Part shown: one piece after another, positions 1 through 64,000 of the stretch | How the letters are laid out: each line of letters begins with the position of its first letter | Position numbering within the stretch: position 1 is the stretch's first letter | IMG/VR virus record: IMGVR_UViG_3300025770_001492 | Coordinates: 181,523 to 245,522 of that record | DNA length: 64,000 bases | Direction: 5' to 3' (one strand) | Notes under the pieces: generated by a model | The model's input: the letters and a program-made list of their open reading frames with translations, nothing else | The model's database searches: none | Told to the model about the DNA's origin: nothing | Position numbers and translations under genes: made by a program

Positions 1-263
1 CTGTGGGAGCAGAATTTGTGCTGTTCTTCAGGAAACTCCCAAGCCTTATCATTTGCTTCTTTTATTTCTATTTTTGGATTTTCACTTTTCATTTGATGAA
101 TATAATCGACATCTTCTGGGTTATCGGTATTAAGCCAGATTTGCCACTCATCAATGATGTCGCACTTTTCTACATATTTTCTTAATAGTTTTAAGTTTTT
201 CTTTCGTCCTGCCGGTGTTACGGCAACAACTTTGTATATTTTACTTTTTCCTGAAATAGGCAT
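1..263 (-). CDS. Partial glycosyltransferase-like protein (runs off the left edge; not in ORF track)
   Basis: Manual translation from ATG at 263: MPISGKSKIYKVVAVTPAGRKKNLKLLRKYVEKCDIIDEWQIWLNTDNPED..., open to the edge; VTPAGR and W.NT pattern recalled from phage GT-A-like proteins; overlaps the TylF stop. Confidence 0.55.
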   Translation of the reverse strand, partial: MPISGKSKIYKVVAVTPAGRKKNLKLLRKYVEKCDIIDEWQIWLNTDNPEDVDYIHQMKSENPKIEIKEANDKAWEFPEEQHKFCSH

Positions 264-903
264 GTACTGATCCTTGAAGTGTTTTTACATTTAAATCATT
301 TATTGTTTCTGGTTTGTCGTTTAAAAATTCATCCACGGCTTCTTTTGCTCCAGGAAAATCTATTAAACCATAGTCATCTATCACGCAAACAGAACCCTTT
401 GTCAGTCTAGGATAGACGCCTTCAATGCTTGTCTTAATAGATTCATACAAGTCTCCGTCTAAATGTGCAAAACATATTTGATCGGGAAGATGTTTTGGAA
501 CTGTATTTTCAAACCAGCCTGGAATTACTTTTTTGCATCCTAATAGATCGAATACCGAAAGATTTTTAAGAAGAACGTCTGGTGATGTTGCAAACATGCC
601 GGGTTTTGCCCAAGGATGATTTTCGTATTTCCATGGACCACCTCGGCTAGGCTTGTCTTTTTCGGAAAAATCAGGCAATCCTTGAAATGAATCAAGTAGA
701 TATAGATCTTTGTCAGATTTTTGCCACTCCATTACTGCCGCTATTACTCTTGTGGATAATCCGTCGCATGTCCCCAATTCAGCAACATCGCCTTCCACGC
801 CATATTCCAGCACTTGAGTAACAAGGTGGTAATGGTTCATTAGACGAGAAGAATTCATCCTTGGGTCGTTGATATTTAATAGGGCTTTTATTTTATTGTT
901 CAT
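241..903 (-). CDS. TylF/MycF/NovP-family SAM-dependent sugar O-methyltransferase
   Basis: GDVAELG, DSFQGLP, GWFENT, HLDGDLYES and IDDYG motifs. Confidence 0.9.
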   Translation of the reverse strand: MNNKIKALLNINDPRMNSSRLMNHYHLVTQVLEYGVEGDVAELGTCDGLSTRVIAAVMEWQKSDKDLYLLDSFQGLPDFSEKDKPSRGGPWKYENHPWAKPGMFATSPDVLLKNLSVFDLLGCKKVIPGWFENTVPKHLPDQICFAHLDGDLYESIKTSIEGVYPRLTKGSVCVIDDYGLIDFPGAKEAVDEFLNDKPETINDLNVKTLQGSVHAYFRKK

Positions 904-962
904 TTTTAGATCCTTCGATTTTAAATTAGTAGAATTTCGATTTTAATCATAAATAATGTATC

Positions 963-1391
963 ATGAATTTTAAAGACTTTATTGTATCAGAAGAAGATAT
1001 GGCACCGATGGGAGACCCTATGGGCGGTGGAATGCCGATGGGAGACCCTATGGGCGGTGGAATGCCGATGGACCCTATGGGTGGAGCACCCCCAATGGAC
1101 CCTATGGGAGGGATGGGTGGAGGAGCACCCCCAATGGACCCTATGGGAGGGATGGGTGGAGGAGCACCAGGCGGCGTTCAACCACCAATACAATTTAAAC
1201 CTAATTCTGTTTGGGATGTTTTAGATAAAATATTAAATGGAGAGCCTGTTAACGATAAAGAAGATGAAGAAAAAGAAAAAGAAAAAGAAGTAGATCAATC
1301 TGGACAAGAAAATTTAGATATGTTAAGTTCCCCTCAACAGCAAGAACCGGGAATGGCCCCCACTGGTCAAGTTGAGAATCCTCAGCTTTAA
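963..1391 (+). CDS. Low-complexity Met/Gly/Pro protein with capsid-targeting-like N-terminus
   Basis: MNFKDFIVSEE start; PMDPMGG repeats; TAAATA 7 nt upstream. Confidence 0.7.
   Translation: MNFKDFIVSEEDMAPMGDPMGGGMPMGDPMGGGMPMDPMGGAPPMDPMGGMGGGAPPMDPMGGMGGGAPGGVQPPIQFKPNSVWDVLDKILNGEPVNDKEDEEKEKEKEVDQSGQENLDMLSSPQQQEPGMAPTGQVENPQL
1005..1168 (+). repeat. Coding tandem repeats (30-nt unit x2, then 39-nt unit x2)
   Basis: ccgatgggagaccctatgggcggtggaatg at 1005 and 1035; ggagcacccccaatggaccctatgggagggatgggtgga at 1083 and 1122. Confidence 0.9.
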
Positions 1392-1423
1392 ATAAACATA
1401 TTATTTTTTACTAGTGGTGATAT

Positions 1424-2548
1424 ATGGTGGACAAAACCCCCAATGCAGTTGGAAGAGTTTTGCTGTTTTCTGATTTGCATATCCATCCTCACAAGCGAAA
1501 AACAGAACGTCTTGAGGATTGTCTAAAAGTTTTGGAATGGGTTTTCGATACTGCCATCGAACGAGGAATTGAAAACATTCTCTTTGGCGGCGATCTTTTC
1601 CATGACAGGCAAAAAATAGATGTCTTAACTTATCAGCGAACATTCGAGATATTTGACAAAAAGATATCAGAATGGAGAAAGGGCAACGGCGAAGCCAAAA
1701 TTTGGCTTTTGTTGGGCAATCATGATTTGTGGCACCTTAAAAAACATGATGTGTCTAGCGTGTACCCCCTTGCTGCTATAGATGGCGTTGAAATTATTTC
1801 AGAACCCTGTACTCGAACTATTTGCTCGAACTCTGAGGGAGAAGAATTTCAGGTTAGCTTTCTTCCGTACACGCACAATCCGCCTGAAGATCTTGGAAAA
1901 ATAGAAAATAAGTCTGAGAACAAAGTTTTAGTCGGGCATATAGCAATTGATAATGCTGTCTGGAACAGACTCCACGGAACTCGTTCAGAAGTTTCAATTG
2001 AACACGATGGAGACATGATCAAAGTTGACACTAAAATATTTGACGGATGGAATCAGGTATTTCTAGGACACTACCACGCAGAGCAACAGTTGGATTTCAA
2101 TACTGAGTACATAGGAAGCCCTTTGCAGTTGAGTTTTGGAGAGGCTTTTCAACACAAACACATAGTCCAATTCGATTTAAAAAACAACGACAAAGAATAT
2201 ATCAGAAACACATTCAGTCCTCAGCATTTTATAATTCCAGAAGCCGATTTGGAAAAATATGTTTTAGATAATAATTTTATCAGAGTTCTTGTGGAAGATA
2301 TATCTGATTCTAAAACTATAGAGATGAGGCAAAAGCTGACTGAAGACAACGATGTCGGCAGTTTGGAAATTCAGCAATCATCAAAGAAAAAAGAAGAACA
2401 CATAGTCGAGGATGCTAAGGCTATTTTGTTCAAAGAAGAAGAAATGTTAGATCAATACGTTGATGAAGTAGAGAAGGGTTCTGGTTTGGACACACTGGAA
2501 AAAGAACATCTGCTAGAAATTGGTAAGAATATATTACAGTCAGAGTAA
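1424..2548 (+). CDS. Mre11/SbcD-like metallophosphoesterase nuclease (T4 gp47-like)
   Basis: SDLH, GGDLFH, GNHD, GHYH motifs; next to the Rad50-like ATPase. Confidence 0.92.
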   Translation: MVDKTPNAVGRVLLFSDLHIHPHKRKTERLEDCLKVLEWVFDTAIERGIENILFGGDLFHDRQKIDVLTYQRTFEIFDKKISEWRKGNGEAKIWLLLGNHDLWHLKKHDVSSVYPLAAIDGVEIISEPCTRTICSNSEGEEFQVSFLPYTHNPPEDLGKIENKSENKVLVGHIAIDNAVWNRLHGTRSEVSIEHDGDMIKVDTKIFDGWNQVFLGHYHAEQQLDFNTEYIGSPLQLSFGEAFQHKHIVQFDLKNNDKEYIRNTFSPQHFIIPEADLEKYVLDNNFIRVLVEDISDSKTIEMRQKLTEDNDVGSLEIQQSSKKKEEHIVEDAKAILFKEEEMLDQYVDEVEKGSGLDTLEKEHLLEIGKNILQSE

Positions 2549-2557
2549 GATTTTAAA

Positions 2558-3430
2558 ATGAAAGACGCAATAATTTCTTGGGCTAGTGGTTACGATTTCT
2601 GCCGCTTACCGGAATTCAATATATTTCTAAACTCTATTAGAAGATCTGGCTTCAAGGGCGACGTTGTTCTGTTTAGTCACGATCTCGATGATGAAATCCA
2701 TGACAAATTTTTGTCAATGGACTACAAGATAGTGATGACGGAGAAAGATAGAGTTCATTTGGTTGTAAGAGACAGGTTTTTACTGCTTTATGAATGGCTA
2801 ATAAAGAACGGGGACAATTATGACAACATCATAATGACAGACTCAAAAGACGTACTCTTCCAAAAAAATCCTTCTGACTACTTTTACATGAGGCAACTTT
2901 GTGCAGAAGGTGACAGGCCATTCACGAATCTGGGTGAAGAACAATCAATGAGCCACCAAGAACTTGAGAAATACGTTCTTTTGTGTTGCGAGGGAAGTGT
3001 CCACTACAAAAGCGAATGGAATTCTCAGAATCAAATTCGACTGCAAATGAATGTAGATGAATTCAAAATGCCTTTTATTAAAAGGCCAATAATTAATTCT
3101 GGATTCATCGCAGGAAGTCCAGAAGAATTGAAAAATCTATGTTTATTAATGTGGTCAAATTCTATCAGAACTGTTACAAAATTAAGTGAACAGGCAACTC
3201 TTAATTATCTTTATTTCTTTTTAGAGAAAGACCCCATTTACAAGCTTTATTATCCTCAAGACGATCCGTTTTGCTTGACAGGAGAAGGCGTTAAGCAAGG
3301 GTGGGTTGAATGTACAAAAATGAAAAAAGACGGATTAGTTTACAATTCTGAAACGGATATGCCTTACTTTGCTTTCCACCAATGGGAAAGAACCCAATAT
3401 AGAGATGAAATAATGGAGATGTATTCATGA
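2558..3430 (+). CDS. Putative GT-A-fold glycosyltransferase-like protein
   Basis: IMTDSKDVLFQKNP (DxxD), INSGFIAG, EQATLNY. Confidence 0.55.
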   Translation: MKDAIISWASGYDFCRLPEFNIFLNSIRRSGFKGDVVLFSHDLDDEIHDKFLSMDYKIVMTEKDRVHLVVRDRFLLLYEWLIKNGDNYDNIIMTDSKDVLFQKNPSDYFYMRQLCAEGDRPFTNLGEEQSMSHQELEKYVLLCCEGSVHYKSEWNSQNQIRLQMNVDEFKMPFIKRPIINSGFIAGSPEELKNLCLLMWSNSIRTVTKLSEQATLNYLYFFLEKDPIYKLYYPQDDPFCLTGEGVKQGWVECTKMKKDGLVYNSETDMPYFAFHQWERTQYRDEIMEMYS

Positions 3431-5460
3431 TAGATCTGAAATTTAACTTTGTTGCAGCACAAAACTTTCTTTGTTTTGGGCCTGAAGGTATTGAGGTAGA
3501 CCTTACAGAATACGGAAATATCATTTTGATTCGTGGAGAAAACATGGATGTTTTCGAAGAAGAAGAGAAAGTGTCTTCAAATGGCGTTGGGAAGTCCTCA
3601 ATACCAGAAACGATTGTGTATACCCTTTATGGCAAAACAATAAAGCAACCCAACAAATTAAGTCACAATAATGTGATTAATAATAAGACTGGGAAGAAAT
3701 TAAGAACAGAGGCCAGATGGGATAACTTTAGAGTTATTAGAACTAGAAAGCCTGATTCATTGAGAATTTGGGAGTCTCCAGACGGAGATTGGAGTCAAAT
3801 TGATAATGAAGGATGGGCAGACCAACATGAGATTTCTTTAGGAGGCATGCCCGCTACTCAGAAGTTAATAGAAGAAAAGATTGGTTTAAACTATCAAACA
3901 TTTGTCAATGTGGCTGTCTTTACAGACAATAACTCTGGATCTTTTTTAGAATGCGATACTCCAACTAAACGTCAAATCGTAGAAAACTTATTAAGCTTAG
4001 ACAAATATAGGCATTATTCTGAGACCGCTAAAAAGTCTAGAAATGAATTTAAAGAAAATATAAAATTAATTTCATCTGAGTATGATCGAGTTCTTGGTGA
4101 TAAAACATCGTGCGACAATAGGTTAAAGCAAGCGAAAGAAGAAGAAGTATCTTGGAAAAAAGATAAAGAACAAGAGATAGTCACATTAAAGGCTTTTATA
4201 GAAAAAACAAAGTTAAAATTAGCCGAAACGGATTTGGGCGATGCGATTAATGAATACAGAAGTGCCCAAGAGGAAATAGAGACCATTGATTTGTCAATTA
4301 AAGAAAAAGATTCAGTTCTAGCAAAGGTTAAGACTTTGTTGGACAAGGCTACCGAAAAGTTAAATTCTGAATCTGTTTTAAAAAATGATTCGTTTAATAA
4401 AATAAACTCACTATCAAGCTCTATAGCATCTTTGCAACGAGAAGTTTCTAAAAATGAAAAAACTATAGAAAATTATGAATCTAAGAAGGACACCAAATGC
4501 CCCACATGCTTGGGATTTGTCAAAGAAGAAAATTACATTTCTTTAGTAGATTCATGTAAAGAGATTATATCATCGAAGAATTCAGAGATAAACAATCTCA
4601 CAACGCAAAAGAACACAGAAGATGCGGCTTTTCAAAAACAAGAATCTTCGATATCTAAAATAAACGAAAGCATAAATACTGGACAAAACCATTATCGTTT
4701 ACATTCAAAGCAGATAGACGACTTTAGAAATAGAAGATCTATCTTAGAGAAGATAGAAAAGCCAGAAGGCGATGTTCAAACAGCGGTTTTAACTTCTAAA
4801 ATAGATGAATCAAAAAAACAAATAGTAAATATAGAAGAGCAAATAAAAGGAACGTCTCCCTATGAAGCAATCATCAAGAGATGTAAAGAAGAGTTTTTAA
4901 GCAAAGAAAAGGAATGTTTATCTAAAAGAACAGAATTGAAAAAAGCTGAGAAAGAATTGCCTTACTATGAATTCTGGGTTAAAGCTTTTGGAGATTCTGG
5001 AATTAGGAAGATTGTAGTAGACGGCATAGTGCCAGCACTTAACTCTAGAGTGTCCCATTGGTTACAATTTTTAATTGATGGAAAAATTTCTTTATCTTTC
5101 AACAATCAGTTTGAAGAAACCATTGATAGAAATCCAAAAGATGGCGATCCTTTTGTTTACTACGCAATGAGCGGCGGCGAAAGGAGAAGGCTTAATTTAG
5201 CTGTTTCTCAAGCGTTTGCACACGTCATGATGCTTAACTCTGGGGCTTCACCATCTTTAGTATTTTTGGATGAAGTTACCACAAACATCGACCCAATTGG
5301 TGTCCAAGGCGTCTACAATATGATTGTCGAACTATCGAATCATAAACAAGTCTTTGTTACAACTCATGACCATGATTTATTGGACATGTTATCTGGTTGT
5401 AAAAGTATTAATTTAAAGAAAATTAACGGATTCACAACGCTCTGTGATGACCGTAATTAA
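3427..5460 (+). CDS. Rad50/SbcC-like ABC ATPase (T4 gp46-like)
   Basis: Walker A NGVGKSS, zinc hook CPTC within coiled coil, signature MSGGE, Walker B LVFLDE, H-loop TTH. Confidence 0.93.
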   Translation: MIDLKFNFVAAQNFLCFGPEGIEVDLTEYGNIILIRGENMDVFEEEEKVSSNGVGKSSIPETIVYTLYGKTIKQPNKLSHNNVINNKTGKKLRTEARWDNFRVIRTRKPDSLRIWESPDGDWSQIDNEGWADQHEISLGGMPATQKLIEEKIGLNYQTFVNVAVFTDNNSGSFLECDTPTKRQIVENLLSLDKYRHYSETAKKSRNEFKENIKLISSEYDRVLGDKTSCDNRLKQAKEEEVSWKKDKEQEIVTLKAFIEKTKLKLAETDLGDAINEYRSAQEEIETIDLSIKEKDSVLAKVKTLLDKATEKLNSESVLKNDSFNKINSLSSSIASLQREVSKNEKTIENYESKKDTKCPTCLGFVKEENYISLVDSCKEIISSKNSEINNLTTQKNTEDAAFQKQESSISKINESINTGQNHYRLHSKQIDDFRNRRSILEKIEKPEGDVQTAVLTSKIDESKKQIVNIEEQIKGTSPYEAIIKRCKEEFLSKEKECLSKRTELKKAEKELPYYEFWVKAFGDSGIRKIVVDGIVPALNSRVSHWLQFLIDGKISLSFNNQFEETIDRNPKDGDPFVYYAMSGGERRRLNLAVSQAFAHVMMLNSGASPSLVFLDEVTTNIDPIGVQGVYNMIVELSNHKQVFVTTHDHDLLDMLSGCKSINLKKINGFTTLCDDRN

Positions 5461-5569
5461 TAATGATTTTTTTTTATAAAAAAACAAATCATAAGCTTTA
5501 GATAATGTTCCCCATACACTCAAATATAAAACTTAAATAATTTTTAAAAGAAAAAAAAGAGGACAAAAT

Positions 5570-8500
5570 ATGTCAATTCGTGCATTGCAAGATTATACGT
5601 ATTATTCAAAATACGCACGTTACAACAAAAAAGAAATAAGAAGAGAAACATGGAATGAAGCGAGCGGTAGAGTCGAAGACATGCACATTAGGAAGTACCC
5701 AGAAGTTGAAGAAGACATTAGGTGGGCGTTTAAGATTTCTAAAGATAAAAGAGTATTAGGATCACAAAGAGCATTGCAGTTCGGAGGCACTCCCATAGAA
5801 AAGAAAAATGCAAGAATGTATAATTGCACTGTTTCTTTTTGTGATCGGATGAGATTTTTTCAAGAGTGCTTTTGGCTTTTGCTTTGTGGATGTGGAACAG
5901 GATTTTCTGTTCAAAAACACCACATTGGAAAACTACCCGACTTTGTGGAAAATTTAAATGGTGAACGTGGACTCAGTTCCCGTAAAGAAAGAATATTCAC
6001 AGTCCCAGATACAATTGAAGGCTGGGCAGATTCACTAGGAATTTTGCTGGCCACTTATATGCCTCATCCTGACTACCTCGACTGGAAAGGATGCAATGTT
6101 AAATTTGACTTTTCTCAAATCAGACCCAAAGGAGCACATTTGGCATCAGGAGTTGGAAAAGCTCCTGGTCCAGAACCTCTGATACAAGCTTTGAAAACGA
6201 TTAGGGAAATGCTTGATGAGCGTGTAAAGCAAGGCCACACACGTCTGAGGACAATCGATGCATATGATGTAATTATGCACGCTAGTGATGCGGTTTTGTC
6301 TGGTGGCGTTCGTAGATCTGCAACCATTTGCATTTTCGCACCAGACGATGAAGACATGATTAATGCAAAAACGGGGAATTGGTTTGTCGATAACCCTCAA
6401 CGAGCACGATCTAACAACTCTGCACTGTTGCTAAGAAACGAAACTTCAAAAGATGAATTTGAAAAAATTATGACTGCTGTGAAGCAGTTTGGAGAGCCAG
6501 GTTTTTACTTTAGCGACAGCACGGAACAGCTTCCAAATCCGTGCTTTCATAAAGATACACGTATTGCCACCAAAGATGGACTCGTTGGGATTGAGAGCCT
6601 TTATAAATCTGGCCAGCTTAACGAAGTGGTTGCAGATAATCGGGCTGGTGCCGGTGATGAATTAAACTTAGAAAACACTGGTGTTTCATTACTTCCTGCG
6701 TCAAGAGTCAAGCTGACTCAAAAGAATGCAGATATTTATGAGGTTCGCACCAAGCATGGGCACTCTGTCAAAGTGACATTAAATCATGAATTTCCAACAA
6801 CAAGAGGCAGGCTTCAACTAAAAGATATGGTTGAAGGAGATGAAATTCTCCTTCAATCAGAAGAAGGTTCGTGGGGAGATCGTGGATCTTATTCTCAAGG
6901 GCTTATTCTTGGAATGATCACTGGTGATGGTACTTTTTCCACGAAAGAAAAAAACAACAAACCTTTCAACGAAGCATTTATTGATGTTTGGGAAGATGAC
7001 TTTGGTCAATTAGGGCTTATTCAAAGCGTTGTAAATGACGAGATTATGGAATTGCCCAGCCTAAGCAATGGCGGTAGAAAATACGGCTGCTTAGAGTGGG
7101 TTAATCAAACAACAAACGAAACAACAGACAAAAATAGAATTGGCGGAAGCCGACTTTATAGATTTCTTGTTGAAGTTCTTGGAATTGAAAACCCACGATC
7201 TATAAAAAACAAACTGCCAGAATGTGTTTGGCAAGGCTCTAGAGAGTTTGTTCAAGGATACTTGCAAGGGTTGTTTTTTGCAGATGGCAGTACACAAATG
7301 TCAGGCCATGGAACAAAGGCCACTCTTTCTTATAGGCTGAACCAAAGCAATGAAAAATTGCTTCAGGAAGTGCAGAATATTCTTTCTAATTTTGGAATAG
7401 TTTCAAACATCTGCCTTAGACGTGAGGAAGGACATCGACTTCTTCCCGATGGAAGCGGTGGAAAGAAAGATTATTTTTGCAAAGCAAATTATGACTTGAT
7501 CATGAACCGACCAAATGCAATTGTTTTTGATGAAAAAGTTGATTGGATTGGTCGCAAAAAAGTAATCTGTGAAAGTTTTTGGGAAATCCGAGGTAAGGAT
7601 TGCAGAAAGCCAGAGAGATTTAAAACAAAAATAGAATCAATCGAGTATGATTCTACCGATGATGTTTTTTGTTTGAAACAACCAAAAACCAATACTGTTA
7701 TTGCAAATGGCTGTGTAGTTGGACAGTGCGTTGAAATCGGAATGTGGCCTGTAGATGAAAAAACAGGAGAAAGCGGGTGGCAGTTCTGCAATCTTTGCGA
7801 AATCAATGGTAAAAAAATAAAGTCAAAAGAAGACTTTGAAATAGCAGCGAAAGCAGCGGCTATAATCGGAACGTTGCAGGCAGGATATGCTAGTTTTGAT
7901 TATCTCGGAAAAACTACAGAAAACATTGTCAAAAGAGAAGCTTTGCTTGGGGTCTCTATAACTGGAATGCAAGACAATCCTGACATTATCTTTGATCCTA
8001 AGACTCAAAGAGAAATGGCAAAGTTGGTTGTTAAAGTCAATAAAGAAATGGCTGCTAAAATTGGAATCAATCCAGCCGCAAGATGCACATGTGTAAAACC
8101 AGCAGGAACAACTAGCTGTATGCTTGGGAGTGCAAGCGGAGTCCATCCGCATCATGCCAGAAGATACTTCAGACGAGTTCAAGCAAATTCTTTAGAGCCT
8201 GTTTATCAATATTTCAAGGAAAACAATCCTTGTGCTGTAGAAAAGAGTGCATACAAAAGCACTGATGGTGTGATAACTTTTTGCATAGAGGTTCCAGACG
8301 GTGCAAAAACTAAAAATGACATGCCTGCGTTGAGCTTGTTGGAGTGCGTTAAGTCAACCTATAACAATTGGGTAGAAAGCGGAAAGCAAAAAGAACTTTG
8401 CACTCAAGATTGGTTGACACACAATGTTTCCAATACGATAAATGTTCGCCCTGAAGAGTGGGATGAAGTTTCTGGTTACATATACAAAAACAGAAACTAT

Positions 8501-9037
8501 TTTTCAGGAATCGCTTTACTTCCTCAATCTGGAGATTTAGATTACACTCAGGCACCTATGTTAAATGTTCACACCCCAAGAGAAATTCTTAAAATGTATG
8601 GAGAAGGGTCTTTGATGGCAAGTGGGTTGATTGTAGGTGGTTTGCATGCGTTTGAAGATGATTTATGGAAAGCCTGCAACACTGTTTTAGGATTTGAAAC
8701 TCTTGAAGAGCCTTTGTTCCCAGAGAACTCACAACTAGAAAAAAACACAACTGAGGAATACACCATCGCTGCACTTCAGGCGTGGAAGGAAGAAACTGAA
8801 ATTTATGAGAAGAAAATCGATTGGGTCAGAAGAGTCGAGCAATTTGCAAAGAGATATTGTGAAGACGATGTTCGAAAATGCACTTACCTTTTGAAAGAAG
8901 TAAACAACTGGAAGAAGTGGCTAGACCTTCAGAGAGAGTATAAGGATATTGATTATACTCAACTAATTGAGAAAGAAGATACGACCAAGCCAATGGAAAC
9001 AATTGCCTGTGCTGGTGGTAAATGTGACATTATTTAG
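5570..9037 (+). CDS. nrdJ: Class II (B12-dependent, RTPR-type) ribonucleotide reductase containing an intein
   Basis: GVRRSATI, NPQRARSNNS, GEPGF, NP|CVEI after intein removal, TCVKPAGT, C-terminal CAGGKC redox pair. Confidence 0.92.
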   Translation: MSIRALQDYTYYSKYARYNKKEIRRETWNEASGRVEDMHIRKYPEVEEDIRWAFKISKDKRVLGSQRALQFGGTPIEKKNARMYNCTVSFCDRMRFFQECFWLLLCGCGTGFSVQKHHIGKLPDFVENLNGERGLSSRKERIFTVPDTIEGWADSLGILLATYMPHPDYLDWKGCNVKFDFSQIRPKGAHLASGVGKAPGPEPLIQALKTIREMLDERVKQGHTRLRTIDAYDVIMHASDAVLSGGVRRSATICIFAPDDEDMINAKTGNWFVDNPQRARSNNSALLLRNETSKDEFEKIMTAVKQFGEPGFYFSDSTEQLPNPCFHKDTRIATKDGLVGIESLYKSGQLNEVVADNRAGAGDELNLENTGVSLLPASRVKLTQKNADIYEVRTKHGHSVKVTLNHEFPTTRGRLQLKDMVEGDEILLQSEEGSWGDRGSYSQGLILGMITGDGTFSTKEKNNKPFNEAFIDVWEDDFGQLGLIQSVVNDEIMELPSLSNGGRKYGCLEWVNQTTNETTDKNRIGGSRLYRFLVEVLGIENPRSIKNKLPECVWQGSREFVQGYLQGLFFADGSTQMSGHGTKATLSYRLNQSNEKLLQEVQNILSNFGIVSNICLRREEGHRLLPDGSGGKKDYFCKANYDLIMNRPNAIVFDEKVDWIGRKKVICESFWEIRGKDCRKPERFKTKIESIEYDSTDDVFCLKQPKTNTVIANGCVVGQCVEIGMWPVDEKTGESGWQFCNLCEINGKKIKSKEDFEIAAKAAAIIGTLQAGYASFDYLGKTTENIVKREALLGVSITGMQDNPDIIFDPKTQREMAKLVVKVNKEMAAKIGINPAARCTCVKPAGTTSCMLGSASGVHPHHARRYFRRVQANSLEPVYQYFKENNPCAVEKSAYKSTDGVITFCIEVPDGAKTKNDMPALSLLECVKSTYNNWVESGKQKELCTQDWLTHNVSNTINVRPEEWDEVSGYIYKNRNYFSGIALLPQSGDLDYTQAPMLNVHTPREILKMYGEGSLMASGLIVGGLHAFEDDLWKACNTVLGFETLEEPLFPENSQLEKNTTEEYTIAALQAWKEETEIYEKKIDWVRRVEQFAKRYCEDDVRKCTYLLKEVNNWKKWLDLQREYKDIDYTQLIEKEDTTKPMETIACAGGKCDII
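6542..7726 (+). mobile_element. 395-aa intein with LAGLIDADG homing endonuclease, ending in Gly-Gln
   Basis: Starts CFHKDTRIAT; LILGMITGDG and YLQGLFFADG blocks; ends DVFCLKQPKTNTVIANGCVVGQ before the +1 catalytic Cys. Confidence 0.93.
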
Positions 9038-9060
9038 CTTTATTTAATTTTTCAAAAAGC

Positions 9061-9091
9061 AAAAAGCCCTTCAAAAATTGAAGGGCTTTTT
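9061..9091. terminator. Bidirectional intrinsic terminator
   Basis: aaaaagcccttc-aaaaatt-gaagggcttttt. Confidence 0.85.
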
Positions 9092-9163
9092 TATTTTAAG
9101 CTTGCATAAAACTATAATATTGGCAATAATTTGAAAAATCTAATCAAATAGGAGCGTGATCTT

Positions 9164-10762
9164 TTGAGTAAGTATATCATCGTAGCAGGCGGAGTAATTA
9201 GCGGAACTGGAAAAGGCGTATCCGCAGCATCAATTGGATTACTTCTCAAGCAAAGAGGACACACGGTTGAACTGATAAAGTTTGATCCTTATTTGAACAT
9301 TAATGCTGGAATTTTAGCTCCTCGTGAGCATGGCGAATGTTTTCTGTGCGACGACGGAACAGAAACAGATCTCGATTTGGGGCACTATGAAAGGATCGCA
9401 GGAGTCACAGTAGGGGCTGAAAACATATGCACAGCAGGAACGATATACAAAGAGTTAGTAGAAGAACAAGAGGATGGAAAATGGCTTGGACATACGATTC
9501 AAGTCATGCCTCATGTTACAGATAAGATATCTGAAAGACTTTTGAACTTGGGAAAAAAAGCGGATATCGTAATTGCCGAGATCGGCGGAACTGTTGGAGA
9601 TGTTGAATCTGATCCCTTCTTCAAGGCTGTAGCCAGATTCAAACAAAAGTATGAAAATGACTGCATGGTTGTCATGGTGTCTCCAATTTTGTGGGTTCCC
9701 ACAATCAAGGAGTTTAAAACAAAGCCTCTGCAAAGGTCTCTCATCGACCTCAAGTCTCACGGACTCAACCCAGACATGCTTTTGTGCAGAGTTGATAGGG
9801 ATGTGCCATCAGACATAATAAGAAAGGTATCTGACACCACCGGCGTGCCAATCCAAGCTGTTTTCGACGCACCAGATGTAAAAACAATATATCAGGTTCC
9901 AATTGAGTTTTATAATCGTGAAGTGGACGACATGATTGTAGATAAACTTCGTTTAAAACGAAAAGGTTGTAGAATAGGCCAGTATAGGAAGCTAGTTGAG
10001 AAAGCCAATAATCCAACTAATCGAAATATAACAATTGGAATATTTGGTAAATATGAGAATTGCGATGAGGCTTATATTTCTTTAAAAGAAGCGTTAATGC
10101 ATGCTGGCTTGGCACAAGATGTGAATGTCAACATCGAATGGATCAATTCTTCAGACTTAGAGGCGTGTAAAAATGTTAAAAAATATTTTAAGGATTTAGA
10201 TGGAATCATTGTGCCTGGCGGTTTCGATAAAAGAGGAGTAGAAGGAAAAATAAAAGCAATCAAGTATGCTCGTGAAAACAATGTTCCATTTCTTGGAATA
10301 TGTTTAGGTCTTCAATGTGCTGTAATTGAATATGCTAGAAATGTGATGGGGCTAAAGGGAGCAAGTAGTCTAGAATTTGATAAAAAGTGCGAGCACCCAG
10401 TTATCAACTATGTTGAAGGACAAGAAGATCTTAAGAAAAAGTCTGGAACCATGCGATTGGGAGCATATGATTGCGTTGTGACCGAAAATTCTGTTGCTCA
10501 TTCTCTGTATGGCAAGCAAACAATTAGCGAACGACACAGGCACAGATACGAAGTAAACAATGATTATATTAATGACTTGGAAAAACATGGGATGTTAGTA
10601 TCTGGAGTAAATCCAAAGAGTGGACTGGTTGAAATTGTTGAAATAACAGATCATAAATATTTTATAGCAACCCAAGCCCACCCAGAGTTTAAGAGTTCAA
10701 TTGTGAATCCTGCACCTTTGTTCAAAGGTCTTATTGATAACTGTTTAGCTTTTCGAGTATGA
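9164..10762 (+). CDS. pyrG: CTP synthase
   Basis: GGVISGTGKG, KFDPYLN, DLDLGHYER, EIGGTVGD, GICLGLQ nucleophile, ERHRHRYE, HPE. Confidence 0.97.
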   Translation: MSKYIIVAGGVISGTGKGVSAASIGLLLKQRGHTVELIKFDPYLNINAGILAPREHGECFLCDDGTETDLDLGHYERIAGVTVGAENICTAGTIYKELVEEQEDGKWLGHTIQVMPHVTDKISERLLNLGKKADIVIAEIGGTVGDVESDPFFKAVARFKQKYENDCMVVMVSPILWVPTIKEFKTKPLQRSLIDLKSHGLNPDMLLCRVDRDVPSDIIRKVSDTTGVPIQAVFDAPDVKTIYQVPIEFYNREVDDMIVDKLRLKRKGCRIGQYRKLVEKANNPTNRNITIGIFGKYENCDEAYISLKEALMHAGLAQDVNVNIEWINSSDLEACKNVKKYFKDLDGIIVPGGFDKRGVEGKIKAIKYARENNVPFLGICLGLQCAVIEYARNVMGLKGASSLEFDKKCEHPVINYVEGQEDLKKKSGTMRLGAYDCVVTENSVAHSLYGKQTISERHRHRYEVNNDYINDLEKHGMLVSGVNPKSGLVEIVEITDHKYFIATQAHPEFKSSIVNPAPLFKGLIDNCLAFRV

Positions 10763-11118
10763 AAAATAAATTGAAGAAATCCGACCTTTGCCCAATCTGT
10801 GAAGACTTTATGGATTTAGCAATTGTAAGTTGTAAAAAAACTCCATTCGTAGATGGTAGAAATTACTCTAAAATATGCTTTACATGTTGGCACGTTCCAA
10901 AGGAAGAAGTTCAGAATTATAACGAAGATGGAACTATTGAAAGCATAGATGGACCATTTTACGATCATATCCATCTTAATTCTGCTCAAGAATTAGTAGA
11001 CCAAGGAACTGCCGACTCTTTGAAACAAGCAAGGAAATCTGTAAGGTGTGTAAAAAAGAAATGCAAAGGCTTGAAACAACCAATAAAACACAATAGGCCG
11101 AAGCAAGAGCTTGGGTAA
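10759..11118 (+). CDS. Hypothetical CxxC-containing protein
   Basis: CPIC and CFTC pairs; overlaps the pyrG stop. Confidence 0.6.
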   Translation: MKNKLKKSDLCPICEDFMDLAIVSCKKTPFVDGRNYSKICFTCWHVPKEEVQNYNEDGTIESIDGPFYDHIHLNSAQELVDQGTADSLKQARKSVRCVKKKCKGLKQPIKHNRPKQELG

Positions 11119-11164
11119 AATTGCATTTAAAATGTATATAAGTAAAGCATAAAAGAGATATATC

Positions 11165-11734
11165 ATGAAATTTAGAGAATTTTTACTAAACGAAGACAGC
11201 AAATATTTAAGTGAAAAAATAGGCGGTATTTTGAGCATATTGCACGCTACCCAAGAAGATAAAGACGGACTTGGGAGCAGAGACATTGAAACTTATGCAC
11301 AAAAAGTTATCAATCAAATAAAGCCAATTTTAAACATTTCAAAAGGATCGAAGGATGTGCAACGATCCCTTCAGAAAGTCGCAGTAGCAATATCAATTGC
11401 AATGGAAGAAAAAAAAGGAGACGAACTCTTGGACATTATGTCAAAATCTTCCCAAATTATAGAAAAATTGTTATCTGATATGGGAAGCCCGATTCAAGAT
11501 TTGGGAACCCCTCCTGAGGCCGGAAAGCCACAAGACCAAGATTCGGCACTTCAGCCTCCGATTGAACCAGAAACGCCAGAGCAGCCTCCTGTCGATCCCT
11601 CACAGCCTCAGCAACCTGCTCCTGTCGATCCCTCACAGCCTCAGCAACCTGCTCCTGTCGATCCCTCACAGCCTCAGCAACCTGCTCCTGTCGATCCAAG
11701 ACAAGCACAGCGGCTTTCTTTGCCACAAGGATAG
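11165..11734 (+). CDS. Hypothetical protein with capsid-targeting-like N-terminus and Pro/Gln tail
   Basis: MKFREFLLNED start; TATATA at 11135-11140. Confidence 0.7.
   Translation: MKFREFLLNEDSKYLSEKIGGILSILHATQEDKDGLGSRDIETYAQKVINQIKPILNISKGSKDVQRSLQKVAVAISIAMEEKKGDELLDIMSKSSQIIEKLLSDMGSPIQDLGTPPEAGKPQDQDSALQPPIEPETPEQPPVDPSQPQQPAPVDPSQPQQPAPVDPSQPQQPAPVDPRQAQRLSLPQG
11588..11697 (+). repeat. 33-nt coding tandem repeat (PVDPSQPQQPA), about 3.3 copies
   Basis: cctgtcgatccctcacagcctcagcaacctgct repeated. Confidence 0.9.
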
Positions 11735-11745
11735 AAATTCATAAC

Positions 11746-12177
11746 ATGATAAGTCACAAGCACCTAATGATAAGGGCAGAAGTCCAGAATCCCATAAAAA
11801 CCACTGAATCTGCATTTACTTGGATGGAGAAACTGGTTGATTCGATTGGGATGGTCATTTGCCCAAATGGAGGGCCTCATGTCCACTATGTAAATAAAGA
11901 AAACAACTGCGGCATTGCCGCAGTTGTTATGATTGAAACGAGCCATTGCAGTTTGCATGTTTGGGACAAGGCAGATCCGCCATTGGTTCAGTTTGATGTG
12001 TATTCTTGTTCAGATTATGAAGTTTCAAAGGTACTGGAGCTTTTGAATGAAATGAAACCTACGAAAGTGTGGTGGAAATTATTCAATAGAGAAAGTATAA
12101 TAAAAGAAGAAGATAATAGTTTTAAAGACTATGCCATCACACTCAAGTCAGATGACTGTTTGCGTGAATTATTTTAA
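11746..12177 (+). CDS. speD: Pyruvoyl-dependent S-adenosylmethionine decarboxylase-family proenzyme
   Basis: KHLMI, IAAVVMIETSHCSLHVW, QFDVYSC. Confidence 0.85.
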   Translation: MISHKHLMIRAEVQNPIKTTESAFTWMEKLVDSIGMVICPNGGPHVHYVNKENNCGIAAVVMIETSHCSLHVWDKADPPLVQFDVYSCSDYEVSKVLELLNEMKPTKVWWKLFNRESIIKEEDNSFKDYAITLKSDDCLRELF

Positions 12178-12191
12178 CTTGGAGGTGCATC

Positions 12192-13397
12192 ATTTGCGGC
12201 ATAAGCGGTTATATAGGACAAAGTAAGCATCCTGATATAACATATTCTCTAATTACAAATTTATTTAGTTGTATAGAATCCAGAGGTCGAGATGCTTCTG
12301 GCTTTTGGGGGGTTTCAAAAGATAGCGGAAAAATTCTATATCACAAAGAGCCAATTACTTCTAGCACGTTTATAAAAGGAGAAACTTGGAAAAAAATATC
12401 CAAGATGAATCCTGACATTCTTTTAACTCATGCGAGGGGTGCTTCAAAAGGTGTCGGTGCTCCATTTGTGAACTCCAACAATCATCCCTTCGTAAATAGC
12501 GACAAATCAATAGGTCTGATTCACAACGGCAGGGTGTCAGATTGCCAGTACAGAACTTTAAAAAAGAGGTATGAAGTATCCTCTGGTTGCGATTCAGAAA
12601 TATTGTTAAGAATATTTGAGCACGCACATTTGAATTCAAACAAGAATGATACTTCTGGGTTTATGAACATATGGTCACAAGTTCTTGAGGCCCACATGGC
12701 AATAGCAGTTGGAGAAAAGACGAGCAAGCACGAAAGAAGGTTGTGGATCTCAAGAAACGAGCATCGCCCTAATTGGGTTGTAGATTTAAGAAAGCAATTG
12801 GGGCAATTGTTTTTCGTATCTACCCCAGAAATATGGGCTGAAGCTGTAGACAATTGTTCTTTGTTGAAGAATTTTATAAAAAAATTTAAAATGGTAGAAC
12901 TCCCAACAGAAGAGATTTGGAGATTTAAATTATCAGAAAATAACAAGATAGATTTAAGTAAGTTTAAGGTTCATTTTGAAGGAACCGAAGAATGGGACCA
13001 CACAGAATCCCTTATTCCGATAGTTAAAAATACTGTTAATGATGAAATTTATTCAAACTTAGATGAATCAGAAAATGTTATAAAAAAATACAAACCCAAT
13101 CCAGTCAAATTAAACACAGAGTTAGACAGAAAAGTTGATCCTGTATTTTCCAGTCCTGAAAAGTGCGAAGAAATCGATTGTTTTTACAGTAATGGCATAT
13201 GCACGGACAAAGACGGTTTAGAAAGAATCTGCGACAGTATAAAATCAATTAAGTTTATGCTAGAAGATATAGAAACCCTTGCAGAAAACAAACTTATCGA
13301 GGGATCAATGGAAGAAAGTGAAATGCTTGAATTATTGTACGCACTGGAGTCAACTGGAGTCGATTTAAATGGGACTTTAAGAATTCTTAAGCAATAA
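12192..13397 (+). CDS. Class II (Ntn) glutamine amidotransferase-like protein; start extended to ATT
   Basis: In frame upstream of the track ORF: ATT-CGISGYIG...ESRGRDASG; HARGAS, NNHPF, HNG, DSE motifs; GGAGG at 12181; in-frame TGA at 12165. Confidence 0.8.
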   Translation: MCGISGYIGQSKHPDITYSLITNLFSCIESRGRDASGFWGVSKDSGKILYHKEPITSSTFIKGETWKKISKMNPDILLTHARGASKGVGAPFVNSNNHPFVNSDKSIGLIHNGRVSDCQYRTLKKRYEVSSGCDSEILLRIFEHAHLNSNKNDTSGFMNIWSQVLEAHMAIAVGEKTSKHERRLWISRNEHRPNWVVDLRKQLGQLFFVSTPEIWAEAVDNCSLLKNFIKKFKMVELPTEEIWRFKLSENNKIDLSKFKVHFEGTEEWDHTESLIPIVKNTVNDEIYSNLDESENVIKKYKPNPVKLNTELDRKVDPVFSSPEKCEEIDCFYSNGICTDKDGLERICDSIKSIKFMLEDIETLAENKLIEGSMEESEMLELLYALESTGVDLNGTLRILKQ

Positions 13398-13409
13398 CTC
13401 TATTATTTT

Positions 13410-13982
13410 ATGGACGACTATGAAATTGAACCAATTTGGGAAAATACAAAGCCTAAGAAAATAAAAACAGGGCAAAAAGGGAAAAGGGTTGAAAGAGAGC
13501 TTTGCAAGGCTTTGAATAAGAGATTTGCAAAACTAATTTCCGAAAATCCATCTTGGGGTCAGTTTTCTCGATCTATTGGATCAGGGAATCGATGGGGTCA
13601 AGTGTCCAATCTTCCAAAGCATGCTAAAGATACTTTTTCTGGTGACATAACCTGTCCAGAGAATTTCAAGTTCACAATAGAATCTAAAGGCGGCTATAAC
13701 GATATTGACCTCAATTCCGCTTTTGACAAAGGTCACAAAGAACTAGACACCTTCTTGCAGCAGGCATTGGATGATTCGGAGAGATCTGGAAGGCATCCTA
13801 TGCTTGTGTGGAAAAAAGATAGAAAGCCAAGACTTGTCTTTGTTGAGAGAGACGTAGTAGAATCAGAGTTGACATCTAAACAGATAGTTGCTTCTGATTA
13901 CGTTTTGATTTATAGAGATTGGGTGGCTTTTAATTTAGATAAACTCTTAGGCTTTGATGACAAATTCTTTTTTGATTTTTAA
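13410..13982 (+). CDS. PD-(D/E)XK nuclease, Holliday junction resolvase-like
   Basis: KGKRVERE, GDI, IESK. Confidence 0.75.
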   Translation: MDDYEIEPIWENTKPKKIKTGQKGKRVERELCKALNKRFAKLISENPSWGQFSRSIGSGNRWGQVSNLPKHAKDTFSGDITCPENFKFTIESKGGYNDIDLNSAFDKGHKELDTFLQQALDDSERSGRHPMLVWKKDRKPRLVFVERDVVESELTSKQIVASDYVLIYRDWVAFNLDKLLGFDDKFFFDF

Positions 13983-14221
13983 CTGTTCGCTTTTTTCATC
14001 AATTTCAAGAAAGATTCTCTAGCTTCTTTGTTGTATCCTGCAATAGGATTTGCGGAGTATTTCTTGAATTCTGAAATAGTTGCTTTTTCCCTTTTAGGCT
14101 TTTGCCCATCAATGTACTCTACGAGCATGTAGTTCTTCCATCTTCTCACATTCCCGTGCATGTAAGGGGAAGATTTTTTAGACGCCCAACAAAGTCTTTT
14201 TTTGAATATGTATCTTTTCAT
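13979..14221 (-). CDS. Hypothetical protein
   Basis: Start trimmed to MKRYIF because the longer track ORF runs through a terminator hairpin. Confidence 0.5.
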   Translation of the reverse strand: MKRYIFKKRLCWASKKSSPYMHGNVRRWKNYMLVEYIDGQKPKREKATISEFKKYSANPIAGYNKEARESFLKLMKKANS

Positions 14222-14325
14222 GGTTGTGCCATGATACCATGAAATTTTTGGTTGTAAAGCAAAAAACAGGCTCATAAGTATAAATAATATTGGAGTGCGC
14301 TTGCCATGGAAGGATAACAAGCAGC

Positions 14326-14370
14326 AAAAAGCCCCGTTCAACCTTTGTTGCTCTGAACGGGGCTATTTTT
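14326..14370. terminator. Hairpin with A/T tracts on both sides
   Basis: gccccgttca (14331-40) pairs with tgaacggggc (14354-63). Confidence 0.7.
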
Positions 14371-14372
14371 AT

Positions 14373-14402
14373 AAAAAAACCCCAACAATGCAATTGTCGG
14401 GG
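14373..14402 (-). terminator. Intrinsic terminator after the 14430..15161 gene
   Basis: Minus strand ccccgacaat-tgc-attgttgggg followed by a T7 tract. Confidence 0.75.
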
Positions 14403-14429
14403 CCGGTCGGGCTAAGGAAGAAACCGTCA

Positions 14430-15161
14430 CTAGTATATCTGTACCTGCTGCTTGTCTGAAATATGTACAGTGTCACCAAAATCCATCTGAAACCAAACGT
14501 TATAAATCCCACAATCCATCTCAGTCGTGTCAAGGTAATAGTACCCAACACATTTCTCTCTAAGCTCTACAAGTTCGCAATCTACTACTAATCTGAGGTC
14601 CTGTTCAGCAGGCATACATTCTCCACACTCTTGTTCGATAGACACTTTAAGAGGAGACACTATAGCTAAGTTTTGATAATACCTATTCAGATCGCTAGTC
14701 TTAGGGACATTTGGAGTAATGTCTATTATTAAATAATTTTTTGAACCTTGTCTAATTTTATTTGGTCTAAAAGAAAAATCAAATCCATACACAACAGGAA
14801 CAGGAGAAGTGAACCAAAGGTCAGGAAAGATTTCAAAGCTGTTCTCAATCTGAGCCTCAGTTTCGCCAGATTCAACCTCAACAGTCCAGACATCTGAATA
14901 CCTTCCTATTGTGTAGACTGCTTGCTCCAATTCAACAGATGTTGAATATTGTCCAGTAGAATCAAGGCTAACATCTGCCGACTCTATAGTTTGAACTAAC
15001 CTTTTGCCATCTGGATTCGCTGCTGTTTTTTCGTCATCAAAAGCGTATATTTCCACCTTAGTGACAGAATTAAAATTACGATAGTTATTTGAATTATATG
15101 CAAATACTCGTAATTTTAATTCATCACCGACAACGGGGTTTTGAAATCTTTCTTTAGACAT
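14430..15161 (-). CDS. Hypothetical, probable baseplate/tail beta-sandwich protein
   Basis: Beta-rich and acidic; co-oriented downstream of the chaperone genes. Confidence 0.5.
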   Translation of the reverse strand: MSKERFQNPVVGDELKLRVFAYNSNNYRNFNSVTKVEIYAFDDEKTAANPDGKRLVQTIESADVSLDSTGQYSTSVELEQAVYTIGRYSDVWTVEVESGETEAQIENSFEIFPDLWFTSPVPVVYGFDFSFRPNKIRQGSKNYLIIDITPNVPKTSDLNRYYQNLAIVSPLKVSIEQECGECMPAEQDLRLVVDCELVELREKCVGYYYLDTTEMDCGIYNVWFQMDFGDTVHISDKQQVQIY

Positions 15162-15171
15162 TTAACTAACC

Positions 15172-15333
15172 TTATTTTTTAGCTTTTCTTCTAGCTGCTT
15201 CCATCGCTTCGTTTTCACGATTTTTTTGTTTTATAAATCGCTCAATTATCCACTTCCGTTCATTGACAGGTATTTGCAAACATTGTGCCCTGCCCATCCG
15301 AAGATGATACTGGAAGAAAAATATTTCTTCCAT
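15172..15333 (-). CDS. 53-aa ORF, gp51-like/tail-chaperone C-terminal part (not in ORF track)
   Basis: MEEIFFFQYHLRMGRAQCLQIPVNERKWIIERFIKQKNRENEAMEAARRKAKK; the frame stays open upstream to the slippery site. Confidence 0.75.
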   Translation of the reverse strand: MEEIFFFQYHLRMGRAQCLQIPVNERKWIIERFIKQKNRENEAMEAARRKAKK

Positions 15334-15377
15334 TAAGTTTTCCCAAAGAATAATCGACGGATCAGTTGCTAGTTCAC

Positions 15378-16481
15378 CTACTGGGTCGTTCGGGTTTTCT
15401 TCTTTGCCCTTGGGAAGAAAAAATTTGATTCCAAAGGCAGTTCTACCTCAAATTCCTCCATTGTGAATGGGCTTGTAATTTCAACCGTTGTGTCTACACC
15501 AAAAGGCGGCTCATTCACAGAATTTCTAAGGTAGGAAACATCATTGACTGAAAGTCTCTTGAGCAATTCTAGAATTTCATGCTGATTAGTCAGACCTTCT
15601 AGGTCTGTAATTAAAAGCGAAGTCCTATAGAGAAGAGTATCGTCAGCTTGTTCTACGCCTCCAAATTCCTTGTTCTTTCTTTCTCTGTATTCTTGAACTT
15701 TGATGTCATCCGTTCCAGTTGCCAATCTGTAAGAGAAGTTAAGGCCACTAGTTGGAAGCGTGTCTCCTAAGCTGTTCAAATCAAAGTCATAAGGGCATTC
15801 ATCTACAAACAAGCTGTTTAAATCAATCACGGTGGAAAACTTTTTATTTGTAAAAGGACACGTAAGCTGTACGTCGTATTCTGGCGTATAGGATATGCCT
15901 CTTAGAAACAACAATAGATATGTTCTATCAGAACTGAGCCACTTGGATGTATCGAAATCATCCTGCATGCACTTTCTGAATATCATGTCAATAGCTTTTC
16001 CCTGCTTGACGAATCTCGGAGTGGCTAGAATTTGCTCTTCTGCACCTGTCATCGGACGGACCTTAACAACCCCATCAGTAGGACCATCTGTGCCATCATA
16101 GAATTTTCCCTTTGATGGCAAATTGATTTCTTCATAGTTGAAAGTTGCCCCTGATACAGCACTAATCAACTCTTCCAGCCGATTGCTTCCGGTAGTTCTC
16201 AGATTAGGAGAATCAGAATACTGTTGCTCTGGCCTTGGTTGAGGACCGTTTTTAGAGGGTCCTTGTTCGCCTTTTACGTTTTGCTGCGCTTGTAAAAACT
16301 GCTGAGGGACGCTCCCGGAAATAGAAACTCCTTTATCTCCAGCAGGTTGTTGCGGAGTTTCTCCCGTTTCGGCAGCAACAGCTTCACGAACAGCTTGCCC
16401 TGCATTCATTGGGTTATCACCAGATTCTACGTCTGATGGATTAACTGGTTGTCTGTCTTGACGGAATGTATCTTCTGCCAT
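15378..16481 (-). CDS. T4 gp26-like baseplate hub assembly / tail assembly chaperone
   Basis: INLPSKGKFY, VRPMTGAEEQIL, SDRTYLLLFLRGISY, LTCP. Confidence 0.8.
   Translation of the reverse strand: MAEDTFRQDRQPVNPSDVESGDNPMNAGQAVREAVAAETGETPQQPAGDKGVSISGSVPQQFLQAQQNVKGEQGPSKNGPQPRPEQQYSDSPNLRTTGSNRLEELISAVSGATFNYEEINLPSKGKFYDGTDGPTDGVVKVRPMTGAEEQILATPRFVKQGKAIDMIFRKCMQDDFDTSKWLSSDRTYLLLFLRGISYTPEYDVQLTCPFTNKKFSTVIDLNSLFVDECPYDFDLNSLGDTLPTSGLNFSYRLATGTDDIKVQEYRERKNKEFGGVEQADDTLLYRTSLLITDLEGLTNQHEILELLKRLSVNDVSYLRNSVNEPPFGVDTTVEITSPFTMEEFEVELPLESNFFFPRAKKKTRTTQ
15417..15423 (-). other. Candidate -1 programmed frameshift heptamer T TTT TTC
   Basis: Correctly phased X XXY YYZ; the -1 frame is open into 15172..15333. 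Confidence 0.7.
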
Positions 16482-16534
16482 AATTTTATATCTCCCCTAG
16501 AAATTTCTAGAAATTTATTTTATACTATCATAGT

Positions 16535-16897
16535 ATGCTTAATTTAAATTTGAATAATATTGAAAAATTAGTCTTTGAGAGTGGCGTTATTAAGAAGTTT
16601 CCAGAGTTCAAACACCAATATGATCAATGGAAGCTCTCAAAAATGAGTCCCTCTTTAAGGCAACTTGGGAAACGGACGTTAATTGACTTTGTTAATTGCC
16701 TGCAAAATGAACACATCTCTGCTTTAGAGAACTATTTTAAAACTTCAATTACTATTGATAAATTAGATTATCACACAGCTAAAAACTATAATTTTTCTAC
16801 GTCTAGGTTGGAAATCGATTTGAATGACATTCAAGGACTCGAAAACTTTACGACGTATACGGATGGTTGTCAAACTTATATATCCTTTTGGCGTTAA
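16535..16897 (+). CDS. Hypothetical protein
   Basis: 120-aa ORF at the start of a co-oriented run. Confidence 0.6.
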   Translation: MLNLNLNNIEKLVFESGVIKKFPEFKHQYDQWKLSKMSPSLRQLGKRTLIDFVNCLQNEHISALENYFKTSITIDKLDYHTAKNYNFSTSRLEIDLNDIQGLENFTTYTDGCQTYISFWR

Positions 16898-16919
16898 TTT
16901 TTAATAAGGAGCACTCGCT

Positions 16920-17240
16920 ATGAATTTGTTTTTGTTTTCACTATCGGTGATTGGGATGACTCACATCATTGTTGACTCTAGTATATTTGCCCCTATAAGG
17001 TGGTTATTTGAGAAAATATTACCAAAATATCTTTACAAGATTTTGGAATGTTACCAATGCTCAGGAACTTGGTGCGGATTCGCACTGGGTTGGGCGATAG
17101 TGGACAAAGATCCATTTGTCGTGTTCGCTTGTGGGTGTGCAGGAAGCTTTTTGTCAACGCTTGCGGCCACATTCCTTAACTATCTTGAAGCAAGGTCTGT
17201 TGTTGATATTGATCTTAATGACGATGAAGGCGAAGTTTGA
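16920..17240 (+). CDS. DUF1360-like small membrane protein
   Basis: Hydrophobic helices and LECYQCSGTW; RBS aaggag. Confidence 0.65.
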   Translation: MNLFLFSLSVIGMTHIIVDSSIFAPIRWLFEKILPKYLYKILECYQCSGTWCGFALGWAIVDKDPFVVFACGCAGSFLSTLAATFLNYLEARSVVDIDLNDDEGEV

Positions 17241-17608
17241 TGTATCAATTATATTGTCAAATTTGTAATTGGAAGAAGATAACAGATGGGGGAGATATAA
17301 AAAATTTAACGGAAGTTAAAACCTCGAACATACAAAGAGAAATACCAAAGTTTGACAAAAAAGAGAAAAAAACAATTTTATCAAAAGATAAAATTAGAAA
17401 AAAAAGATTTAAATGCCCCAATTGTGGCAGGGTAGTTTTTCCCAAAAAGATAGATGATCCACAGGCGGATATAGATGCCATTAGAGAAAAAGCTATTTAT
17501 GAAAAAGAAACTCTTGAAGTGAATTTGGAAATTTTAGAACAACAGGAAAACAGAAGAAGAAAATATGAAGAAGATAGGACTGATGGATGTAAAGGCGGCT
17601 CTGAATGA
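17237..17608 (+). CDS. Zinc-ribbon protein
   Basis: CQIC...CPNC. Confidence 0.6.
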   Translation: MMYQLYCQICNWKKITDGGDIKNLTEVKTSNIQREIPKFDKKEKKTILSKDKIRKKRFKCPNCGRVVFPKKIDDPQADIDAIREKAIYEKETLEVNLEILEQQENRRRKYEEDRTDGCKGGSE

Positions 17609-17951
17609 TCACAGGTTCAGAGATGCACTGCCAATAGAGCTTCAAGACGATGTTGTCAAATATCTGTCGAATCCCGGCTGTCCATGCAATGTACCGATTT
17701 ACAAAAAAATAATTAAAAAATGCAAAAAGGAATTGAAAGAGTACTATCCAAATTTATCAATTTCCAAAGTGGATGAAGAAGAAAAGGAAGTTGAGATTCT
17801 TTCCAAAAACAACTTTTCTGTTATAAATTGTCATATAGATGAGCTTGAAGAAAAGCTGAGAACGCTACCGCCTGGAAGAAAACAAATAGCGGTTTGCAGA
17901 TTCGAAGATCAAGCGACTGTTGTCTTAAATGAATTAGATGTTATATACTAA
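17565..17951 (+). CDS. Hypothetical protein
   Basis: 128-aa ORF with PGCPCN; overlaps the upstream gene. Confidence 0.6.
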   Translation: MKKIGLMDVKAALNDHRFRDALPIELQDDVVKYLSNPGCPCNVPIYKKIIKKCKKELKEYYPNLSISKVDEEEKEVEILSKNNFSVINCHIDELEEKLRTLPPGRKQIAVCRFEDQATVVLNELDVIY

Positions 17952-17974
17952 AAAGTAGTTAACGACCTGATTTT

Positions 17975-18472
17975 TCATGCTACTTTCGAGAGCATTTCTT
18001 TTGCTTTATTCTCTATGTTTTTTAAACTCTCTGTTTCTTTTTGTTTTATAGACTCTAGCTCTTCTTCTATTCTTTTTCTCTCTGTGATGCACATCATGGT
18101 TCCATGGAGAGTGTTGTCACAGTTCAGGGATGCGGTGATTGCCACCCATATACGGTCTCCAGCCTTGGCACTAGGGATGCATCCCATTTTGCCTCTTTTG
18201 TTTGATAGCTTAAATTGTACTTCATAATTTTCTAAAGTATTATTATTGTCGCACAAATCAACAAGAAGCTTTTCTCTTGTTGGGCAACCGCAGTATATAT
18301 CTTTTATGTTTGTGCCAATTAATTCTTTTGCACTATTGTAACCAAACATTCTAGCACAGAAATCATTAGCTTTCAAAAAGGTTCCATCAATGGAAGTTTT
18401 ATAAATTCCAATAGGAATACTTTGCATCATTTTTTTACATTCTTGTAATTCTTTAATTTGTTGTACATCCAT
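17975..18472 (-). CDS. Stand-alone PAS-domain protein
   Basis: IPIGIYKTSIDGTFLKANDFCARMFGY...ELIG...IWVAITA...ITERKRIEEEL. Confidence 0.85.
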   Translation of the reverse strand: MDVQQIKELQECKKMMQSIPIGIYKTSIDGTFLKANDFCARMFGYNSAKELIGTNIKDIYCGCPTREKLLVDLCDNNNTLENYEVQFKLSNKRGKMGCIPSAKAGDRIWVAITASLNCDNTLHGTMMCITERKRIEEELESIKQKETESLKNIENKAKEMLSKVA

Positions 18473-18546
18473 GTGCGGTTCCTTCCAAAATTACTAGTAC
18501 TGTATCTATAACAAGCTTTGAACTTTTATGGTTCGTTTGGAAAAAT

Positions 18547-19500
18547 TTAATATACAACTTTAGTTTCTTCTAAGATTTTATTACAACTTGAAATCATTTT
18601 TTTAGGATATTCTTTGTATTTTGTGATGTCCACTGGCCAGTCATCGTTCGATAGTCTTTTTTCCCCCATTAGAATTCCATTTAAGTATAAGCTTTTGGCT
18701 TTTTTATAATTTTTCATTTGATAGTAAATATCAGCCAGTAGACACCAAAACTCTGCCATTAACGGCCTTACCGCCAAGCACGGTAAAATTTGTTGAATTG
18801 ATTTTTTATAATCTTTTTCATGAGTTAAAAAAACAATTGCCATATAGTATTTCATCATGACGACTGATTTTCCTTGACCTTCTTGGAAAAGGTATCGGTT
18901 TGCTTCATTTATAAAATGTTCATACTCTCCCATTCGCAACAAGTTGCATGCTTTGTAGTAAATGGGACCTGATAGTGTGGGACTGTCTTTCATCCAATTT
19001 TCTACAATTTCAAGTTTCTCTTTAGGATTTTGAATTTCCTGCGAGAACACTACAACAGGTATCAGGTTCGAGCATTGTATGTCAACATGTTCGTGAACAG
19101 GGTTTTTGTACTTCAAGGATTTATCTTCATTCCATATTCGAACTTCTTTGGTTATGTTTTTATTTTGCATAACTTGAATTAAATACGCAGTAGAAGCGGC
19201 ATCTTCTTCGTTTAGCAACTGAATTTTGTCATGCCCTTTAACCAAGAACTCCCAAGGCTCTAGAAAAAATATCCATTTTGATTTTGTTTTTTCTATTAAT
19301 TTGTTTTTAGCCTTGCTGAAATCTTTTTCCCACTTAATTTTGTATATGTCGCAATTAAATTTTTTGCATATTTTTAAAGTGTCATCTGTGCTTCCCAAAT
19401 CTCCTATTACTATTTGGCAATCAATTGAAAATATAGATGTTAAGCATTTTTCTATAGTTTTACTATTGTTTTTTGTCAGCAGGCAGATCGACAACGACAT
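18547..19500 (-). CDS. GT2-family glycosyltransferase with TPR-like C-terminus
   Basis: SICLLTKN, DLGSTDDT, WEKDFSKAKN; DxD position reads LEPWE. Confidence 0.8.
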   Translation of the reverse strand: MSLSICLLTKNNSKTIEKCLTSIFSIDCQIVIGDLGSTDDTLKICKKFNCDIYKIKWEKDFSKAKNKLIEKTKSKWIFFLEPWEFLVKGHDKIQLLNEEDAASTAYLIQVMQNKNITKEVRIWNEDKSLKYKNPVHEHVDIQCSNLIPVVVFSQEIQNPKEKLEIVENWMKDSPTLSGPIYYKACNLLRMGEYEHFINEANRYLFQEGQGKSVVMMKYYMAIVFLTHEKDYKKSIQQILPCLAVRPLMAEFWCLLADIYYQMKNYKKAKSLYLNGILMGEKRLSNDDWPVDITKYKEYPKKMISSCNKILEETKVVY

Positions 19501-19648
19501 TGAACCTCTCCTTTAACAAGTGAGACAGACCAATAGACTCTGGGGACATTTCCATAGAATCATAGTGTTTCTTCAAGTCTATATAACATTTTTCAGCGTC
19601 TGGACTCTCTAATAATCTTAGGTAATGTTGAATTATTTCATCTTTCAT
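19463..19648 (-). CDS. Hypothetical protein
   Basis: 61-aa ORF overlapping the GT2 start. Confidence 0.45.
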   Translation of the reverse strand: MKDEIIQHYLRLLESPDAEKCYIDLKKHYDSMEMSPESIGLSHLLKERFNVVVDLPADKKQ

Positions 19649-19937
19649 AAAATTATTATAGAAAGTTGCATCACTTTAAGAAAGGTGTAGAAATTATATC
19701 TGATAAAAAAACAAAGTTTCTCCCTATCTTATAGGATCAGAACAGGAATGTACAATAAGCAACAATTAACCAACCAACTAACAAAGGGTTGAAAATGTTT
19801 TAGATCTTGCAAGGGATTCTGGAATTGATCTTTATAATTATAAAGATCAAGGAGGTCTAATTGACGCTGTAACAGGTAAGCGGATGTTTCAAGAACAACG
19901 TCTACAAATTGCAAGATACGAATTAATATGAGGTAAA

Positions 19938-20483
19938 ATGTCCACAGAATATTTAAACAATAAAACTTTTGAAGTAATGATATGTAAATTTCAAGGGTCT
20001 AAAAGAAATAAAGCAAGATATGAATTAATTTTAGAAGATTTAAAAGACAAAAGAAAAAGAAAAAATAAAAGAAAAGCAAACACAAAAGAAGACAACAAGT
20101 CATTAAATCAGAATGTGAAATTATACGACCAAGCAAGTCAAGACTATAGCGACTCACAAGTAGACTTGGCAAATGCTTTTTACAAGCTTTCTGAGAACAT
20201 TGTGAGATATGCCAAATTCAATCTAATTGATGTAGACGATGCTGTTCAAGAAGGCGTAATGATTTGTTTTGACAAAATAGATCGTTTTGACCCCCAAAAA
20301 GGAAAAGCTTTCAACTACATGACGACGTGTATATTAAATCACTTCCGACAGCTTTATAGGACTGCTAGAAATTATAATGAATTAAAGAAAAAATATCATG
20401 ATTTTCTAAATATTCAACTGTATTCCCCCGCCTTTAGAAACGGGAAAGATCTCAGGACAAACTCGTGGAATGATAGAAGATAG
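19938..20483 (+). CDS. T4 gp55-like late sigma factor (sigma70 region 2 type)
   Basis: DDAVQEGVMICFDKIDRFDPQKGKAFNYMTTCILNHF; RBS gaggt. Confidence 0.75.
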   Translation: MSTEYLNNKTFEVMICKFQGSKRNKARYELILEDLKDKRKRKNKRKANTKEDNKSLNQNVKLYDQASQDYSDSQVDLANAFYKLSENIVRYAKFNLIDVDDAVQEGVMICFDKIDRFDPQKGKAFNYMTTCILNHFRQLYRTARNYNELKKKYHDFLNIQLYSPAFRNGKDLRTNSWNDRR

Positions 20484-20552
20484 ATTTATTTTTAAAACAT
20501 GCATTGAAATGAGTGAATGGTTTTTATATATTTGATGTTGTAAGGATAAACT

Positions 20553-20810
20553 ATGCAAAACACAGACATGATAGACATTCTTGAAAGACAAGAAGTTATA
20601 GACAAGCTTGTTGATAAAGGATATGGAGAACTGGTTGAGGCATTTCTTTTAAATGAGTCAACAGTGTATACAAAAAAAGGTAGACTTAACAAGTGTGGAG
20701 CTTGCAGGGTTCTCGGGTGGAAAACCAAGAAATTAGAGGATGCCCTAGCAGAGTGCAGAGAAATACTTGCTTCTGAATTTGACGACTTAGTCGAAGAAGA
20801 TGAAGATTAA
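20553..20810 (+). CDS. Hypothetical protein
   Basis: TATATA at 20525 and RBS aagga upstream. Confidence 0.6.
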   Translation: MQNTDMIDILERQEVIDKLVDKGYGELVEAFLLNESTVYTKKGRLNKCGACRVLGWKTKKLEDALAECREILASEFDDLVEEDED

Positions 20811-20904
20811 GATCATCCGCCGTTGCATCTTAGCAAGCCCTTTGCCGCTTAGAGCGAGTTTCTCGATTGAGGACTGGACTGAAGGTTATTGGAAGGTGAT
20901 TGTG

Positions 20905-21417
20905 TTATTGTGTTATTATGTAAGCTCTGTCGTATCTTAAGGTTAATTCGCAAACCACATGTTCGGAATCACCATAATCTAAATCTCCAAAGTCTACGCT
21001 TTGAGGATATAGGTTTTCGTATCGCCATATTTCTATAGGGTCGCCACAGCCACTTAGCATTGAAAGGTCCCCATTCTTTTTGAATCCTTCATTTGGCACG
21101 TCCCATTCCCCATTGTTGTTTCCGCCAGGGTTGTATATCTCCTGAATCCAGCCAAATATTGGATGATATTGTTTTGCCAAATCATATAACACTAGTGTTA
21201 TAGGTTTCCAATCGGGTTTCACGGGGTAATATATTGTTTCATTTAGATGTTGAGCTTCCTGTTCTTTGAAGTCTATAGAGGGCCTAGCAGATTTACTTGG
21301 AGGCAATGAGTTAACGCCTGATTGAGATATTCCTGGTATAGAAAACTCCCATCTAAACTTTTGCTTCCAGCATAAGCTTTTTCTTTCAAGTCCAAAATCA
21401 AGTCCCATATTAGCCAT
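20905..21417 (-). CDS. Tail tube protein (T4 gp19-like), paralog 2
   Basis: KFRWEF, ARPSI, WKPITLVLYD, YPQSVDFGDLDY, LTLRYD. Confidence 0.88.
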   Translation of the reverse strand: MANMGLDFGLERKSLCWKQKFRWEFSIPGISQSGVNSLPPSKSARPSIDFKEQEAQHLNETIYYPVKPDWKPITLVLYDLAKQYHPIFGWIQEIYNPGGNNNGEWDVPNEGFKKNGDLSMLSGCGDPIEIWRYENLYPQSVDFGDLDYGDSEHVVCELTLRYDRAYIITQ

Positions 21418-22201
21418 TTTTGTATCCCAATTCTTGCATGTAAGTTTTTAATTTTGAGTATTTTTCAAACATCTCGTTTTTTCTTTTGTCGCCAAGTTTA
21501 AAATCTCTTTCATCATCTGGAGAAGCTTTATGGATAACTTTCCATTCTGAGATAAATTTATCTGTTTCAGTCGTTTTTAGTTCTCCTAAAAATCTTAAAA
21601 GATCGCAAATTATTTCTTCTTTTTCTTCATTGCTTTTTTGCGACAACTTATCTATTTGAAACAAAAAAGATTCATTATTGCTTTTGTAAAATTCATAAGA
21701 TTTTATCCAAAGATCTATCCATTCTTCTAGATTTTGTTTTTTTACAAAAGTATTTTTTTGAGATTCAAAGGATAAAAAAGGATCTCTAATGCAAACTATC
21801 CACTTTGCGTTGTTCCAAACTCTTTTAAGAGTCTCAACTTCTTTTTTTCTTGCGCATAGCCATAATGCTTTGTGCCCCCATTTTGTTTGTCCTGGTTTTT
21901 GATTTCCGTATCCTGAAATAAATTCATAAATCATTTTTCTCCAAATTGATTCACACCTTTGCGGATTACTACCGGAGTAGTGTGGAATTGCATAGTCTTT
22001 AACCGTTTTGCTCTTGTTTGATTTTTCCCCCCACTCTCCAGCTTGTATCATTTTATCAAGCCATTGTGTACTTTCTTTCCAAGATAACTTAGGCTCTTGC
22101 CCGTGTATGTATATGTTGGGGTGAGAGCATAAAAAAAATTGCATCCATGTGGTTCCACTTCGAGGCGGTCCAGTTATGACTATAGGGTTATCGTATTGCA
22201 T
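21410..22201 (-). CDS. Sulfotransferase-family protein
   Basis: 5'-PSB ITGPPRSGTT; 3'-PB CIRDPFLS. Confidence 0.85.
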   Translation of the reverse strand: MQYDNPIVITGPPRSGTTWMQFFLCSHPNIYIHGQEPKLSWKESTQWLDKMIQAGEWGEKSNKSKTVKDYAIPHYSGSNPQRCESIWRKMIYEFISGYGNQKPGQTKWGHKALWLCARKKEVETLKRVWNNAKWIVCIRDPFLSFESQKNTFVKKQNLEEWIDLWIKSYEFYKSNNESFLFQIDKLSQKSNEEKEEIICDLLRFLGELKTTETDKFISEWKVIHKASPDDERDFKLGDKRKNEMFEKYSKLKTYMQELGYKNG

Positions 22202-22214
22202 GTGTTTATATAGT

Positions 22215-22250
22215 AAAAAAAGCCTGTGTTTGAAAAAACACAGGCTTTTC
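22215..22250. terminator. Intrinsic terminator after tube paralog 1
   Basis: agcctgtgttt-gaaa-aaacacaggct flanked by A/T tracts. Confidence 0.8.
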
Positions 22251-22283
22251 TTATGGCCGGAAGTAAAACATGTTGTAGGAGTT

Positions 22284-22877
22284 CTAGCTAACTGTTCCTA
22301 GTACAGTTCCTCCAGATGTACCAGTACAAGGACCACAACAGCTTTGTGGCGTGTAACCAGGACAAACTGATCTATAATCAACCGAAGCATATCTCAACGT
22401 TAGCTCGATTGTTGACTCTTCGGAACTAGAATAGTCTAGTTCTCCAAAGTTCATGGCTGTTGGCCACATATCGTTCAATACCCAAGTTTCGAGAACGTTT
22501 CCACAACCGTCAAACAGGTTGAGCGTTCCACGACCAGAGTAGTGAATTCTTTGAGATCCCTGCTTAAGGGCGACAGGATCTGTAAATTCATAGACACTGG
22601 CAAGCCAGTTCCATAAAGGTGCGTTATCTATAGTAGCAACGTCATAGTATGTTACTGTAATTGTTTCCCAAGTCGCTTTGCCTGGAATAAAGGTCTTAGC
22701 GTTTTGGAAATTAATTTCCGTTTCTTCAATTGATAGGTTTGGTCTCGAAGCGATTTTAACAAAGTGTTCTTCAACGGATTGTCCACCGCAAATTTCATCT
22801 ACACGAAAAGTCCAACGGAACTTTCTCTTGAAGATCAATTGAGAACCACCTAATTTTCCAATTCCCATGTTTGCCAT
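22284..22877 (-). CDS. Tail tube protein (T4 gp19-like), paralog 1
   Basis: KFRWTF, SRPNL, WETITVTYYD, WPTAMNFGELDY, LTLRY; Cys-rich C-terminal tail. Confidence 0.92.
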   Translation of the reverse strand: MANMGIGKLGGSQLIFKRKFRWTFRVDEICGGQSVEEHFVKIASRPNLSIEETEINFQNAKTFIPGKATWETITVTYYDVATIDNAPLWNWLASVYEFTDPVALKQGSQRIHYSGRGTLNLFDGCGNVLETWVLNDMWPTAMNFGELDYSSSEESTIELTLRYASVDYRSVCPGYTPQSCCGPCTGTSGGTVLGTVS

Positions 22878-22924
22878 AATGTTAATTCTCCTAAATATTT
22901 AGATGATTTTTATTTCAACAAATA

Positions 22925-22949
22925 CCCCCTGCTCAGGACGAGCAGGGGG
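22925..22949. terminator. GC-rich hairpin between sheath and tube genes
   Basis: ccccctgctc-aggac-gagcaggggg; weak U tract. Confidence 0.6.
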
Positions 22950-22963
22950 GATCTATCTATTTT

Positions 22964-25321
22964 TTAGAACGTGTCAGCATTCTCTGCGAAGCTGCCAGTT
23001 CTGTGAACGCTGAATTCTATAAACATAAATTCAACGGCTCTTGTTGGTTGAACACCGATTCTCGCTCGGAACTCATTTCGATCTATTACATCTGGTGTGT
23101 TAAGCTCTTCATCGGCTTGGATGATGAAGTCGGTTAAACCACGACCAATTTGAACTTCTCTAAGAATTTCAGTTGAAATGTCAACAAATCTTTGTCTAAA
23201 GACTTCGTCATGTGGATCGAAAAGTAAACCTCTCGAAGCTTGTCTAATTCTCTTTTCAAGAACAAAGAGAAGCCTTCTGACATTAACACGATCCAGTGCT
23301 GTAGGTCTTCTTTGAAGAGTCTTTTGACCCCATACAAGGAAACCATCAAAATCGCTAAAGTTCACGATAGGATTAACAGCGTTTCTATTTCCGTACATTA
23401 AGTCTCTTTCTTCAAGAGTTGGACGGGAATAAACATCTGAAATTCCAGGAACGATACCACGATTTGCACCAGCGGGAGCAAACCAAGGTTCTGCTAATTG
23501 ATCACTTCTTGCATAAACTGCCATCACTGACCCAGATGGTGGAACCCAAACATCTACTCTATTGAAGTTGTCTCTTACCTTGACCCAAGGCCAGTAAAGA
23601 GCACCAAAGTCACTATCAAATCTAGTAGTGTTTAGAGGGTGAGCACCGTTCTGCCATTGAACTATTTCATCAACAGTTAGACCGAATGGTGGGTCTATCA
23701 ACGCCAGACAATCCTGTCTAAAGTTTTCACAAACGTCCAGCATAGCAAGAACGATTGATGTAGATGGATGACCTGGAACAGCAATCAAATCAATGTCGAT
23801 TTGCTCTGGCTCAGATAAGGCATAAAGCCCACTGTATGACAGAGAGTTTCCAATGATTAGAGCATCTTGATCGTCTGGATCTGATGGAATTCCATCACTA
23901 CCGCCTGCAAGGCTGTATGTTCCATCCAGTGGCGGTGCAAGAGTGGCTGTGTTGTCTTGAACACGAACCCAATCTGATACCAATGTCAGGAATGTTTCTA
24001 CGTAGAACCTACTAGAGGAATCTTTAACAAGGTTGCCCCAAGATTCTACTTGATTGGAATCATTGTAGACATCCATAGTGAAAACGCCTTCTCTAGTATC
24101 GTTTTTAATAACGACTTGAGTTGCGTTTCCATCAACACCAGCACTATCTGCTGTAAGGGTGAAACTGTTAGTACTGGCAACAGAGTTTCCAGTTACAATT
24201 CCGTATGTTTCAACAGCAGCATCTCCGCTTACACCAGATGGGCTTGCACCCTCTGCTGTGACACCATCAAAATCAAACAATGAAGCAGCGGTGCTTTCTG
24301 TTTTGATTAAGAGTCGTGCGTCTCGTCCGTGATGCAGAGTTTGAAGCGTTAGGTTGTCACCAGTTGCAACAGCTTCAAATCCGCCAGGAATATCTCCATT
24401 AGTAATTTGAAGATTGATTTCCGTTAGAACTTCAAGAGTTGTTTTTTCTGCACCTTCTAGAACGGCCAAGTCAACAACTTGAACCACATTGTCGATAAGA
24501 ACATTGTCTGTTCCGTCAACAACAATTAAAAGCTGAAGATTAGAAAGACCAGTGAAGTCCCATTCTCCTGGTCCTTGATATCCATCTACTGGATATCTGT
24601 CTTCGCCAGAAGTAGAAGCAGCAATAGTCATTCCTGTTCCTAGTCCTGTTACAGAACTAGAACCACCATAGATAGCATCTTGAACAGATACCAGTTCTAA
24701 AGAAGCGTCTGGTCCATATGCGAATGTGCTTTCGACTGCAATTCTATTTGATCCGTCGCATGTGAACTGAATTCCGTCAACTGTTGAATCGAGTTGATCA
24801 TTTAAAGCTTCTGCCAGATCTTCACATGTGTATGGGCCTGGTGTTGTTCTGTTGGCGTCTGCCAACACAACCAAAGTTTTAGATGCTAAAACTCCATTCA
24901 GTTTCCAGCGGAAAAATGAATCGTCGCCAAACGAATATGTTTCTGCTGTGTCTGATTGAATTATGATTTGACCACCTGCAACAGGTACGTCAAATTCAGC
25001 AGTAGTGGCACGTTCGTCACTGACTGCGTCTTGGTCGCCAACTCTAACTACGTATAGTTCGTTAGCAACTAATAAATATTGCTCGGCAGCGTAAATCAAG
25101 TAGGGATCACCACTCTCAGGATGTGGATATCCAAATACTGTGTGTAGTTCTCTACTTGTTCTCACAACAGTAGGAATATTAATTGGGCCTTTACTTGCAA
25201 ACCCAACTAATCCTGCTCTGTGAAAAGACTGCTCAGGAGCAATAAAAGATAAATCTTTTTCAGCAATTCGAACGCTTGGTGAAATTGTGTTCGAAGGCGG
25301 AAATCCCCTTAATATCGCCAT
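22964..25321 (-). CDS. Contractile tail sheath protein (T4 gp18-like)
   Basis: SPSVRIAEKDLS, LYWPWVKV, VPPSG, WFAPAG, GQKTL, RVNVRRL, PTRAVEF. Confidence 0.95.
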   Translation of the reverse strand: MAILRGFPPSNTISPSVRIAEKDLSFIAPEQSFHRAGLVGFASKGPINIPTVVRTSRELHTVFGYPHPESGDPYLIYAAEQYLLVANELYVVRVGDQDAVSDERATTAEFDVPVAGGQIIIQSDTAETYSFGDDSFFRWKLNGVLASKTLVVLADANRTTPGPYTCEDLAEALNDQLDSTVDGIQFTCDGSNRIAVESTFAYGPDASLELVSVQDAIYGGSSSVTGLGTGMTIAASTSGEDRYPVDGYQGPGEWDFTGLSNLQLLIVVDGTDNVLIDNVVQVVDLAVLEGAEKTTLEVLTEINLQITNGDIPGGFEAVATGDNLTLQTLHHGRDARLLIKTESTAASLFDFDGVTAEGASPSGVSGDAAVETYGIVTGNSVASTNSFTLTADSAGVDGNATQVVIKNDTREGVFTMDVYNDSNQVESWGNLVKDSSSRFYVETFLTLVSDWVRVQDNTATLAPPLDGTYSLAGGSDGIPSDPDDQDALIIGNSLSYSGLYALSEPEQIDIDLIAVPGHPSTSIVLAMLDVCENFRQDCLALIDPPFGLTVDEIVQWQNGAHPLNTTRFDSDFGALYWPWVKVRDNFNRVDVWVPPSGSVMAVYARSDQLAEPWFAPAGANRGIVPGISDVYSRPTLEERDLMYGNRNAVNPIVNFSDFDGFLVWGQKTLQRRPTALDRVNVRRLLFVLEKRIRQASRGLLFDPHDEVFRQRFVDISTEILREVQIGRGLTDFIIQADEELNTPDVIDRNEFRARIGVQPTRAVEFMFIEFSVHRTGSFAENADTF

Positions 25322-25325
25322 AGTG

Positions 25326-25547
25326 TTATTCTCCCTTACTCAATTTGTCTGATATTTTTCGTGTTGAAATCAAGCCATCTTGTTCTGCTTTGTCAACATA
25401 ATCTGTTTTTCTTTCGTCTGCTAAGAATCTAACATTTTGATTTTTACCAATTCCAGGAATGTTAAGGCATGTGAAAGAGTTAGTTTTTTTCGTAGAACGA
25501 ACTACTAACTGTACCGGCCATCTTTTCTTATTGGTTATTTCAATCAT
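25326..25547 (-). CDS. Hypothetical tail-region protein
   Basis: 73-aa ORF coupled between gp15-like and sheath genes. Confidence 0.6.
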   Translation of the reverse strand: MIEITNKKRWPVQLVVRSTKKTNSFTCLNIPGIGKNQNVRFLADERKTDYVDKAEQDGLISTRKISDKLSKGE

Positions 25548-26536
25548 GATAATTCCTCAACAGCATCTTCTAGCCTATTGAATACCTCAGTAATTTCTTC
25601 TTGCTTGGTGCTGTTGAAAATATTTGTTTTAGTTTTCAACACTGCCTTGCGTCTAGTAATAGGCTGAGGTATATATGTTTCAGCCGTCAGATTAAATTGA
25701 TATTTTACAACTCTAATGTTTTGATCTCCTGGTTCAACGTCTAAATTGTTAGCTATTGAATCTAGTTTTACCCCCGTTTCCCACGGGACTCCTCGTACTT
25801 TTATATATGCAATTGGACTAAATTTCAAAAGTAATTGCTCTATAATTTGATTCATGTCCTCAATGTATAGGGTCCACGCATACAGGGTGAAGCCAACATC
25901 AATCGGAATCCCCCTTGCAGTCCCAAACACAGTATCTCTCTCATGCTTTTCATTCGTTGTAAATCCAGGCTTTCTGTCTGGTCTGTATCTTCTCATCCAA
26001 TCTAGGGCTTTGTGATATGTGTATCTGTCTTGATTGAATTGCAAATCTGATGAGTATATTGCGAGCATAGGGAGCTTGATTCTGTCTACGACTAGACTGT
26101 TGTCTTTTCTAACATTGTCCTGCATCATTGCTGCAACAGCCCTTTCTTGCGATGCCCAAATGATTGGAACGGGATGAGACTTTCCATCCTCATCGATTAC
26201 GACTATATCTTCAAAGAGTTGCTTGACCGCTTCGTCTGCACCTCTTAGCCCTTTTGCATATCTAACTATTGTGTTTCTATCTGGGTTGTCTAAGTCATTT
26301 ACAATATTCCCGCTTTGCATCGGGTCGCAGTTTGCCGATTCTCCAATGCCGGTTTTCTTGTTGCTTGCATCTTCTAGCCAACTCACATCAGTTCTGTCAT
26401 TGATCGATCTATCGTGTTCATCTGCACAATATTCTGGTGGTACATCATTCAAAATGCTTGCCTGTTTAATTGGCTTCTCATTGCATTCGTTTAATGATTT
26501 TTGATTTTGATTTCCTGAGTTGATTATTTTTGCCAT
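25544..26536 (-). CDS. Tail sheath stabilizer/terminator (T4 gp15-like)
   Basis: VPIIWASQER, IKLPMLAI, PIDVGFTL, MNQIIEQLLLKFSP, FNLTAETY. Confidence 0.8.
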   Translation of the reverse strand: MAKIINSGNQNQKSLNECNEKPIKQASILNDVPPEYCADEHDRSINDRTDVSWLEDASNKKTGIGESANCDPMQSGNIVNDLDNPDRNTIVRYAKGLRGADEAVKQLFEDIVVIDEDGKSHPVPIIWASQERAVAAMMQDNVRKDNSLVVDRIKLPMLAIYSSDLQFNQDRYTYHKALDWMRRYRPDRKPGFTTNEKHERDTVFGTARGIPIDVGFTLYAWTLYIEDMNQIIEQLLLKFSPIAYIKVRGVPWETGVKLDSIANNLDVEPGDQNIRVVKYQFNLTAETYIPQPITRRKAVLKTKTNIFNSTKQEEITEVFNRLEDAVEELS

Positions 26537-26577
26537 ACCTGATAACCTTTTAGTTAGTTATGCTTTCATTTACATAA

Positions 26578-27423
26578 ATGAGAATCCAAATGGATAAATT
26601 AGAAATTAAATATAGAACATATTTCAAAGGAGTTCCTCCCAAGAAGATTAAACTCAAGATACCAGGCTGGTCTGGGAGCAAGGAACATGGCGATGGGTCA
26701 AAACCTCAGCCTTGGCACTGTGTTCCATTTGTCGAAGGGTCTACTTATGGTTTGGAATTGATTTATCCATTTGAGACGGAATGTGTAGTTACAAAAAAAG
26801 ATGGAAAAATTAAATTTTTAGGAGACTTTTCCAATGAGTCTCCTTGGAGCGAAAGCGGAGATCCTCCATTTTCATCCTTTGCGCAGGACCACTATGGGTT
26901 CACGTCCTCTTTAAATTTAAAACCTCCCGAAGGGTTCTCAATTAGAATCGAACCACACCCTAGATTTTTCACAGATACTTCTGGCACAGTTCCTATTGCT
27001 GTGCCAGGGCATATACAGAGGTGGTGGCCAAGAATATTTTTTGTAGTTTTTAAATCTCCAAAAGAAGGAGAAAAGCATATATTTAAATGTGGAGAGCCTT
27101 ATGCAAGTTTGTTAGTTGTTCCAAGCAAGATTGATTACGATCTTAAGAAGATGAGCGAAAAAGAAGTTAATTCTATGAATTTGCGTGATAGTAGAATTGT
27201 AAATTCAAAAAAAAGTATTTGCAAACATAATTGGCATGACCATGTTGGAAACAATTTTGATGACAAGTATAAACAGTTGAATAAAATATGCGGCATTCAC
27301 GGGGAAGAACATTTAGACGAATACTTAAGAAGCATCCAGTGCCCTAAAAGAAATACTAAGTTAATAGGAAATTTTGTAAAAGTAAAAAATGAGACACTTC
27401 AAAATAAAAAAAAGAAAAAATAG
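26578..27423 (+). CDS. Hypothetical protein, DUF6065-like
   Basis: WHCVPFVEGSTYGLELIYP and FKCGEPYASLLVVP resemble DUF6065 as recalled. Confidence 0.5.
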   Translation: MRIQMDKLEIKYRTYFKGVPPKKIKLKIPGWSGSKEHGDGSKPQPWHCVPFVEGSTYGLELIYPFETECVVTKKDGKIKFLGDFSNESPWSESGDPPFSSFAQDHYGFTSSLNLKPPEGFSIRIEPHPRFFTDTSGTVPIAVPGHIQRWWPRIFFVVFKSPKEGEKHIFKCGEPYASLLVVPSKIDYDLKKMSEKEVNSMNLRDSRIVNSKKSICKHNWHDHVGNNFDDKYKQLNKICGIHGEEHLDEYLRSIQCPKRNTKLIGNFVKVKNETLQNKKKKK

Positions 27424-27541
27424 GAAACCAGTTTTTATATGGGGAAATAGAGGAAGTCTGGCCAATCCAAAATTTCCTAGAATAATTTTTTGGAAGATTA
27501 ACAAGCCAGAATTTTTTGTTGAATTTACATTTAAAAATTAA
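27389..27541 (+). CDS. Possible 50-aa basic peptide (not in ORF track)
   Basis: MRHFKIKKRKNRKPVFIWG...; fills an otherwise empty gap. Confidence 0.35.
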   Translation: MRHFKIKKRKNRKPVFIWGNRGSLANPKFPRIIFWKINKPEFFVEFTFKN

Positions 27542-28170
27542 GCAGCTTGTTTCATTGCTTGAGCATATGAAATAATTGTTTCTGCATCCGTGTCTTCGGG
27601 TAAATGTTTCTCTAAGTTCATGACATGCTTTTTAAGACTCTCAATATCTACTACTGAAAACAAACCAAATGCATCTTCCATGTCTTTTGGTCTGCCTGTT
27701 GTGAGTTTCATAATCGCAAGCACAGACGGATCTGCTACTTTAAATTTTACTCCTCCAATGCTTGCCGTTTGAGATGTGTCCATTAAATATTTATTCAAAC
27801 CTGCGTTGCCAACATTTGCGTCTAAAAAGTCAGCATCTAACTCTGGTGCCTGTATTCCTCCAAAATCGTTTCCCGTAAGTGGAGCGTGAATCATGTTGTT
27901 TCTTCCAAGGGCTTCTTTGACTTTTTCTATATTATCTGTTAAAAAATCAACGTCAGTTTTATTTGGTCGATCTATATGATGATGGCTGTATGCCATACCT
28001 CCAATCAATACCCCAGATAGTTGGTTGTCTACTATAAATTGCATTGCACTTTGTGTTTTCTTCAAAGCGTCTGGATTTTGAATTGCCATCTCTTTGTATA
28101 AACTTTTTGAATCAAACAAAAAAGAAGTTGACAAATCTACTTGAGATTCTATAAAATTTCTAAAACTCAT
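27538..28170 (-). CDS. Nucleotidyltransferase (AbiEii/DUF6036-like) with capsid-targeting-like N-terminus
   Basis: LIGGMAY...RPNKTDVDFL and KLTTGRPKDMED; starts MSFRNFIES. Confidence 0.75.
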   Translation of the reverse strand: MSFRNFIESQVDLSTSFLFDSKSLYKEMAIQNPDALKKTQSAMQFIVDNQLSGVLIGGMAYSHHHIDRPNKTDVDFLTDNIEKVKEALGRNNMIHAPLTGNDFGGIQAPELDADFLDANVGNAGLNKYLMDTSQTASIGGVKFKVADPSVLAIMKLTTGRPKDMEDAFGLFSVVDIESLKKHVMNLEKHLPEDTDAETIISYAQAMKQAA

Positions 28171-28712
28171 TGTCCAAACTCATTTATCTTAAAATCGGGT
28201 TTCTTTTGAGTAACCTTGCCTTCTCCTGTTGTCGTAGATTCTTGGAATCTTTGACATAAGATTTGCAGACGAAGCGAACCCCATAGCTTGTATTCGCCTG
28301 TCATTCTTTGAACGATAACCCAGTCCTCACGCAAGTGGGGGGTATGTAATCTGGACCCTATTTTTGGAGGATGTCCGATCTGTCTGAGTACGGATTTATA
28401 ATTAAATTCAAACATCATCTCGTCGGGAGAGTCAAAACCAAACGCACTCATGTAATTCTGTGAAGGAATGGGTTCATATATCCCGTAAAGTTGTATAGGG
28501 TTGTTAGAGAAAATCTTTCCTCTATCTTCCCAATACAAAGGGTCAACAGTTCCAGACTGGATAAACACTTCATGATAAAGGATGGGAGATCCGCCCATGC
28601 GTATAATTTCCTCGTCCCACATGTTGAAAAGATCATGTTCTGGGTTTTCTGGGTCAAATTGTTGAATGTCTCCAACAGGCTTGTAAGGCGTTCCGTCTTG
28701 ATTTCTTAACAT
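28167..28712 (-). CDS. Neck/head-closure protein (T4 gp14-like)
   Basis: EIIRMGGSPILY, DPLYWED, FGFDSPDEM, PKIGSRL; start trimmed to MLRNQ. Confidence 0.8.
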   Translation of the reverse strand: MLRNQDGTPYKPVGDIQQFDPENPEHDLFNMWDEEIIRMGGSPILYHEVFIQSGTVDPLYWEDRGKIFSNNPIQLYGIYEPIPSQNYMSAFGFDSPDEMMFEFNYKSVLRQIGHPPKIGSRLHTPHLREDWVIVQRMTGEYKLWGSLRLQILCQRFQESTTTGEGKVTQKKPDFKINEFGQ

Positions 28713-28717
28713 GAAAG

Positions 28718-28723
28718 TATATA
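28718..28723. promoter_or_regulatory. Palindromic TATATA, candidate bidirectional late -10 box
   Basis: Exactly 5 nt from the ATG at 28712 (-) and 5 nt from the ATG at 28729 (+). Confidence 0.6.
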
Positions 28724-28728
28724 TGATT

Positions 28729-28950
28729 ATGAGTAGCAAAACAGTTCAAAGAAGAAGACACTTGGCAAAAGCTGTGACTTGGAGAATTATAGCCACGTCC
28801 ACAACGTTTGTAGTTAGCTGGATTTTTACCAACGATGTAAAATTTAGTGCAGGAATCGCAACTATAGATTCTTTTCTAAAGTTTTTCTTTTACTACTTTC
28901 ATGAAAGAACTTGGCTTAAGTCCAAGTGGGGCATTATAGAAAGGAAATGA
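28729..28950 (+). CDS. DUF2061 small membrane protein
   Basis: HLAKAVTWRIIAT...FYYFHERTW. Confidence 0.85.
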   Translation: MSSKTVQRRRHLAKAVTWRIIATSTTFVVSWIFTNDVKFSAGIATIDSFLKFFFYYFHERTWLKSKWGIIERK

Positions 28951-29336
28951 TCATGTTGACCCTTGGGTACTTTGCAATAGCTATACTTGCAATTAGTCAT
29001 TGGCTACAGGTCTGGAAAATTCACAAACACAAGGAAGTCAGAGATATATCTGTTTGGACTTATGTGTTTTTGCTTTGTGGATATTTCATACTGGCTACAA
29101 AAGCTTATTTAGACTATTCTCAAGGTAATGGCGACATTCTTTGGTTTTTTAGACAAATGGCCACCATTGCACCTGTTTCAATTGTGATATTCCAGATTCG
29201 GTTCCACAGGAAAGATCGCTGGCATGACGATCTAGACCCATATTGTGCTGGTTGCGGGCAAGAAATGGAACTAGATTGGGAACATTGCCCTTGGTGCTCT
29301 TGTAGCGACAGGCATCGCATCAAGATTAAGTCTTAG
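28947..29336 (+). CDS. PQ-loop/SemiSWEET-like membrane protein with C-terminal zinc ribbon
   Basis: WLQVWKIHKHKEVRDIS, three TM segments, CAGC...CPWC. Confidence 0.65.
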   Translation: MIMLTLGYFAIAILAISHWLQVWKIHKHKEVRDISVWTYVFLLCGYFILATKAYLDYSQGNGDILWFFRQMATIAPVSIVIFQIRFHRKDRWHDDLDPYCAGCGQEMELDWEHCPWCSCSDRHRIKIKS

Positions 29337-29338
29337 GC

Positions 29339-30478
29339 TTACATGTAGCGATAGTCTGGCAACTTATCCGACATGCTCAATGCTTGTGCAATTACTTGGT
29401 GCATGTCATAATACATATAGCTCCCAAGGCGACCCCCAAGAATAATGTTGCTTTCTTTAGCTTGCTTTTTGTATTTTTCATATATTTTAACATTCTTAGA
29501 ATCCCTCACAGGATAATATGGAGTTTTACTTTTGTCATATGTGTCTGGGTATTCATGAGTGATTACACTTTTTTTACTTTCTTTAAATTCGAAATGTTTG
29601 TGTTCAACAATTCTTGTATAAGGGATGTCCTCATCTGTGTAATTCATAACAGAGCACCCTTGAAAGTTTCCGTTCTTTGCAAATTGGTTGTTATTTCCGA
29701 ATTCCGAAACAATTTCATGAGAAAACTTTAAAGATCTGTATTCCAACTCTCCATGTCTATAGTCAAAAAGTTTATCAGGCATTCCTGTGAATATTATTTT
29801 CTTTGCAGCAGAATCTAATTCTTTTCTGTTCTCAAAGTAATCTACATTTGTTTGAATTTCAATTTTTTCATGATCAATCATGTTTTCAAACATGGCAGTA
29901 TATCCATTGGATGGTATGCCTTGATACTTGTCGTTGAAATACCTGTCGTCATAGTTTAAACGAATTGGTAGTCTTTTTATTATGAAACTAGGAAGTTCTG
30001 AAGGTGGTCTTCCCCACTGTTTGGTTGTATATCCCTTTACAAATTTTTCGTATAATTCTTCCCCCACCTGAGAAAGAATCCAATCTTCTAAGTTTGGATT
30101 AGATTTGCTGCAAGGGATTTTAACCTCTTCCAACCGTTCAGCCGCTGCTCCAGGAGTTTGAACTCCCCAAAGCTGATTTAAAGTTAGAAGGTTAATTGGA
30201 AATGAAAAGACTTGTCCATTTGACTTAACTCTTCCGTGATGTTGATATCCGTTAAATTCAGAGAATCTATTTACAAATTTCCAAACCTTATTGTTGTTGG
30301 TGTGGAATATATGAGGGCCATATTTGTGAACATTAATTCCTTCAATGTTTTCAGTGTAGCAATTACCGCCAATATGATTTCTTTTGTCTATTACTAAAGA
30401 TGAATGCCCCCTCTCCGCAGCATTTCTTGCGAACACACTTCCAAATAAACCAGATCCTATAATTAAAAAGTCATACAT
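29339..30478 (-). CDS. glf: UDP-galactopyranose mutase
   Basis: GSGLFG, HIGGNCY, YGPHIFHT, YTTKQWG, YQGIP, PYYP, GRLGSYMYYDMHQ. Confidence 0.96.
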   Translation of the reverse strand: MYDFLIIGSGLFGSVFARNAAERGHSSLVIDKRNHIGGNCYTENIEGINVHKYGPHIFHTNNNKVWKFVNRFSEFNGYQHHGRVKSNGQVFSFPINLLTLNQLWGVQTPGAAAERLEEVKIPCSKSNPNLEDWILSQVGEELYEKFVKGYTTKQWGRPPSELPSFIIKRLPIRLNYDDRYFNDKYQGIPSNGYTAMFENMIDHEKIEIQTNVDYFENRKELDSAAKKIIFTGMPDKLFDYRHGELEYRSLKFSHEIVSEFGNNNQFAKNGNFQGCSVMNYTDEDIPYTRIVEHKHFEFKESKKSVITHEYPDTYDKSKTPYYPVRDSKNVKIYEKYKKQAKESNIILGGRLGSYMYYDMHQVIAQALSMSDKLPDYRYM

Positions 30479-30503
30479 ATTTTTATTTTAGCCAAATTAA
30501 AAA

Positions 30504-30534
30504 AAAAGACAACAGCTTTTGGCTGTTGTCTTTT
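30504..30534. terminator. Intrinsic terminator
   Basis: aaaagacaacagc...gctgttgtctttt. Confidence 0.8.
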
Positions 30535-30563
30535 GTGTCAATATCCTTTGCAATTTTTCTTAA

Positions 30564-30962
30564 TCAATCTAATGTGATTTTTGATGTGATTGCAATTGTT
30601 CCTCCACCGGAAGGTAGAGTAAACGGTGCTCCTGAAAACTCCTCAAGCCAAAGCAAGTTGTCCGATGTATCAGTTACATAATAACCATACAATGATGCTC
30701 CGGTAGTGAATGCAAATGTCTGCTCTGAATACTCAGCAGTTGTGACTCCGCCAGACTGAACAGTTGTCCAACTTCCCCCTGTCAGAGTGATGGCAGCATA
30801 TCCTGCTGCGGAGGCTTCAGTAATATCAGCAATCGTGACTGAATCAGTAATTGTCAAGTCAGTATTGTTATACAAGTGTAAAACAGGATCAGTTGCTGGA
30901 GTCATGTTTACGATATATTGAAGCAATAGGATTTCACCTTCGTCTGGTGCTACTAGTGGCAT
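30564..30962 (-). CDS. Probable virion structural (tail/baseplate) beta protein
   Basis: LHLYNN, EASAAGYAAITL, EQTF, YGYYVT; pattern typical of phage minor tail proteins. Confidence 0.55.
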   Translation of the reverse strand: MPLVAPDEGEILLLQYIVNMTPATDPVLHLYNNTDLTITDSVTIADITEASAAGYAAITLTGGSWTTVQSGGVTTAEYSEQTFAFTTGASLYGYYVTDTSDNLLWLEEFSGAPFTLPSGGGTIAITSKITLD

Positions 30963-31030
30963 AATTTTTACCTCATTAAAAAAGATTTATACAAAGGTAT
31001 CTAAGCAACAAAAATTATTTTTTTAACACT

Positions 31031-31063
31031 ATAATACTTTGACAAAAATAATACTTTGACAAA
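31031..31063 (+). repeat. Perfect 16-nt direct repeat ATAATACTTTGACAAA x2
   Basis: 31031-31046 and 31048-31063, just before the HTH gene. Confidence 0.85.
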
Positions 31064-31067
31064 TTAT

Positions 31068-31406
31068 ATGAGAAAATCAAAACCACATCGAGAAGAGCTT
31101 GATAAATATGCCGATGACATAAAAGGAGCGGCGTTGAAATGGGGCGTAAGTGAACGCACCATTAGAAGGTGGCTTCAGAGTTATGGTTCATATCGTCCTC
31201 GAAAAGGTTATGGACCTGGAAAGTTAGATAAATTTGAGGTTGTTAAAATTAGAGATCTAATTAAAACCCATACCCAAACTGAAATAGCAGGCATGTTTGG
31301 GGTATCACAAGCTACCGTTGGAAGAGTGGTGAACAACATTTCCCATTCAACAGACATGAGGCTAAAAGGAAAAGCAGACGTTAAATTTTTCATTAAACCA
31401 ACTTAA
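31068..31406 (+). CDS. Double helix-turn-helix DNA-binding protein
   Basis: AALKWGVSERTIRRWL and TQTEIAGMFGVSQATVGRVV. Confidence 0.8.
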   Translation: MRKSKPHREELDKYADDIKGAALKWGVSERTIRRWLQSYGSYRPRKGYGPGKLDKFEVVKIRDLIKTHTQTEIAGMFGVSQATVGRVVNNISHSTDMRLKGKADVKFFIKPT

Positions 31407-31413
31407 ATACATC

Positions 31414-32064
31414 ATGGCAATTAAAAACAAAGACGGAACAGTATACAAGCTTCAAGAACCAAATCCTTTGACTAAAGATCAAGAGTGGGATTTGTTGGAG
31501 TCCGATTTTGTCTTTCACAATTTCGACTGGGCTAGTAAGACGATAGCAAACGACTCATTGTCTTCTGGATTAAATAGTGATTTCAACGTGAAGGATTCAG
31601 TTATATCAGATTTTCCTGAAATAAAAGTTGAACCCAAGCCAGAGGTTGTACTAAAAGAGCCAGAGCCAGAGGTTGTACTAAAAGATCCAGAGCCTCTGAA
31701 TCCTGAGCCGAAGATTGAAAGTAATCCAAAAACAAAAGCTAAATTAAAAAACGTAGTATTAATGCATTGCTCCCCAGCAGAGATCAGAGAAAGACAAGAC
31801 GAATTGTATGGCGATACTTATAAGAGCATACAATATGGTGAGAAATTCACTTTTGAGGCTGTTATTGTAGAAAGGAATGATTTGTATATGAGATTTTGGA
31901 CTAATATTAAACTCTCTGAAGGATCTGTTGTCTTTCCTTCAAAATATAGAGATGGAGTCAAGTTTGGTGAGCACCGTTGGTGGAGGGTGAACCAACTTGT
32001 CGAAAAATCTGGCGGACACCTAACACAAGCGGTAGTGTCTGACTATCATCCTGATTTTACTTAG
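31414..32064 (+). CDS. Hypothetical, probably late/structural protein
   Basis: TAAATA 4 nt before ATG; PEPEVVLK linker repeat. Confidence 0.6.
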   Translation: MAIKNKDGTVYKLQEPNPLTKDQEWDLLESDFVFHNFDWASKTIANDSLSSGLNSDFNVKDSVISDFPEIKVEPKPEVVLKEPEPEVVLKDPEPLNPEPKIESNPKTKAKLKNVVLMHCSPAEIRERQDELYGDTYKSIQYGEKFTFEAVIVERNDLYMRFWTNIKLSEGSVVFPSKYRDGVKFGEHRWWRVNQLVEKSGGHLTQAVVSDYHPDFT

Positions 32065-32375
32065 TCTGGGAATATTTTAGGCGAGTTATCTTTCTTTTCT
32101 GGAGATATGGGTGAAGTAATATTCACGTCTAGTCCCATTTTCTCGAATTGTTCTTTTTGTTGCTCTAAGGCTGTGCTGAATCCTTTTTCATAAACATCAA
32201 CAATTAACTGCCCAAACGCTTGATAGTCTTTTTCCGACATTATAGTGTCAGACACTCTGGTTATAATGTCTTCATTTCTAGAATATCTTTCCTGAAGCAT
32301 TTCGAACATATATTTTTTAATCCCCCAGCTTAGTGGGTTGCTTAAATTTCTTAACCAGTTTGCTCCAAGTGACAT
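32061..32375 (-). CDS. Hypothetical protein
   Basis: 104-aa ORF coupled through a TAATG overlap. Confidence 0.6.
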   Translation of the reverse strand: MSLGANWLRNLSNPLSWGIKKYMFEMLQERYSRNEDIITRVSDTIMSEKDYQAFGQLIVDVYEKGFSTALEQQKEQFEKMGLDVNITSPISPEKKDNSPKIFPD

Positions 32376-32544
32376 TATTTTTTATTCCTCTTTTTCTTTT
32401 TCTTTTTCTTACCAAATACAAGCTTGCCGCTGCCGCCTAATCCAGAAGTGTCTCCTGGAGCACCCCAGTAATTAAAAGTATCTGTCTTTTTTCTTTTAGG
32501 ATTTGTACCTGCAACTATTTCGCCTTCTATCCACTTTCTAAAGT

Positions 32545-32548
<4 letters not shown>
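32375..32548 (-). CDS. 57-aa basic peptide with capsid-targeting-like N-terminus (not in ORF track)
   Basis: GTG start: MNFRKWIEGE...FGKKKKKKKRNKK; overlaps both neighbours. Confidence 0.7.
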
Positions 32549-35532
<2,984 letters not shown>

Positions 35533-35583
35533 TTTGATTCCTTAATTTCATTTTAATTAGGCATTAATCTATATACCAACGTT

Positions 35584-36477
35584 ATGAGTAATTGTAGTAA
35601 TAATACTTTAGTTATTGGTCGTCCAACCAAAAATGCTATGGCGTCAACCCAGTGTTCTTCTGCTTGTTCCGATTTAGGACATGTAGACCCTTTGAATAAG
35701 AACGAATTGGGTCCACGTAAAAATAGGGACAAAGTCAGAGAACAAATTAGGGATTACATCCTCCACATGATGGGTGCGCCTGCTATTAAGCTTGAGTGTG
35801 ACGAGCAAAATGTAGATTTTGCTATAGATCAAGCTTTAAAAATAGTAGAGGATTACGCTCCAAGAGAGTTTTTTAGTTATTATGTGTTTTTAACTACGCC
35901 CGGAAAAAGTGTTTATGAGATGCCGCCTGATGTAGGGTATGTCAGAAATGTATTTTACAAAGAGCAAGGAACATTCGGGTTTCAGGCATCTGATTTAGAC
36001 GGCGCAATACCTATTGAATACTTTTATCCTGGCGGTAGCTACGCATCTATCCAAGGCGGACTAATTGATCCCATCCAGCCAATTTGGGGACGAATGGGAG
36101 AGTGGGTTTTATACAAACAGTACGAACAGATGTACTCAAGAACAAGTTCGAATTTAGGAGGCTGGGAGTGGGTTGGAGGATATAGAAATATTAAACTTTA
36201 CCCAATTCCTTACAAATCCTCGCAAGTTATTGTTCATTACATGGAAAAGTGTAAAGACTGGCAAGAGGTTACTCAAGCAATGCAAGAAGGTGCTTTAACC
36301 TATCTTAAAGAAATAGTAGGCAGAATAAGGTCTAAATATCCAGCACCTCCTGGACCTGGTGGCGGTATGCAATTGGATGGACAGTCTCTCATTCAAGAGG
36401 CAAGAGAAGATCGCCAAAAATGGTTTGAAGATTTAATTTACAAATTTGGAGACATACTCCCAATTAATTTGGATTGA
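35584..36477 (+). CDS. Neck/adaptor protein (T4 gp13-like)
   Basis: MGAPAIKLECDEQNVDFAIDQAL; PGPGGGMQLDGQSL. Confidence 0.85.
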   Translation: MSNCSNNTLVIGRPTKNAMASTQCSSACSDLGHVDPLNKNELGPRKNRDKVREQIRDYILHMMGAPAIKLECDEQNVDFAIDQALKIVEDYAPREFFSYYVFLTTPGKSVYEMPPDVGYVRNVFYKEQGTFGFQASDLDGAIPIEYFYPGGSYASIQGGLIDPIQPIWGRMGEWVLYKQYEQMYSRTSSNLGGWEWVGGYRNIKLYPIPYKSSQVIVHYMEKCKDWQEVTQAMQEGALTYLKEIVGRIRSKYPAPPGPGGGMQLDGQSLIQEAREDRQKWFEDLIYKFGDILPINLD

Positions 36478-36992
36478 TAAATATGGATTTTAAAAATTGG
36501 TTAAAACTGGAAAGTATTGACGAGAACACTTCCTTATCTGAGTGGTTTGAGAGCAACCTGTCGGAAGCAAAAGGAACCAGATATAGTGTAGAAGTCAACT
36601 ACAGGAGCAAAGCATCAGAAGCTTTGGACGCCTTTGCTAAGATTGCACTAGGTTATGTGAGTGCAGCTATGAAGAAAAACGATTACCACGTTAAGCATGT
36701 GTTTGATGAAAATCCAATGAGAATATTGGTGTCAAGTAGAAACTGGGACGATGGTGAATGGGTAGGTGTAGTTCACTTTAACCCAGATCACGGGTGTTTT
36801 GTTATATCTAAGAGCTTTTACAATAAATTAAGAAAGACAGTTTCCTTAAAAGGAAGTAAAAAATGCAGCGGAGACTCTGCGTCTGAAATAGCAAAAGATT
36901 TAAAGAATCTAATGCATTCTTTAAAAGATAAACCCGATAGACATAAAGAAAAGCTAAAGAGCGTTCCTTTGAAGCGTGGGCCTAAAAGATAA
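36474..36992 (+). CDS. Hypothetical protein with capsid-targeting-like N-terminus
   Basis: MDFKNWLKLESIDE...LSE...LSE. Confidence 0.65.
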   Translation: MINMDFKNWLKLESIDENTSLSEWFESNLSEAKGTRYSVEVNYRSKASEALDAFAKIALGYVSAAMKKNDYHVKHVFDENPMRILVSSRNWDDGEWVGVVHFNPDHGCFVISKSFYNKLRKTVSLKGSKKCSGDSASEIAKDLKNLMHSLKDKPDRHKEKLKSVPLKRGPKR

Positions 36993-37417
36993 TGCATATT
37001 TCGTTTATCAATTGGCTAGAGAACAGAAAATTGGATAACAGGGACACAGAGAAAACTGCTGGAATATTTTTTACTAATGGCAAAAAGGTTTTATTGCTTC
37101 AAAAACCAAACAAGAAGTGGCAATTGCCTGGGGGTCATGGAAAAAAAGGAGAAACCGCTCATGAAACCGCAAAAAGAGAATGTCTAGAAGAATGCGGAAG
37201 TGTAGAGGGTAAAAGTTTAGGATCAATAAAAAACGACAACTGGACTGCCTTCTTCTATAAAGTTGAAAAACTTTTTGACTGCAATTTAAGCGATGAGCAC
37301 ATAGACTGGGAATGGACTGACTTGGACAAGATCAAAGATATCAATTTGACAAAAAAGTTTAAAATCAATTTAGAAGAACATTTGAAATTTTTAAAATCCT
37401 TGAGAGAACGCTTTTGA
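36992..37417 (+). CDS. Nudix hydrolase
   Basis: GGHGKKGETAHETAKRECLEECG; starts MHISFINWLEN. Confidence 0.92.
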   Translation: MHISFINWLENRKLDNRDTEKTAGIFFTNGKKVLLLQKPNKKWQLPGGHGKKGETAHETAKRECLEECGSVEGKSLGSIKNDNWTAFFYKVEKLFDCNLSDEHIDWEWTDLDKIKDINLTKKFKINLEEHLKFLKSLRERF

Positions 37418-38008
37418 TGGAACCTGCTTTAGCTCAGGTATTCGAACAGCAATGTTATTCCAGTTTGTTTTGACCCAATTCATAAACTTGGCCTCAGCTT
37501 GTCTTGGTCCTGTTTCGTCTGTTCTTCCGAGAGTTTGTCTCTCTAATTCGTGTGTTGCTTCATGAACTATTGTGCTTGCTATTTCTAAAATAGCTTCAAG
37601 ACTATCTCCATGTTCCTGAACATGCCTTCTTATGTTGACCCGAATAGTGTCAGACGGATTGATTTGATTTAGATCTATGTCTGGAACATATTGCTTAATT
37701 ACCACATTGGGAATGCTATTTATTTTATTTGAATTCATCACATCGTCTCCAAATCTCATTCTTAATTTGTTTAGGACGGAAGATCCAATTTGTTTTTTAT
37801 CTTCAGAAGATGTATAAAGCCCATAAGCTCCAGAGTTCAGCGTTGCTATTGTGCTTATGTTTGCCAGCAAAGACTGATTAGTCATTGAATCGTACATCCT
37901 GACCAGTTTTACAGCATATTTAGCTTTGTCATAGGCTGCATCTATCTGAGATTCGTCAACATCTTCGGTGCCTATTGTGTTTAATTCGAGCCAATTTTTA
38001 AAATTCAT
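37391..38008 (-). CDS. HExxH zincin-like metallopeptidase with capsid-targeting-like N-terminus
   Basis: TIVHEATHELE...QAEAK; starts MNFKNWLELN; TAAATA 5 nt upstream. Confidence 0.65.
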   Translation of the reverse strand: MNFKNWLELNTIGTEDVDESQIDAAYDKAKYAVKLVRMYDSMTNQSLLANISTIATLNSGAYGLYTSSEDKKQIGSSVLNKLRMRFGDDVMNSNKINSIPNVVIKQYVPDIDLNQINPSDTIRVNIRRHVQEHGDSLEAILEIASTIVHEATHELERQTLGRTDETGPRQAEAKFMNWVKTNWNNIAVRIPELKQVPSKAFSQGF

Positions 38009-38016
38009 ATAATTAT

Positions 38017-38511
38017 TTATGAATCAAGCCACAAATTTATAGAATTTATAGTTCGAGTATTTAAGCCTGCTTTTTTAAAATCATCTTCACTCGTGAAGCG
38101 ATCACTTTCTAAAAAAGACAACAAGATGTCACAGGTTTTTCTTCCTACGCCTTTAATTGACAATATCTCTTCTTCTGTGGCTTCGTTTATCTTGGCAAAT
38201 CTGTAAGAAGTTTTCCCACATCTATCCACTTGGACATCCGGTTCCAAATCAAAATCGTGAGCCTCTTCAGTTCTGCACTTAATACAAGTTGCGTTTCTTT
38301 CGCCATTTGGATCATTATCGACGTGTGGCATATACGGTTCGTTACAGCCTATGCATCGATCCTTAATCATTGGGTTTTCGCAATTTTCATAAAGCCCAAG
38401 TTCCTGAGCTTGCTTGACTAGCTCATCCAACGCCTTCGATGCTTCGGGATTGCTTACAATCTTGTCTGCTCTTTTTCCCGCTCTAAAATCCTTCCAATTC
38501 AACAAAGCCAT
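38017..38511 (-). CDS. Zinc-finger plus helix-hairpin-helix protein
   Basis: CIGC...CIKC; ILSIKGVGRKTCDIL. Confidence 0.7.
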   Translation of the reverse strand: MALLNWKDFRAGKRADKIVSNPEASKALDELVKQAQELGLYENCENPMIKDRCIGCNEPYMPHVDNDPNGERNATCIKCRTEEAHDFDLEPDVQVDRCGKTSYRFAKINEATEEEILSIKGVGRKTCDILLSFLESDRFTSEDDFKKAGLNTRTINSINLWLDS

Positions 38512-38512
38512 A

Positions 38513-39256
38513 TTATTCTCCCTTTTGAAGTGATGCTATCTTGTTCGCAGCATTCAAATAGCCTTCAAAACATTCACCACAGTCGGCCCACCATCCGTCA
38601 ATTTTGTAGGCTTTCAATTGATCTCTTTTTAAGTAATAATTATTGACATCTGTGATCTCTAGCTCTCCACGATTACTGGGCTTTAGTCTGTCTATTAAAG
38701 ACCAAACCTCAGAGTCGTACATGTAGAGACCTGTGGCGATTAAATTTGACTTTGGTTGACTTGGTTTCTCTTCGATGGTTGCAACTTTACCATTTTCGCC
38801 CATCTCCACAACGCCGTAATGTTGTGGATTCTCAACCTCGGTCAAAAATACTCTGGCTCCTGATGGATCATTCGAAAACTCAGAGACTTGCTTTGAAAAG
38901 TCATTTTCGAATACGTTGTCGGCTAGTATCACACACATAGGGTCGTTGCCAACAAATTCACGAGCAAGCCCAAGTGCGTGAGCAATTCCATTGGCTTCTT
39001 GTTGGTATGTGTAGTGAAGTCGTTTTAGGCCGAATTCTTCTCCATTGCCCAATATTCGAAGAAATTCACCCGCAGAATTACCACCACATACTAACAGGAT
39101 GTCATCAATTCCCGAATCAACCAATGATTGTATTGGATAATATATCATTGGTTTGTTATAAACTGGGAGCAAGCACTTGTTCGTTACATGGGTCAAAGGC
39201 CACAATCTCGTTCCTAAGCCGCCAGCTAGAATTACACCCTTCATATTTTTCTCCAT
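38513..39256 (-). CDS. rmlA: Glucose-1-phosphate thymidylyltransferase (short sugar-phosphate nucleotidyltransferase)
   Basis: GVILAGGLGTRLWPLT, KCLLPVYNKPMIYY, EEKP, SNRGELEITD. Confidence 0.9.
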   Translation of the reverse strand: MEKNMKGVILAGGLGTRLWPLTHVTNKCLLPVYNKPMIYYPIQSLVDSGIDDILLVCGGNSAGEFLRILGNGEEFGLKRLHYTYQQEANGIAHALGLAREFVGNDPMCVILADNVFENDFSKQVSEFSNDPSGARVFLTEVENPQHYGVVEMGENGKVATIEEKPSQPKSNLIATGLYMYDSEVWSLIDRLKPSNRGELEITDVNNYYLKRDQLKAYKIDGWWADCGECFEGYLNAANKIASLQKGE

Positions 39257-39266
39257 TGTAGATATA

Positions 39267-39428
39267 TCAACTAATAGAGTGTACTGAAATTAAGAATTTA
39301 AATATTTTATCGCTTACCACTTCAACTAGTCGGCGGATTAAGGCTGGGTTCATGTAGTTCCCAGTTATTGATTCGAAGTCCTTTGTGCAATTTAAAACTC
39401 CATCTACGTCTAGAAATATAACTTTCAC
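39267..39428 (-). pseudogene. Truncated HAD-family (HAD_SAK_2-like) fragment
   Basis: KVIFLDVDGVLN motif I only; ORF ends after about 53 aa. Confidence 0.55.
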
Positions 39429-39432
39429 CGTT

Positions 39433-39780
39433 TTATCTCGCATGAACAGAAGGATTTTCTGCCAACTCAACCACTTCAACCCTAAAGTCTACATAATCTT
39501 TTACTTTATTCTGCCATTCGAAAAAACGGATGTTCCAGCCTCTTTCTTCAACAAATTCCACATCTTGTTCTGTTAAGAAACAACATCCGTTTGGCATCCA
39601 CTCTTTTGAAAGATTCCTTTTCATCCATTTTTGACACACTTCTTCAGTTTTGAACAAAGGAACAACAGTTCGTCCTTCGAACTCATACACTACCAGCGGC
39701 ACCCAAGCCTCTTTGCCACATTCATTTTGTATATCCAGATAAGACATATCTCCAGCGGTTGTTACTGCGGCTATAAACAT
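39433..39780 (-). CDS. Hypothetical protein
   Basis: RBS ggag before MFIAAV. Confidence 0.6.
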   Translation of the reverse strand: MFIAAVTTAGDMSYLDIQNECGKEAWVPLVVYEFEGRTVVPLFKTEEVCQKWMKRNLSKEWMPNGCCFLTEQDVEFVEERGWNIRFFEWQNKVKDYVDFRVEVVELAENPSVHAR

Positions 39781-39793
39781 AATCAAACTCCAT

Positions 39794-40918
39794 TTACGAT
39801 TTTGGTGGTAGAACTGCATTCAGGGACTTTTGGTACTCGCCAGTCAAAAGCTTTTCTCGACCACATAGGCAGATTGGAATGACTTTTCTGGGGTCATCCA
39901 ATCCTTTGTCGTCGATACAGTAAGACAAAGTTGGTTCAATCCAGTTTGTGTCACCGTTGATTCTTTCAACTTCTCGAAGAAGAATTTTTTCCATAACTGC
40001 TCTGGATGGGCGAGGACAGTAAATTTCATGAGCAAACCGAGAAGCTAAGGCACCGCTCATGCTATTCTTGAATAAATTCAGATCATTCACTGTGGCCAAG
40101 CAAAGCATTTTCACATTTCTAGCCTTGTTTCCAATCCTGAAGTTCGTTCTTCGAATTTCTGCCCTATGATCCAAGATACCCAGTAGCCACCTGAGGTGAT
40201 TCTCTGGGGCTTTTTCTATTTCTTCCACAATCAATACTGGCGGAATAAACTCCGATTCTAAGAGCAATTTAGAAACACCTGCCTCAGTCATGCTGGTTGC
40301 GTCAAACTTGATAAACGCTTCATTTTCTGGCCCAAGCATTTTGCTTACTGAAATCAGAATGTCAGATTTTCCGCAACCAGGCGGGCCGTGTAAAACACAG
40401 TGAAATCTATTCTTCATGTTGGAGTCTTTAAATGCTTCCAATGCTGAATAAACTATATTTACATGGTGCTTTCTTTCGTAGATGTGATCAAAAAACCCAT
40501 TTTTTTCAAGCTCTATTTGACCATAGTCTTTTGGCTGGTTGTTTTTTTTGGACTCTTTGTCCTTTTTCGTCGCAATGCCTAAAAGATCACTAGCAGACTT
40601 AATTTTCCACGGAAACTTACCATAGGCAGAAGATTTAGACTTTTCATCTATCGCAGAAACAATTTTAGCCCACTGTGAATCTTTGGTGCTTGCGAAGCCC
40701 CTGCTTCGATCAAACTTTATTGTTTTGGACCACTTCCACACGCCATCGAAGATTTGAGGACCTTTGCTAGAAGCTACAGAATAGGACCAATTCCTTCCAC
40801 GATTTCCAGACAAGGATCTCTCAATCAGTTTTTTGACAGATTCTTCAATTTTTTGACTATTCGTTCTCTGTGTGCAAGATCTCTCAAGCACGATTTTGTA
40901 CGACATGTTCCACTCCAA
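39794..40918 (-). CDS. AAA+ ATPase
   Basis: HGPPGCGKS, LIVEEIEK, sensor-1 LATVN, ASRF arginine finger. Confidence 0.88.
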   Translation of the reverse strand: MEWNMSYKIVLERSCTQRTNSQKIEESVKKLIERSLSGNRGRNWSYSVASSKGPQIFDGVWKWSKTIKFDRSRGFASTKDSQWAKIVSAIDEKSKSSAYGKFPWKIKSASDLLGIATKKDKESKKNNQPKDYGQIELEKNGFFDHIYERKHHVNIVYSALEAFKDSNMKNRFHCVLHGPPGCGKSDILISVSKMLGPENEAFIKFDATSMTEAGVSKLLLESEFIPPVLIVEEIEKAPENHLRWLLGILDHRAEIRRTNFRIGNKARNVKMLCLATVNDLNLFKNSMSGALASRFAHEIYCPRPSRAVMEKILLREVERINGDTNWIEPTLSYCIDDKGLDDPRKVIPICLCGREKLLTGEYQKSLNAVLPPKS

Positions 40919-40986
40919 GTCTCAATAGTTGAAAGATTTCACTTACATCATACTGAAAATTTTGGAGGTGTAAATCAAAAATCTTG

Positions 40987-41427
40987 CTAATCGATAATGA
41001 TTTCTACGCCATCCATCGGATCTTCATTTAAGAGAACATCTTCTTGAGAATCTTGGACAGGCTGTCCTTCATTGAGTTTTTTTTCGGTTTCGTCCACCAC
41101 AACCTGCTCTACAGTTCCTTCGGTAGTCACCACATCTGGTTGGTCCATGATTAATTTGTCGGTCATTTTATCTTTCCTTTCTGGATGCGAAATTGTTTTA
41201 ACCAAGCGAGCTTCATTCTTTTTTACCAACAGCATGAAGTAATTGTCGCCTCGCCATTCTCCGTTTACAGGAACACGTCTTGCTCCATCAAAGGATGCTT
41301 TTGGGAGATCAAGTGTCCCTTTTGTGTTATTTCTATATAGATACTCGCCGTCACCTCTTAAGGCGTGTTCTAGCTTTTTTTTTCTAGCGGCTTTAGCCTC
41401 ATATTGATTTTTAAGTTTTCTTTTCAT
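40987..41427 (-). CDS. Hypothetical protein
   Basis: 146-aa ORF with acidic C-terminus. Confidence 0.6.
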   Translation of the reverse strand: MKRKLKNQYEAKAARKKKLEHALRGDGEYLYRNNTKGTLDLPKASFDGARRVPVNGEWRGDNYFMLLVKKNEARLVKTISHPERKDKMTDKLIMDQPDVVTTEGTVEQVVVDETEKKLNEGQPVQDSQEDVLLNEDPMDGVEIIID

Positions 41428-41535
41428 TCTTCATTCTCTCTTTCTGTGAATTCTTGTTCAAAAATTCTATTTACTTATTCTTTTAATGTAGTTAGAATTC
41501 AAACTTATTTAGAAGATTTCAAGGATAATGGAAAA

Positions 41536-41931
41536 ATGAGCAAAAAAAATCATCCGCATAAATGGGTAAATATCTATCCTCAAGGCACGAAAGAGGGAGA
41601 CGAGGAACAAAAGTTCTTTATCGCACTGGCTCGTCATCCTAAGTATGTGTGGAGAAGCACTTCTGCTCTTGCAAAGGAGTCGGGTCTCTCGTCGGAAAGA
41701 GTTGATGAGATCATAGTCAAATATTATAACAAGGGAATGATATTTCAAAATCCGAAGAATGAAGACCAGTGGGGATATTGGGAGCGTTGTCCATCATCTT
41801 TTTACGACAATAAGAAAAATTCTATAGCAAAAGTAGATCAGGAATCTAGAATAGACAGTGTTTCGTCAGCAATTTGGGACTGGTCCACGGTTTCTAAGAT
41901 TACTGCCGAACATCACCGTGGTCTTATCTAA
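41536..41931 (+). CDS. Hypothetical protein (possible winged helix)
   Basis: WRSTSALAKESGLSSERVDEII; start trimmed to MSKKNH. Confidence 0.55.
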   Translation: MSKKNHPHKWVNIYPQGTKEGDEEQKFFIALARHPKYVWRSTSALAKESGLSSERVDEIIVKYYNKGMIFQNPKNEDQWGYWERCPSSFYDNKKNSIAKVDQESRIDSVSSAIWDWSTVSKITAEHHRGLI

Positions 41932-41986
41932 CAGACGAGCACCCGATGCGATCAGCACGGCTAATCACTCAACATCTCATAAAAAG

Positions 41987-42012
41987 AAAAAGCCCGCTAT
42001 AGCGGGCTTTTT
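41987..42012. terminator. Perfect 26-nt palindrome, bidirectional terminator
   Basis: aaaaagcccgctatagcgggcttttt between convergent genes. Confidence 0.88.
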
Positions 42013-42038
42013 CAATATAAAAACAAATGAACTTATGA

Positions 42039-42281
42039 TTATTTTTTTGTTCTTCCCATTTGTGCTGCGTCGAGATCGTGAGTTGATTTTTTAGGAGCAA
42101 CCCAGAGATTCGGGTATTGTGCAGAGAAGTATGCAGGAGGATAATTTGCACTCCATCCTGTTCTTGCACGATTTTCGTCCGTGGTCTTTTCAGACGTTGG
42201 CTCTTCTACAACAAAGTTAGTTTCGAACGGTACAGGTAAAGAATTATCGTCTGCCCACTGTGTGAATGTCTTTAAACTCAT
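42039..42281 (-). CDS. Small protein with capsid-targeting-like N-terminus
   Basis: MSLKTFTQWADDN; RBS gagga; TATATA at 42319-42324. Confidence 0.65.
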   Translation of the reverse strand: MSLKTFTQWADDNSLPVPFETNFVVEEPTSEKTTDENRARTGWSANYPPAYFSAQYPNLWVAPKKSTHDLDAAQMGRTKK

Positions 42282-42391
42282 AATATTTTCCTCTGCAAAT
42301 AGTATTGCTGACTTATCTTATATAGTTTCCTCCATTGATTTTTTTATTTTTCTTATTTAAAATCAATGTCGTATTTCAAGGTATTTATGAT

Positions 42392-43069
42392 ATGAGTGAC
42401 AAAAATATTAAACAAAATATTCGTTTGATACCAATTGATCCAGAAGATAAGCATTCTGGAGCATTGGCCAAAAACGTCCATTGTAAGTGCGAGTTTTGCA
42501 ATAAGACATCATTGTTTGACTCCTTTTCTATTGAAATCTGTGAAAGGATGTCGGGAAACTCCTTCTATTGCCCGTTTTGCTTGAGGAATGGATACGATAA
42601 AAAAAACAACAAACACATTTTAATTTTAAGCTTTAAAGCTATATCTGCACATTGGTTCTACAAACTGCACAAGGGAAGAAATGAAATATGGCTTTCTGAA
42701 ATTAAGGATCAATTAAAAAAACATGAAGCCGTTGGTCTCATGAATCCGGCGTTCAATTATGACCCAGAAACCTTTCTTTGGTTTATCGATTTCTCCAAAG
42801 TTGGAAAAGGAAAAAGAGTAAAGCTGTCCGAGGTGCTTTTTACCGTTGATTCAATGATGCCTTGTTTCGGTTTAGAGAAACATGTTTCTCTAAATTCGAT
42901 CAAGTTACTCAGAGACAAATATAGAGACGCCATTGAAAAGTTTCATTCCAAACGATACAGGCCGAAAAATAGGCCACAATTAATTCCAACTCTGTCCTTG
43001 GCAGGCCAGTCAAAGAGCAGTTCTAGCTTGAGAAACTTTTCTATGGATAATTTGAAAATTAAATTGTAA
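42392..43069 (+). CDS. Hypothetical zinc-finger protein
   Basis: CEFC...CPFC. Confidence 0.6.
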   Translation: MSDKNIKQNIRLIPIDPEDKHSGALAKNVHCKCEFCNKTSLFDSFSIEICERMSGNSFYCPFCLRNGYDKKNNKHILILSFKAISAHWFYKLHKGRNEIWLSEIKDQLKKHEAVGLMNPAFNYDPETFLWFIDFSKVGKGKRVKLSEVLFTVDSMMPCFGLEKHVSLNSIKLLRDKYRDAIEKFHSKRYRPKNRPQLIPTLSLAGQSKSSSSLRNFSMDNLKIKL

Positions 43070-43075
43070 ATCACG

Positions 43076-43104
43076 TTGACTAATCTTAATTTAATCACTA
43101 AAGT
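43076..43104 (+). promoter_or_regulatory. Sigma70-like promoter
   Basis: TTGACT-17-TAAAGT. Confidence 0.5.
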
Positions 43105-43147
43105 AAAAAACATACAAACTAAGGACTCTTTTTTAGGAGAAAACCAC

Positions 43148-43387
43148 ATGAGTCAAATGCCAGTAAAAGTTTCTACACGTACCGTGGAAGGAGCTTCTGT
43201 TTATGAAGCAACTGTACAAATTCCAGAAATTCGACCAACTAAGTTAGTTCGAAAAGCAGATGGCTCAACGAGATTCCCATCTCGCAGTGCCGCTCTAACT
43301 TCTGCCCGAAGCCTTGCTAAAAAGCTTGGATATGTTGATGGAGTTGAAGACACTGGTAATACTGCCAAGAACAGAAAAACCAAGTAA
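43148..43387 (+). CDS. Hypothetical small basic protein
   Basis: RBS aggaga; followed by a terminator. Confidence 0.65.
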   Translation: MSQMPVKVSTRTVEGASVYEATVQIPEIRPTKLVRKADGSTRFPSRSAALTSARSLAKKLGYVDGVEDTGNTAKNRKTK

Positions 43388-43446
43388 TTAATATGCCTCC
43401 TATCATGTTGGACTCGATGGCATCATGCACTCGGATTCAAATATGA

Positions 43447-43482
43447 GAAAAAGACAAGCTCTTTGAGCTTGTCTTTTTTTTT
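43447..43482. terminator. Intrinsic terminator
   Basis: aaaagacaagctc-ttt-gagcttgtctttt plus T tract. Confidence 0.85.
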
Positions 43483-43541
43483 GCTAAAATCTCACTACAG
43501 TTTTATTATTTTTTGCACTCATGGTGCATAGGTTATTTTGT

Positions 43542-43772
43542 CTACGGCCTGCCTAACGCTTTCAACACGGCTTGTCTTCTTTTTCTTTCTACTTCTCTTC
43601 TCTTTTTAGAAAGTCCGCTAACGCTTAAAGATTGAGACGACACATTGTTTTGAAGGGCTTGTTGTCGTATTTGAGCAGGCGAGGAACCATTGCTCAAAAC
43701 CCCCCTTTTTGCAGGACCAGCTATTGGCCTTCTTCCTACTCCTCTTTTCCCTTTTCCGCAACCACATCCCAT
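43542..43772 (-). CDS. Small basic protein with N-terminal MGCGCGK
   Basis: RBS aggaggtg; Arg/Lys rich. Confidence 0.7.
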   Translation of the reverse strand: MGCGCGKGKRGVGRRPIAGPAKRGVLSNGSSPAQIRQQALQNNVSSQSLSVSGLSKKRREVERKRRQAVLKALGRP

Positions 43773-43782
43773 TTTTCACCTC

Positions 43783-43908
43783 CTAAAGAAAGACTTTTTT
43801 AATTGCTGGCTTGATTTTTTGCTTGATTCGCAACTTTTTTTTTCTACATCCGCAAGGTTTGCGTTTTTTTTGAGTTGGTCTTACTTTTTTAACTTTGACA
43901 ATACTCAT
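43783..43908 (-). CDS. 41-aa Lys-rich peptide with CGC motif (not in ORF track)
   Basis: MSIVKVKKVRPTQKKRKPCGCRKKKLRIKQKIKPAIKKVFL; TATATA 5 nt upstream. Confidence 0.6.
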   Translation of the reverse strand: MSIVKVKKVRPTQKKRKPCGCRKKKLRIKQKIKPAIKKVFL

Positions 43909-43923
43909 AAAATTATATAGAAT
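43895..43923 (+). promoter_or_regulatory. Near-consensus sigma70 promoter for the TPR-GT operon
   Basis: TTGACA-17-TAGAAT. Confidence 0.7.
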
Positions 43924-43952
43924 TTATTAGTTATTATTCTAAGGAGCCAAAG

Positions 43953-45449
43953 ATGCAAAAAGAAGAATTAGAAGAACTTTTAAAAGATAGTCTTCATAAA
44001 TCTGAATGTTTATTTAACCACAAAAGGTTTAAGGAATCTGAAATAGTTCTGAGTCAACTTTTGAAGGTCGATCCTGAAAACTTCAAAGCTATGCAGCTTC
44101 TCGGATTGTGCCACTATAGAAAGGGCGAAAACGAAGAAGCTATAGAAAAATTTTCTGAATCTTTAAAAATAGATCCATCTAATTCAGAAAATCACAACAA
44201 CTTATCGTTGTGTTACGGCAAAACTGGCAAGGTAGAAAAAGCTATCAAACACATGGAAAAAGCTATAGAATTAAATCCCAATAAGGAGAATTACTATAGC
44301 AACTTAGGCATGCTGTGCAGGCAGGGTGGAGATACTGGAAAAGCTATAGAGCTTTATAAAAAGTCCATAAAAATAAATCCTAATTCTCAACATTCTTGGA
44401 TCAACTTAGGTTCTGCTTATGGGATCTTAAAGGAATTAGATAAAGCAATCGAATGTTTCGAGAAGGCTATAGAGATAGATGACAAGCCTCAGTATCACGT
44501 TGACCTTGCATACGCCTACCATCTTAAAGGCGAAATGAAGAAGGGATGGAAAGAATACGAACACAGACTGAGCTACTTCCCGCAATTGAGAAAAGTAAGA
44601 AAGGCATATGATGAAGAAAAAAGATGGACAGGGCAAGACATAGAGGGCAAGAAAATAGTTGTATATGGCGAGCAGGGCAAAGGAGACTTAATTCAATTTT
44701 CTAGATTTATACCAAAACTATGCGAACTAAGTCCAAGTTCAATCGTTTTTGTAGTACCAGAAGGTACAGAAAGTCTATTTGAATTTGGATGTTCTTTTGT
44801 CACCATCACATGCGAAGATGTAAAAGATTATGATCATCATTGCTCCGTCGTCAGTTTGCCAAGTTTACTCGAAATTAAAGATCTCAGCTTACCACCAAGT
44901 GAATCTTTCAGAATAAATCAGAATAAAAAAATTGATTTGAGTGTAGATAATGAACTCTTCAAAGTCGGAATAGTTTGGGCAGGCAACCCTCAGCATCCTA
45001 ACGACCTAAACAGATCTTTTCCTTTGAGGTTTTTCAAGCCTATCGAAGAAGTTCCAAATGTAAAATTGTTTTCTATGCAAAAAGACTTAAGAAAGAGGGC
45101 GTACCCACATCACCCAGATCCTATCGATCTAACTCAAGGTGCTGATGATATGAAAATTATAGACATGTCTAAAACTATGGAAACTTTTGAAGACACAGCT
45201 TCAATTATTAGAGAGTTAGACTTAGTTATAACAGCAGATACTTCTGTGGCACATCTCGCCGGAACAATTGGCAAAGAAACCTGGACATTGCTTCCTTTTA
45301 ATCCTGATTGGAGATGGAAGCTGGAAGGTGAGCAGACTGAGTGGTATCCAAACATGAGGCTTTTCAGACAGCAAGCATTTGGTGACTGGGATGGTTTGTT
45401 TAAAGATGTTCAAAAAGAATTAATTGAAAAAGTAAAGGAATCGAAATGA
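43953..45449 (+). CDS. TPR-repeat protein with C-terminal GT-B (GT9-like) glycosyltransferase
   Basis: About 5-6 TPRs; EQGKGDLIQF, GIVWAGNP, LDLVITADTSVAHLAG, DWRW. Confidence 0.88.
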   Translation: MQKEELEELLKDSLHKSECLFNHKRFKESEIVLSQLLKVDPENFKAMQLLGLCHYRKGENEEAIEKFSESLKIDPSNSENHNNLSLCYGKTGKVEKAIKHMEKAIELNPNKENYYSNLGMLCRQGGDTGKAIELYKKSIKINPNSQHSWINLGSAYGILKELDKAIECFEKAIEIDDKPQYHVDLAYAYHLKGEMKKGWKEYEHRLSYFPQLRKVRKAYDEEKRWTGQDIEGKKIVVYGEQGKGDLIQFSRFIPKLCELSPSSIVFVVPEGTESLFEFGCSFVTITCEDVKDYDHHCSVVSLPSLLEIKDLSLPPSESFRINQNKKIDLSVDNELFKVGIVWAGNPQHPNDLNRSFPLRFFKPIEEVPNVKLFSMQKDLRKRAYPHHPDPIDLTQGADDMKIIDMSKTMETFEDTASIIRELDLVITADTSVAHLAGTIGKETWTLLPFNPDWRWKLEGEQTEWYPNMRLFRQQAFGDWDGLFKDVQKELIEKVKESK

Positions 45450-46159
45450 TTGGAATATTAGGGTTTTATAAAGAAATAAATGATCTTCGCTACAACGCTC
45501 CGTTAATCTACGGATTAGATAGAGTTGCGGAAACAGTTAAAGAGAGAAAAGAAGATTGTACCAACATGTATGATCCAGAAGTTACTTTTGACTATGCAAA
45601 GTCTAGAGTTTCCGAAGAGGCTTTAAAAGAGGCTCAAAAAGGCGACGTAGAAGTCGCTACAAAAGATTCTAATCTCTTTACATTTGACAATTTTTCATTT
45701 AATACTGTTAGTGAGGAAGTGGGAAAAGTTTTCAAAGGGTACAAGGGCGGAATTGGCCTAAGCGGAAGGATATGGTATCCACCAGCAGGGTACATGGGCT
45801 GGCACACCAACAGTAACAGCACAGGATATAGATTGTATTGTTCACATTCAGCCGTTGGAGGAGCTTCCTTCTTCAGATTTTTTGACCCCATAAACAAAGA
45901 AATTGTTACTAGCTGGGACGAGCCAGGATGGAACTTCAGGATGTTTCACGTAAATGAAGATGTTAATTTTTGGCACTGCGTATACTCAGAAACCGATAGA
46001 ATAAGTATAGGATATAATTTAAATCTGGGAGATGTTTCGCCATCCAGCGATAAAGAGCAAGAGCAAGAGCAAGAGCAAGAGCAAGAGCAAGAGCAAGAGC
46101 AAGAGCAAGAGCAAGAGCAAGAGCAAGAGCAAGAGCAAGAGCAAGAGCAAAGTTCGTAG
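45446..46159 (+). CDS. Putative 2OG-Fe(II)/cupin-fold oxygenase with (EQ)16 tail
   Basis: YPPAGYMGWHTN...FWHCV...RISIG. Confidence 0.6.
   Translation: MIGILGFYKEINDLRYNAPLIYGLDRVAETVKERKEDCTNMYDPEVTFDYAKSRVSEEALKEAQKGDVEVATKDSNLFTFDNFSFNTVSEEVGKVFKGYKGGIGLSGRIWYPPAGYMGWHTNSNSTGYRLYCSHSAVGGASFFRFFDPINKEIVTSWDEPGWNFRMFHVNEDVNFWHCVYSETDRISIGYNLNLGDVSPSSDKEQEQEQEQEQEQEQEQEQEQEQEQEQEQEQEQSS
46055..46150 (+). repeat. (GAGCAA)16 perfect hexanucleotide repeat
   Basis: 96 nt encoding (EQ)16. Confidence 0.95.
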
Positions 46160-46177
46160 GATCAGTCTGGCGTTTAA

Positions 46178-46840
46178 ATGAAAAAGTCTAAAAACAAAAT
46201 CATGAAACCAACGAAAGTTTTGCCGCCTTTGATTTTTGGATTTTTGTTTTCATTGTTTATAATATCTCTAATTCTAAAAACGACCAATGATTACAGTTAT
46301 CCAGAGAGTTATCTTGTCAAAGACTTCCCTCTACTGGAGCAACCAGATCAAATAACATGCGGCCCAACCAGTTGCGCCATGCTGATAAATCATTATGGTC
46401 ACGAAGTCACAATACAAAGTGTAAGCAAAGAAACTAAAACAAAGTGGATTTCTTACAAGAACGAAAACATAGGAATGACATCGCCAGACTATATCCAAAT
46501 AGCCTTGAAAAAATTTGGCATTAGATCAAAAGTTAAAACAGGAAACTTAGACCAACTTGAACACTACGTGAGCCAAGATAGGTTGCCAATTGTTTTACTT
46601 AGGAGCGGAGAGAAAACGTGGCACTATGTAGTCGCCATGGGATACAATGATAAAGAAGTATTTCTCGCAGATCCTGGTTGGGGAGAAGTGAGAAAAATCA
46701 AAAATGAAGTTTTCCTAAGATCTTGGGAATTCGCAGGGGACATGCGAGGAAACACCCTCCCGACTGACGATGTAATTTCTTTTTTGGTGCTAATGGCAGA
46801 CGTTCAGAAGAAAACTATGATAGTACCGGATAAGCAATGA
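46178..46840 (+). CDS. C39-family cysteine peptidase with N-terminal TM segment
   Basis: QPDQITCGPTSCAM, WHYVV, ADPG. Confidence 0.88.
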   Translation: MKKSKNKIMKPTKVLPPLIFGFLFSLFIISLILKTTNDYSYPESYLVKDFPLLEQPDQITCGPTSCAMLINHYGHEVTIQSVSKETKTKWISYKNENIGMTSPDYIQIALKKFGIRSKVKTGNLDQLEHYVSQDRLPIVLLRSGEKTWHYVVAMGYNDKEVFLADPGWGEVRKIKNEVFLRSWEFAGDMRGNTLPTDDVISFLVLMADVQKKTMIVPDKQ

Positions 46841-47769
46841 TTAATATTTACTATAGAATAAGCAGCAATAGTTACAAAAAGGGAAAACTTCCTGGTTGTA
46901 CCAAGGAACTTTGTCTTAAAAATTTTCTAGAGAATGTATATGAGCCTTCTCTGTCCTATTGTGGTGTGGGTCTGCCCTATGTAAATTCTGACATAAATAT
47001 GAGGATCATAGCTGACAACTGTTCTAGCGAACTAATTGGTTGCATCAATGCCGCATGCTCCCCTTATGAAAAGGTTGAAGTTAGAGAGACGAGCAATGGT
47101 AATGCTGGATCTTTTATTTATTGTGTAGAAGATGCAATATCACATGTGGCCACAATAGATACTGCATCGAACGTTCGGTTTGGGGATAAAGAAGACATAG
47201 TTTATTTTGTCGAGGATGATTATCTTCATAAATGCCATGACTATGAAAACCCAAATCATCCAAAACTCTTAGACACTCTGAAAGAAGGTTTGAGCATTGC
47301 CGACTACTCCACTCTGTACGATCACCCAGATAAATATATGGCACAATATGAGTTTGGGGAATTTTCGAAAGTTTTAAAGACAACTTCATCTCATTGGAAG
47401 CACAGCATTAGTACAACTATGACATTTGCTTCTAAAGTTAAAACTCTCACAGAAGATTTGGAAATATGGAAAAAATGGACGGATGGAAATCACCCTCGTG
47501 ATCATTCGGCCTTTGAAGAGCTTGCTTCGAAGGGCAGGAATCTATCAGTAGCCATTCCTGGACTCGCTGTCCATACCGACCTCACTCACTCAGAGCACAC
47601 CTACAACGAACATAGTGGCTCTATTTTGATCGACACATGGGCGATCAATCTTGTTGAGAGGGAAATTTTAAAGGATGTGAAAGATCCTCCTTGGCATGTA
47701 TTTGAAAAAGCAGAAACGCCTCTCAATAGACTTATGATGATTGAAGCCTTTGCTTTTTTGAATAAGTAA
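46837..47769 (+). CDS. Putative GT-A glycosyltransferase
   Basis: IIADNCS, YFVEDDYLH, LYDHPDKY, STTMTFA. Confidence 0.6.
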   Translation: MINIYYRISSNSYKKGKLPGCTKELCLKNFLENVYEPSLSYCGVGLPYVNSDINMRIIADNCSSELIGCINAACSPYEKVEVRETSNGNAGSFIYCVEDAISHVATIDTASNVRFGDKEDIVYFVEDDYLHKCHDYENPNHPKLLDTLKEGLSIADYSTLYDHPDKYMAQYEFGEFSKVLKTTSSHWKHSISTTMTFASKVKTLTEDLEIWKKWTDGNHPRDHSAFEELASKGRNLSVAIPGLAVHTDLTHSEHTYNEHSGSILIDTWAINLVEREILKDVKDPPWHVFEKAETPLNRLMMIEAFAFLNK

Positions 47770-47786
47770 GATGAATTTTAGAACAA

Positions 47787-48611
47787 TTACATTTCTGCCA
47801 TATTGATTCTATCAATATTTTTTGGCATGGTAAAATTGCTCTCGTGAATGTGTGAATTTACTTTAATTTTTTTAATTGACCACTCCATTACAAAATTCTC
47901 TTCATGCCATATTGTTTTTATTTTAGAAGGTATCAGTGACCCTCCTACTTCTTTAAATTTCAGTATTTCTGTGCTGATTATTATGTTCCCGTTCATTCTG
48001 TGAAGATAGTTCCCTATAACTCTTTCAGTTTCAGGATCTATTAGGGTGGTTCTTTTTACTATGCCCTCACTAGTTTGGATAATTTTTCTTATGTAGACAA
48101 ACTTTTCATGATATCCAGTTTGCACTGCTTCTTTATTTATTTCGCTTACCCCTATGCAGGATTTTAGCCATATTGGATTGAGTGGAGATTTTAATCTTGT
48201 TTTTCCCACATCCTCATTTTTGGCATAGTACAAAGATGACGGCTTCATTCTCTTCGACCAAAACCAGAAATTCTCCTGATTCATACCTATATCAAGCTCT
48301 TTTCCGGCGATTGAATTGCTTATCATTCTGAAGTTGTTTTCTTTTTCATAGTTTAAGTTGGCTCTAGCGTCAAAAGGGCTTCCTTTTATATCTATTTTGA
48401 AATTTTCGTATGTTATGCTTTTTATTTTGGAGTTATCGATGTTAATTGAGTCAATTAATTTGCTTATTTCTTGATCGATTTCAGGATCGTTCTTGATTTC
48501 TTTTTCTTCAATAATTGGGGGAATGTATATTGGATCTGGCACCTTTTGTCTATTTGACAAGAGCACCACGGTCAAGCAGCTTAGAATGCCTATTGCAAGT
48601 ATTTTTTTCAT
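47787..48611 (-). CDS. Membrane-anchored protein, possible LolA-like fold
   Basis: N-terminal hydrophobic anchor; ELDIGMNQENFWFW...PLNPIWL; beta-rich. Confidence 0.5.
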   Translation of the reverse strand: MKKILAIGILSCLTVVLLSNRQKVPDPIYIPPIIEEKEIKNDPEIDQEISKLIDSINIDNSKIKSITYENFKIDIKGSPFDARANLNYEKENNFRMISNSIAGKELDIGMNQENFWFWSKRMKPSSLYYAKNEDVGKTRLKSPLNPIWLKSCIGVSEINKEAVQTGYHEKFVYIRKIIQTSEGIVKRTTLIDPETERVIGNYLHRMNGNIIISTEILKFKEVGGSLIPSKIKTIWHEENFVMEWSIKKIKVNSHIHESNFTMPKNIDRINMAEM

Positions 48612-48699
48612 TTTATAATCTATTGAAAAAATGTAGATTTATAACGTATATAGTTTAAATGGGCTATTAATGGCCATGCTATTGAAATGGAGAATAAAA

Positions 48700-49551
48700 A
48701 TGCAAAACTATAAAGAGTGGAAGAAAATTAATGATTTGATGAATGAATCTTTTTCAACAAATCTAGGGGTTTCTTCACGTTCCACCGTTGGCGGTATCGT
48801 CAGCCAATTCCAGACATTTTCAGACCTCAGCGATGAGGATGTACTTGAGGAAATGAAAAAAAGAATGAAGAAGAAGAAGAAGAAGAAGGAAGATGAAGAA
48901 GATGAAGAAGATGCCGAAACTGGAGATGGAGAAATCGTAGATGGCGATGATGCTCCTCCAAAGGACAAACCTAAAGACGACGATAAAGACGACGATAAAG
49001 ACGACGATAAAGACCTTTCTTTCTATGAAAAAATGAAAAAAGCTAAATTGAAAAAAATGAAAGGCATGAAGAGAAAAATGTCAAAGAAGATGAAGGAGCA
49101 TGTTGAACTGGAAAACATGATCGAAGAAATGGAAGACATTTTATCCGAAGTCAAAAAAATGAAGAAGTCCATGGATGACGAAATGGACACAGAAGAAGAA
49201 GAAATCGAAATCGAAGTTGACGACGATGACGATGACGACAAGTGTATAAAAGATTCAAAAGATTCAAAAGATTCAGAAGAAGATTCAGAAGAAGATTCAG
49301 AAGAAGAAATGAAGATGATGAAAAAGAAATCCGGCAAAAAGATGAAAAAGGGTATGAAAGAATCTTCTGAGGAAGAATCTTGGTTGAATAGCGTCGAAAC
49401 AATGACTACCTTTACCAATACTAAAAATTGGGACGGCATGCCTATCGAAGAAGACATGCTCATCCAGACTCAACGAGACGAGTCAGGTGCTACTGAAGAG
49501 CCAGGCCCTGGAGAGGTAGGACACGCTCCACAGCAAAGATTTGGATTTTAA
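48700..49551 (+). CDS. Highly charged K/D/E/M low-complexity protein, candidate core/scaffold protein
   Basis: MQNYKEWKKINDLMNE; RBS ggaga; alternating acidic and KKMK blocks; TATATA at 48647. Confidence 0.65.
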   Translation: MQNYKEWKKINDLMNESFSTNLGVSSRSTVGGIVSQFQTFSDLSDEDVLEEMKKRMKKKKKKKEDEEDEEDAETGDGEIVDGDDAPPKDKPKDDDKDDDKDDDKDLSFYEKMKKAKLKKMKGMKRKMSKKMKEHVELENMIEEMEDILSEVKKMKKSMDDEMDTEEEEIEIEVDDDDDDDKCIKDSKDSKDSEEDSEEDSEEEMKMMKKKSGKKMKKGMKESSEEESWLNSVETMTTFTNTKNWDGMPIEEDMLIQTQRDESGATEEPGPGEVGHAPQQRFGF

Positions 49552-50471
49552 ACGTAGTTTATAAAATCCTTTATTCCATTTTTTATATTCCATTTAGAGC
49601 GGAAACCCAATTGGGTTTCCGCTTTTTTCATATCACACTCAGTGTGTCCTTGAAACGAGTCCATAAACGGACAGTCAATGTATTCTGGCTTGAATCCCTC
49701 TTTTAACTTCCCTTCTTGCACAAGAGCATCGCTTATCAATTTTATGATTTCATTAAAAGTAGTGGCAACTCCAGTGCCCATGTTGAAAATTCCACTGTTT
49801 CCCTTTGAGACATAGTCCAAAGCCATCATATTGGCTTCAACTACATCTTTAACATATATCCAGTCTCTTTTTTGTTCTCCATCTTTAAATATTTTTGGAT
49901 TACTTCCTTCTTTCATCTGTTTGATTAATTGATAAATCATGCTTGCCCTTTTGCCTTTGTGGTACTCTCCTGGGCCGTAAACATTGCAATATCTAAGACC
50001 TGCTACACTTGCCTCATTTTGAGAAGCCCATTCAAGAACCCATTTTTCAAATTCTAATTTTGATTCCGCATAAAATGTTAAAGGGTTTGGCTTTATTGGA
50101 GAGTCCTCCAAATAAGGAGCAGGATTGTCTCCGTAGATTGCAGTAGAAGACGCAAACACAAACTTGCGGCATCCTTGCTCGTACATTCTTTCAAACAACT
50201 CTATAGCAGACCAGACGTTTGCTTTAAACATTTCTCTGTAGTCTTTGCTTTGTGTGTCATTATCAGCAGCTTGATGAAATACAACATCTATTCCATTCAA
50301 GAAAGGCCAATCCAATCCGTTTAAATGAGTGGTCAAAACTTTTACATTGCCACTGGGGTTCGATTCTGTTTTGTTCCCAGTTACTACAACGCAATTACTT
50401 GAATCTTGAACCAATGCGTTTGTCAAATTTGATCCTACAAATCCAGTTCCGCCAGTAACTAATATTTTCAT
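49548..50471 (-). CDS. hldD: ADP-L-glycero-D-manno-heptose 6-epimerase-like extended SDR
   Basis: GGTGFVG, FASSTAIYG, YAESK, RYCNVYGPGEYHKGKRASM, RDWIYVKD. Confidence 0.82.
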   Translation of the reverse strand: MKILVTGGTGFVGSNLTNALVQDSSNCVVVTGNKTESNPSGNVKVLTTHLNGLDWPFLNGIDVVFHQAADNDTQSKDYREMFKANVWSAIELFERMYEQGCRKFVFASSTAIYGDNPAPYLEDSPIKPNPLTFYAESKLEFEKWVLEWASQNEASVAGLRYCNVYGPGEYHKGKRASMIYQLIKQMKEGSNPKIFKDGEQKRDWIYVKDVVEANMMALDYVSKGNSGIFNMGTGVATTFNEIIKLISDALVQEGKLKEGFKPEYIDCPFMDSFQGHTECDMKKAETQLGFRSKWNIKNGIKDFINYV

Positions 50472-50545
50472 TTTTAACCTTTTATTTCTATTGTGTATTT
50501 TTTATTCTTTGATAAAATTACTAGAATCATTTAAGAGGATTCATT

Positions 50546-50686
50546 ATGGATGTTTTTGTAAATTACTGGAAAAAAGAAAAAGAACATATAATAATAAAAA
50601 TAGTAGATTGGGCACATAGAAACAATATAAAAGTAGAAGATTTGAAAAAAAATGAAATCAGGCAGGCAATCAAAGGAAGGCCGTGA
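50546..50686 (+). CDS. 46-aa hypothetical peptide (not in ORF track)
   Basis: RBS gagga; MDVFVNYWKKEKEH... Confidence 0.45.
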   Translation: MDVFVNYWKKEKEHIIIKIVDWAHRNNIKVEDLKKNEIRQAIKGRP

Positions 50687-50839
50687 CATCAAGTATATGT
50701 CCTAGAGGGTCTTACTACAGGCTTTAGTCGCTTTTTTAAGGCAATTCTTTTCTTCTTTGACTTGTCAAACTTGATATCATATTTTAGACTGTTATCTTCA
50801 AGCCATTTTTTAAAACTTGTTTTTTCCATAGTACTATTT

Positions 50840-51610
50840 ATGTTTTCAAGCAGAGATTTTGTAAATGCATATTTGAAGCATGGTCTTAAGCCAATACCGC
50901 TTTATTGGGGAACTAAGAAACCAATAGGGAAACAGTGGAATGTTGGGTGGTCTAGGAAAAGGTGCCAAGAATCGTTCAAAAAGTATCCTGGAGCAAATAT
51001 TGGAGTGCTTCTGGGAGAGGTAATGGACGTAGAAGGCGACTCTCCTGAAGCAAATAAGCTATTAAACGAAGTTTGCAGCGGGATAGATCACCCCAAATAT
51101 AAAAGCCTAAAGTCAGTTCACCACTTGTTTCGGAGTCCAGATCCTAAGATAACGATTGCCCATTTTAAGAAGATAGAATTTAGAGGATCAAATCACCAGT
51201 CTGTATTCCCTCCAAGTCAGCACGAAAGTGGAAAGAGATACGAATGGATTGAGTGGTGTGAAGAAATCCCTGAAATGCCGAAAGAGCTTAGGGATGTATT
51301 GAAAATATCAAAGATAAAAAAGAAAAAGTCAACTAAAGAAAAAGTAAAGTTCAACGTAAATCATGTCTCTAAAATCATTCCTACGGCTCAATACCTAAAA
51401 AACAATTTAAAATTTAACTACGACGTGAAGCCAGGACACTCGAAACTTTGGTGTCCTGTTTGTGAAAATATACAATTTTTACACTCTAAAAGATTGCATT
51501 TTGAATTCATTGCCTTTAAGACTCTAGGCTTTGATTGGTCATGTTCAAGTTGTAGAGATGTTGACGTTAGAGGGCTTGTGAGAAATCTCAGAAAAGAAAC
51601 AATAGTCTAA
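50840..51610 (+). CDS. Bifunctional primase-polymerase (Prim-Pol) domain protein with C-terminal zinc ribbon
   Basis: PIPL...KKP, ANIGVLLG, DVEG, HHLF, IEFRG..HQSVFPPS.H.SG..YEW; CPVC/CSSC. Confidence 0.85.
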   Translation: MFSSRDFVNAYLKHGLKPIPLYWGTKKPIGKQWNVGWSRKRCQESFKKYPGANIGVLLGEVMDVEGDSPEANKLLNEVCSGIDHPKYKSLKSVHHLFRSPDPKITIAHFKKIEFRGSNHQSVFPPSQHESGKRYEWIEWCEEIPEMPKELRDVLKISKIKKKKSTKEKVKFNVNHVSKIIPTAQYLKNNLKFNYDVKPGHSKLWCPVCENIQFLHSKRLHFEFIAFKTLGFDWSCSSCRDVDVRGLVRNLRKETIV

Positions 51611-52219
51611 AACTTGTTTTACATGATTTCCATGTTGTTCGAGAATTGTGTGGTTCCCAAAAGTTGACTCATAGGAATTTGTGTTGTATCTTTTTGTAAT
51701 TAAAGTATTTTTCATGGGAACATATCTTTCATCCCACGAGAACACTTCGTCATCTTTTTGGTGATATAACCAAATCGGCATATTTTTCTTTTCTTCACTG
51801 CATTCTTTAACGCCTTCTGTGTCCAAAATCGCTCCTGCATGACAAATAACACCAGCAAATGGACTTTCTGTTCTAGAAGCAAGCTCTAGAGCCATAACAC
51901 CACCAGCAGAAAATCCAGATAAAACAATTCTGTTTCTTGGAACATCTTGCAGATCGTTATCGAGTAGACGTTCAAGCCATTCAGCAGCCTTTTGTATCCC
52001 TTGAACAGATCTTCTCTGATCTTTTAAACCGTTTGGTAAAGGATACCACTCAAAATCTTTTGGAGTGGGAGCAACTATTGCAGTATTTTTTGTTACTTTA
52101 GATGAATAATAATCTGCAATTATCCGCCCATGCTGCCCCCTGCCCGGAATGCAAAGAACACAAGAATCACAATTTGTAGACAAGCCGCTGCGGTAAATGT
52201 TTAACACGTAATTCCCCAT
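51545..52219 (-). CDS. Phospholipase/carboxylesterase (alpha/beta hydrolase)
   Basis: GFSAGG nucleophile elbow, DEV, NH. Confidence 0.85.
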   Translation of the reverse strand: MGNYVLNIYRSGLSTNCDSCVLCIPGRGQHGRIIADYYSSKVTKNTAIVAPTPKDFEWYPLPNGLKDQRRSVQGIQKAAEWLERLLDNDLQDVPRNRIVLSGFSAGGVMALELASRTESPFAGVICHAGAILDTEGVKECSEEKKNMPIWLYHQKDDEVFSWDERYVPMKNTLITKRYNTNSYESTFGNHTILEQHGNHVKQVLDYCFFSEISHKPSNVNISTT

Positions 52220-53151
52220 TCAAACAAGTTTTCAGAAACCTTACTATAGCCAATATGTTTCGATATTCTTTCGTAAAGGTGTTTAGGAAGTTCATTTTCT
52301 AAAATCTTCAAAAAACCGCCTTCTATCGCCGTTGATTTATTGGATTTTTTTATAGCATCCCGAAGTCTTTTAGAACTGTATCCAGTACAAGAGTGGCAAT
52401 TTACTGGATCGCCGTCTTCATTCCAAAACTCATCACTCTCTAGTTTTTTATAATCTATATTCCAGTATTTTTCGTCCCTGTTGTCTTTCACAAATTCAAC
52501 TGTAAAATTTGAAAGATCATACATTAAGCCAACAAGCTCTGGAGTCGCTAACCAAAAATTACTTAAGGTTCTATATTCTAATCCGTGCAAAGGCTCACGA
52601 AACCTTCCAGCTTCTCCGTATATTTTTTTTCTTTCTTTGCTTGCTTTGTCACCATCTAAGAAAATAGATGGAATTCCCAAGAACAAATCCATCATCCTGA
52701 CAGTTCTTATTCTTACCAATTGATTTTTTAGAATTTCATGACCCAGATGAATATGTCCCCCTGCCGTCCTTAAGTTGCTTCTGTGGAAAAAAGTCTCATC
52801 TGGCTCAACCCAATCAAGCTCGTATGCACATGCTTCTCTTTTGCATCCCATTTCAAGAGCTTCTGGGTGCTTTAATGCTTCGCTTGGAAATCGAGCACTT
52901 GATTTACACCAAAGCTCATATGGTTTCACAAGTTCGGAATACAATTGAAAGCATTCTCTAAAGTTTTCAATTGCTTCTTCCTTGCTATAGGCTGGCTTTA
53001 TCGAGCACTCTGCGAGTACGTTGTCATGAAAAAAAGAATGACCTTCTGCTTTGTGCCTTTTTTCTTTGCTGCCTGGCACAATCCCAATTGCACTCTGAAT
53101 GCCTGCATTACTTTTGAGGATAAACTCAGGATCACTTCCAAACGAAATCAT
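52201..53151 (-). CDS. phiEco32-like COOH.NH2 ligase type 2
   Basis: SFGSDPEF, HDNVLAE, LRTAGGHIHLG, YGEAGRFR...GLEYRTLSNFW. Confidence 0.9.
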   Translation of the reverse strand: MISFGSDPEFILKSNAGIQSAIGIVPGSKEKRHKAEGHSFFHDNVLAECSIKPAYSKEEAIENFRECFQLYSELVKPYELWCKSSARFPSEALKHPEALEMGCKREACAYELDWVEPDETFFHRSNLRTAGGHIHLGHEILKNQLVRIRTVRMMDLFLGIPSIFLDGDKASKERKKIYGEAGRFREPLHGLEYRTLSNFWLATPELVGLMYDLSNFTVEFVKDNRDEKYWNIDYKKLESDEFWNEDGDPVNCHSCTGYSSKRLRDAIKKSNKSTAIEGGFLKILENELPKHLYERISKHIGYSKVSENLFEWGITC

Positions 53152-53161
53152 ATTTTTCCTA

Positions 53162-53944
53162 TCATTTAAAAAGCCTATACCAGTGTGGCATTTTCTCACA
53201 CGCAACATTCGAAGAAAAAGCACTTATTCCCATTTTATTATGCATGGTGTGAATGTCTATATCACTTGGATAATTATCTTCTATTTTTCTGTGAAATATC
53301 TTTTTGTCTCCATGCACTAGAATTCTGTAAAACCCTTTCTTGGCGGTTCTGAGTCTAAACTTATCAACGGATTGGTATGTTGGCCTTTCGTTTTCGCATA
53401 TGTCGTGAATCGTGGCCATGAAACTTTCGTCGGGCTTATGTGAAAATCCAACTCTAATAAGCAAAGCGTAAAGAGAAATCATTGGAGGGCTTTTTAGCCA
53501 CCTTTTGCTTCCTGTAAAAACCCAAGCCTTTTCATTTAGATACTTCTTTTCTGGATTTGATACGCATCGAGCGACTGTCTTTTTTATCCCTAGTCGGTCT
53601 TCGATTTGATTCAAGAACATCAAGCATTTGGGCACGTTGTCTTTAAAGTTTTTGTCTTTATCATGTGCTACTAGCAATTTGCATTTTTCTATGCAAATTT
53701 TAGGATGCACTTCTGGGTCGTAAACGAAACCATATTTCTTCTTTTTCTTGTTTAAAAGATGTGCCTGTATTGCGTCTTGTAAGTAATCTTTACAATACGC
53801 AAGGGGCATGCATTGCTCATTTTTTTGAGAAACAAATGCAAATTGAAGCCCTTTTTTAACGCCTTGCAACAATCTTTGCTTCTCGGAAAACCACTTTATT
53901 TTAACTTTATTTTTCATAATTTTCATTATTGGGTCCTCATGCAT
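53162..53944 (-). CDS. Hypothetical protein co-transcribed with the ligase
   Basis: 260-aa ORF; CKDYLQD, SPPMISLYALLIR. Confidence 0.6.
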   Translation of the reverse strand: MHEDPIMKIMKNKVKIKWFSEKQRLLQGVKKGLQFAFVSQKNEQCMPLAYCKDYLQDAIQAHLLNKKKKKYGFVYDPEVHPKICIEKCKLLVAHDKDKNFKDNVPKCLMFLNQIEDRLGIKKTVARCVSNPEKKYLNEKAWVFTGSKRWLKSPPMISLYALLIRVGFSHKPDESFMATIHDICENERPTYQSVDKFRLRTAKKGFYRILVHGDKKIFHRKIEDNYPSDIDIHTMHNKMGISAFSSNVACEKMPHWYRLFK

Positions 53945-54005
53945 AATCTAAATTTAAATCATTATGATGAATAGAAAATATTATGAAAACCCTAAATAAA
54001 GTGTT

Positions 54006-54305
54006 ATGTTGAATTTTAGAGAATTTATTTTAAACGAAAACTACCAATTTCATGATGTAGAGATTGCAAATATGTACATGCATCAACCAAGCTTAAAGGT
54101 TAAAGAAATATCTGAAAAAACTGGGAAATCTGTAGCTGAAATATATAGAGTACTTCAGAGAAGCGGCATGCCTGCGAACAGAATGCCTATCAACCACGAA
54201 TCTGTCTTTTCTCTCTCTGACGCTGGGTTTAATGTAAGACATATTGCAGAACTAACTGGATATACACCTAGAAACATTAGGTACATATTGAAAAAAGGAA
54301 ACTAA
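54006..54305 (+). CDS. Double-HTH protein with capsid-targeting-like N-terminus
   Basis: MLNFREFILNE; VKEISEKTGKSVAEIYRVL; VRHIAELTGYTPRNIRYIL; TAAATA 7 nt upstream. Confidence 0.75.
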   Translation: MLNFREFILNENYQFHDVEIANMYMHQPSLKVKEISEKTGKSVAEIYRVLQRSGMPANRMPINHESVFSLSDAGFNVRHIAELTGYTPRNIRYILKKGN

Positions 54306-54306
54306 T

Positions 54307-55134
54307 ATGGCAATTGTGTCAGGAGACATCGTATACTTTATGTCTGGTGGGTCGGGCAATTCGAACCCGAGCAATTCCATTGGAGGAGACCCTTCTAGTT
54401 CTCCTATTTCGGGATTAGTGAACAATTTGTTCGATAACATCTCACCAGAAGAAACTGTTGCTGGAAAAACCGACTATAGGTGCTTTTACATATTTAATCA
54501 GAATGGAATAGACTCTCTTTATAATACAATCTTTTACTTAAACTCTCAAATATCTGGTGGATCTGGAATAACCATTGGAGTCAAAGAAGCTACTGATGTT
54601 CAACAGATAAATATATCGGGAATCGATGGCTTGCCTGGCACTTTTACTATAGCTTATGAAGGAGACCCAGTAACTGTAGCCTATGACTCCGATTTGGCAG
54701 TGTGGAGTGCAAACTTACAAGATGGGATAAATAACAATACTTCCTTAAGTGGAGTTGTATCAAACGCATCATCTAGTGCTTCTGGGAGTGCGTCTTTTTC
54801 TTTAAGCTTTGAAGGGGAAGACAATAATCGATACCATGAATTGATAACTTTAGTTAGCAATGACATGTCTGGTGCCACAACTTTTTCCATTTCTAAAATA
54901 ACGAACGGATCGCCAGTAAATTCAATTGCTGACTTGTTAGACTTTGACACAAATGCTCCAAATGATGTTGTTTTTGTGAATCCAACATTTGAGTCTCCAA
55001 TCGTTGCAAACACTTTCTATGCTTCTGATGGCATTCCAATTTGGGTCAGGAGAGTCACAGCAGCGGGCGCAACGCCTATTGAACCTGACGGGTTTCAGTT
55101 TGCAGTTTATGGAAACCCTACTCCTACTATATGA
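54307..55134 (+). CDS. Probable virion structural beta protein
   Basis: SGGSGNSNPSNSIGG, NNLFDNIS, DYRCFYI, IWVRR; G/S/T rich. Confidence 0.55.
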   Translation: MAIVSGDIVYFMSGGSGNSNPSNSIGGDPSSSPISGLVNNLFDNISPEETVAGKTDYRCFYIFNQNGIDSLYNTIFYLNSQISGGSGITIGVKEATDVQQINISGIDGLPGTFTIAYEGDPVTVAYDSDLAVWSANLQDGINNNTSLSGVVSNASSSASGSASFSLSFEGEDNNRYHELITLVSNDMSGATTFSISKITNGSPVNSIADLLDFDTNAPNDVVFVNPTFESPIVANTFYASDGIPIWVRRVTAAGATPIEPDGFQFAVYGNPTPTI

Positions 55135-55146
55135 TAAAGGATTTTT

Positions 55147-55770
55147 ATGTTTATGCTTAGATTTACACTTTTTTTATTCATGTTCTTTGTGTCTACGAAC
55201 GCAAGCGGGCAGATTATAATTATAAACCCAAATGAATCCGTTAATAAAGTCATTCAAGAGGCACCAAAACCTTTAGTTAAGCACTTTGGCGAAGCTTTAA
55301 AGCAGTACGAAAATTGGGTAAACAATGTCTCGAATGAAGAAGTTTATAAGAGTTTAAAAATCAGGGACAGAACCACTGGAGAAATAGTAGATTTTAAGGA
55401 CCTATCTGATCTTAAAAAGGACTTATTCTACCTTTGGCAATCTGAGCTTTGTGGAAATAAAATGTCCTCTTTAGAATCAAAGTGGTTTAACTCTTATAAT
55501 AACGCAGAGGATTTGTCAGAAGAAGGAGAAGGAGAAGGAGAAGGAGAAGGAGAAGATCTGAATCGTCTTGCAAACAAAAAAGATATATCAAAGTATGGAA
55601 AATCTCTTAGGACATTAAGAGAAAAGCATGCAAAAAATTATGAAAATCTAATTAAGAAAATTTTTGAAAAACATAAAGATGTAATTCCTGAAAAAGATCA
55701 AGAAGCTTATTTGAAAAGAATACAAGATTGGAATTCTAAAGAAAAATTAATCAAAGAGGAAAATAGATGA
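55147..55770 (+). CDS. Secreted/membrane-anchored hypothetical protein with (EG)5 tract
   Basis: Signal-peptide-like N-terminus; gaagga repeat at 55522-55554. Confidence 0.6.
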   Translation: MFMLRFTLFLFMFFVSTNASGQIIIINPNESVNKVIQEAPKPLVKHFGEALKQYENWVNNVSNEEVYKSLKIRDRTTGEIVDFKDLSDLKKDLFYLWQSELCGNKMSSLESKWFNSYNNAEDLSEEGEGEGEGEGEDLNRLANKKDISKYGKSLRTLREKHAKNYENLIKKIFEKHKDVIPEKDQEAYLKRIQDWNSKEKLIKEENR

Positions 55771-56531
55771 AGTCTGACAAATTTATTTGTCCTATTTCTG
55801 GAAAAATCTGCTTTCAAAAGAAAGAAATATTTGTCACATGTATAGATGGAAAATTCGGAAATTTTCCCCTATGTTCTGACTGTTCTTCAAAAATTAGACA
55901 AGACAGTGTGGCACAAGAAGATATGTCAAAAATAAAAAATTTTATAAACGCTTTGTCAAAAATTTTAGGCAATTCTAAGTCTGTAGAAAGCATAGACGGG
56001 GACTCTAAAAAAAACAAAGCTAAAATTTGCCCTGAATGTGAGTGCTCATTTGCAGAAATTGCAAAAGAATCAAAGATGGGATGCTCCAATTGTTTGTCTT
56101 TCTTCAAAGAAGAAATTGAAATTGCACTTGATATAATTGAATCCAACAAGGAGCATTTAGGAAAATTACCTACTCAATGTTTTGAATCAAACAATGTAAA
56201 TTATTTTAATGAGATTAAAAGAGCATTCAACGACAGTCATTTTTACCTAAACGATTTAATGGATGAGGCTGTTAGTATCGAAAATTATGAATTAGCTGCT
56301 AAAATTAGAGACTCTATCAGGATGTTAAGAGGCTGTCTTGAAAAAGCGGCATTCTTAAAAGAAGACATGCAAAAAATAGAACAAGAATTGAATAAAGAAG
56401 ACATCTCTAGAGATTTAAAATTAGTAAAACAGCATATAAACAGTTTAGAGAATAATTTCTTAGAGCTTAAAGATATATTCAGGATATCTCAAGAGATTAT
56501 AAAAGAATATAAAAACAAAGGACGACAGTAG
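55767..56531 (+). CDS. McsA-like zinc-binding UvrB/UvrC-motif protein
   Basis: LCSDC, CPECECSFAEIAKESKMGCSNC, HLGKLP, AVSIENYELAAKIRDSI. Confidence 0.85.
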   Translation: MKSDKFICPISGKICFQKKEIFVTCIDGKFGNFPLCSDCSSKIRQDSVAQEDMSKIKNFINALSKILGNSKSVESIDGDSKKNKAKICPECECSFAEIAKESKMGCSNCLSFFKEEIEIALDIIESNKEHLGKLPTQCFESNNVNYFNEIKRAFNDSHFYLNDLMDEAVSIENYELAAKIRDSIRMLRGCLEKAAFLKEDMQKIEQELNKEDISRDLKLVKQHINSLENNFLELKDIFRISQEIIKEYKNKGRQ

Positions 56532-56554
56532 TCGCCCTTTGTTTTTGTTCGTTT

Positions 56555-57499
56555 TTAATGAGTGTTGGCCCATTCCGTAAATTTTCTTGGATCTATAATT
56601 CCAAATCCCTCAAAAAACTTTTTACCTGCATAGTTTTTATTCTTTATAGGAATTGTTCCTTGTTTCAACAATTCTCTATAATCATTTACACTTTTAATTT
56701 CTATTTTTGAATTGCTCTTTCTTGAACAAGACAAAAGCAGTGCAGCGACCCCTACAGCAAATGGACAAGCCATTGATGTACCAGATAGGAAGGCGTACCA
56801 ATTGTCGGGAACAGTAGAAAATATTTTTCCACCAGGCGACATGAAGTCCAAATTCTTTCCAGTATTGCTGAAGTCTGATCTTTTAAAGTTTGAATCTATA
56901 GATCCAATTGCTATAGTTTCTGGATAGGCAGCGGGATAGAAAACCTCTTTCGTTTTCCCTGCGTTCCCAGCAGCCACGAAGCAAGGCACGCCTTTTTTGT
57001 AGGCGTATTGAATAGACTTTCTAACGGATTGAAGAGGTCTTGGTGCGCCTAAAGACATAGTTATTATATCTGCCCCATTGTCCACTGCCCATCGAATCCC
57101 TTTTGATACATTCGATAAACTTCCATTCCCGTTCTTGTCCAGCACTTTGACTGGGATTATCTTAGACTTTGGAGCTACTCCAACCATCCCAATATCATTA
57201 TTCACAGCCGAAATTATGCCAGAAACATGTGTCCCGTGCTGGTTGTCATCATGGGCAGTCAACTTAGGGTTTATCATATTCATACCCGGCAACAGGTTTG
57301 CAGCTAAATCTGGGTGATCTAGATCGCAACCGCTATCGAGAACGGCAATTTTAACTCCTTCTCCCTGTGTTGTTTCCCAAGCCTTGGGAAGATCAAATGC
57401 GGTGATTCCCCATCCAATCTTCTGTTCAGCCGACTGAAGAGATACTACCTCTTCAACGTCGTAAGGCAAAAGACTACACTTTCCATCCTGTTTTGTCAT
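56555..57499 (-). CDS. Subtilisin-like S8 serine protease
   Basis: AVLDSG, HGTHVSG, AAGN, SGTSMACP. Confidence 0.95.
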   Translation of the reverse strand: MTKQDGKCSLLPYDVEEVVSLQSAEQKIGWGITAFDLPKAWETTQGEGVKIAVLDSGCDLDHPDLAANLLPGMNMINPKLTAHDDNQHGTHVSGIISAVNNDIGMVGVAPKSKIIPVKVLDKNGNGSLSNVSKGIRWAVDNGADIITMSLGAPRPLQSVRKSIQYAYKKGVPCFVAAGNAGKTKEVFYPAAYPETIAIGSIDSNFKRSDFSNTGKNLDFMSPGGKIFSTVPDNWYAFLSGTSMACPFAVGVAALLLSCSRKSNSKIEIKSVNDYRELLKQGTIPIKNKNYAGKKFFEGFGIIDPRKFTEWANTH

Positions 57500-57525
57500 T
57501 TTACACCTCCTTGTGTTTTTGTTTT

Positions 57526-58005
57526 TTATTCTGCCTTTACTTCTACCTCGATCTCTTCAATTGCTCCATCTAAGTCGCTTCTCCAATTTCCGTTTCGATA
57601 TTTATCGACTATAAAATCAATTGATGAAGATAATACAACATTGATTATTAGATTTTTTATTGAAGGAGATAAAGGCTTTAACCAGATAGGCATTGCTTCC
57701 TTAATGACATGATCATAAAGCTTCTCTACAGATGCTAAAACAGTTGCTTTTTTATCTGGTCCACTTTCCAACTTGTCATCTATGTAATTGACAAGATTGT
57801 CTAGAGCCACAAGTAGGAAATTAGTAACGGCTACAAGTCCTAATTTAGAACTCTTCCAAAACATCCACCATGATTTCTTTTCAGTACTTTCTTTTTTTTC
57901 GTCCCAAGTTATAGCTAACGCATTAACCAAGTTGTCAATTTCTTTGATTTCTTGAGCTTCGCCAACCGGATTCGGTTCTGCTGATAACATTTTAATTAAA
58001 CTCAT
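57526..58005 (-). CDS. Hypothetical protein
   Basis: RBS ggagg; amphipathic helices. Confidence 0.6.
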   Translation of the reverse strand: MSLIKMLSAEPNPVGEAQEIKEIDNLVNALAITWDEKKESTEKKSWWMFWKSSKLGLVAVTNFLLVALDNLVNYIDDKLESGPDKKATVLASVEKLYDHVIKEAMPIWLKPLSPSIKNLIINVVLSSSIDFIVDKYRNGNWRSDLDGAIEEIEVEVKAE

Positions 58006-58020
58006 AATATGGCCTCCTAA

Positions 58021-58359
58021 CTAACCGCATAATTTTCTTAATTCTTCTAACGCTAAATCTGCTTGTAATTGATAGTAATCCTCTGCTAATTGAAGAGCCG
58101 TTGCCTCGTCCACTAGTTCTTCTTCAAGATATACTGCATTAAAGGTATCAGCGTAGTTAATTACATACACACCTCCTGTGCTTAAATTATTTACTACGTT
58201 GATCTTTTTTATAACAAGTTTTTCCAACTTGCCCTTTCGTGCCAATCTTTCTTCATATGCAACATCTCCTTCTTTAAATTTAGTGCGTAAAAATATTGTC
58301 TTTGTTGTAATTGAACAACCTACGGCATTTAAGCCGCCAGTAGCAACATGTGCAAACAT
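58021..58359 (-). CDS. Hypothetical protein
   Basis: 112-aa ORF coupled to the upstream gene. Confidence 0.6.
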   Translation of the reverse strand: MFAHVATGGLNAVGCSITTKTIFLRTKFKEGDVAYEERLARKGKLEKLVIKKINVVNNLSTGGVYVINYADTFNAVYLEEELVDEATALQLAEDYYQLQADLALEELRKLCG

Positions 58360-58360
58360 A

Positions 58361-59959
58361 TTAAACCTCTACTTTTCCACCCTCTGGAGATGTTGGACTG
58401 ATTTTTTTTAAATTTTCAATCTGGTCTAAAGCATTCTGTCTTTCTTGCGATAATCCGAATGATGCATCGCCTCCCTTGGACTCAACCTCAAACAAGCCTG
58501 ATTCAACTGGTGTTGGAATTGTTCCAACTATGGTATTTAGTTTTGTTAAGTTTTTATTCAATGCATCGTTGAAATTTAAAAGCCCATTATCCGAGTTTTC
58601 TGTTATGGCAAATAAACTTCCTTCTGATGGTATGGGGCTTATTTCTCTGATTTTTTTAATTTCAGATAATGCTATTTCTGCCGCTTGGTCTAGATCAATT
58701 ATTTCTTCTTCTTCAGATATGGCATATATCGAACCTTGTGCAGGAACAGGAATTATGTTCCTTAAGGCTTCTGCATTTCTTTTAGATATTTCTGCGAATT
58801 GTGCGAGTATGTTTCCAAAATCAGATGAAAGAACTGGAATTTCAAATACATCACCCTCAGAGGTTTGACCCGTTTGGTTTTTGAGTTTGTTGTATATTCT
58901 TAAAGACTCTTTGTATATTTTGTTATACAATGTACGTTGTCTGGCATTGTAGGCAGAAATGTGATATGCCTGATCTTCTCTGTACACAGTTCCAAGAGTG
59001 GAGAGGTCTCCAAAAACAGGTGAAGGACCTGTTACATAATAGTTATCTACTCCATCGTAGTAGATGGCCTTGATTTCTTGGAATGGTATTTTATCTCCTA
59101 TTTCAAATGTGCTTTCCCATATTCTTCCAAGGAATCTAAATGTAGCGTCAACGGATGCAATTCCGCTTAAGATCAATCCTCCGCTAGATTCGTAAGAATA
59201 GAATTGTGCAGAAACCCGAACGTCAGACTCCCCAGAAACATCAATGCCGCCTGTGGCCTCATAGCTATACTCAGAAAGAGCCACTTCTACTTCGGCTTGT
59301 CCTTCAATTAATATTGGAACAGATGCATCGGCTTCATAGATGAATTCCGGTCCTACTACGAATGTAGCATCGGCTTCTCCGCTAACTATGACCCCGCCTC
59401 CAGCCACAGACTCAAAGTTGAACGTGAGTGCAGTCTGAGACTCACCTCCGAGTATTACTCCGCCCTCTCCTGTGAACGCTAGTGCGGCTATTTCAAACGT
59501 TTGAGAAAGTATGCCGGATTCGAAAAACAGAGCCTCTCCGCTTACTATGGAGCTTACATCTGCGAAGTAAAACCCTCCATTGGACTCAAAAAGGTTTCCA
59601 GATTGTAAAACCGATCCACTTAAAGTGTATATTTCGTATGGCTGGACTATTCTAGTCCTGTATTTGGGGTCTACATAGAATACTTTCTGATCAGGATTTC
59701 CTACCCTCATAACATACGGGGCAGTACTTTCTCCTTCTACAGAGGCTTTTACAAGTAGATAGATGTCTTTATCTGGGGTTGTGATATCAAGATAATAAAT
59801 TCCCTTATCGCCTATCTCCCCGTCAGCAACAATATTAGACTCTAATTGCGCACCAGTATCATCCCATATGTTAAAAATAACATTTCTATCGCTTAGTAGG
59901 TTGTCTGACTTGTAGTAGATTCTGACAACCGTGCTTTTGTTGACTAATTTGATGCTCAC
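58361..59959 (-). CDS. Probable virion structural protein with internal repeats
   Basis: TATAAATA 4 nt upstream of GTG; GG-x-x-SG repeats; C-terminal repeats of about 36 aa. Confidence 0.6.
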   Translation of the reverse strand: MSIKLVNKSTVVRIYYKSDNLLSDRNVIFNIWDDTGAQLESNIVADGEIGDKGIYYLDITTPDKDIYLLVKASVEGESTAPYVMRVGNPDQKVFYVDPKYRTRIVQPYEIYTLSGSVLQSGNLFESNGGFYFADVSSIVSGEALFFESGILSQTFEIAALAFTGEGGVILGGESQTALTFNFESVAGGGVIVSGEADATFVVGPEFIYEADASVPILIEGQAEVEVALSEYSYEATGGIDVSGESDVRVSAQFYSYESSGGLILSGIASVDATFRFLGRIWESTFEIGDKIPFQEIKAIYYDGVDNYYVTGPSPVFGDLSTLGTVYREDQAYHISAYNARQRTLYNKIYKESLRIYNKLKNQTGQTSEGDVFEIPVLSSDFGNILAQFAEISKRNAEALRNIIPVPAQGSIYAISEEEEIIDLDQAAEIALSEIKKIREISPIPSEGSLFAITENSDNGLLNFNDALNKNLTKLNTIVGTIPTPVESGLFEVESKGGDASFGLSQERQNALDQIENLKKISPTSPEGGKVEV

Positions 59960-59980
59960 ATTGTATTTATAGCTTTTGCA

Positions 59981-60454
59981 TCAAATACATATCTGATCAT
60001 TTGAAACATATGGATATATTTCAAAAAACCAAGGCTTCAGCAGTCCTGTTACATTTGCTGAATAAAAGCCTGCGATGATTGGAGTCATGTCCCCAGACGC
60101 CAGAATGATAGGAACATCGTCATAGACTTCATATTCTAAAACAATATTTGACTTGAATTTTTTATCTATATAAAATACTTTTTCTTGAGCCGGATTTCCA
60201 ACTTTTACTACTGTTCCCCTTGCGCCGGACCCAAAAGTTGTTTCTCCTTTTACCAAAAGGTATCCATCGTAGTCTGGGACATTAAAAGTTAAATAATAGA
60301 CTCCTTGAGAATTTATCTCTGATGTAGCAAGCTGGTCAGACGCTAATTGATTCCCAGAATCATTCCATATGTTAAATTTAACTAGCTCTCCAGAATTTAA
60401 GTCATCTGCTTTATAGTAGAAATTATTTTGTATATTTTTCTCTATGCATTTCAT
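59981..60454 (-). CDS. Paralog of the N-terminal domain of the 58361..59959 protein
   Basis: YYKADDL..FNIWNDSG..QGVYYL vs YYKSDNL..FNIWDDTG..KGIYYL. Confidence 0.7.
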   Translation of the reverse strand: MKCIEKNIQNNFYYKADDLNSGELVKFNIWNDSGNQLASDQLATSEINSQGVYYLTFNVPDYDGYLLVKGETTFGSGARGTVVKVGNPAQEKVFYIDKKFKSNIVLEYEVYDDVPIILASGDMTPIIAGFYSANVTGLLKPWFFEIYPYVSNDQICI

Positions 60455-61767
60455 TATACATCCTTGTTTAACAAATTATTATTGACTTTCCCCGAATGCC
60501 CCATCAGTTCTGAAAGATCATTTAAAACATCTTGTATTTTTAAAGACTTAAAAAGGTTTTTACTGTGTTCAATTTTTTCACTAGCGTCTGGGTCGTGTAC
60601 TTCAACCTTATGACAGTCTTTGAGGATTCCATTTTCCTCTAGCAGCACTCCTTTTACAAACGGGTAGTTTTCGCATCTTTTAGAAGGATCTATTGTGCTA
60701 AATATGGCTACCGTAGGGGTTGAAAAAGCATCTGCTAAATGGTAGGCGCAGGTGTCTACTGTAATAGCCGCATCAACCTCAGATATGATGCTTGCAAAGT
60801 CGTCTAGATCGCTGGAATATTGGTTTAGATTTAAAAATCTTTCATGTTCAAAATCCAATCCAGTCGCTGACACTACAAAGAAATTCGAATTTTCTAAAAT
60901 TTCTTCAATATGTTTTTTTGCTAAAGAGTTGGGGATGCTCCTTAATGGCGTGGTTGACAAATTGTGATATAGCAGTATCGGGTTGTCCGGCGACCGGCCT
61001 GATTCATCGACAGGATTGGATTTTTTCCTTACTATATTCATCAATGATCTTATTTTCTTCTTTGATTGATCATTTGGTTTGTAAATAATTCTTTTTTTGT
61101 CTTTGTCTATATTCAAAGATTTGATGGACAAAACTTCTTCGAAAAAGCTCATTAAAGGTTGTTTATCAAAACTTTCATATAATAAAAATCCCCCTAAATC
61201 GAACAAAACATCGTGCGAAAGTAAAACGTCTAAACTGGATGGCATTATAAATACATTTTGCCAAACCCCTTTCCATTGTTCTGTAATCTGCCTCAATTTG
61301 TATGGACTTAGTTGAAATAAATTTATAGTTATTTTGTCATCTGGAATGTGTTTTGACAGTTCTTCTCTGAAGTTTCTTAAAGCAATCATTCCTATCATAT
61401 GATCACCAATTGCATTCGACATTGCGTTTGTTATTGCAATTGATATTTCTCCTTCTTCAATATACTTTTTAAACGTTTCCTCAAATGGTTTTTTGCTAAA
61501 TCCCAATCTTTCGGGGAAGTTGGGTATTCTTTCGATATCCTTGGCAAGTATAGGCTGGAACGACGGGTTTTTACCAGTTTTAATTAAGTTGTTTTTATGA
61601 TTTGTGAAATCATTTGAAGTAGAAAAGTAGGTTTTGTTAAATGAAATCCTACCAGATTTCCGATCCTCTTCGGTAATTGAAGAGAAAGAGTACCTAGTTG
61701 GGTTCGATCCGCTATATCCAATAGGATCAGTTAGGACATCCTCAGTACAATACCAAAATGTTAACAT
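60454..61767 (-). CDS. GT9 (heptosyltransferase-like) glycosyltransferase
   Basis: NAIGDHMI, TPLRSIP, FASIISEVDAAITVDTCAYHLADAFSTPTVAIF. Confidence 0.82.
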   Translation of the reverse strand: MLTFWYCTEDVLTDPIGYSGSNPTRYSFSSITEEDRKSGRISFNKTYFSTSNDFTNHKNNLIKTGKNPSFQPILAKDIERIPNFPERLGFSKKPFEETFKKYIEEGEISIAITNAMSNAIGDHMIGMIALRNFREELSKHIPDDKITINLFQLSPYKLRQITEQWKGVWQNVFIMPSSLDVLLSHDVLFDLGGFLLYESFDKQPLMSFFEEVLSIKSLNIDKDKKRIIYKPNDQSKKKIRSLMNIVRKKSNPVDESGRSPDNPILLYHNLSTTPLRSIPNSLAKKHIEEILENSNFFVVSATGLDFEHERFLNLNQYSSDLDDFASIISEVDAAITVDTCAYHLADAFSTPTVAIFSTIDPSKRCENYPFVKGVLLEENGILKDCHKVEVHDPDASEKIEHSKNLFKSLKIQDVLNDLSELMGHSGKVNNNLLNKDV

Positions 61768-62498
61768 TGCATTTCCTTGGGTTTTAATTCTATTTCATAT
61801 TCAAACTTGCTCATTAATTCAATATCTAAATGAGAGTTTACGTAGCCCAACATTTCTGGGGTGTAGTATTTTAAATACTCTTTATCTGTATAGTATTTCA
61901 ATTTGTCCCATGGGTTGTTAGAGACTTGAACTTCTTCTCCTGATGGCACGAATTCATTTGAACAATTTGAAAATGTTAGATTATTGCTCGAAGGCATAAT
62001 TTCAAATTCATTTGATAGACCTAGCATTACATTTTCAAATTGAGACAATAAAGCTTCATAAGTTAAAAGACAAATTTTCTTATCTTGCGACACTATTGAG
62101 TGATAATGATAGTTCATGTTATTCCAATATTGTATTGGATTTTCTGCTCTGAAAAGGAATGGGACTCCTTTCTGTTTTTCAAATATTGCACGACTTTTTA
62201 TGAAGTCTTCAAAAGACACGTCTTTAAGATTTGGGCCTATATTTTTTTTTCTATTTGGCCCCCAATATTCGTAAACGCTTCTCAGCCACGCATATGGATT
62301 TTTTACCATGCATACGCAATGAACTTCCCGACCTAGGCAAAATGGAACATTGTACGTTCCATGTTTCCACCCACCAGCATTTACTAAAACTTTTATGTTT
62401 TGAAAGTTTGTGTTCAACAGGTGGGTTATGTAGTTTGTGCCTGATCTTTGAAGGCCATATATCTTTATTAACTCAGGACTTTCTTCTTTTATGGTCAT
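61761..62498 (-). CDS. Sulfotransferase-like protein
   Basis: IYGLQRSGTNY, WKHG, VKNPYAWLRS, LTYEALL. Confidence 0.72.
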   Translation of the reverse strand: MTIKEESPELIKIYGLQRSGTNYITHLLNTNFQNIKVLVNAGGWKHGTYNVPFCLGREVHCVCMVKNPYAWLRSVYEYWGPNRKKNIGPNLKDVSFEDFIKSRAIFEKQKGVPFLFRAENPIQYWNNMNYHYHSIVSQDKKICLLTYEALLSQFENVMLGLSNEFEIMPSSNNLTFSNCSNEFVPSGEEVQVSNNPWDKLKYYTDKEYLKYYTPEMLGYVNSHLDIELMSKFEYEIELKPKEMQC

Positions 62499-62513
62499 AT
62501 TAAGTTCCTGTTT

Positions 62514-62539
62514 ACTAACTAACTAACTAACTAACTAAC
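62514..62539. repeat. Intergenic (AACT)6.5 microsatellite
   Basis: actaactaactaactaactaactaac. Confidence 0.9.
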
Positions 62540-62545
62540 ATAGTA

Positions 62546-62968
62546 TTAAACAAATATACTTGCATTGTTTTCGTCAAGATTGGGTTTCTCAACCAGCGTA
62601 GATCTTTGAATAGTAACCAGTTGAGCACCACCTGCTAGTACGAAAGGGCTAGTGCCATCATCGGCAAATAAGTTTCCAACGAAGTTTACCCCATGGTCGA
62701 TGTAGATTTTCCAGTCGTTAATTGTGAAAAAAGTTCTTCCCAGAGCGTCTCCTCCTGGCAAAGGGTCTCCACCAACCGAACGCATAGCGGCAACCCATTT
62801 TAGATAGTCTCTTTGTTGTGACCACTCTTTCCAAGCACTGTAGATGTCTACGGCAACATCTATTTCATCTTCATTGCTATTTATGATAATTAGCTTATTG
62901 TAGCCATCAAAGGTGACTTTATGATAAAGCTGCCAAAGGTCATCGCCCCAGATCTGCCACAACAACAT
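62546..62968 (-). CDS. Hypothetical, probable tail-associated protein
   Basis: VTFDGYNKLI, DIYSAWKEW, VGGDPLPGG; start coupled to the upstream stop. Confidence 0.55.
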   Translation of the reverse strand: MLLWQIWGDDLWQLYHKVTFDGYNKLIIINSNEDEIDVAVDIYSAWKEWSQQRDYLKWVAAMRSVGGDPLPGGDALGRTFFTINDWKIYIDHGVNFVGNLFADDGTSPFVLAGGAQLVTIQRSTLVEKPNLDENNASIFV

Positions 62969-64000
62969 TAGATATGTTCCTTCCAACCGATGGTTGAGGC
63001 AATGCTTATAGATTTCTTTTCTGTGTTTTGCAACTGTATGGTTAAAACTTGATTTTGTTGCATGTTTTGAAAATGAGTATTGTTGAAAGCAATATCAACA
63101 TCGTCGGACTGGTCTCCACCAAAGCTCCAGTCTGCCCATTCGCCATAGTGCGACTTCCACCACCATCCATGTCCCCAAGCAACAGAGGCGACAAATACAG
63201 CAGAAGAGCCTGTGGTGCTAGAAAACCCAACACCGTTGGCTTTATGTCCAACTACAGAACTGCTAAACTTGCCATTGTAAGATCCATAGTTAGCATTTGA
63301 CGAACCATCTACCTCTGTACCATGCCCAGCCGATGTGGGTGCTATTCTAACTCTGGTGATCACTCCTGCGTTCACTTCACACACTTCAAGAACGGCCTCT
63401 CTGTGGTTTGCAATCCCTCCATCTAGTTCTAAGATATCACCCACTGTATATCCGGTTCCACCAGAACCAATTGTAATAAGTTCTCCTATTTGGAATCCGG
63501 TCATTCCATCGCTCCACTCTGTGTTACTGACGTTAGCGTTGTGCGGTCTCCAGACAGCATCTGCAACATGAGAACTTTTTCTTATTCTCAACAAAGCAGG
63601 ACCAGCAGCCAGACCAACAATCTTGTGATTGAGAACCCCGGCAGCAATGTTGATTTCTGTTCCTTCAAGTGCATCCATATAGGTTGAAGCAAGTTTTATA
63701 TCATTGTCGTCAACAACAATTGCATAGTAAATTCCATAGTCAGTTAGTCCGCTTAAAGCAGTGTTTCCATTTGCTCGATAAAATACAGGTGTCCCCGTTG
63801 TTAAGCCATGATTGGTAATGGTTATTTGCTCAGTGCCAGCATCAACATCGGCAGAGGCGTCAAAAGTTCTATCAATTCTATCGTCTAAGTTGGAAACCTG
63901 AATAGATTCTAACTGCGTGTAAGATCTGTTGACATCTGCTATCGGACCTCTGGCGGCCATAGCTTTTACTCCCATTATTGGTATCTCACCGGCTGTGGCA
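62968..64000 (-). CDS. Partial tail-fibre/baseplate-like protein (start lies beyond the right edge)
   Basis: Frame open to position 64000; ITITNHGLTTGTPVFY and GSGGTGYTVGD motifs typical of phage fibre proteins. Confidence 0.6.
   Translation of the reverse strand, partial: ATAGEIPIMGVKAMAARGPIADVNRSYTQLESIQVSNLDDRIDRTFDASADVDAGTEQITITNHGLTTGTPVFYRANGNTALSGLTDYGIYYAIVVDDNDIKLASTYMDALEGTEINIAAGVLNHKIVGLAAGPALLRIRKSSHVADAVWRPHNANVSNTEWSDGMTGFQIGELITIGSGGTGYTVGDILELDGGIANHREAVLEVCEVNAGVITRVRIAPTSAGHGTEVDGSSNANYGSYNGKFSSSVVGHKANGVGFSSTTGSSAVFVASVAWGHGWWWKSHYGEWADWSFGGDQSDDVDIAFNNTHFQNMQQNQVLTIQLQNTEKKSISIASTIGWKEHI

What the first reader, a model, noticed from the sequence alone, without database searches (positions are those of the whole stretch)
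12181..12410. Ntn amidotransferase that can only initiate at ATT
Seen: GGAGG (12181-85), 6 nt, then ATT-TGC-GGC-ATA-AGC-GGT (CGISG), in frame with the 12405 ORF. An in-frame TGA lies at 12165 and there is no ATG/GTG/TTG before the Cys. Known: class II GATases need Cys at mature position 1, and AUU starts (infC) are discriminated by IF3. Inference: translation is tuned to IF3 level or deliberately low. The ORF track missed 71 codons containing the catalytic residue.
Basis: partly seen in the sequence, partly recalled or inferred. Interest (0 to 1): 0.6.

Follow-up and report, generated by a model that had tools for sequence, protein, structure and literature searches.

The report
Phage glutaminase gene starting at ATT
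A gene for a cysteine-dependent glutaminase-type enzyme in a very large uncultured phage really does start at the rare codon ATT, as do about a third of its relatives, always behind an unusually strong ribosome-binding site, so standard gene callers cut off its catalytic cysteine.

Summary
GGAGGTG (12181-12187), a 4-nt gap, ATT (12192), then the Cys codon (12195) open a 401-codon frame. It has an in-frame TGA at 12165 and no ATG/GTG/TTG before the cysteine.

The ATT is neither an assembly error nor a private lesion:
- Two independent IMG/VR assemblies are identical here.
- Four relatives (72-92% identity) keep ATT-TGC while the spacer varies.
- The 70 codons that gene callers drop are under strong purifying selection (pN/pS 0.07-0.23).

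Across 70 distinct family members from phage contigs, the codon before the catalytic Cys is ATG 37, ATT 19, ATC 3, GTG 7, TTG 4. ATT arose or was lost at least six times. It comes with a gene-specific extended Shine-Dalgarno (median -10.1 vs -5.7 kcal/mol). Flanking cassette genes never need ATT.

The protein is a complete class II (Ntn) glutaminase domain plus a helical tail. No synthase domain was found.

The same roughly 500-kb-class phage encodes its own IF3, type I methionine aminopeptidase and a deformylase-like protein.

That the ATT makes expression low, coupled or IF3-sensitive is inferred, not shown. This is a new member of the known AUU-start kind.

The parts
12181..12187 (+). Extended Shine-Dalgarno GGAGGTG, 4 nt before the ATT (6 nt counted from the GGAGG core)
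   Evidence: It is invariant in 7 aligned sequences. Its duplex with the 16S tail is -12.9 kcal/mol, stronger than that of 99.5% of 209 ORFs of at least 150 aa in the genome (median -4.0).
12192..12194 (+). ATT initiation codon (inferred start)
   Evidence: It is the only possible start before the Cys. It is invariant in relatives while the spacer and codon -2 vary.
12195..12197 (+). TGC, the catalytic nucleophile Cys (residue 2 of the primary product, residue 1 after Met removal)
   Evidence: It aligns to Cys1 of PurF/GlmS chains and to profile position 1-2 of PHROG models. It is an invariant column in alignment A2.
12192..13397 (+). Full CDS, 401 codons plus TAA (protein P0002)
   Evidence: Homologues cover residues 1-401.
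12195..12971 (+). Class II (Ntn) glutaminase domain, residues 2 to about 260, with invariant R31-G32, H80/R82, H111-N112-G113 and D134-S135-E136
   Evidence: Pfam GATase_6. AF2 model with pLDDT 86.6. Foldseek matches to GlmS/GFAT/PurF at E about 1e-12. Invariant columns.
13098..13202 (+). Low-confidence, variable linker (residues 303-337)
   Evidence: pLDDT below 50. Length and sequence vary across the family.
13206..13391 (+). C-terminal helical hairpin (residues 339-400), conserved, function unknown
   Evidence: Helices 339-369 and 375-400 with pLDDT about 90. There is a conserved C-terminal consensus in A2.
12405..12407 (+). First in-frame ATG, the start miscalled by ORF finders (gives 330 aa without the nucleophile)
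   Evidence: P0003. The nearest AAGGAG lies 23 nt upstream, too far to serve as an SD. The 70 codons before this ATG have pN/pS 0.07-0.23.
12165..12167 (+). In-frame TGA that closes the frame upstream
11746..12177 (+). Upstream AdoMetDC-like ORF. Its TAA (12175-12177) ends 14 nt before the ATT, a stop-SD-start arrangement that suggests translational coupling
   Evidence: Pfam AdoMet_dc. In ATT/ATC loci the upstream stop lies mostly 10-16 nt before the start.
12194..12226 (+). Out-of-frame TTG that overlaps ATT-TGC and opens a 10-codon frame ending at TAA. It is a possible competing initiation site
   Evidence: Read. Any ATT-TGY junction creates such a TTG. Not tested.
11165..11734 (+). Conserved cassette partner: helical protein of about 180 aa with a Pro-rich tail, family unknown
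   Evidence: It lies next to the GATase in 63 of 66 loci. Alignment A3. No family or structure match.
13410..13982 (+). Conserved cassette partner: PDDEXK_15 nuclease-like protein
   Evidence: Pfam PF24608. It lies downstream of the GATase in 63 of 66 loci.
9164..10762 (+). CTP synthase (PyrG-like), first gene of the likely operon, preceded by a bidirectional terminator-like hairpin at 9061-9091
   Evidence: Pfam. Terminator scan. Present in 43 of 66 loci.

Best explanation
The gene at 12192-13397 encodes a functional class II (N-terminal-nucleophile) glutaminase-type enzyme, and its translation starts at ATT 12192. Initiator fMet-tRNA reads this near-cognate AUU. An extended, near-perfect Shine-Dalgarno (GGAGGTG, 4 nt upstream) holds the ribosome there. 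Ribosomes that terminate 14 nt upstream on the preceding ORF probably also feed the site. Deformylase and methionine aminopeptidase then remove fMet and expose Cys1 as nucleophile; both host and phage copies exist. Shown here: ATT is the only possible start, it is conserved, the N-terminal codons are under purifying selection, the catalytic set is complete, and a strong gene-specific SD accompanies ATT/ATC throughout the family. Inferred: the weak, IF3-proofread codon combined with a strong SD gives an output that is limited, or that depends on IF3 level, host physiology and upstream translation. This would suit a stand-alone glutaminase that could waste glutamine. The confidence given is for the core claim (a real, selected ATT start of a functional Ntn enzyme). 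The regulatory purpose alone I would put near 0.5.
For: Sequence and frame. Independent assemblies are identical, and four relatives at 72-92% aa identity keep GGAGGTG-N4-ATT-TGC while the spacer varies (GCATC, GCGTT, GTACC). In the family survey the codon before Cys is only ever ATG, GTG, TTG, ATT or ATC. In ATT loci the in-frame stop is often just 3 codons upstream, and codon -2 varies (GTT, ACC, CAT, TAT, CTT, TTT, AAT) while ATT stays fixed. On the tree ATT/ATC needs at least 6 changes on well-supported branches, and ATT persists through deep clades. pN/pS is 0.07-0.23 over the 70 codons upstream of the first ATG, with synonymous sites near saturation against L004. SD strength: ATT/ATC median -10.1 vs ATG -5.7 kcal/mol (Mann-Whitney p = 3e-9). 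The 2x2 table of start type against SD strength is 20/2/2/46. In ATT loci the GATase SD is far stronger than that of its own flanking genes (Wilcoxon p = 2e-4). Here the SD lies in the top 0.5% of the genome. Flanking cassette genes start with ATG in 54/64 and 59/63 loci and never need ATT. Fold and catalytic residues. The initiation region is unstructured (z = +0.77). The same genome holds a type I MetAP (309.7 bits), IF3 (175.7 bits) and a PDF-like gene. Published behaviour of AUU starts: 6-8-fold below AUG in a reporter, with the infC junction using both reinitiation and de novo initiation (PMC3592434). AUU mRNAs compete poorly, most of all at low temperature, under nutrient limitation and with ppGpp, and AUU/AUC of infC are the target of IF3 autoregulation (PMC5499595).
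Against: The host is unknown, so AUU efficiency and SD use in it are unknown. An out-of-frame TTG (12194) sits at equally good SD spacing and could compete. Near-sister phages differ in ATT vs ATG (L016/L032), so the codon flips easily and could be nearly neutral. The regulatory purpose is untested, and the very strong SD may restore substantial expression. The link to phage IF3 is statistically weak (see the rival explanations and the novel case).
Confidence: 0.85

Rival explanations
1. ATT is the real start but has no regulatory meaning. Because the gene is translated mainly by ribosomes reinitiating from the upstream ORF and carries a strong SD, start-codon identity is nearly neutral and drifts between ATG, GTG, TTG and ATT.
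For: The upstream stop lies 0-16 nt from the start in most loci of all start types. There are at least 6 switches on the tree, including the near-sister pair L016 (ATT) and L032 (ATG). Reporter work shows that reinitiation contributes about half of second-cistron translation at close junctions, including the infC AUU junction (PMC3592434).
Against: The two flanking genes are just as tightly packed yet never use ATT/ATC (0 of 127). ATT is nearly always accompanied by a gene-specific extended SD, which indicates selection on output. ATT is retained through deep clades with saturated synonymous sites.
Confidence: 0.25
2. The true product starts at ATG 12405 (330 aa) and lacks the nucleophile. The upstream 71 codons are an untranslated remnant, i.e. 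a decaying or neofunctionalised gene.
For: This is what ORF finders and public gene calls give.
Against: pN/pS is 0.07-0.23 over those codons. They hold invariant family residues C2, G3, R31, G32 and D34. There is no SD at a functional distance before 12405. The fold needs strand 3-8 and helix 14-30.
Confidence: 0.02
3. Sequencing or assembly error, or a private lesion: the real codon is ATG.
For: None found. Raw reads could not be examined.
Against: Three assemblies are identical (window, L005, L006), and L001-L004 from other samples also carry ATT. A further 15 distinct ATT and 3 ATC members occur elsewhere in the family.
Confidence: 0.01
4. Translation starts further upstream or in another frame (a propeptide removed autocatalytically as in B. 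subtilis PurF, or a frameshift fusion with the upstream ORF).
For: Some gene calls of distant relatives extend upstream (P0007, P0014, P0053, P0077). Ntn enzymes with propeptides are known (established knowledge).
Against: Here an in-frame TGA lies 9 codons upstream with no canonical start between. In many relatives the stop is 3 codons upstream. The upstream gene differs between relatives: AdoMetDC-like here and in L002, others in L001 and L004. So no conserved fusion is possible.
Confidence: 0.02

Closest known systems
infC (IF3) AUU/AUC start codon of bacteria
   Same: A near-cognate AUU/AUC start that is conserved across orthologues, lies close behind the stop of an upstream cistron and is served by an SD. 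Such codons are proofread by IF3 (PMC5499595; PMC3592434).
   Different: The gene product is not IF3, so there is no autoregulatory loop by itself. The trait is polymorphic in the family (about 30% ATT/ATC), not near-universal. It is paired with an extended 7-8 nt SD. It occurs in phages that encode their own, ATG-started IF3.
E. coli pcnB (poly(A) polymerase) AUU start
   Same: AUU is used at a gene whose over-expression is harmful, to limit translation (Binns & Masters 2002, cited in PMC3592434). The best guess for a stand-alone glutaminase is the same.
   Different: Harm from over-expression is only presumed here. The phage, operon and coupled context differs.
Glutaminase domains of PurF, GlmS/GFAT and AsnB (class II, Ntn amidotransferases)
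   Same: The fold is the same (Foldseek E about 1e-12). So are the N-terminal Cys and the R-G, H-x-R, H-N-G and D-S-E motifs.
   Different: Identity is only 15-20%. There is no synthase/acceptor domain. Instead there is a variable linker and a conserved helical hairpin. The family is virus-restricted and sits in a helical-protein / GATase / PDDEXK cassette.
Translation genes of huge phages (IF1, IF3, PDF, tmRNA, ribosomal proteins)
   Same: This genome also carries IF3, a PDF-like gene, tmRNA and tRNAs, as described for huge phages (PMC7162821; PMC7824862).
   Different: Those papers do not connect phage IF3 with non-canonical start codons. Neither term search found such a link.

Membership tests
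Class II (Ntn, PurF-type) glutamine amidotransferase | Cys is the first residue of the mature protein (nucleophile with a free alpha-amine) | tested here: met
   Cys is codon 2, directly after the only possible start. It aligns to Cys1 of PurF/GlmS chains. Actual removal of fMet cannot be tested here. MetAP accepts Met-Cys (established knowledge), and the phage encodes a type I MetAP.
Class II (Ntn, PurF-type) glutamine amidotransferase | Ntn four-layer alpha-beta-beta-alpha fold | tested here: met
   AF2 model with pLDDT 86.6. The top 50 Foldseek hits are all GlmS/GFAT/PurF glutaminase domains, at probability 1.00.
Class II (Ntn, PurF-type) glutamine amidotransferase | Glutamine-binding and oxyanion residues (the R-G after helix 1, the H-x-R arginine, Asn-Gly, and the Asp of D-S-E) | tested here: met
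   R31, G32, H80, R82, N112, G113, D134, S135 and E136 are invariant in 35 sequences. They are aligned to the matching PurF motifs.
Class II (Ntn, PurF-type) glutamine amidotransferase | A fused or partnered acceptor (synthase) domain that receives the ammonia | tested here: not met
   Only GATase_6/7 are found. The C-terminus is a linker plus a helical hairpin. The co-fold with the conserved neighbour gave no answer. Hence 'glutaminase-type Ntn hydrolase' is shown, 'amidotransferase' is not.
AUU-initiated, IF3-discriminated genes (infC / pcnB type) | AUU/AUC at the only possible initiation site, with no canonical alternative in frame | tested here: met
AUU-initiated, IF3-discriminated genes (infC / pcnB type) | The non-canonical start is conserved among orthologues | tested here: met
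   All 7 sequences of the window's clade carry it. So do 22 of 70 distinct family members, in several clades.
AUU-initiated, IF3-discriminated genes (infC / pcnB type) | Shine-Dalgarno at functional spacing | tested here: met
   GGAGGTG lies 4 nt upstream, at -12.9 kcal/mol.
AUU-initiated, IF3-discriminated genes (infC / pcnB type) | Expression changes with IF3 level | not testable with these tools
   Needs a reporter with IF3 (host and phage) dosage.
AUU-initiated, IF3-discriminated genes (infC / pcnB type) | Protein N-terminus or initiating ribosome mapped to the AUU | not testable with these tools
No proteomics is available.
Ntn enzymes made with a propeptide (B. subtilis PurF type) | An in-frame canonical start upstream of the Cys that gives a cleavable leader | tested here: not met
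   TGA lies 9 codons upstream with no ATG/GTG/TTG between. The stop is 3 codons upstream in many relatives.

The most novel reading that the evidence does not exclude
The phage-encoded IF3 starts at ATG, so it lies outside the AUU autoregulation of host infC. It could set start-codon stringency during infection, and ATT/ATC-initiated phage genes such as this glutaminase would form a small regulon timed by it. This would be a translational counterpart of a phage sigma factor. Expression would be either shut off as phage IF3 accumulates or enabled if the phage factor is permissive. All four ATT-type contigs of at least 200 kb carry IF3, against 3 of 9 with canonical starts. That gives one-sided Fisher p of about 0.05, by my arithmetic, without correction for phylogeny or contig incompleteness.
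Probability: 0.12. Interest if true: 0.85.

Novelty: new member of a known kind. Interest (0 to 1): 0.6.

Why it matters
1. Annotation. In about 30% of this virus-specific enzyme family, including every close relative of this gene in the public protein collection, gene callers delete or bury the catalytic cysteine. The proteins therefore look like inactive fragments.

2. Biology of initiation. Conserved AUU starts are textbook rarities (infC, pcnB). Here one recurs at least six times within one gene family. Each time it comes with a compensating extended Shine-Dalgarno, while the neighbouring genes keep ATG. This is a natural replicated experiment on the trade-off between start codon and SD.

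3. Testability. It occurs in huge phages that carry their own IF3, methionine aminopeptidase and deformylase-like genes. This gives a concrete, testable handle on what phage-encoded initiation factors do.

Tried and rejected
Independent assemblies were used instead.
- Cultured-phage relatives: blastn found none. tblastn found only two weak hits of 26-30% identity.
- GTDB genomes: only 7 MAG contigs, which look like mis-binned phage. They give no host clue.
- Special initiator tRNA: the only phage tRNA(CAT) has a paired 1-72 and lacks the three G-C pairs of initiators. Only 49% of the genome is in hand.
- Other ATT starts in the genome: a crude screen (long coding leader plus SD plus ATT/ATC/ATA/CTG) found no second convincing case. 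The extended motif GAGGTG-N4-ATT-TGY is unique in the 245 kb.
- RNA elements: no Rfam family in the window. The start region folds no better than shuffles.
- Binding of the GATase to the conserved upstream helical protein: complex prediction gave 'no answer' (score 0.00), which is evidence neither for nor against.
- Family of the helical neighbour: no PHROG or PDB relative beyond designed helical bundles.
- IF3 co-occurrence with ATT: 4/4 vs 3/9 for contigs of at least 200 kb, and 4/5 vs 5/17 for at least 100 kb. This is not significant once incompleteness and phylogeny are considered.
- MetAP co-occurrence: present in 6 of 21 large contigs, with no relation to ATT.
- Phylogenetically independent pairs for ATT vs strong SD: only 4 pairs on supported branches. 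All point in the expected direction, but p = 0.125.
- Literature: no paper was found linking AUU starts with phage or Ntn amidotransferases.

Full report
**1. The observation.**
GGAGG lies at 12181-12185 and extends to GGAGGTG at 12187. It is followed by ATT 12192-12194, TGC 12195-12197, then GGC ATA AGC GGT. This is in frame with the ORF that the mechanical ORF list starts at ATG 12405.

An in-frame TGA lies at 12165. The nine codons between it and the Cys contain no ATG, GTG or TTG. Read from the ATT, the frame gives a 401-residue protein, P0002. The ORF track had dropped 71 codons. The bare motif is not statistically remarkable: it occurs once in the window, and 11 of 100 shuffles also have one. 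The case therefore rests on comparison with relatives.

**2. It is not an error or a private lesion.**
The window belongs to a 245.5-kb IMG/VR virus record. CheckV rates it 49% complete, which puts it in a roughly 500-kb class of phage. Two other IMG/VR contigs from different metagenomes are identical over the locus, ATT included.

The four closest relatives in the public protein collection (92, 86 and 72% identity) are all called as N-terminally truncated proteins of 330-359 aa. Their DNA shows why. Each has GGAGGTG, a 4-nt spacer that differs between them, then ATT-TGC-GGY-ATA-AGC.

The 70 codons between the Cys and the first ATG have pN/pS of 0.07-0.23 against four relatives. At 73% synonymous divergence, 63 of 70 residues are still identical. 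This stretch is therefore translated.

**3. A family-wide trait.**
An alignment of 35 homologues (A2) retrieved 80 loci from IMG/VR. The codon directly before the catalytic Cys is only ever ATG, GTG, TTG, ATT or ATC.
- Raw counts are ATG 41, ATT 21, GTG 7, TTG 5 and ATC 3.
- After removing duplicates and adding the window's clade there are 70 distinct members: ATG 37, ATT 19, ATC 3, GTG 7 and TTG 4.

In ATT/ATC loci there is no canonical start upstream. The in-frame stop is often only three codons away, as the TGA inside GGTGA. Codon -2 varies freely while ATT is fixed.

On a maximum-likelihood tree, ATT needs nine changes, at least six of them forced by well-supported branches. It also persists through deep clades. 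L016 (ATT) and L032 (ATG) are near-sisters.

**4. ATT comes with a gene-specific strong SD.**
- The predicted duplex of the 20 nt upstream with the 16S tail has a median of -10.1 kcal/mol for ATT and -14.2 for ATC, against -5.7 for ATG (Mann-Whitney p = 3e-9).
- The 2x2 table is ATT/ATC with strong SD 20, ATT/ATC with weak SD 2, canonical with strong SD 2, and canonical with weak SD 46.
- Only four phylogenetically independent contrasts exist. None goes the wrong way, but p = 0.125.
- This is not a lineage habit. In ATT loci the flanking genes have essentially no SD (median +0.25), against -10.1 for the GATase (Wilcoxon p = 2e-4).
- In the window's own genome the GATase SD (-12.9) beats 99.5% of 209 long ORFs.
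- The flanking cassette genes start with ATG in 54/64 and 59/63 loci. Their leaders are short (median 3-5 codons) and they never need ATT.
- The GATase is therefore singled out for weak starts: 47% non-ATG.
- The upstream ORF usually stops 10-16 nt before the ATT (14 nt here). In many ATG loci the stop and start overlap. This fits coupled translation in a polycistronic unit that here runs from a terminator-like hairpin at 9061-9091 to about 13982.
- The start region has no notable RNA structure.

**5. What the protein is.**
Pfam gives GATase_6. PHROG models match from their first position. A profile of the family aligns its Cys to Cys1 of E. coli PurF and GlmS, together with the R-G, H-x-R, H-N-G and D-S-E motifs. 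All of these are invariant in the family.

The AlphaFold model (pLDDT 86.6) has three parts: an Ntn glutaminase domain (residues 2 to about 260), a disordered variable linker (303-337) and a confident helical hairpin (339-400). Foldseek returns only GlmS/GFAT/PurF glutaminase domains.

No acceptor domain is present, so 'glutaminase-type Ntn hydrolase' is what is shown. The family is virus-restricted, has no cultured-phage relative and appears in GTDB only on MAG contigs that look like phage.

In 63 of 66 loci it sits between a helical protein of about 180 aa with a Pro-rich tail and a PDDEXK_15 nuclease-like protein, often downstream of CTP synthase. The helical neighbour has no recognisable family. 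The co-fold with it gave no answer.

**6. Mechanism.**
The following are shown here:
- The only route to the essential Cys is initiation at ATT.
- The codon and a matching extended SD are maintained by selection.

The following come from established knowledge and the literature:
- AUU is read by initiator tRNA with a third-position mismatch and is proofread by IF3.
- It gave 6-8-fold less reporter than AUG in a standard context.
- At the infC junction, reinitiation and de novo initiation contribute about equally (PMC3592434).
- AUU mRNAs compete poorly, most of all at low temperature, under nutrient limitation and with ppGpp (PMC5499595).

The following is inference. The strong SD keeps ribosomes, including those terminating upstream, on the site long enough for the weak codon to be accepted. 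The resulting output is limited and depends on IF3 and on host state. fMet is then removed to free Cys1.

The same genome encodes a full-length IF3 with an ATG start (TIGR00168, 175.7 bits; it aligns end to end with solved IF3s), a type I methionine aminopeptidase (TIGR00500, 309.7 bits) and a deformylase-like protein.

Phage IF3 is known from huge phages (PMC7162821; PMC7824862), but it has not been linked to start-codon choice. Its co-occurrence with ATT here is suggestive only: 4/4 vs 3/9 among contigs of at least 200 kb. MetAP shows no such relation.

**7. Rivals.**
- A truncated product from ATG 12405, an assembly error, and an upstream start with a propeptide or a frameshift fusion are each contradicted by the data above.
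- The serious rival is that ATT is real but nearly neutral under translational coupling.
- Against that rival stand the absence of ATT in the equally coupled neighbours and the consistent SD compensation.
- An out-of-frame TTG at 12194, inherent to any ATT-TGY junction, may compete for initiation. This was not tested.

**8. Verdict.**
The reading 'can only initiate at ATT' is supported. 'Amidotransferase' and 'tuned to IF3 or deliberately low' remain unproven.

This is a new, well-replicated member of the known class of AUU-initiated genes. It has practical consequences for phage annotation and offers a testable link to phage-encoded IF3.

Noticed in passing
G000:C1:91425-92033 (- strand; outside the window; = L089:10926-11474): The phage encodes a full-length translation initiation factor IF3 (182 aa, TIGR00168 175.7 bits; it aligns end to end with solved IF3 structures). 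It starts at ATG, not at the AUU typical of bacterial infC.
   Followed up: partly
G000:C1:81868-82626 (+; = L089:1369-2127) and G000:C1:98877-99272 (-): Phage-encoded type I methionine aminopeptidase (TIGR00500 309.7 bits, GTG start) and a peptide-deformylase-like gene (above the Pfam cut-off, below the NCBIfam cut-off). These are the two enzymes needed to unmask an N-terminal Cys. MetAP-like genes occur in 6 of 21 other large contigs of the group.
   Followed up: partly
G000:C1:111581-111937 (-), and tRNAs at 41371-41445, 55258-55613 and 177186-177260: A phage tmRNA gene (tag DKTNFAMAA) and six tRNAs. The tRNA(CAT) is not initiator-like and could be an elongator Met or an Ile2 tRNA.
   Followed up: partly
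G000:C1:85500-94000 (L089 5026-13114): Unusual auxiliary genes lie next to infC: a DnaJ-like chaperone, a nucleotide-sugar dehydrogenase, an aldehyde dehydrogenase and a TPP-dependent indolepyruvate/phenylpyruvate-decarboxylase-like protein (all below the equivalog cut-offs).
   Followed up: no
window 11746-12177: An AdoMetDC-like (pyruvoyl decarboxylase family) gene is inserted between the helical protein and the GATase in this lineage and in L002/L003. It is absent in L001, L004 and most family loci. Even so, the stop-to-ATT distance of about 14 nt is kept.
   Followed up: partly
window 11902-11928: A perfect 12-bp inverted repeat with a 3-nt loop (G+C-rich) lies inside the AdoMetDC-like coding region. 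It was scored as a terminator-like site on the - strand.
   Followed up: no
window 11165-11734 and 13410-13982; L009-L087: A three-gene cassette is strongly conserved (63 of 66 loci): a helical protein with a Pro-rich tail, the Ntn glutaminase, and a PDDEXK_15 nuclease-like protein. It is often preceded by CTP synthase and ribonucleotide reductase. Its joint function is unknown.
   Followed up: partly
window 12194-12226: An out-of-frame TTG overlaps ATT-TGC at good SD spacing and opens a 10-codon frame. The stop of that frame is conserved in close relatives because it overlaps the conserved Ser-Lys codons.
   Followed up: no
Public protein models P0003-P0008, P0014, P0053, P0061, P0077, P0109 and about ten other truncated models: Roughly one in six of the 120 best database homologues is either truncated behind the Cys or extended upstream through an Ile-Cys junction. 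This is the footprint of ATT/ATC starts in automatic gene calls.
   Followed up: partly
window 9164: The mechanical ORF for CTP synthase starts at TTG 9164. In family loci the conserved N-terminus (Met-Ser-Cys-Lys-Tyr-Ile) follows an ATG, so the true start here was not checked.
   Followed up: no

What the first reader, a model, noticed from the sequence alone, without database searches (positions are those of the whole stretch)
15172..15423. Programmed -1 frameshift joins the gp26-like chaperone to a hidden downstream ORF (G/GT-style)
Seen: ...TCA AAT TTT TTC TTC... gives a correctly phased T TTT TTC at 15423-15417, 13 codons before the frame-0 stop. The -1 frame reads FFLPKGKEENPNDPVGELATDPSIILWENL-MEEIFFFQYHL..., about 30 stop-free codons leading into the 53-aa ORF, which has no obvious RBS. 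Known: tail assembly chaperones use -1 shifts (lambda G/GT; P2 E/E' at a T6 run), whereas T4 encodes gp26 and gp51 separately. Inference: a T4-like jumbo phage makes short and extended chaperone forms by recoding.
Basis: partly seen in the sequence, partly recalled or inferred. Interest (0 to 1): 0.75.

Follow-up and report, generated by a model that had tools for sequence, protein, structure and literature searches.

The report
Frameshift-extended tail chaperone in huge phage
A huge marine phage very probably makes a short and a long form of its T4 gp26-like tail/baseplate assembly chaperone by letting ribosomes slip back one base at a strictly conserved U UUU UUC, the same trick lambda uses for G/GT; phage T4 seems to get the same two forms from two separate genes, 26 and 51.

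Summary
On the minus strand a 367-aa gp26-like gene (PF12322) carries an in-phase T_TTT_TTC at 15423-15417. The -1 frame stays open for 81 codons through the 53-aa ORF.

The heptamer alone is ordinary: the window has 179 in-phase slippery heptamers. The comparative data are not ordinary.
- All 113 distinct relatives (46-100% identity) keep T_TTT_TTC, with zero synonymous variation, and an open -1 frame.
- 51 of 110 have no ATG where the window's small ORF starts, and 27 have no ATG/GTG/TTG anywhere upstream of that point.
- The predicted first helix of the extension begins 9 residues before that ATG.
- One relative has lost the heptamer. It carries instead a second, tandem copy fused in frame to the extension, with the predicted FF|LP junction.

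The same arrangement occurs in other groups:
- 80 of 80 T4-like cyanophage loci, where the small ORF is annotated "gp51-like".
- Jumbo phages Atu_ph07, RsoM2USA and Xoo-sp13.
- Bacterial sheath-tube-PF12322-tape-measure loci.

T4 gp51 is itself PF12322 plus a C-terminal domain that is homologous, by a chain of profile matches, to this extension.

Verdict: a G/GT-style programmed -1 frameshift, new member of a known kind, apparently unannotated. No protein or reporter evidence exists.

The parts
15378..16481 (-). Frame-0 gene: gp26-like baseplate-hub/tail assembly chaperone, 367 aa (short form). The N-terminal ~95 aa are predicted disordered; the folded core is residues ~98-360.
   Evidence: PF12322 T4_baseplate 45.4 bits against a cut-off of 24.5; phrog_150 'baseplate hub' E 7e-16. 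AF2 model pLDDT 74 overall, core mostly above 85. The model matches 'baseplate hub (assembly) protein' models of many myoviruses and no solved structure.
15417..15423 (-). Slippery heptamer U_UUU_UUC (codons AAT TTT TTC), the proposed -1 shift site. An overlapping A_AAU_UUU lies one codon upstream.
   Evidence: In phase. Identical in 113 of 113 distinct relatives. Third-position entropy is 0.00 at AAT, TTT and TTC, against 0.93-1.06 at other invariant Phe/Asn codons of the same gene. The same heptamer is present in 80 of 80 cyanophage loci.
15378..15416 (-). Overlap zone read in two frames: frame 0 gives FPRAKKKTRTTQ-stop, frame -1 gives LPKGKEENPNDPV.
   Evidence: The frame-0 tail (FFFP[RK]-basic-..TQA*) and the frame -1 start (LP...DPS) are both conserved across relatives.
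15361..15417 (-). Linker of the -1 extension (residues 1-19). Length varies among relatives and it is predicted disordered.
   Evidence: Alignment A5 shows indels here; AF2 pLDDT is 53-59.
15175..15360 (-). Folded part of the -1 extension (residues 20-81): helix 20-39, short helix 43-47, long basic helix 51-80. It is DUF6760-like and transitively related to the C-terminal domain of T4 gp51. The stop codon is at 15174-15172.
   Evidence: AF2 pLDDT 94-97. Best AFDB matches are DUF6760 proteins (prob 1.0, TM 0.64/0.84). Pfam DUF6760 hits occur in 17 of 55 members, best E 1.7e-5 and below the curated cut-off. hhalign chain: A5-A6 97.8%, A6-A8 91.5%, A8-gp51 92.7%.
15172..15333 (-). The 53-aa 'ORF' of the finding: the last 53 codons of the extension, starting at an internal Met (residue 29 of the extension).
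   Evidence: The equivalent codon is ATG in 59 of 110 relatives and GCN/CTA/GAR/GTM/TTA/TTT in 51 of 110. Gene callers report it as a stand-alone hypothetical protein.
14430..15161 (-). Conserved downstream 243-aa gene of unknown function. It keeps its position after the gp26-like pair in relatives. It is context, not part of the recoding unit.
   Evidence: Homologs of 244-248 aa follow the pair in L001, L004 and L192. No Pfam or significant PHROG hit.

Best explanation
The gp26-like gene (16481..15378, minus strand) is a recoded gene.

Most ribosomes read frame 0 and terminate at 15380-15378, giving a 367-aa short form. A minority slip one base backwards while tRNA-Phe occupies UUU UUC in U_UUU_UUC (15423-15417). 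They continue in the -1 frame and terminate at 15174-15172. That gives a 436-aa long form: residues 1-355 plus 81 new residues, with junction ..ESNFF|LPKGK... The extension adds a flexible linker and a three-helix, basic, DUF6760-like domain.

By analogy with lambda G/GT and P2 E/E+E', and from the position of this gene pair in simpler relatives (sheath - tube - gp26-like - extension - tape measure), I infer that the two forms act together as assembly chaperones for the tape measure/central hub of the contractile tail.

What is shown: the sequence anatomy; its conservation at nucleotide level; coding-type conservation of the -1 frame upstream of any start codon; and the existence of natural two-gene equivalents (T4 genes 26 and 51; the tandem pair in L192).

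What is inferred: that the shift is ribosomal; its efficiency (probably a few per cent, since no stimulatory structure is apparent); and the chaperone function of both forms.
For: 1. Anatomy.

2. Huge-phage clade, 113 distinct junctions at 46-100% aa identity.
- The heptamer TTTTTTC is present in 113 of 113.
- The codon before it is AAT, AGT, GAT or GGT, always ending in T.
- The -1 frame is open 67-93 codons in every complete locus.
- Synonymous-site entropy is 0 at the three heptamer wobble positions, against about 1 at comparable Phe/Asn codons.

3. Independent initiation cannot explain the conserved N-terminal part of the domain.
- 51 of 110 relatives lack ATG at the window's start position, and 27 of 110 have no ATG/GTG/TTG between the heptamer and that position.
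- Codon-position periodicity persists upstream of it: entropy 1.15/0.57/1.44.
- The AF2 helix starts at extension residue 20, while the ATG is residue 29.
- There is no enrichment of SD pairing before ATG compared with non-ATG codons.

4. Natural control: contig L192.
- Gene 1 ends ..GFFFPIAKRETEEK* with codons GGG TTC TTT TTC (heptamer gone) and a closed -1 frame.
- Tandem gene 2 has a core 66% identical to gene 1 and runs in frame ..GFF-LPSPDSEKG.. into the extension.

5. Deep conservation.
- Atu_ph07 (CAT TTT TTC), RsoM2USA (GTT TTT TTT) and Xoo-sp13 (GCT TTT TTT) all have a -1 extension.
- Bacterial loci including the Sulfidibacter corallicola chromosome have GGT TTT TTG/A and a -1 extension of 55-58 aa. 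They lie between PF06841 tube plus PF12322 and a PF10145 tape measure of 1281 aa or more, and the extension stop overlaps the tape-measure ATG.
- 80 of 80 T4-like cyanophage loci have T_TTT_TTC and a -1 frame of 60-69 codons.

6. Extension homology: hhalign A5-A6 97.8% (E 7e-13), A6-A8 91.5%, A8-T4 gp51 C-terminus 92.7%. T4 gp51 residues 1-201 match PF12322 at E 4e-52.

7. Within the window this is the only one of 179 in-phase heptamers followed by a long -1 frame.
Against: - There is no direct evidence of the fusion protein. No proteomics or reporter data were available. The metatranscriptome contigs found do not cover the junction.
- No conserved downstream stem-loop or pseudoknot was found. 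Mean z of the 70 nt after the heptamer is -0.47. RNAalifold gives -1.0 kcal/mol with no covariation. No upstream SD-like element was seen either. Efficiency may therefore be low, and the stimulator, if any, is unknown.
- In the window the small ORF does have its own ATG with weak SD-like pairing (-4.2 kcal/mol), so some independent initiation cannot be excluded here.
- In this phage the pair is not adjacent to a tape measure gene. No PF10145 match exists in the 245-kb record, which is estimated 49% complete.
- The gp26-like fold does not resemble any solved structure, including tail assembly chaperones.
- The direct profile match between the window's extension family and T4 gp51 is not significant, nor is the match to the cyanophage extension. 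The link is transitive.
Confidence: 0.85

Rival explanations
1. Two separate genes. The 53-aa ORF is translated on its own from ATG 15333, possibly by re-initiation of ribosomes that terminated 44 nt upstream. It acts as a small free 'gp51-like' protein. The heptamer and the open frame are by-products of a conserved FFF motif in an AT-rich genome.
For: - The window has an in-frame ATG with weak SD-like pairing (-4.2 kcal/mol).
- 59 of 110 relatives keep ATG there.
- In L001 the frame-0 stop overlaps an ATG (TAATG).
- Databases and cyanophage records annotate the small ORF as a stand-alone gene.
Against: - 51 of 110 relatives have a non-start codon there, and 27 of 110 have no canonical start upstream.
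- Residues upstream of the ATG are conserved as protein and belong to helix 1.
- A conserved FFF motif does not explain zero variation at two purely synonymous sites in 105 sequences, while other invariant Phe codons vary freely. It also does not explain a preceding codon drawn from different boxes (AGT, TCT, GCT) that always ends in T.
- The only relative lacking the heptamer has an in-frame fused paralog.
Confidence: 0.06
2. The long form arises by transcriptional slippage. RNA polymerase stutters on the T6 (U6) run, so a fraction of mRNAs carry an extra or missing U. Those mRNAs place the extension in frame; the ribosome does not shift.
For: - The shift site is always a homopolymeric T run: T6 in most cases, T7 in Xoo-sp13 and Mel-JY01, T9 in RsoM2USA.
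- Some relatives have the extension in the +1 frame at the same T run. Stuttering by one base in either direction could serve both cases.
Against: - From general knowledge, efficient slippage by bacterial-type RNA polymerases usually needs runs of about 8-9 or more. Six is short.
- The strict phase of the run (X_XXY_YYZ, with the preceding codon always ending in T) is what tandem tRNA slippage needs. Polymerase stuttering would not need it.
- The last base varies (C/T/G/A) while the phase is kept.
- RNA data over the junction were not available, so this is not excluded.
Confidence: 0.07
3. Artefact or decay. A homopolymer sequencing/assembly error, or a recent frameshift mutation, split one longer gene.
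For: T-run length errors are common. One database protein (P0264) looks like a garbled read-through from an error-prone assembly.
Against: - Identical T6 runs occur in 113 independently assembled relatives and in 80 cyanophage loci, including isolate genomes.
- The frame-0 tail after the heptamer is itself conserved, as is its stop (..TQA*).
- At least 15 sequencing runs hold 91-100% of the sampled 31-mers of the window's 2.1-kb stretch.
Confidence: 0.01

Closest known systems
Lambda G/GT and the conserved tail-assembly-chaperone frameshift of long-tailed phages (Levin et al. 1993; Xu, Hendrix and Duda 2004, as cited in PMC2147016)
   Same: - Two overlapping frames with a slippery heptamer near the 3' end of the first.
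- A -1 shift yields a long form that shares the whole short form.
- No stimulatory structure is needed (own knowledge for lambda).
- In simpler relatives the pair sits between the tube and tape measure genes.
- T4 gp26 and gp51 are listed as hub assembly chaperones, and gp51 is reported absent from the final particle (PMC3004832).
   Different: - The protein family and fold are different: PF12322, about 250 aa, alpha/beta, with a Cys-rich motif in many members. Lambda G is a small helical protein.
- The heptamer is U_UUU_UUC rather than G_GGA_AAG.
- In the window the pair is separated from the tail tube genes by about 4 kb of other genes, and no tape measure gene is adjacent.
Phage P2 E/E+E' (own knowledge: Christie et al. 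2002, -1 shift at TTTTTTG upstream of tape measure gene T)
   Same: Contractile-tailed phage, a T6-run heptamer and a -1 extension. The bacterial PF12322 loci use exactly T_TTT_TTG/A directly before the tape measure gene.
   Different: P2 E is a small protein of another family. No sequence or fold relation was tested or seen here.
T4 gene 26 / gene 51 (baseplate hub assembly chaperones)
   Same: - Same Pfam family: the window protein, T4 gp26 and T4 gp51 all match PF12322.
- gp51 is the PF12322 domain plus a ~48-aa C-terminal domain that matches the cyanophage -1 extension.
- So gp26 corresponds to the short form and gp51 to the long form.
   Different: - T4 has no heptamer (GAG TTC TTT GAG) and no extension after gene 26; gene 25 follows directly.
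- The two forms come from two diverged, divergently transcribed genes.
- T4 additionally makes gp26' from an internal start (annotated in NC_000866).
- The direct profile match of the window's extension to gp51 is not significant.
[quoted passage not shown]
   Same: It is a precedent for replacing the G/GT frameshift by two paralogous genes that share a domain. The tandem pair in L192 and T4 26/51 look like the same solution.
   Different: The proteins belong to a different family; no homology was tested.

Membership tests
T4 gp26/gp51 family (Pfam PF12322 T4_baseplate; phrog_150) | Significant match to the family profile above the curated threshold | tested here: met
   45.4 bits against a cut-off of 24.5 (E 1e-11); phrog_150 E 7e-16. 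The AF2 model matches 'baseplate hub (assembly)' models at E down to 2e-19.
T4 gp26/gp51 family (Pfam PF12322 T4_baseplate; phrog_150) | Required for hub assembly but absent from the virion (chaperone role) | not testable with these tools
   Known for T4 only (PMC3004832).
G/GT-type recoded tail assembly chaperone (Xu et al. 2004 criteria) | Slippery heptamer in phase near the 3' end of the upstream ORF | tested here: met
   T_TTT_TTC at 15423-15417, 13 codons before the stop. Invariant in 113 of 113 and 80 of 80 relatives.
G/GT-type recoded tail assembly chaperone (Xu et al. 2004 criteria) | Downstream ORF open in the shifted frame from the slip site, conserved as protein, without need of its own start | tested here: met
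   81 open codons in the window. Open in all complete relatives. 27 of 110 have no canonical start. Codon periodicity holds upstream of the Met.
G/GT-type recoded tail assembly chaperone (Xu et al. 2004 criteria) | Location between the tail tube gene and the tape measure gene | tested here: not met
   Not met in the window. The sheath gene (25321..22964) and two gp19-like genes (22877..22284, 21417..20905) lie upstream on the same strand, about 4 kb away with other genes between. The downstream gene is an unknown 243-aa ORF. No PF10145 match exists in the 245-kb record. The criterion is met in homologous loci of SP-15, Mel-JY01 (long unannotated ORF in the tape-measure slot), HSE3, LIS04 and Sulfidibacter.
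G/GT-type recoded tail assembly chaperone (Xu et al. 2004 criteria) | Both short and long products made in a fixed ratio, and both required | not testable with these tools
   Indirect support only: L192 and T4 keep both forms as separate genes.
Lambda gpG-like chaperone fold | Structural similarity to solved tail assembly chaperones | tested here: not met
   Foldseek against the PDB gave no match with E <= 0.001 for the gp26-like model. The extension model gives only weak helical-hairpin matches that include some 'tail assembly chaperone' entries at E > 0.7.
DUF6760 (PF20546) | Profile match above the curated cut-off (27 bits) | tested here: inconclusive
   The window extension scores 18.3 bits, E 0.0025, below the cut-off. 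17 of 55 family members hit, best E 1.7e-5. The top structural matches are DUF6760 proteins (prob 1.0).

The most novel reading that the evidence does not exclude
The PF12322 (gp26/gp51) family is the ancestral tail assembly chaperone of T4-type contractile tails and related bacterial tail-like loci.

Its short/long pair is so essential that lineages swap freely between three ways of making it:
- a -1 frameshift at U_UUU_UUN (huge phages, jumbo phages, T4-like cyanophages, bacterial loci);
- an apparent +1 shift at UUU-Y (SP-15, LIS04, HSE3, GXN1, Mel-JY01, LR756508);
- gene duplication with fusion (T4 genes 26 and 51; the tandem pair in L192).

This would give the long-enigmatic T4 gp51 'hub assembly catalyst' a concrete identity as the GT-equivalent. 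It would also mean that the 'gp51-like' small ORFs of hundreds of cyanophage genomes are mis-annotated frameshift extensions.
Probability: 0.55. Interest if true: 0.75.

Novelty: new member of a known kind. Interest (0 to 1): 0.62.

Why it matters
1. Annotation. The extension is filed everywhere as a stand-alone hypothetical or 'gp51-like' mini-gene, or not called at all (Atu_ph07, RsoM2USA, all 377 database hits). Recognising the recoding corrects the proteome of huge phages, jumbo phages and marine cyanomyoviruses.

2. Tail biology. It ties the T4 hub chaperones gp26 and gp51 to the universal G/GT logic of tail assembly. [quoted passage not shown] The link suggests testable roles, such as binding of the tape measure gp29 by the long form.

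3. Recoding. It offers a very clean natural data set: about 200 diverged sequences with an invariant U_UUU_UUC and no obvious stimulator, lineages that appear to use +1 instead, and lineages that replaced recoding by duplication. That is useful for studying how frameshift sites evolve and how much efficiency a bare heptamer gives.

Tried and rejected
- Downstream stimulatory RNA structure. A single-sequence fold (z -1.8) pairs the slip site itself with the purine-rich AAGAAGAAAA that follows. That cannot act while the ribosome sits on the site. Folding 110 relatives gave mean z -0.47. RNAalifold on 44 sequences found only a 6-bp UUCUUC/GAAGAR pairing, with no covariation and -1.0 kcal/mol. Rejected as evidence.
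- Direct homology of the window extension to T4 gp51. hhalign A2 against T4 gp51 gave prob 0.2, and A7 against A5 gave prob 0.2. Only the chain through A6 and A8 is significant.
- The Tma16 Pfam hits (39 of 55 members). I regard these as compositional matches of a basic helix and did not pursue them.
- PDB sequence searches with both profiles found nothing. Foldseek against the PDB found nothing for the gp26-like model.
- RNA evidence. Four RNA-library runs hold short contigs over parts of the gp26-like gene and of the downstream gene, but none over 15130-15638. Nothing can be said about U-run heterogeneity or co-transcription.
- tblastn of the extension against isolate phages found only LR756511.
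- Literature. Eight searches found no paper that links gp26, gp51 or the 'hub assembly catalyst' to a frameshift. The library holds open-access papers only, so prior description cannot be excluded.
I rebuilt it without that row and did not send the row elsewhere.
Full report
**1. What is there.**

On the minus strand, ORF 16481..15378 encodes 367 aa. It matches Pfam PF12322 'T4_baseplate' at 45.4 bits against a cut-off of 24.5. It also matches phrog_150 'baseplate hub'.

Its 3' end reads GAA TCA AAT TTT TTC TTC CCA AGG ... TAG. T(15423) TTT TTC(15417) is therefore an X_XXY_YYZ heptamer in the correct phase, 13 codons before the stop.

From 15417 the -1 frame is open for 81 codons and ends at TAA 15174-15172. 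The 53-aa ORF of the finding (15333..15172) is the last two thirds of that frame. A conserved 243-aa gene of unknown function follows (15161..14430).

The window belongs to a 245-kb virus record estimated to be 49% complete. Its closest relatives are contigs of 450-600 kb, including LR756511. This is a huge phage.

**2. Is it more than chance?**

Within the window alone the heptamer is unremarkable. There are 179 in-phase slippery heptamers in 69 genes of this 37% GC sequence. The median open -1 run after them is 6 codons. This is the only site whose -1 frame runs well past the frame-0 stop.

The decisive evidence is comparative. I fetched 160 related loci from IMG/VR and JGI metagenomes, giving 113 distinct junctions at 46-100% protein identity.
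- All 113 have TTTTTTC in phase.
- All complete loci have the -1 frame open for 67-93 codons, to the end of a conserved domain.
- In 105 non-redundant sequences, third-position entropy is 0.00 for the codon before the run (AAT, AGT, GAT or GGT, always ending in T), 0.00 for TTT and 0.00 for TTC.
- Two other invariant Phe codons of the same gene show 0.93 and 0.98, and an Asn codon shows 1.06.

Two of those sites are purely synonymous in both frames, so the constraint acts on the nucleotides.

**3. One protein or two?**

- The window's ATG 15333 is ATG in only 59 of 110 complete relatives. In 51 it is Ala, Leu, Glu, Val or Phe. In 27 there is no ATG, GTG or TTG anywhere between the heptamer and that position.
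- The peptide upstream of it (DPS-x-x-LW-x-x-L) is conserved.
- That stretch shows coding-type periodicity: entropy 1.15, 0.57 and 1.44 at codon positions 1-3.
- In an AF2 model with pLDDT 94-97, this peptide forms the first turns of helix 20-39 of the extension. The ATG is residue 29.
- Predicted SD pairing is no better before ATG than before non-ATG codons, and it is weaker than before the next gene.

**4. A natural control.**

A profile search of 1.8 billion proteins found P0233, 327 aa. It has PF12322 followed in frame by the extension, with junction ..GFF-LPSPD...

Its contig L192 carries two tandem PF12322 genes.
- Gene 1 (371 aa) ends ..GFFFPIAKRETEEK* with codons GGG TTC TTT TTC. The heptamer is gone and the -1 frame is closed.
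- Gene 2 has a core 66% identical to gene 1 and is fused in frame to the extension.
- The usual 244-aa gene follows.

So where a separate long-form gene exists, the synonymous constraint on the heptamer disappears. The fusion joint is also the one predicted for a -1 slip.

**5. How far does it reach?**

*-1 arrangement.*
- Atu_ph07 has CAT TTT TTC, RsoM2USA has GTT TTT TTT, and Xoo-sp13 has GCT TTT TTT. All have homologous -1 extensions, which are unannotated or annotated only in part.
- Bacterial loci were found in two Desulfobulbia contigs, two Holophagae contigs, one contig of an uncultured bacterium and the Sulfidibacter corallicola chromosome. In Sulfidibacter (L185) Pfam confirms the order sheath (PF04984), tube (PF06841), PF12322 ending in GGT TTT TTG, a -1 extension of 56 aa, then a PF10145 tape measure of at least 1281 aa. 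The tape-measure ATG there overlaps the extension's stop. The other five loci have GGT/TCT TTT TTG or TTA, a -1 extension of 55-58 aa and a tape-measure-like ORF start right after it.
- T4-like cyanophages Syn9 and P-SSM2 end gp26 with TCT/AGT TTT TTC. The -1 frame continues through the ORF that the Syn9 record calls 'baseplate hub assembly catalyst, T4 gp51-like'.
- In 80 further distinct cyanophage loci the heptamer is present in 80 of 80. The preceding codon is AGT, TCT or GCT, and the -1 frame is open 60-69 codons.

*+1 arrangement.* In SP-15, LIS04, HSE3, GXN1, Mel-JY01 and LR756508 the homologous extension lies in the +1 frame, next to TTT-C or TTT-T at the same FF motif.

*Position.* In SP-15, HSE3 and LIS04 the pair sits between the tube gene and an annotated tape measure gene. 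Mel-JY01 has the same order, with a long unannotated ORF in the tape-measure slot.

**6. The T4 connection.**

- T4 gene 26 ends GAG TTC TTT GAG TTA CTA TAA and is followed at once by gene 25. It has no heptamer and no extension.
- T4 gp51 is itself PF12322 over residues 1-201 (E 4e-52). It has an extra C-terminal domain that the precomputed annotation calls PF28602 in all gp51 homologs.
- Profile comparisons link the extensions:

| Comparison | hhalign probability | E-value |
|---|---|---|
| Huge-phage set A5 vs distant set A6 | 97.8% | 7e-13 |
| A6 vs cyanophage set A8 | 91.5% | 9e-7 |
| A8 vs gp51 residues 209-249 | 92.7% | 4e-7 |
| A5 vs gp51 (direct) | not significant | - |
| A5 vs A8 (direct) | not significant | - |

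The link from the window's extension to gp51 is therefore transitive. The simplest reading is that T4, like L192, makes the short and long forms from two genes.

**7. Mechanism.**

The best explanation is tandem -1 slippage of tRNA-Phe on U_UUU_UUC. It gives a 436-aa product with junction ..ESNFF|LPKGK...

No conserved stimulatory structure or SD-like element was found. By analogy with lambda G/GT, the efficiency is probably low and set by the heptamer alone.

Transcriptional slippage on the U6 run is not excluded. The metatranscriptome contigs found do not cover the junction. The strict codon phase of the run favours the ribosomal route.

The chaperone function rests on three things:
- family membership; a review lists T4 gp26 and gp51 as hub assembly chaperones (PMC3004832);
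- the tube-to-tape-measure position in simpler relatives;
- the absence of any solved structure with this fold.

**8. Novelty.**

Recoded tail assembly chaperones are a well-known kind (Xu et al. 2004, Levin et al. 1993, cited in PMC2147016). This is a new member, in a protein family not previously tied to recoding as far as eight literature searches could show. Current annotation misses it everywhere.

What raises its interest above routine is its breadth and the light it throws on T4 gp26/gp51. Direct protein evidence is still missing.

Noticed in passing
L168 (SP-15) 2190-2425; L171 (LIS04) 3130-3377; L170 (HSE3) 3190-3413; L172 (GXN1) 3215-3512; L167 (Mel-JY01) 2245-2479; L174 (LR756508) 3220-3506: In these phages the homologous extension lies in the +1 frame, not the -1 frame, of the gp26-like gene. 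It is open from the FF motif, next to TTT-C or TTT-T (e.g. GAA TTT TTT CAC, TTC TTT CGT, AAC TTT CTA). This suggests a +1 (or -2) shift, or an independent start in some (HSE3 has an ATG). The mechanism is unresolved.
   Followed up: partly
L192 383-2484 (Logan SRR17828886 contig 2442): Tandem duplication of the gp26-like gene. Copy 1 has no heptamer and a closed -1 frame. Copy 2 lacks the disordered N-terminus and is fused in frame to the extension. It is a two-gene replacement of the frameshift.
   Followed up: yes
L169 (T4) 4480-5229: T4 gp51 'hub assembly catalyst' is a full-length PF12322 paralog of gp26 plus a ~48-aa C-terminal domain (PF28602 in precomputed annotation). That domain matches the cyanophage -1 extension. 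Genes 26 and 51 are adjacent and divergently transcribed.
   Followed up: yes
L185 (Sulfidibacter corallicola NZ_CP071793) 4615-4795: In this bacterial tail-like locus the -1 extension ends in TGA within cgATGAtgg, so its stop overlaps the ATG of the tape measure gene. Tape-measure initiation may therefore be coupled to ribosomes that have frameshifted.
   Followed up: partly
window 20905-25321 (minus strand): The tail sheath gene is followed by two gp19-like tube paralogs (22877..22284 and 21417..20905), with a sulfotransferase-family gene (22201..21410) inserted between them.
   Followed up: no
window 15312-15321 and 15412-15421: The 10-nt string TTTTTCTTCC occurs twice: at the slip site (N-FFF-P in frame 0) and again in the extension (EEI-FFF-Q). 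Both forms of the protein therefore carry an acidic-x-FFF motif. RNAalifold pairs UUCUUC of the slip site with the GAAGAA just before the second copy, but without covariation.
   Followed up: partly
L166 (RsoM2USA MG752970) locus 2238-3640: About 1.4 kb after the gp26-like gene carries no annotated feature. The first ~250 nt encode the -1 extension.
   Followed up: partly
window 14430-15161 (minus strand): A 243-aa gene with no Pfam or significant PHROG match keeps its place right after the gp26-like pair in L001, L004 and L192. Xoo-sp13 has a 248-aa ORF in the same position (homology not tested). It may be another tail or baseplate component.
   Followed up: no
L176-L180 (genome contigs): Huge-phage contigs of up to 546 kb carrying this gene pair are filed inside MAGs labelled Bacteriovoracaceae, Chloracidobacterium, Acidimicrobiaceae, 'archaeon' and Neisseriaceae. 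These are probably binning artefacts rather than host assignments.
   Followed up: no

What the first reader, a model, noticed from the sequence alone, without database searches (positions are those of the whole stretch)
20905..22877. Sulfotransferase inserted between two tail-tube paralogs and coupled to the second
Seen: order sheath, tube1, terminator, TATATA box, sulfotransferase, tube2; the sulfotransferase stop overlaps the tube2 start by 8 nt, so they form their own late transcription unit. Inference: late sulfation of a tail component or its glycan, a virion modification I do not know to be described for phages.
Basis: partly seen in the sequence, partly recalled or inferred. Interest (0 to 1): 0.6.

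Follow-up and report, generated by a model that had tools for sequence, protein, structure and literature searches.

The report
Accessory sulfotransferase inside a phage tail-tube operon
A huge uncultured marine phage carries an intact sulfate-transferring enzyme gene wedged between its two tail-tube genes; it is a later add-on that most related phages lack, so it may decorate the virus particle or its sugars with sulfate, but it is not needed to build the tail.

Summary
On the minus strand the order is sheath (22964-25321), hairpin terminator, tube1 (22284-22877), second hairpin terminator, CTATATAA, sulfotransferase (ST, 21410-22201), tube2 (20905-21417). The ST stop overlaps the tube2 start by 8 nt.

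The ST looks active: Pfam Sulfotransfer_3, intact PAPS-binding motifs, dN/dS about 0.12, confident fold. Its nearest solved structures are tyrosylprotein sulfotransferases.

The window belongs to a huge marine phage (245 kb contig, about half complete). A search seeded with tube1, not ST, changed the picture:
- 97 of 106 related loci have tube1 (often 2-3 tandem copies), a terminator and tube2, with no ST.
- Only 9 of 73 non-redundant lineages carry ST, patchily on the sheath tree.
- The tube-flanked STs form one clade.

So ST is an accessory gene inserted once just behind an ancestral attenuating terminator, and it is dispensable for tail assembly.

Its wider family is repeatedly fused or adjacent to GT9 glycosyltransferases and methyltransferases, and the phage encodes many glycan enzymes. 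I therefore favour low-level late sulfation of a phage-made glycoconjugate. This is unproven. "Own late transcription unit" is not supported; read-through is likelier. Virion sulfation stays an open, testable hypothesis.

The parts
25544..26536 (-). T4 gp15-like tail sheath stabiliser; first gene of the conserved tail block
   Evidence: PF16724 at 3.5e-19, phrog_227. Syntenic in all related loci.
22964..25321 (-). Tail sheath protein (785 aa)
   Evidence: PF04984, PF17482, phrog_23 at 8.8e-78.
22925..22949 (-). Intrinsic-terminator-like hairpin after the sheath gene
   Evidence: Found by the terminator scan. dG -26.6, z -5.8.
22284..22877 (-). tube1: the conserved, probably major tail tube protein (197 aa), with a Cys-rich C-terminal extension and a strong SD
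   Evidence: phrog_4542 at 1.8e-26; PF06841 at 26.4 bits. Shortest branches on the tube tree. Present in RNA-library contigs of 4 of 4 metatranscriptomes. Alignment A4.
22207..22253 (-). Hairpin plus U-run terminator/attenuator between tube1 and ST
   Evidence: dG -22.7, z -7.0. A hairpin plus T-run of unrelated sequence sits at the same place in 7 of 8 ST-bearing lineages and in nearly all ST-less tube1-tube2 spacers. Contigs from RNA libraries stop at 22256/22257 in 4 runs.
22206..22213 (-).
   Evidence: 6 copies in the window against 2.1 expected, not systematically upstream of genes. A/T-rich stretch in the same position in other lineages.
21410..22201 (-). PAPS-dependent sulfotransferase (263 aa), an accessory insertion; no SD, no signal peptide
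   Evidence: PF13469 at 52.9 bits. Motifs GPPRSGTT, HIHGQEP and CIRDPFxSFESQKNTF are invariant in the clade. AF2 pLDDT 89.6. TPST is the top structural match, Z 17.6. dN/dS 0.12.
20905..21417 (-). tube2: faster-evolving second tube paralog (170 aa); start overlaps the ST stop by 8 nt
   Evidence: PF06841 at 32.7 bits, phrog_4542 at 5.6e-25. Sister clade of tube1. Present next to tube1 in 105 of 106 related loci.
19938..20483 (+). T4 gp55-like late sigma factor, convergent with the tail block
   Evidence: PF04542 at 1.9e-7, phrog_234. Syntenic across the lineage.
18547..19500 (-). GT2 glycosyltransferase with a C-terminal TPR, conserved next to the tail block across the whole lineage; candidate maker of the glycan that ST might modify (inference)
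   Evidence: PF00535 at 2.4e-11, TPR hits, phrog_13126 at 7e-21. Present downstream in nearly all related loci.

Best explanation
The gene encodes a catalytically intact, cytoplasmic, PAPS-dependent sulfotransferase. It is an accessory (moron-like) addition to the tail operon of a subclade of huge aquatic phages.

Ancestrally the operon reads gp15, sheath, tube1 (one to three copies), strong intrinsic terminator, SD, tube2. This makes much major tube protein and little of the second tube paralog. In one ancestor the ST landed directly behind that terminator and in front of tube2. Since then it has been inherited, and in places lost or exchanged.

It is therefore most likely made late and at low level, on the same read-through transcript as tube2, and uses host PAPS (inferred).

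Its acceptor is most likely a sugar hydroxyl on a glycoconjugate that the phage itself builds. The most attractive candidate is a glycan on a virion or tail protein made at the same time. A tyrosine of the tube protein is less likely.

Shown: the anatomy, the insertion history, the attenuator, the intact motifs and fold, purifying selection, and the family's linkage to glycosyltransferases and methyltransferases. Inferred: late timing, read-through expression, a glycan acceptor, and a virion location for the acceptor.
For: Enzyme is intact:
- PF13469 above cut-off.
- 5'-PSB loop GPPRSGTT and 3'-PB R139...S147 are invariant in 16 clade members and at least 90% conserved across 39 family members.
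- Confident fold whose best matches are all sulfotransferases.
- dN/dS 0.12.

Insertion history:
- tube1-seeded searches give 97 of 106 loci with tube1-tube2 adjacent and no ST.
- Tube-flanked STs form one clade (SH-aLRT 90).
- ST is in 9 of 73 lineages on the sheath tree, needing 2-4 changes, with ST-less L082/L085 nested inside carriers.
- Two near-complete relatives (459 and 572 kb) lack the family (positive control).

Attenuator:
- Hairpin plus T-run at the tube1/tube2 junction in nearly all of 89 distinct ST-less spacers and in 7 of 8 ST lineages, with non-homologous sequences.
- No SD before ST.
- In four metatranscriptome libraries, contigs cover tube1 in every run but only scraps of ST and tube2.

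Glycan link:
- The same ST family is fused to GT9 plus FkbM/SAM methyltransferase (P0024, P0029), to GT9 (P0048) and to a methyltransferase (P0054).
- It is adjacent to GT9, methyltransferase, a GmhA-like SIS protein, NUDIX or a second ST in Planctomycetota MAGs and other phage contigs.
- This phage carries 8 GT2 hits, GT9-like genes (one TPR-fused), GT17, methyltransferases, a sugar nucleotidyltransferase, an epimerase and at least one further Stf0-like ST.
- A GT2-TPR gene is conserved beside the tail block across the lineage.

Precedent: C-terminal glycosylation of mycobacteriophage capsid and tail-tube subunits, as cited in PMC12619734.
Against: - No direct evidence of any acceptor.
- The nearest solved structures are protein-tyrosine sulfotransferases, not carbohydrate enzymes (Z 17.6 against 14.5). 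Atlas structural neighbours are TPR-sulfotransferase fusions, which hint at protein targets.
- Most relatives with the same tube proteins, the same Cys-rich and low-complexity tube1 tails and the same GT2-TPR lack ST. Nothing in the tail proteins co-varies with ST.
- Conservation of position may be plain vertical synteny.
- The GT9 genes beside ST in other phages have no detectable orthologue in this contig.
- No PAPS-synthesis gene was found in the half-genome.
- The RNA evidence comes from assembled contigs, which break at palindromes and may include DNA carry-over.
Confidence: 0.4

Rival explanations
1. TPST/RaxST-like protein tyrosine sulfotransferase that directly sulfates a tail tube protein. 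A candidate site is the invariant tube1 tyrosine in the acidic motif FGELDY(S/A)(S/T)S(E/D)E. This would add negative charge to the tube.
For: - TPST1/2 are the best sequence match in the PDB (E 0.011) and the best structural match (Foldseek 2e-8; Z 17.4-17.6 over about 230 residues, 3 Z units above heparan-sulfate enzymes).
- Clade-invariant E36 aligns with the TPST catalytic Glu region.
- tube1 Y149 sits in a classical acidic context and is invariant.
- ST is flanked by both tube genes.
Against: - Identity to TPST is only 18-20%.
- The FGDLDY motif is generic to gp19-type tubes of phages without any ST, and Y becomes M in most tube2 sequences.
- E36 is not conserved across the wider family.
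- Family members are fused or adjacent to glycosyltransferases and methyltransferases, not to peptide substrates.
- Relatives with the same tube proteins lack ST.
Confidence: 0.12
2. The position is incidental. ST is an auxiliary or host-directed enzyme that happened to insert at a permissive intergenic site in the tail operon. Possible targets are host envelope polysaccharide or LPS precursors, a metabolite, or another phage product.
For: - Patchy distribution and loss within the lineage.
- The tube1-tube2 spacer also holds an unrelated insertion of about 680 nt in L103/L104, so it tolerates insertions.
- Sister STs in related phages sit elsewhere, at the gp13 neck locus.
- PF13469 genes occur in several marine phages with 'unclear' function (PMC10580990; BFVD hits).
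Against: - Placement on a late structural transcript gives little time to remodel the host surface.
- The alternative sites in related phages are also inside virion-gene blocks (neck).
- Retained with tight packing to tube2 across ST divergence down to 46%.
Confidence: 0.3
3. One reading: ST and tube2 form their own late unit, driven by a T4-type late promoter (the TATA-rich box) and read as a leaderless or near-leaderless mRNA.
For: - A gp55-like late sigma is encoded 1.4 kb away.
- A/T-rich boxes resembling (T)ATAAATA lie 4-10 nt before the ST ATG in several lineages, for example CATAAATACAAC-ATG in L032.
- ST lacks an SD, as leaderless genes do.
- No RNA contig bridges the terminator.
Against: - In ST-less relatives the same spot holds only terminator, SD and tube2, with no box.
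- TATAAATA and CTAAATA are not enriched in the window.
- CTATATAA copies are not placed before genes.
- L035 has only 9 nt between tube1 and ST.
- Contigs break at palindromes whatever the transcripts are.
Confidence: 0.2
4. The ST fold has been co-opted as a non-catalytic assembly factor or virion component for tube2.
For: Overlap or tight packing with tube2 in every lineage.
Against: All PAPS-binding motifs are invariant. Tube2 is made without ST in more than 90% of relatives.
Confidence: 0.03

Closest known systems
Tyrosylprotein sulfotransferases TPST1/TPST2 (PDB 5wri, 3ap1)
   Same: Same fold, with the best structural score (Z 17.4-17.6, about 230 aligned residues). Shares the PxRSGTT 5'-PSB loop, an R...S 3'-PB motif with identical 8-residue spacing, and an acidic residue at the position of the catalytic Glu.
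   Different: Only 18-20% identity and sequence E 0.011. No membrane anchor or luminal location. The wider family lacks the Glu and is linked to glycosyltransferases and methyltransferases. No conserved ST-specific acidic tyrosine acceptor was found.
Uncharacterised bacterial GT9-methyltransferase-sulfotransferase multidomain proteins and gene clusters (Planctomycetota MAGs; P0024, P0029, P0048, P0054, L051, L052)
   Same: True sequence homologues (E 1e-41 to 1e-69 to the clade profile, 27-39% identity) with the same motifs.
   Different: These are cellular, high-GC and fused or adjacent to glycan enzymes. The phage gene is single-domain and flanked by tail tube genes. None has a tested function.
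Other phage-encoded Sulfotransfer_3 genes (Synechococcus phages S-SCSM1 and S-SRM01, OM43 phages)
   Same: PF13469 enzymes in marine phages with unknown function.
   Different: Only a fold-level or very distant relation. tblastn of this ST finds nothing in 50,697 GenBank phage records. None is reported inside a tube operon.
Mycobacteriophage virion glycosylation (glycosyltransferases beside structural genes that modify C-terminal tails of capsid and tail-tube subunits)
   Same: A modifying enzyme encoded among late structural genes. The tube protein has a low-complexity C-terminal tail, and a glycosyltransferase lies next to the tail block.
   Different: There the chemistry is glycosylation, shown by experiment. 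Here sulfation is only inferred, in a contractile-tailed huge phage of unknown host. The tails and the GT2-TPR also exist where ST is absent.
Phage morons (accessory genes inserted between late genes)
   Same: Presence/absence polymorphism among close relatives. Sits in an intergenic slot bounded by a terminator. Not needed for virion assembly.
   Different: No demonstrated own promoter or terminator. Composition is fully ameliorated (GC3 0.28, like its neighbours). Retained over deep divergence.

Membership tests
PAPS-dependent sulfotransferase superfamily (Pfam Sulfotransfer_3, PF13469) | Profile match above the curated cut-off | tested here: met
   52.9 bits against a cut-off of 27; also PF00685 at 27.8 against 22.
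PAPS-dependent sulfotransferase superfamily (Pfam Sulfotransfer_3, PF13469) | 5'-phosphosulfate-binding loop (PxxSGTT-type P-loop) at the N-terminus | tested here: met
   GPPRSGTT at residues 11-18. G11, P13, R14, G16, T17 and T18 are invariant in 16 sequences. R14, G16 and T18 are at least 90% conserved in 39 family members.
PAPS-dependent sulfotransferase superfamily (Pfam Sulfotransfer_3, PF13469) | 3'-phosphate-binding Arg...Ser motif | tested here: met
   R139 and S147 (CIRDPFLSFES) are invariant in the clade and at least 90% conserved in the family. The spacing equals that of the aligned TPST motif VRDGRASVHS.
PAPS-dependent sulfotransferase superfamily (Pfam Sulfotransfer_3, PF13469) | Catalytic base (His or Glu) near the acceptor site | tested here: inconclusive
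   E36 is invariant in the clade and aligns to the TPST 'GEE' region, but is not conserved family-wide. H74 is at least 90% conserved family-wide. Which one acts is unknown.
PAPS-dependent sulfotransferase superfamily (Pfam Sulfotransfer_3, PF13469) | Sulfotransferase alpha/beta fold | tested here: met
   AF2 pLDDT 89.6, pTM 0.88. The top 25 PDB matches are all sulfotransferases.
PAPS-dependent sulfotransferase superfamily (Pfam Sulfotransfer_3, PF13469) | Sulfuryl transfer from PAPS | not testable with these tools
   Needs an enzyme assay.
Tyrosylprotein sulfotransferase (TPST/RaxST type) | Closest structural and sequence kinship to TPSTs | tested here: inconclusive
   Best Z 17.6 against 14.5 for the next class, but only 18-20% identity and phmmer E 0.011.
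Tyrosylprotein sulfotransferase (TPST/RaxST type) | A cognate acceptor with an exposed tyrosine in an acidic context that goes with the enzyme | tested here: not met
   The tube1 ELDY motif is invariant but equally present in tubes of ST-less phages. Tube2 has Met there in most lineages.
Tyrosylprotein sulfotransferase (TPST/RaxST type) | Sulfotyrosine formation | not testable with these tools
   Needs mass spectrometry or an assay.
T4 gp19-type tail tube protein (PF06841 / phrog_4542), for tube1 and tube2 | Profile match | tested here: met
   tube2: PF06841 at 32.7 bits against 28.2. tube1: 26.4 bits (just under), but phrog_4542 at 1.8e-26. tube2: phrog_4542 at 5.6e-25.
T4 gp19-type tail tube protein (PF06841 / phrog_4542), for tube1 and tube2 | Position directly after the sheath gene in a contractile-tail module | tested here: met
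   gp15-like, sheath, tube1 ... tube2. Same in more than 100 related loci.
Moron-type accessory gene in a late operon | Presence/absence polymorphism among related phages at an otherwise syntenic site | tested here: met
   ST is in 8 of 106 tube1-seeded loci and in 9 of 73 lineages. ST-less genomes nest among carriers.
Moron-type accessory gene in a late operon | Own promoter and terminator | tested here: not met
   The upstream terminator is ancestral. No enriched promoter motif. No terminator after ST, since tube2 overlaps it.
Moron-type accessory gene in a late operon | Deviant base composition | tested here: not met
   GC 0.331 and GC3 0.280, within the range of neighbouring genes.

The most novel reading that the evidence does not exclude
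A subclade of huge marine phages sulfates its own virion. The late, low-level ST adds sulfate to a glycan, or directly to a hydroxyl, on a tail component made from the same operon (tube2, the tube1 C-terminal tail, or a protein glycosylated by the adjacent GT2-TPR). This would be the first enzymatic sulfation of a phage particle. It might tune surface charge, stickiness to sulfated marine polysaccharides, or recognition by hosts and grazers.
Probability: 0.2. Interest if true: 0.75.

Novelty: new member of a known kind. Interest (0 to 1): 0.42.

Why it matters
Post-translational decoration of phage particles is only beginning to be recognised; mycobacteriophage glycosylation is the clearest case. 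No sulfated phage virion has been described in the literature I could search.

This locus gives a concrete test case. It offers a small, soluble, apparently active sulfotransferase with a short list of candidate acceptors encoded beside it. It also offers natural ST-plus and ST-minus sister phages for comparison.

The work also shows that a large lineage of 0.45-0.57 Mb aquatic phages builds its tail from up to four tube paralogs. A conserved attenuator sets their ratio, and a TPR-glycosyltransferase sits next to the tail block. Both bear on how very large tails are assembled.

If the enzyme proves to be host- or metabolite-directed, the finding is an ordinary accessory gene.

Tried and rejected
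- GenBank phages: megablast of 18000-27000 and tblastn of ST found nothing. The sheath finds only matches below 43% identity.
- Complex prediction of ST against tube1 plus tube2: 'no answer', score 0.00. This is not evidence either way.
- Late-promoter idea: TATAAATA occurs 3 times against 4.1 expected and CTAAATA 12 against 13.2. CTATATAA occurs 6 against 2.1 but is not positioned before genes. The sigma-70 scan gave fewer hits than shuffles. The same scan missed the tube1 terminator because the A-tract pairs with the T-run; folding confirmed it.
- The search for related loci with the broad alignment A2 failed because it has no conserved stretch. A1 worked.
- PAPS supply: no APS kinase in the 245 kb contig. 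No GmhA-like SIS protein.
- GT9, NUDIX and ST neighbours of sister STs were searched in the own genome. Only the gp13-like gene, the 172-aa gene and the NUDIX gene are shared.
- A conserved tyrosine acceptor was sought and rejected as non-specific.
- Identity drops at the tube1/ST boundary between the window and L030, from about 0.90 to about 0.76, with dS 0.5-0.8 against 1.4-2.1. I considered this as evidence of cassette exchange. I left it open, because codon constraint in highly expressed structural genes could explain it.
- The Freeman et al. paper (PMC10527164) is not held. It is cited only through PMC12619734.
- The 'moraphage' paper (PMC12619734) describes a different or unverified lineage and does not mention sulfotransferases.
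Full report
**What is there.** The window is the last 64 kb of a 245.5 kb IMG/VR viral contig that CheckV rates 49% complete. Near-identical DNA occurs in seawater metagenomes from 17 studies.

On the minus strand the ORFs and family scans give this order:
- a T4 gp15-like sheath stabiliser (25544-26536)
- a 73-aa ORF
- the tail sheath (22964-25321)
- a GC-rich hairpin (22925-22949)
- tube1 (22284-22877)
- a second hairpin with a U-run (about 22207-22253)
- CTATATAA (22206-22213)
- a 263-aa sulfotransferase, ST (21410-22201)
- tube2 (20905-21417)

The ST stop and the tube2 start overlap by 8 nt. Both hairpins are far more stable than shuffled sequence (z -7.0 and -5.8). Tube1 and tube2 are 33% identical. 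On a tree they are sister clades relative to the single tube genes of more distant phages (97/93 support).

**The enzyme.** ST scores well above the Pfam Sulfotransfer_3 cut-off.
- Motifs. Sixteen homologues of 46-93% identity keep the 5'-phosphosulfate loop GPPRSGTT. They also keep HIHGQEP and the 3'-phosphate motif CIRDPFxSFESQKNTF.
- Fold. The AlphaFold model is confident (pLDDT 89.6). Its best PDB matches are human and tick tyrosylprotein sulfotransferases: Foldseek 2e-8, and VIA-align Z 17.4-17.6 over about 230 residues. The next class, heparan-sulfate 3-O- and N-sulfotransferases, scores 14.5. TPST1 is also the only sequence-level PDB hit (E 0.011).
- Selection. dN/dS against the nearest diverged relative with DNA is 0.12.
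- Location. There is no signal peptide or membrane segment, because the P-loop starts at residue 11.

The protein is best read as an active, cytoplasmic, PAPS-dependent enzyme. The half-genome has no APS kinase, so PAPS would have to come from the host. This is an inference.

**Synteny seen from the ST side.** Every contig found through ST homologues of at least 46% identity shows the same block. The order is gp15, small ORF, sheath, tube1, ST, tube2, a reversed small ORF and a reversed late sigma. The ST-tube2 distance is always between -8 and +10 nt. After correcting two over-extended gene calls, 7 of 8 lineages have a hairpin plus T-run between tube1 and ST. The hairpin sequences are unrelated, and the ST ATG follows 11-35 nt later without an SD.

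**Synteny seen from the tube side (the unbiased test).** I searched IMG/VR and JGI metagenomes with the tube1 alignment rather than with ST. This returned 160 loci. Of these, 106 have at least 1.5 kb downstream of tube1:
- 97 have tube1, often two or three tandem tube1-like copies, followed directly by tube2 with no ST.
- 8 have ST between the tubes. They represent about four lineages.
- 1 has neither ST nor tube2.

The contigs reach 572 kb.

In 89 distinct ST-less spacers (median 77 nt), nearly all consist of a GC-rich hairpin, a T-run, an SD and the tube2 ATG. The two-tube layout and the terminator between the tubes are therefore ancestral to a large lineage of huge phages. ST was dropped in directly behind that terminator.

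Three further results fix the history:
- On a sheath tree of 73 non-redundant lineages, ST occurs in 9. The distribution is patchy and needs 2-4 changes. ST-less L082/L085 nest inside a well-supported ST-bearing group.
- On the ST tree the tube-flanked copies form one clade (SH-aLRT 90).
- Two near-complete relatives (459 kb at 91% complete; 572 kb with terminal repeats) have no member of this ST family anywhere. The same profile finds the window's gene at 1.3e-112. Those relatives do carry other, distant Sulfotransfer_3 genes.

Together these point to one insertion, later losses or exchange by recombination, and no essential role in tail assembly.

**Expression.** The ancestral terminator-SD-tube2 arrangement is a classical attenuator. 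It should give much sheath and tube1 and little tube2. ST shares the attenuated slot and has no SD.

In four metatranscriptome libraries the assembled contigs cover tube1 in every run and the sheath widely. They cover only scraps of ST and tube2. One contig (21382-21532) runs across the ST/tube2 junction with only 28 nt of tube2 sequence beyond the ST stop, under the 31 letters a side needed to count it as bridging. In all four runs the tube1 contigs stop at 22256/22257, at the foot of the hairpin.

This fits attenuation but is weak evidence. Contigs break at palindromes, they cannot rank expression, and DNA carry-over is possible.

I found no support for a dedicated promoter:
- T4-type late motifs are not enriched.
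- CTATATAA is mildly enriched, but its copies are not placed before genes.
- ST-less relatives have no such box.

A leaderless late start cannot be excluded.

**What does it sulfate?** Two lines of evidence pull in different directions.

Structure points to tyrosylprotein sulfotransferases. ESM-Atlas structural neighbours are bacterial TPR-sulfotransferase fusions.

Homology and context point to glycans:
- A profile search of 1.8 billion representatives finds a distinct family, with 45 clusters below 1e-30.
- Family members are fused to a GT9 glycosyltransferase plus an FkbM/SAM methyltransferase (P0024, P0029), to GT9 (P0048) or to a methyltransferase (P0054).
- Other members lie beside GT9, a methyltransferase, a GmhA-like SIS protein, NUDIX and a second sulfotransferase. 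This holds in Planctomycetota MAG contigs and in other phage contigs.
- In related phages (gp13-like neck protein 81% identical to this window's) the sister ST sits at the neck locus with GT9 and another ST. That site is again among virion genes.
- This phage is rich in glycan enzymes. It has eight GT2 hits, two GT9-like genes (one TPR-fused) and a GT17. It also has several methyltransferases, a sugar-1-phosphate nucleotidyltransferase and an NAD-dependent epimerase. A second, Stf0-like sulfotransferase is present, with a weak third candidate.
- A GT2 with a TPR domain is conserved next to the tail block across the whole lineage.

I looked for a tyrosine acceptor. The invariant tube1 tyrosine in FGELDYSSSEE looks like a textbook TPST site. 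However, the same motif occurs in tube proteins of phages without ST, and most tube2 sequences have Met there. The Cys-rich tube1 C-terminus (CPxFxPxxCCxxC) and its low-complexity Ser/Thr/Gly/Pro tail are lineage-wide and not tied to ST.

On balance I favour a sugar acceptor on a phage-made glycoconjugate. A virion glycan is the most attractive but unproven location. C-terminal glycosylation of mycobacteriophage tail-tube and capsid subunits is the nearest precedent (cited in PMC12619734). An earlier in-silico prediction paired sulfotransferases with phage tail-collar-type proteins in bacterial operons (PMC2938197).

[quoted passage not shown] Four literature searches found no report of a sulfated phage virion or of a characterised phage sulfotransferase. 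The enzyme meets the defining sequence and fold features of the PAPS-dependent sulfotransferase superfamily. Membership of the TPST type is not established. As a genetic element it behaves like an old, ameliorated accessory insertion: GC3 is like its neighbours, and it has no promoter or terminator of its own.

**Verdict.**
- The evolutionary reading, an insertion between tube paralogs that is co-expressed with the second, is supported.
- The transcription-unit claim is not supported.
- The functional claim, late sulfation of a tail component or its glycan, remains a plausible hypothesis. I put it at roughly one in five for a virion target. The reason is that more than 90% of related phages build the same tail without the gene.

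No alternative genetic code was used. The complex prediction gave no verdict and is listed only under things tried.

Noticed in passing
L078, L080, L090, L117, L122, L130 and many others; window 20905-22877: The lineage has multiple tube paralogs. Many relatives, with contigs up to 572 kb, carry two or three tandem tube1-like genes plus tube2. A conserved hairpin terminator sits before tube2. The window's phage has one tube1 plus tube2. Which paralog builds which part of the tube is unknown.
   Followed up: partly
window 22284-22380 (tube1 C-terminus); alignment A4; Tube1 proteins across the lineage end in a Cys-rich motif (CPxFxPxxCCxxC; five invariant Cys including a DGCG motif shared with tube2). 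A variable low-complexity Ser/Thr/Gly/Pro/Asn tail follows. This could mean disulfide or metal cross-links, or a glycosylation site. It is not tied to ST.
   Followed up: partly
window 18547-19500 (-): A GT2 glycosyltransferase with a C-terminal TPR domain is conserved just beyond the tail block and the late sigma gene in nearly all related loci. It may be a candidate protein glycosyltransferase.
   Followed up: partly
G000:C1:169409-170044 (+) and G000:C1:127291-127944 (-), outside the window: There is a second sulfotransferase (Stf0-like, PF09037 at 4e-12) next to a histidine phosphatase. A weak third candidate sits inside a cluster with two methyltransferases, a GT17 and GT2 genes.
   Followed up: partly
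window 38513-39256 (-), 49548-50471 (-), 43953-45449 (+), 60454-61767 (-), 46178-46840 (+): The window also encodes a sugar-1-phosphate nucleotidyltransferase, an NAD-dependent epimerase/dehydratase, a TPR plus weak GT9-like protein, a GT9-like protein and a C39 peptidase. The phage has a large glycan toolkit.
   Followed up: no
L050:4165-6664, L063:4803-7619; window 35584-37417: Related phages (neck gp13-like protein 81% identical) carry a sister ST at the neck locus, together with another sulfotransferase, NUDIX and a GT9 gene. In the window the same locus has only the gp13-like gene, a 172-aa gene and NUDIX.
   Followed up: partly
L103:4544-5250, L104 likewise: In two ST-less relatives an insertion of about 680 nt lies between the last tube1 copy and the terminator before tube2. 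The spacer is therefore a recurrent insertion site. The content was not analysed.
   Followed up: no
window 22256-22257: Contigs of four independent metatranscriptome runs all end here, at the foot of the terminator hairpin. In one run an Illumina adapter abuts the end. This could be an RNA end or an assembly break at the palindrome.
   Followed up: no
window 20905-22203 versus 22284-25321, compared with L030: Nucleotide identity to the nearest diverged relative drops from about 0.90 (sheath, tube1) to about 0.76 (ST, tube2) exactly at the tube1/ST boundary. dS rises from 0.5-0.8 to 1.4-2.1. This may reflect cassette exchange or merely different codon constraint.
   Followed up: partly
window 20553-20810 (+): An ORF of 76-85 aa with no family match lies between tube2 and the gp55-like late sigma, on the sigma strand, in the ST-bearing contigs examined. 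It might be a late-transcription cofactor; this is a guess.
   Followed up: no
window 5570-9037 (+): The ribonucleotide reductase ORF has 1155 aa and matches its PHROG in two separate stretches. This may indicate an inserted element such as an intein.
   Followed up: no
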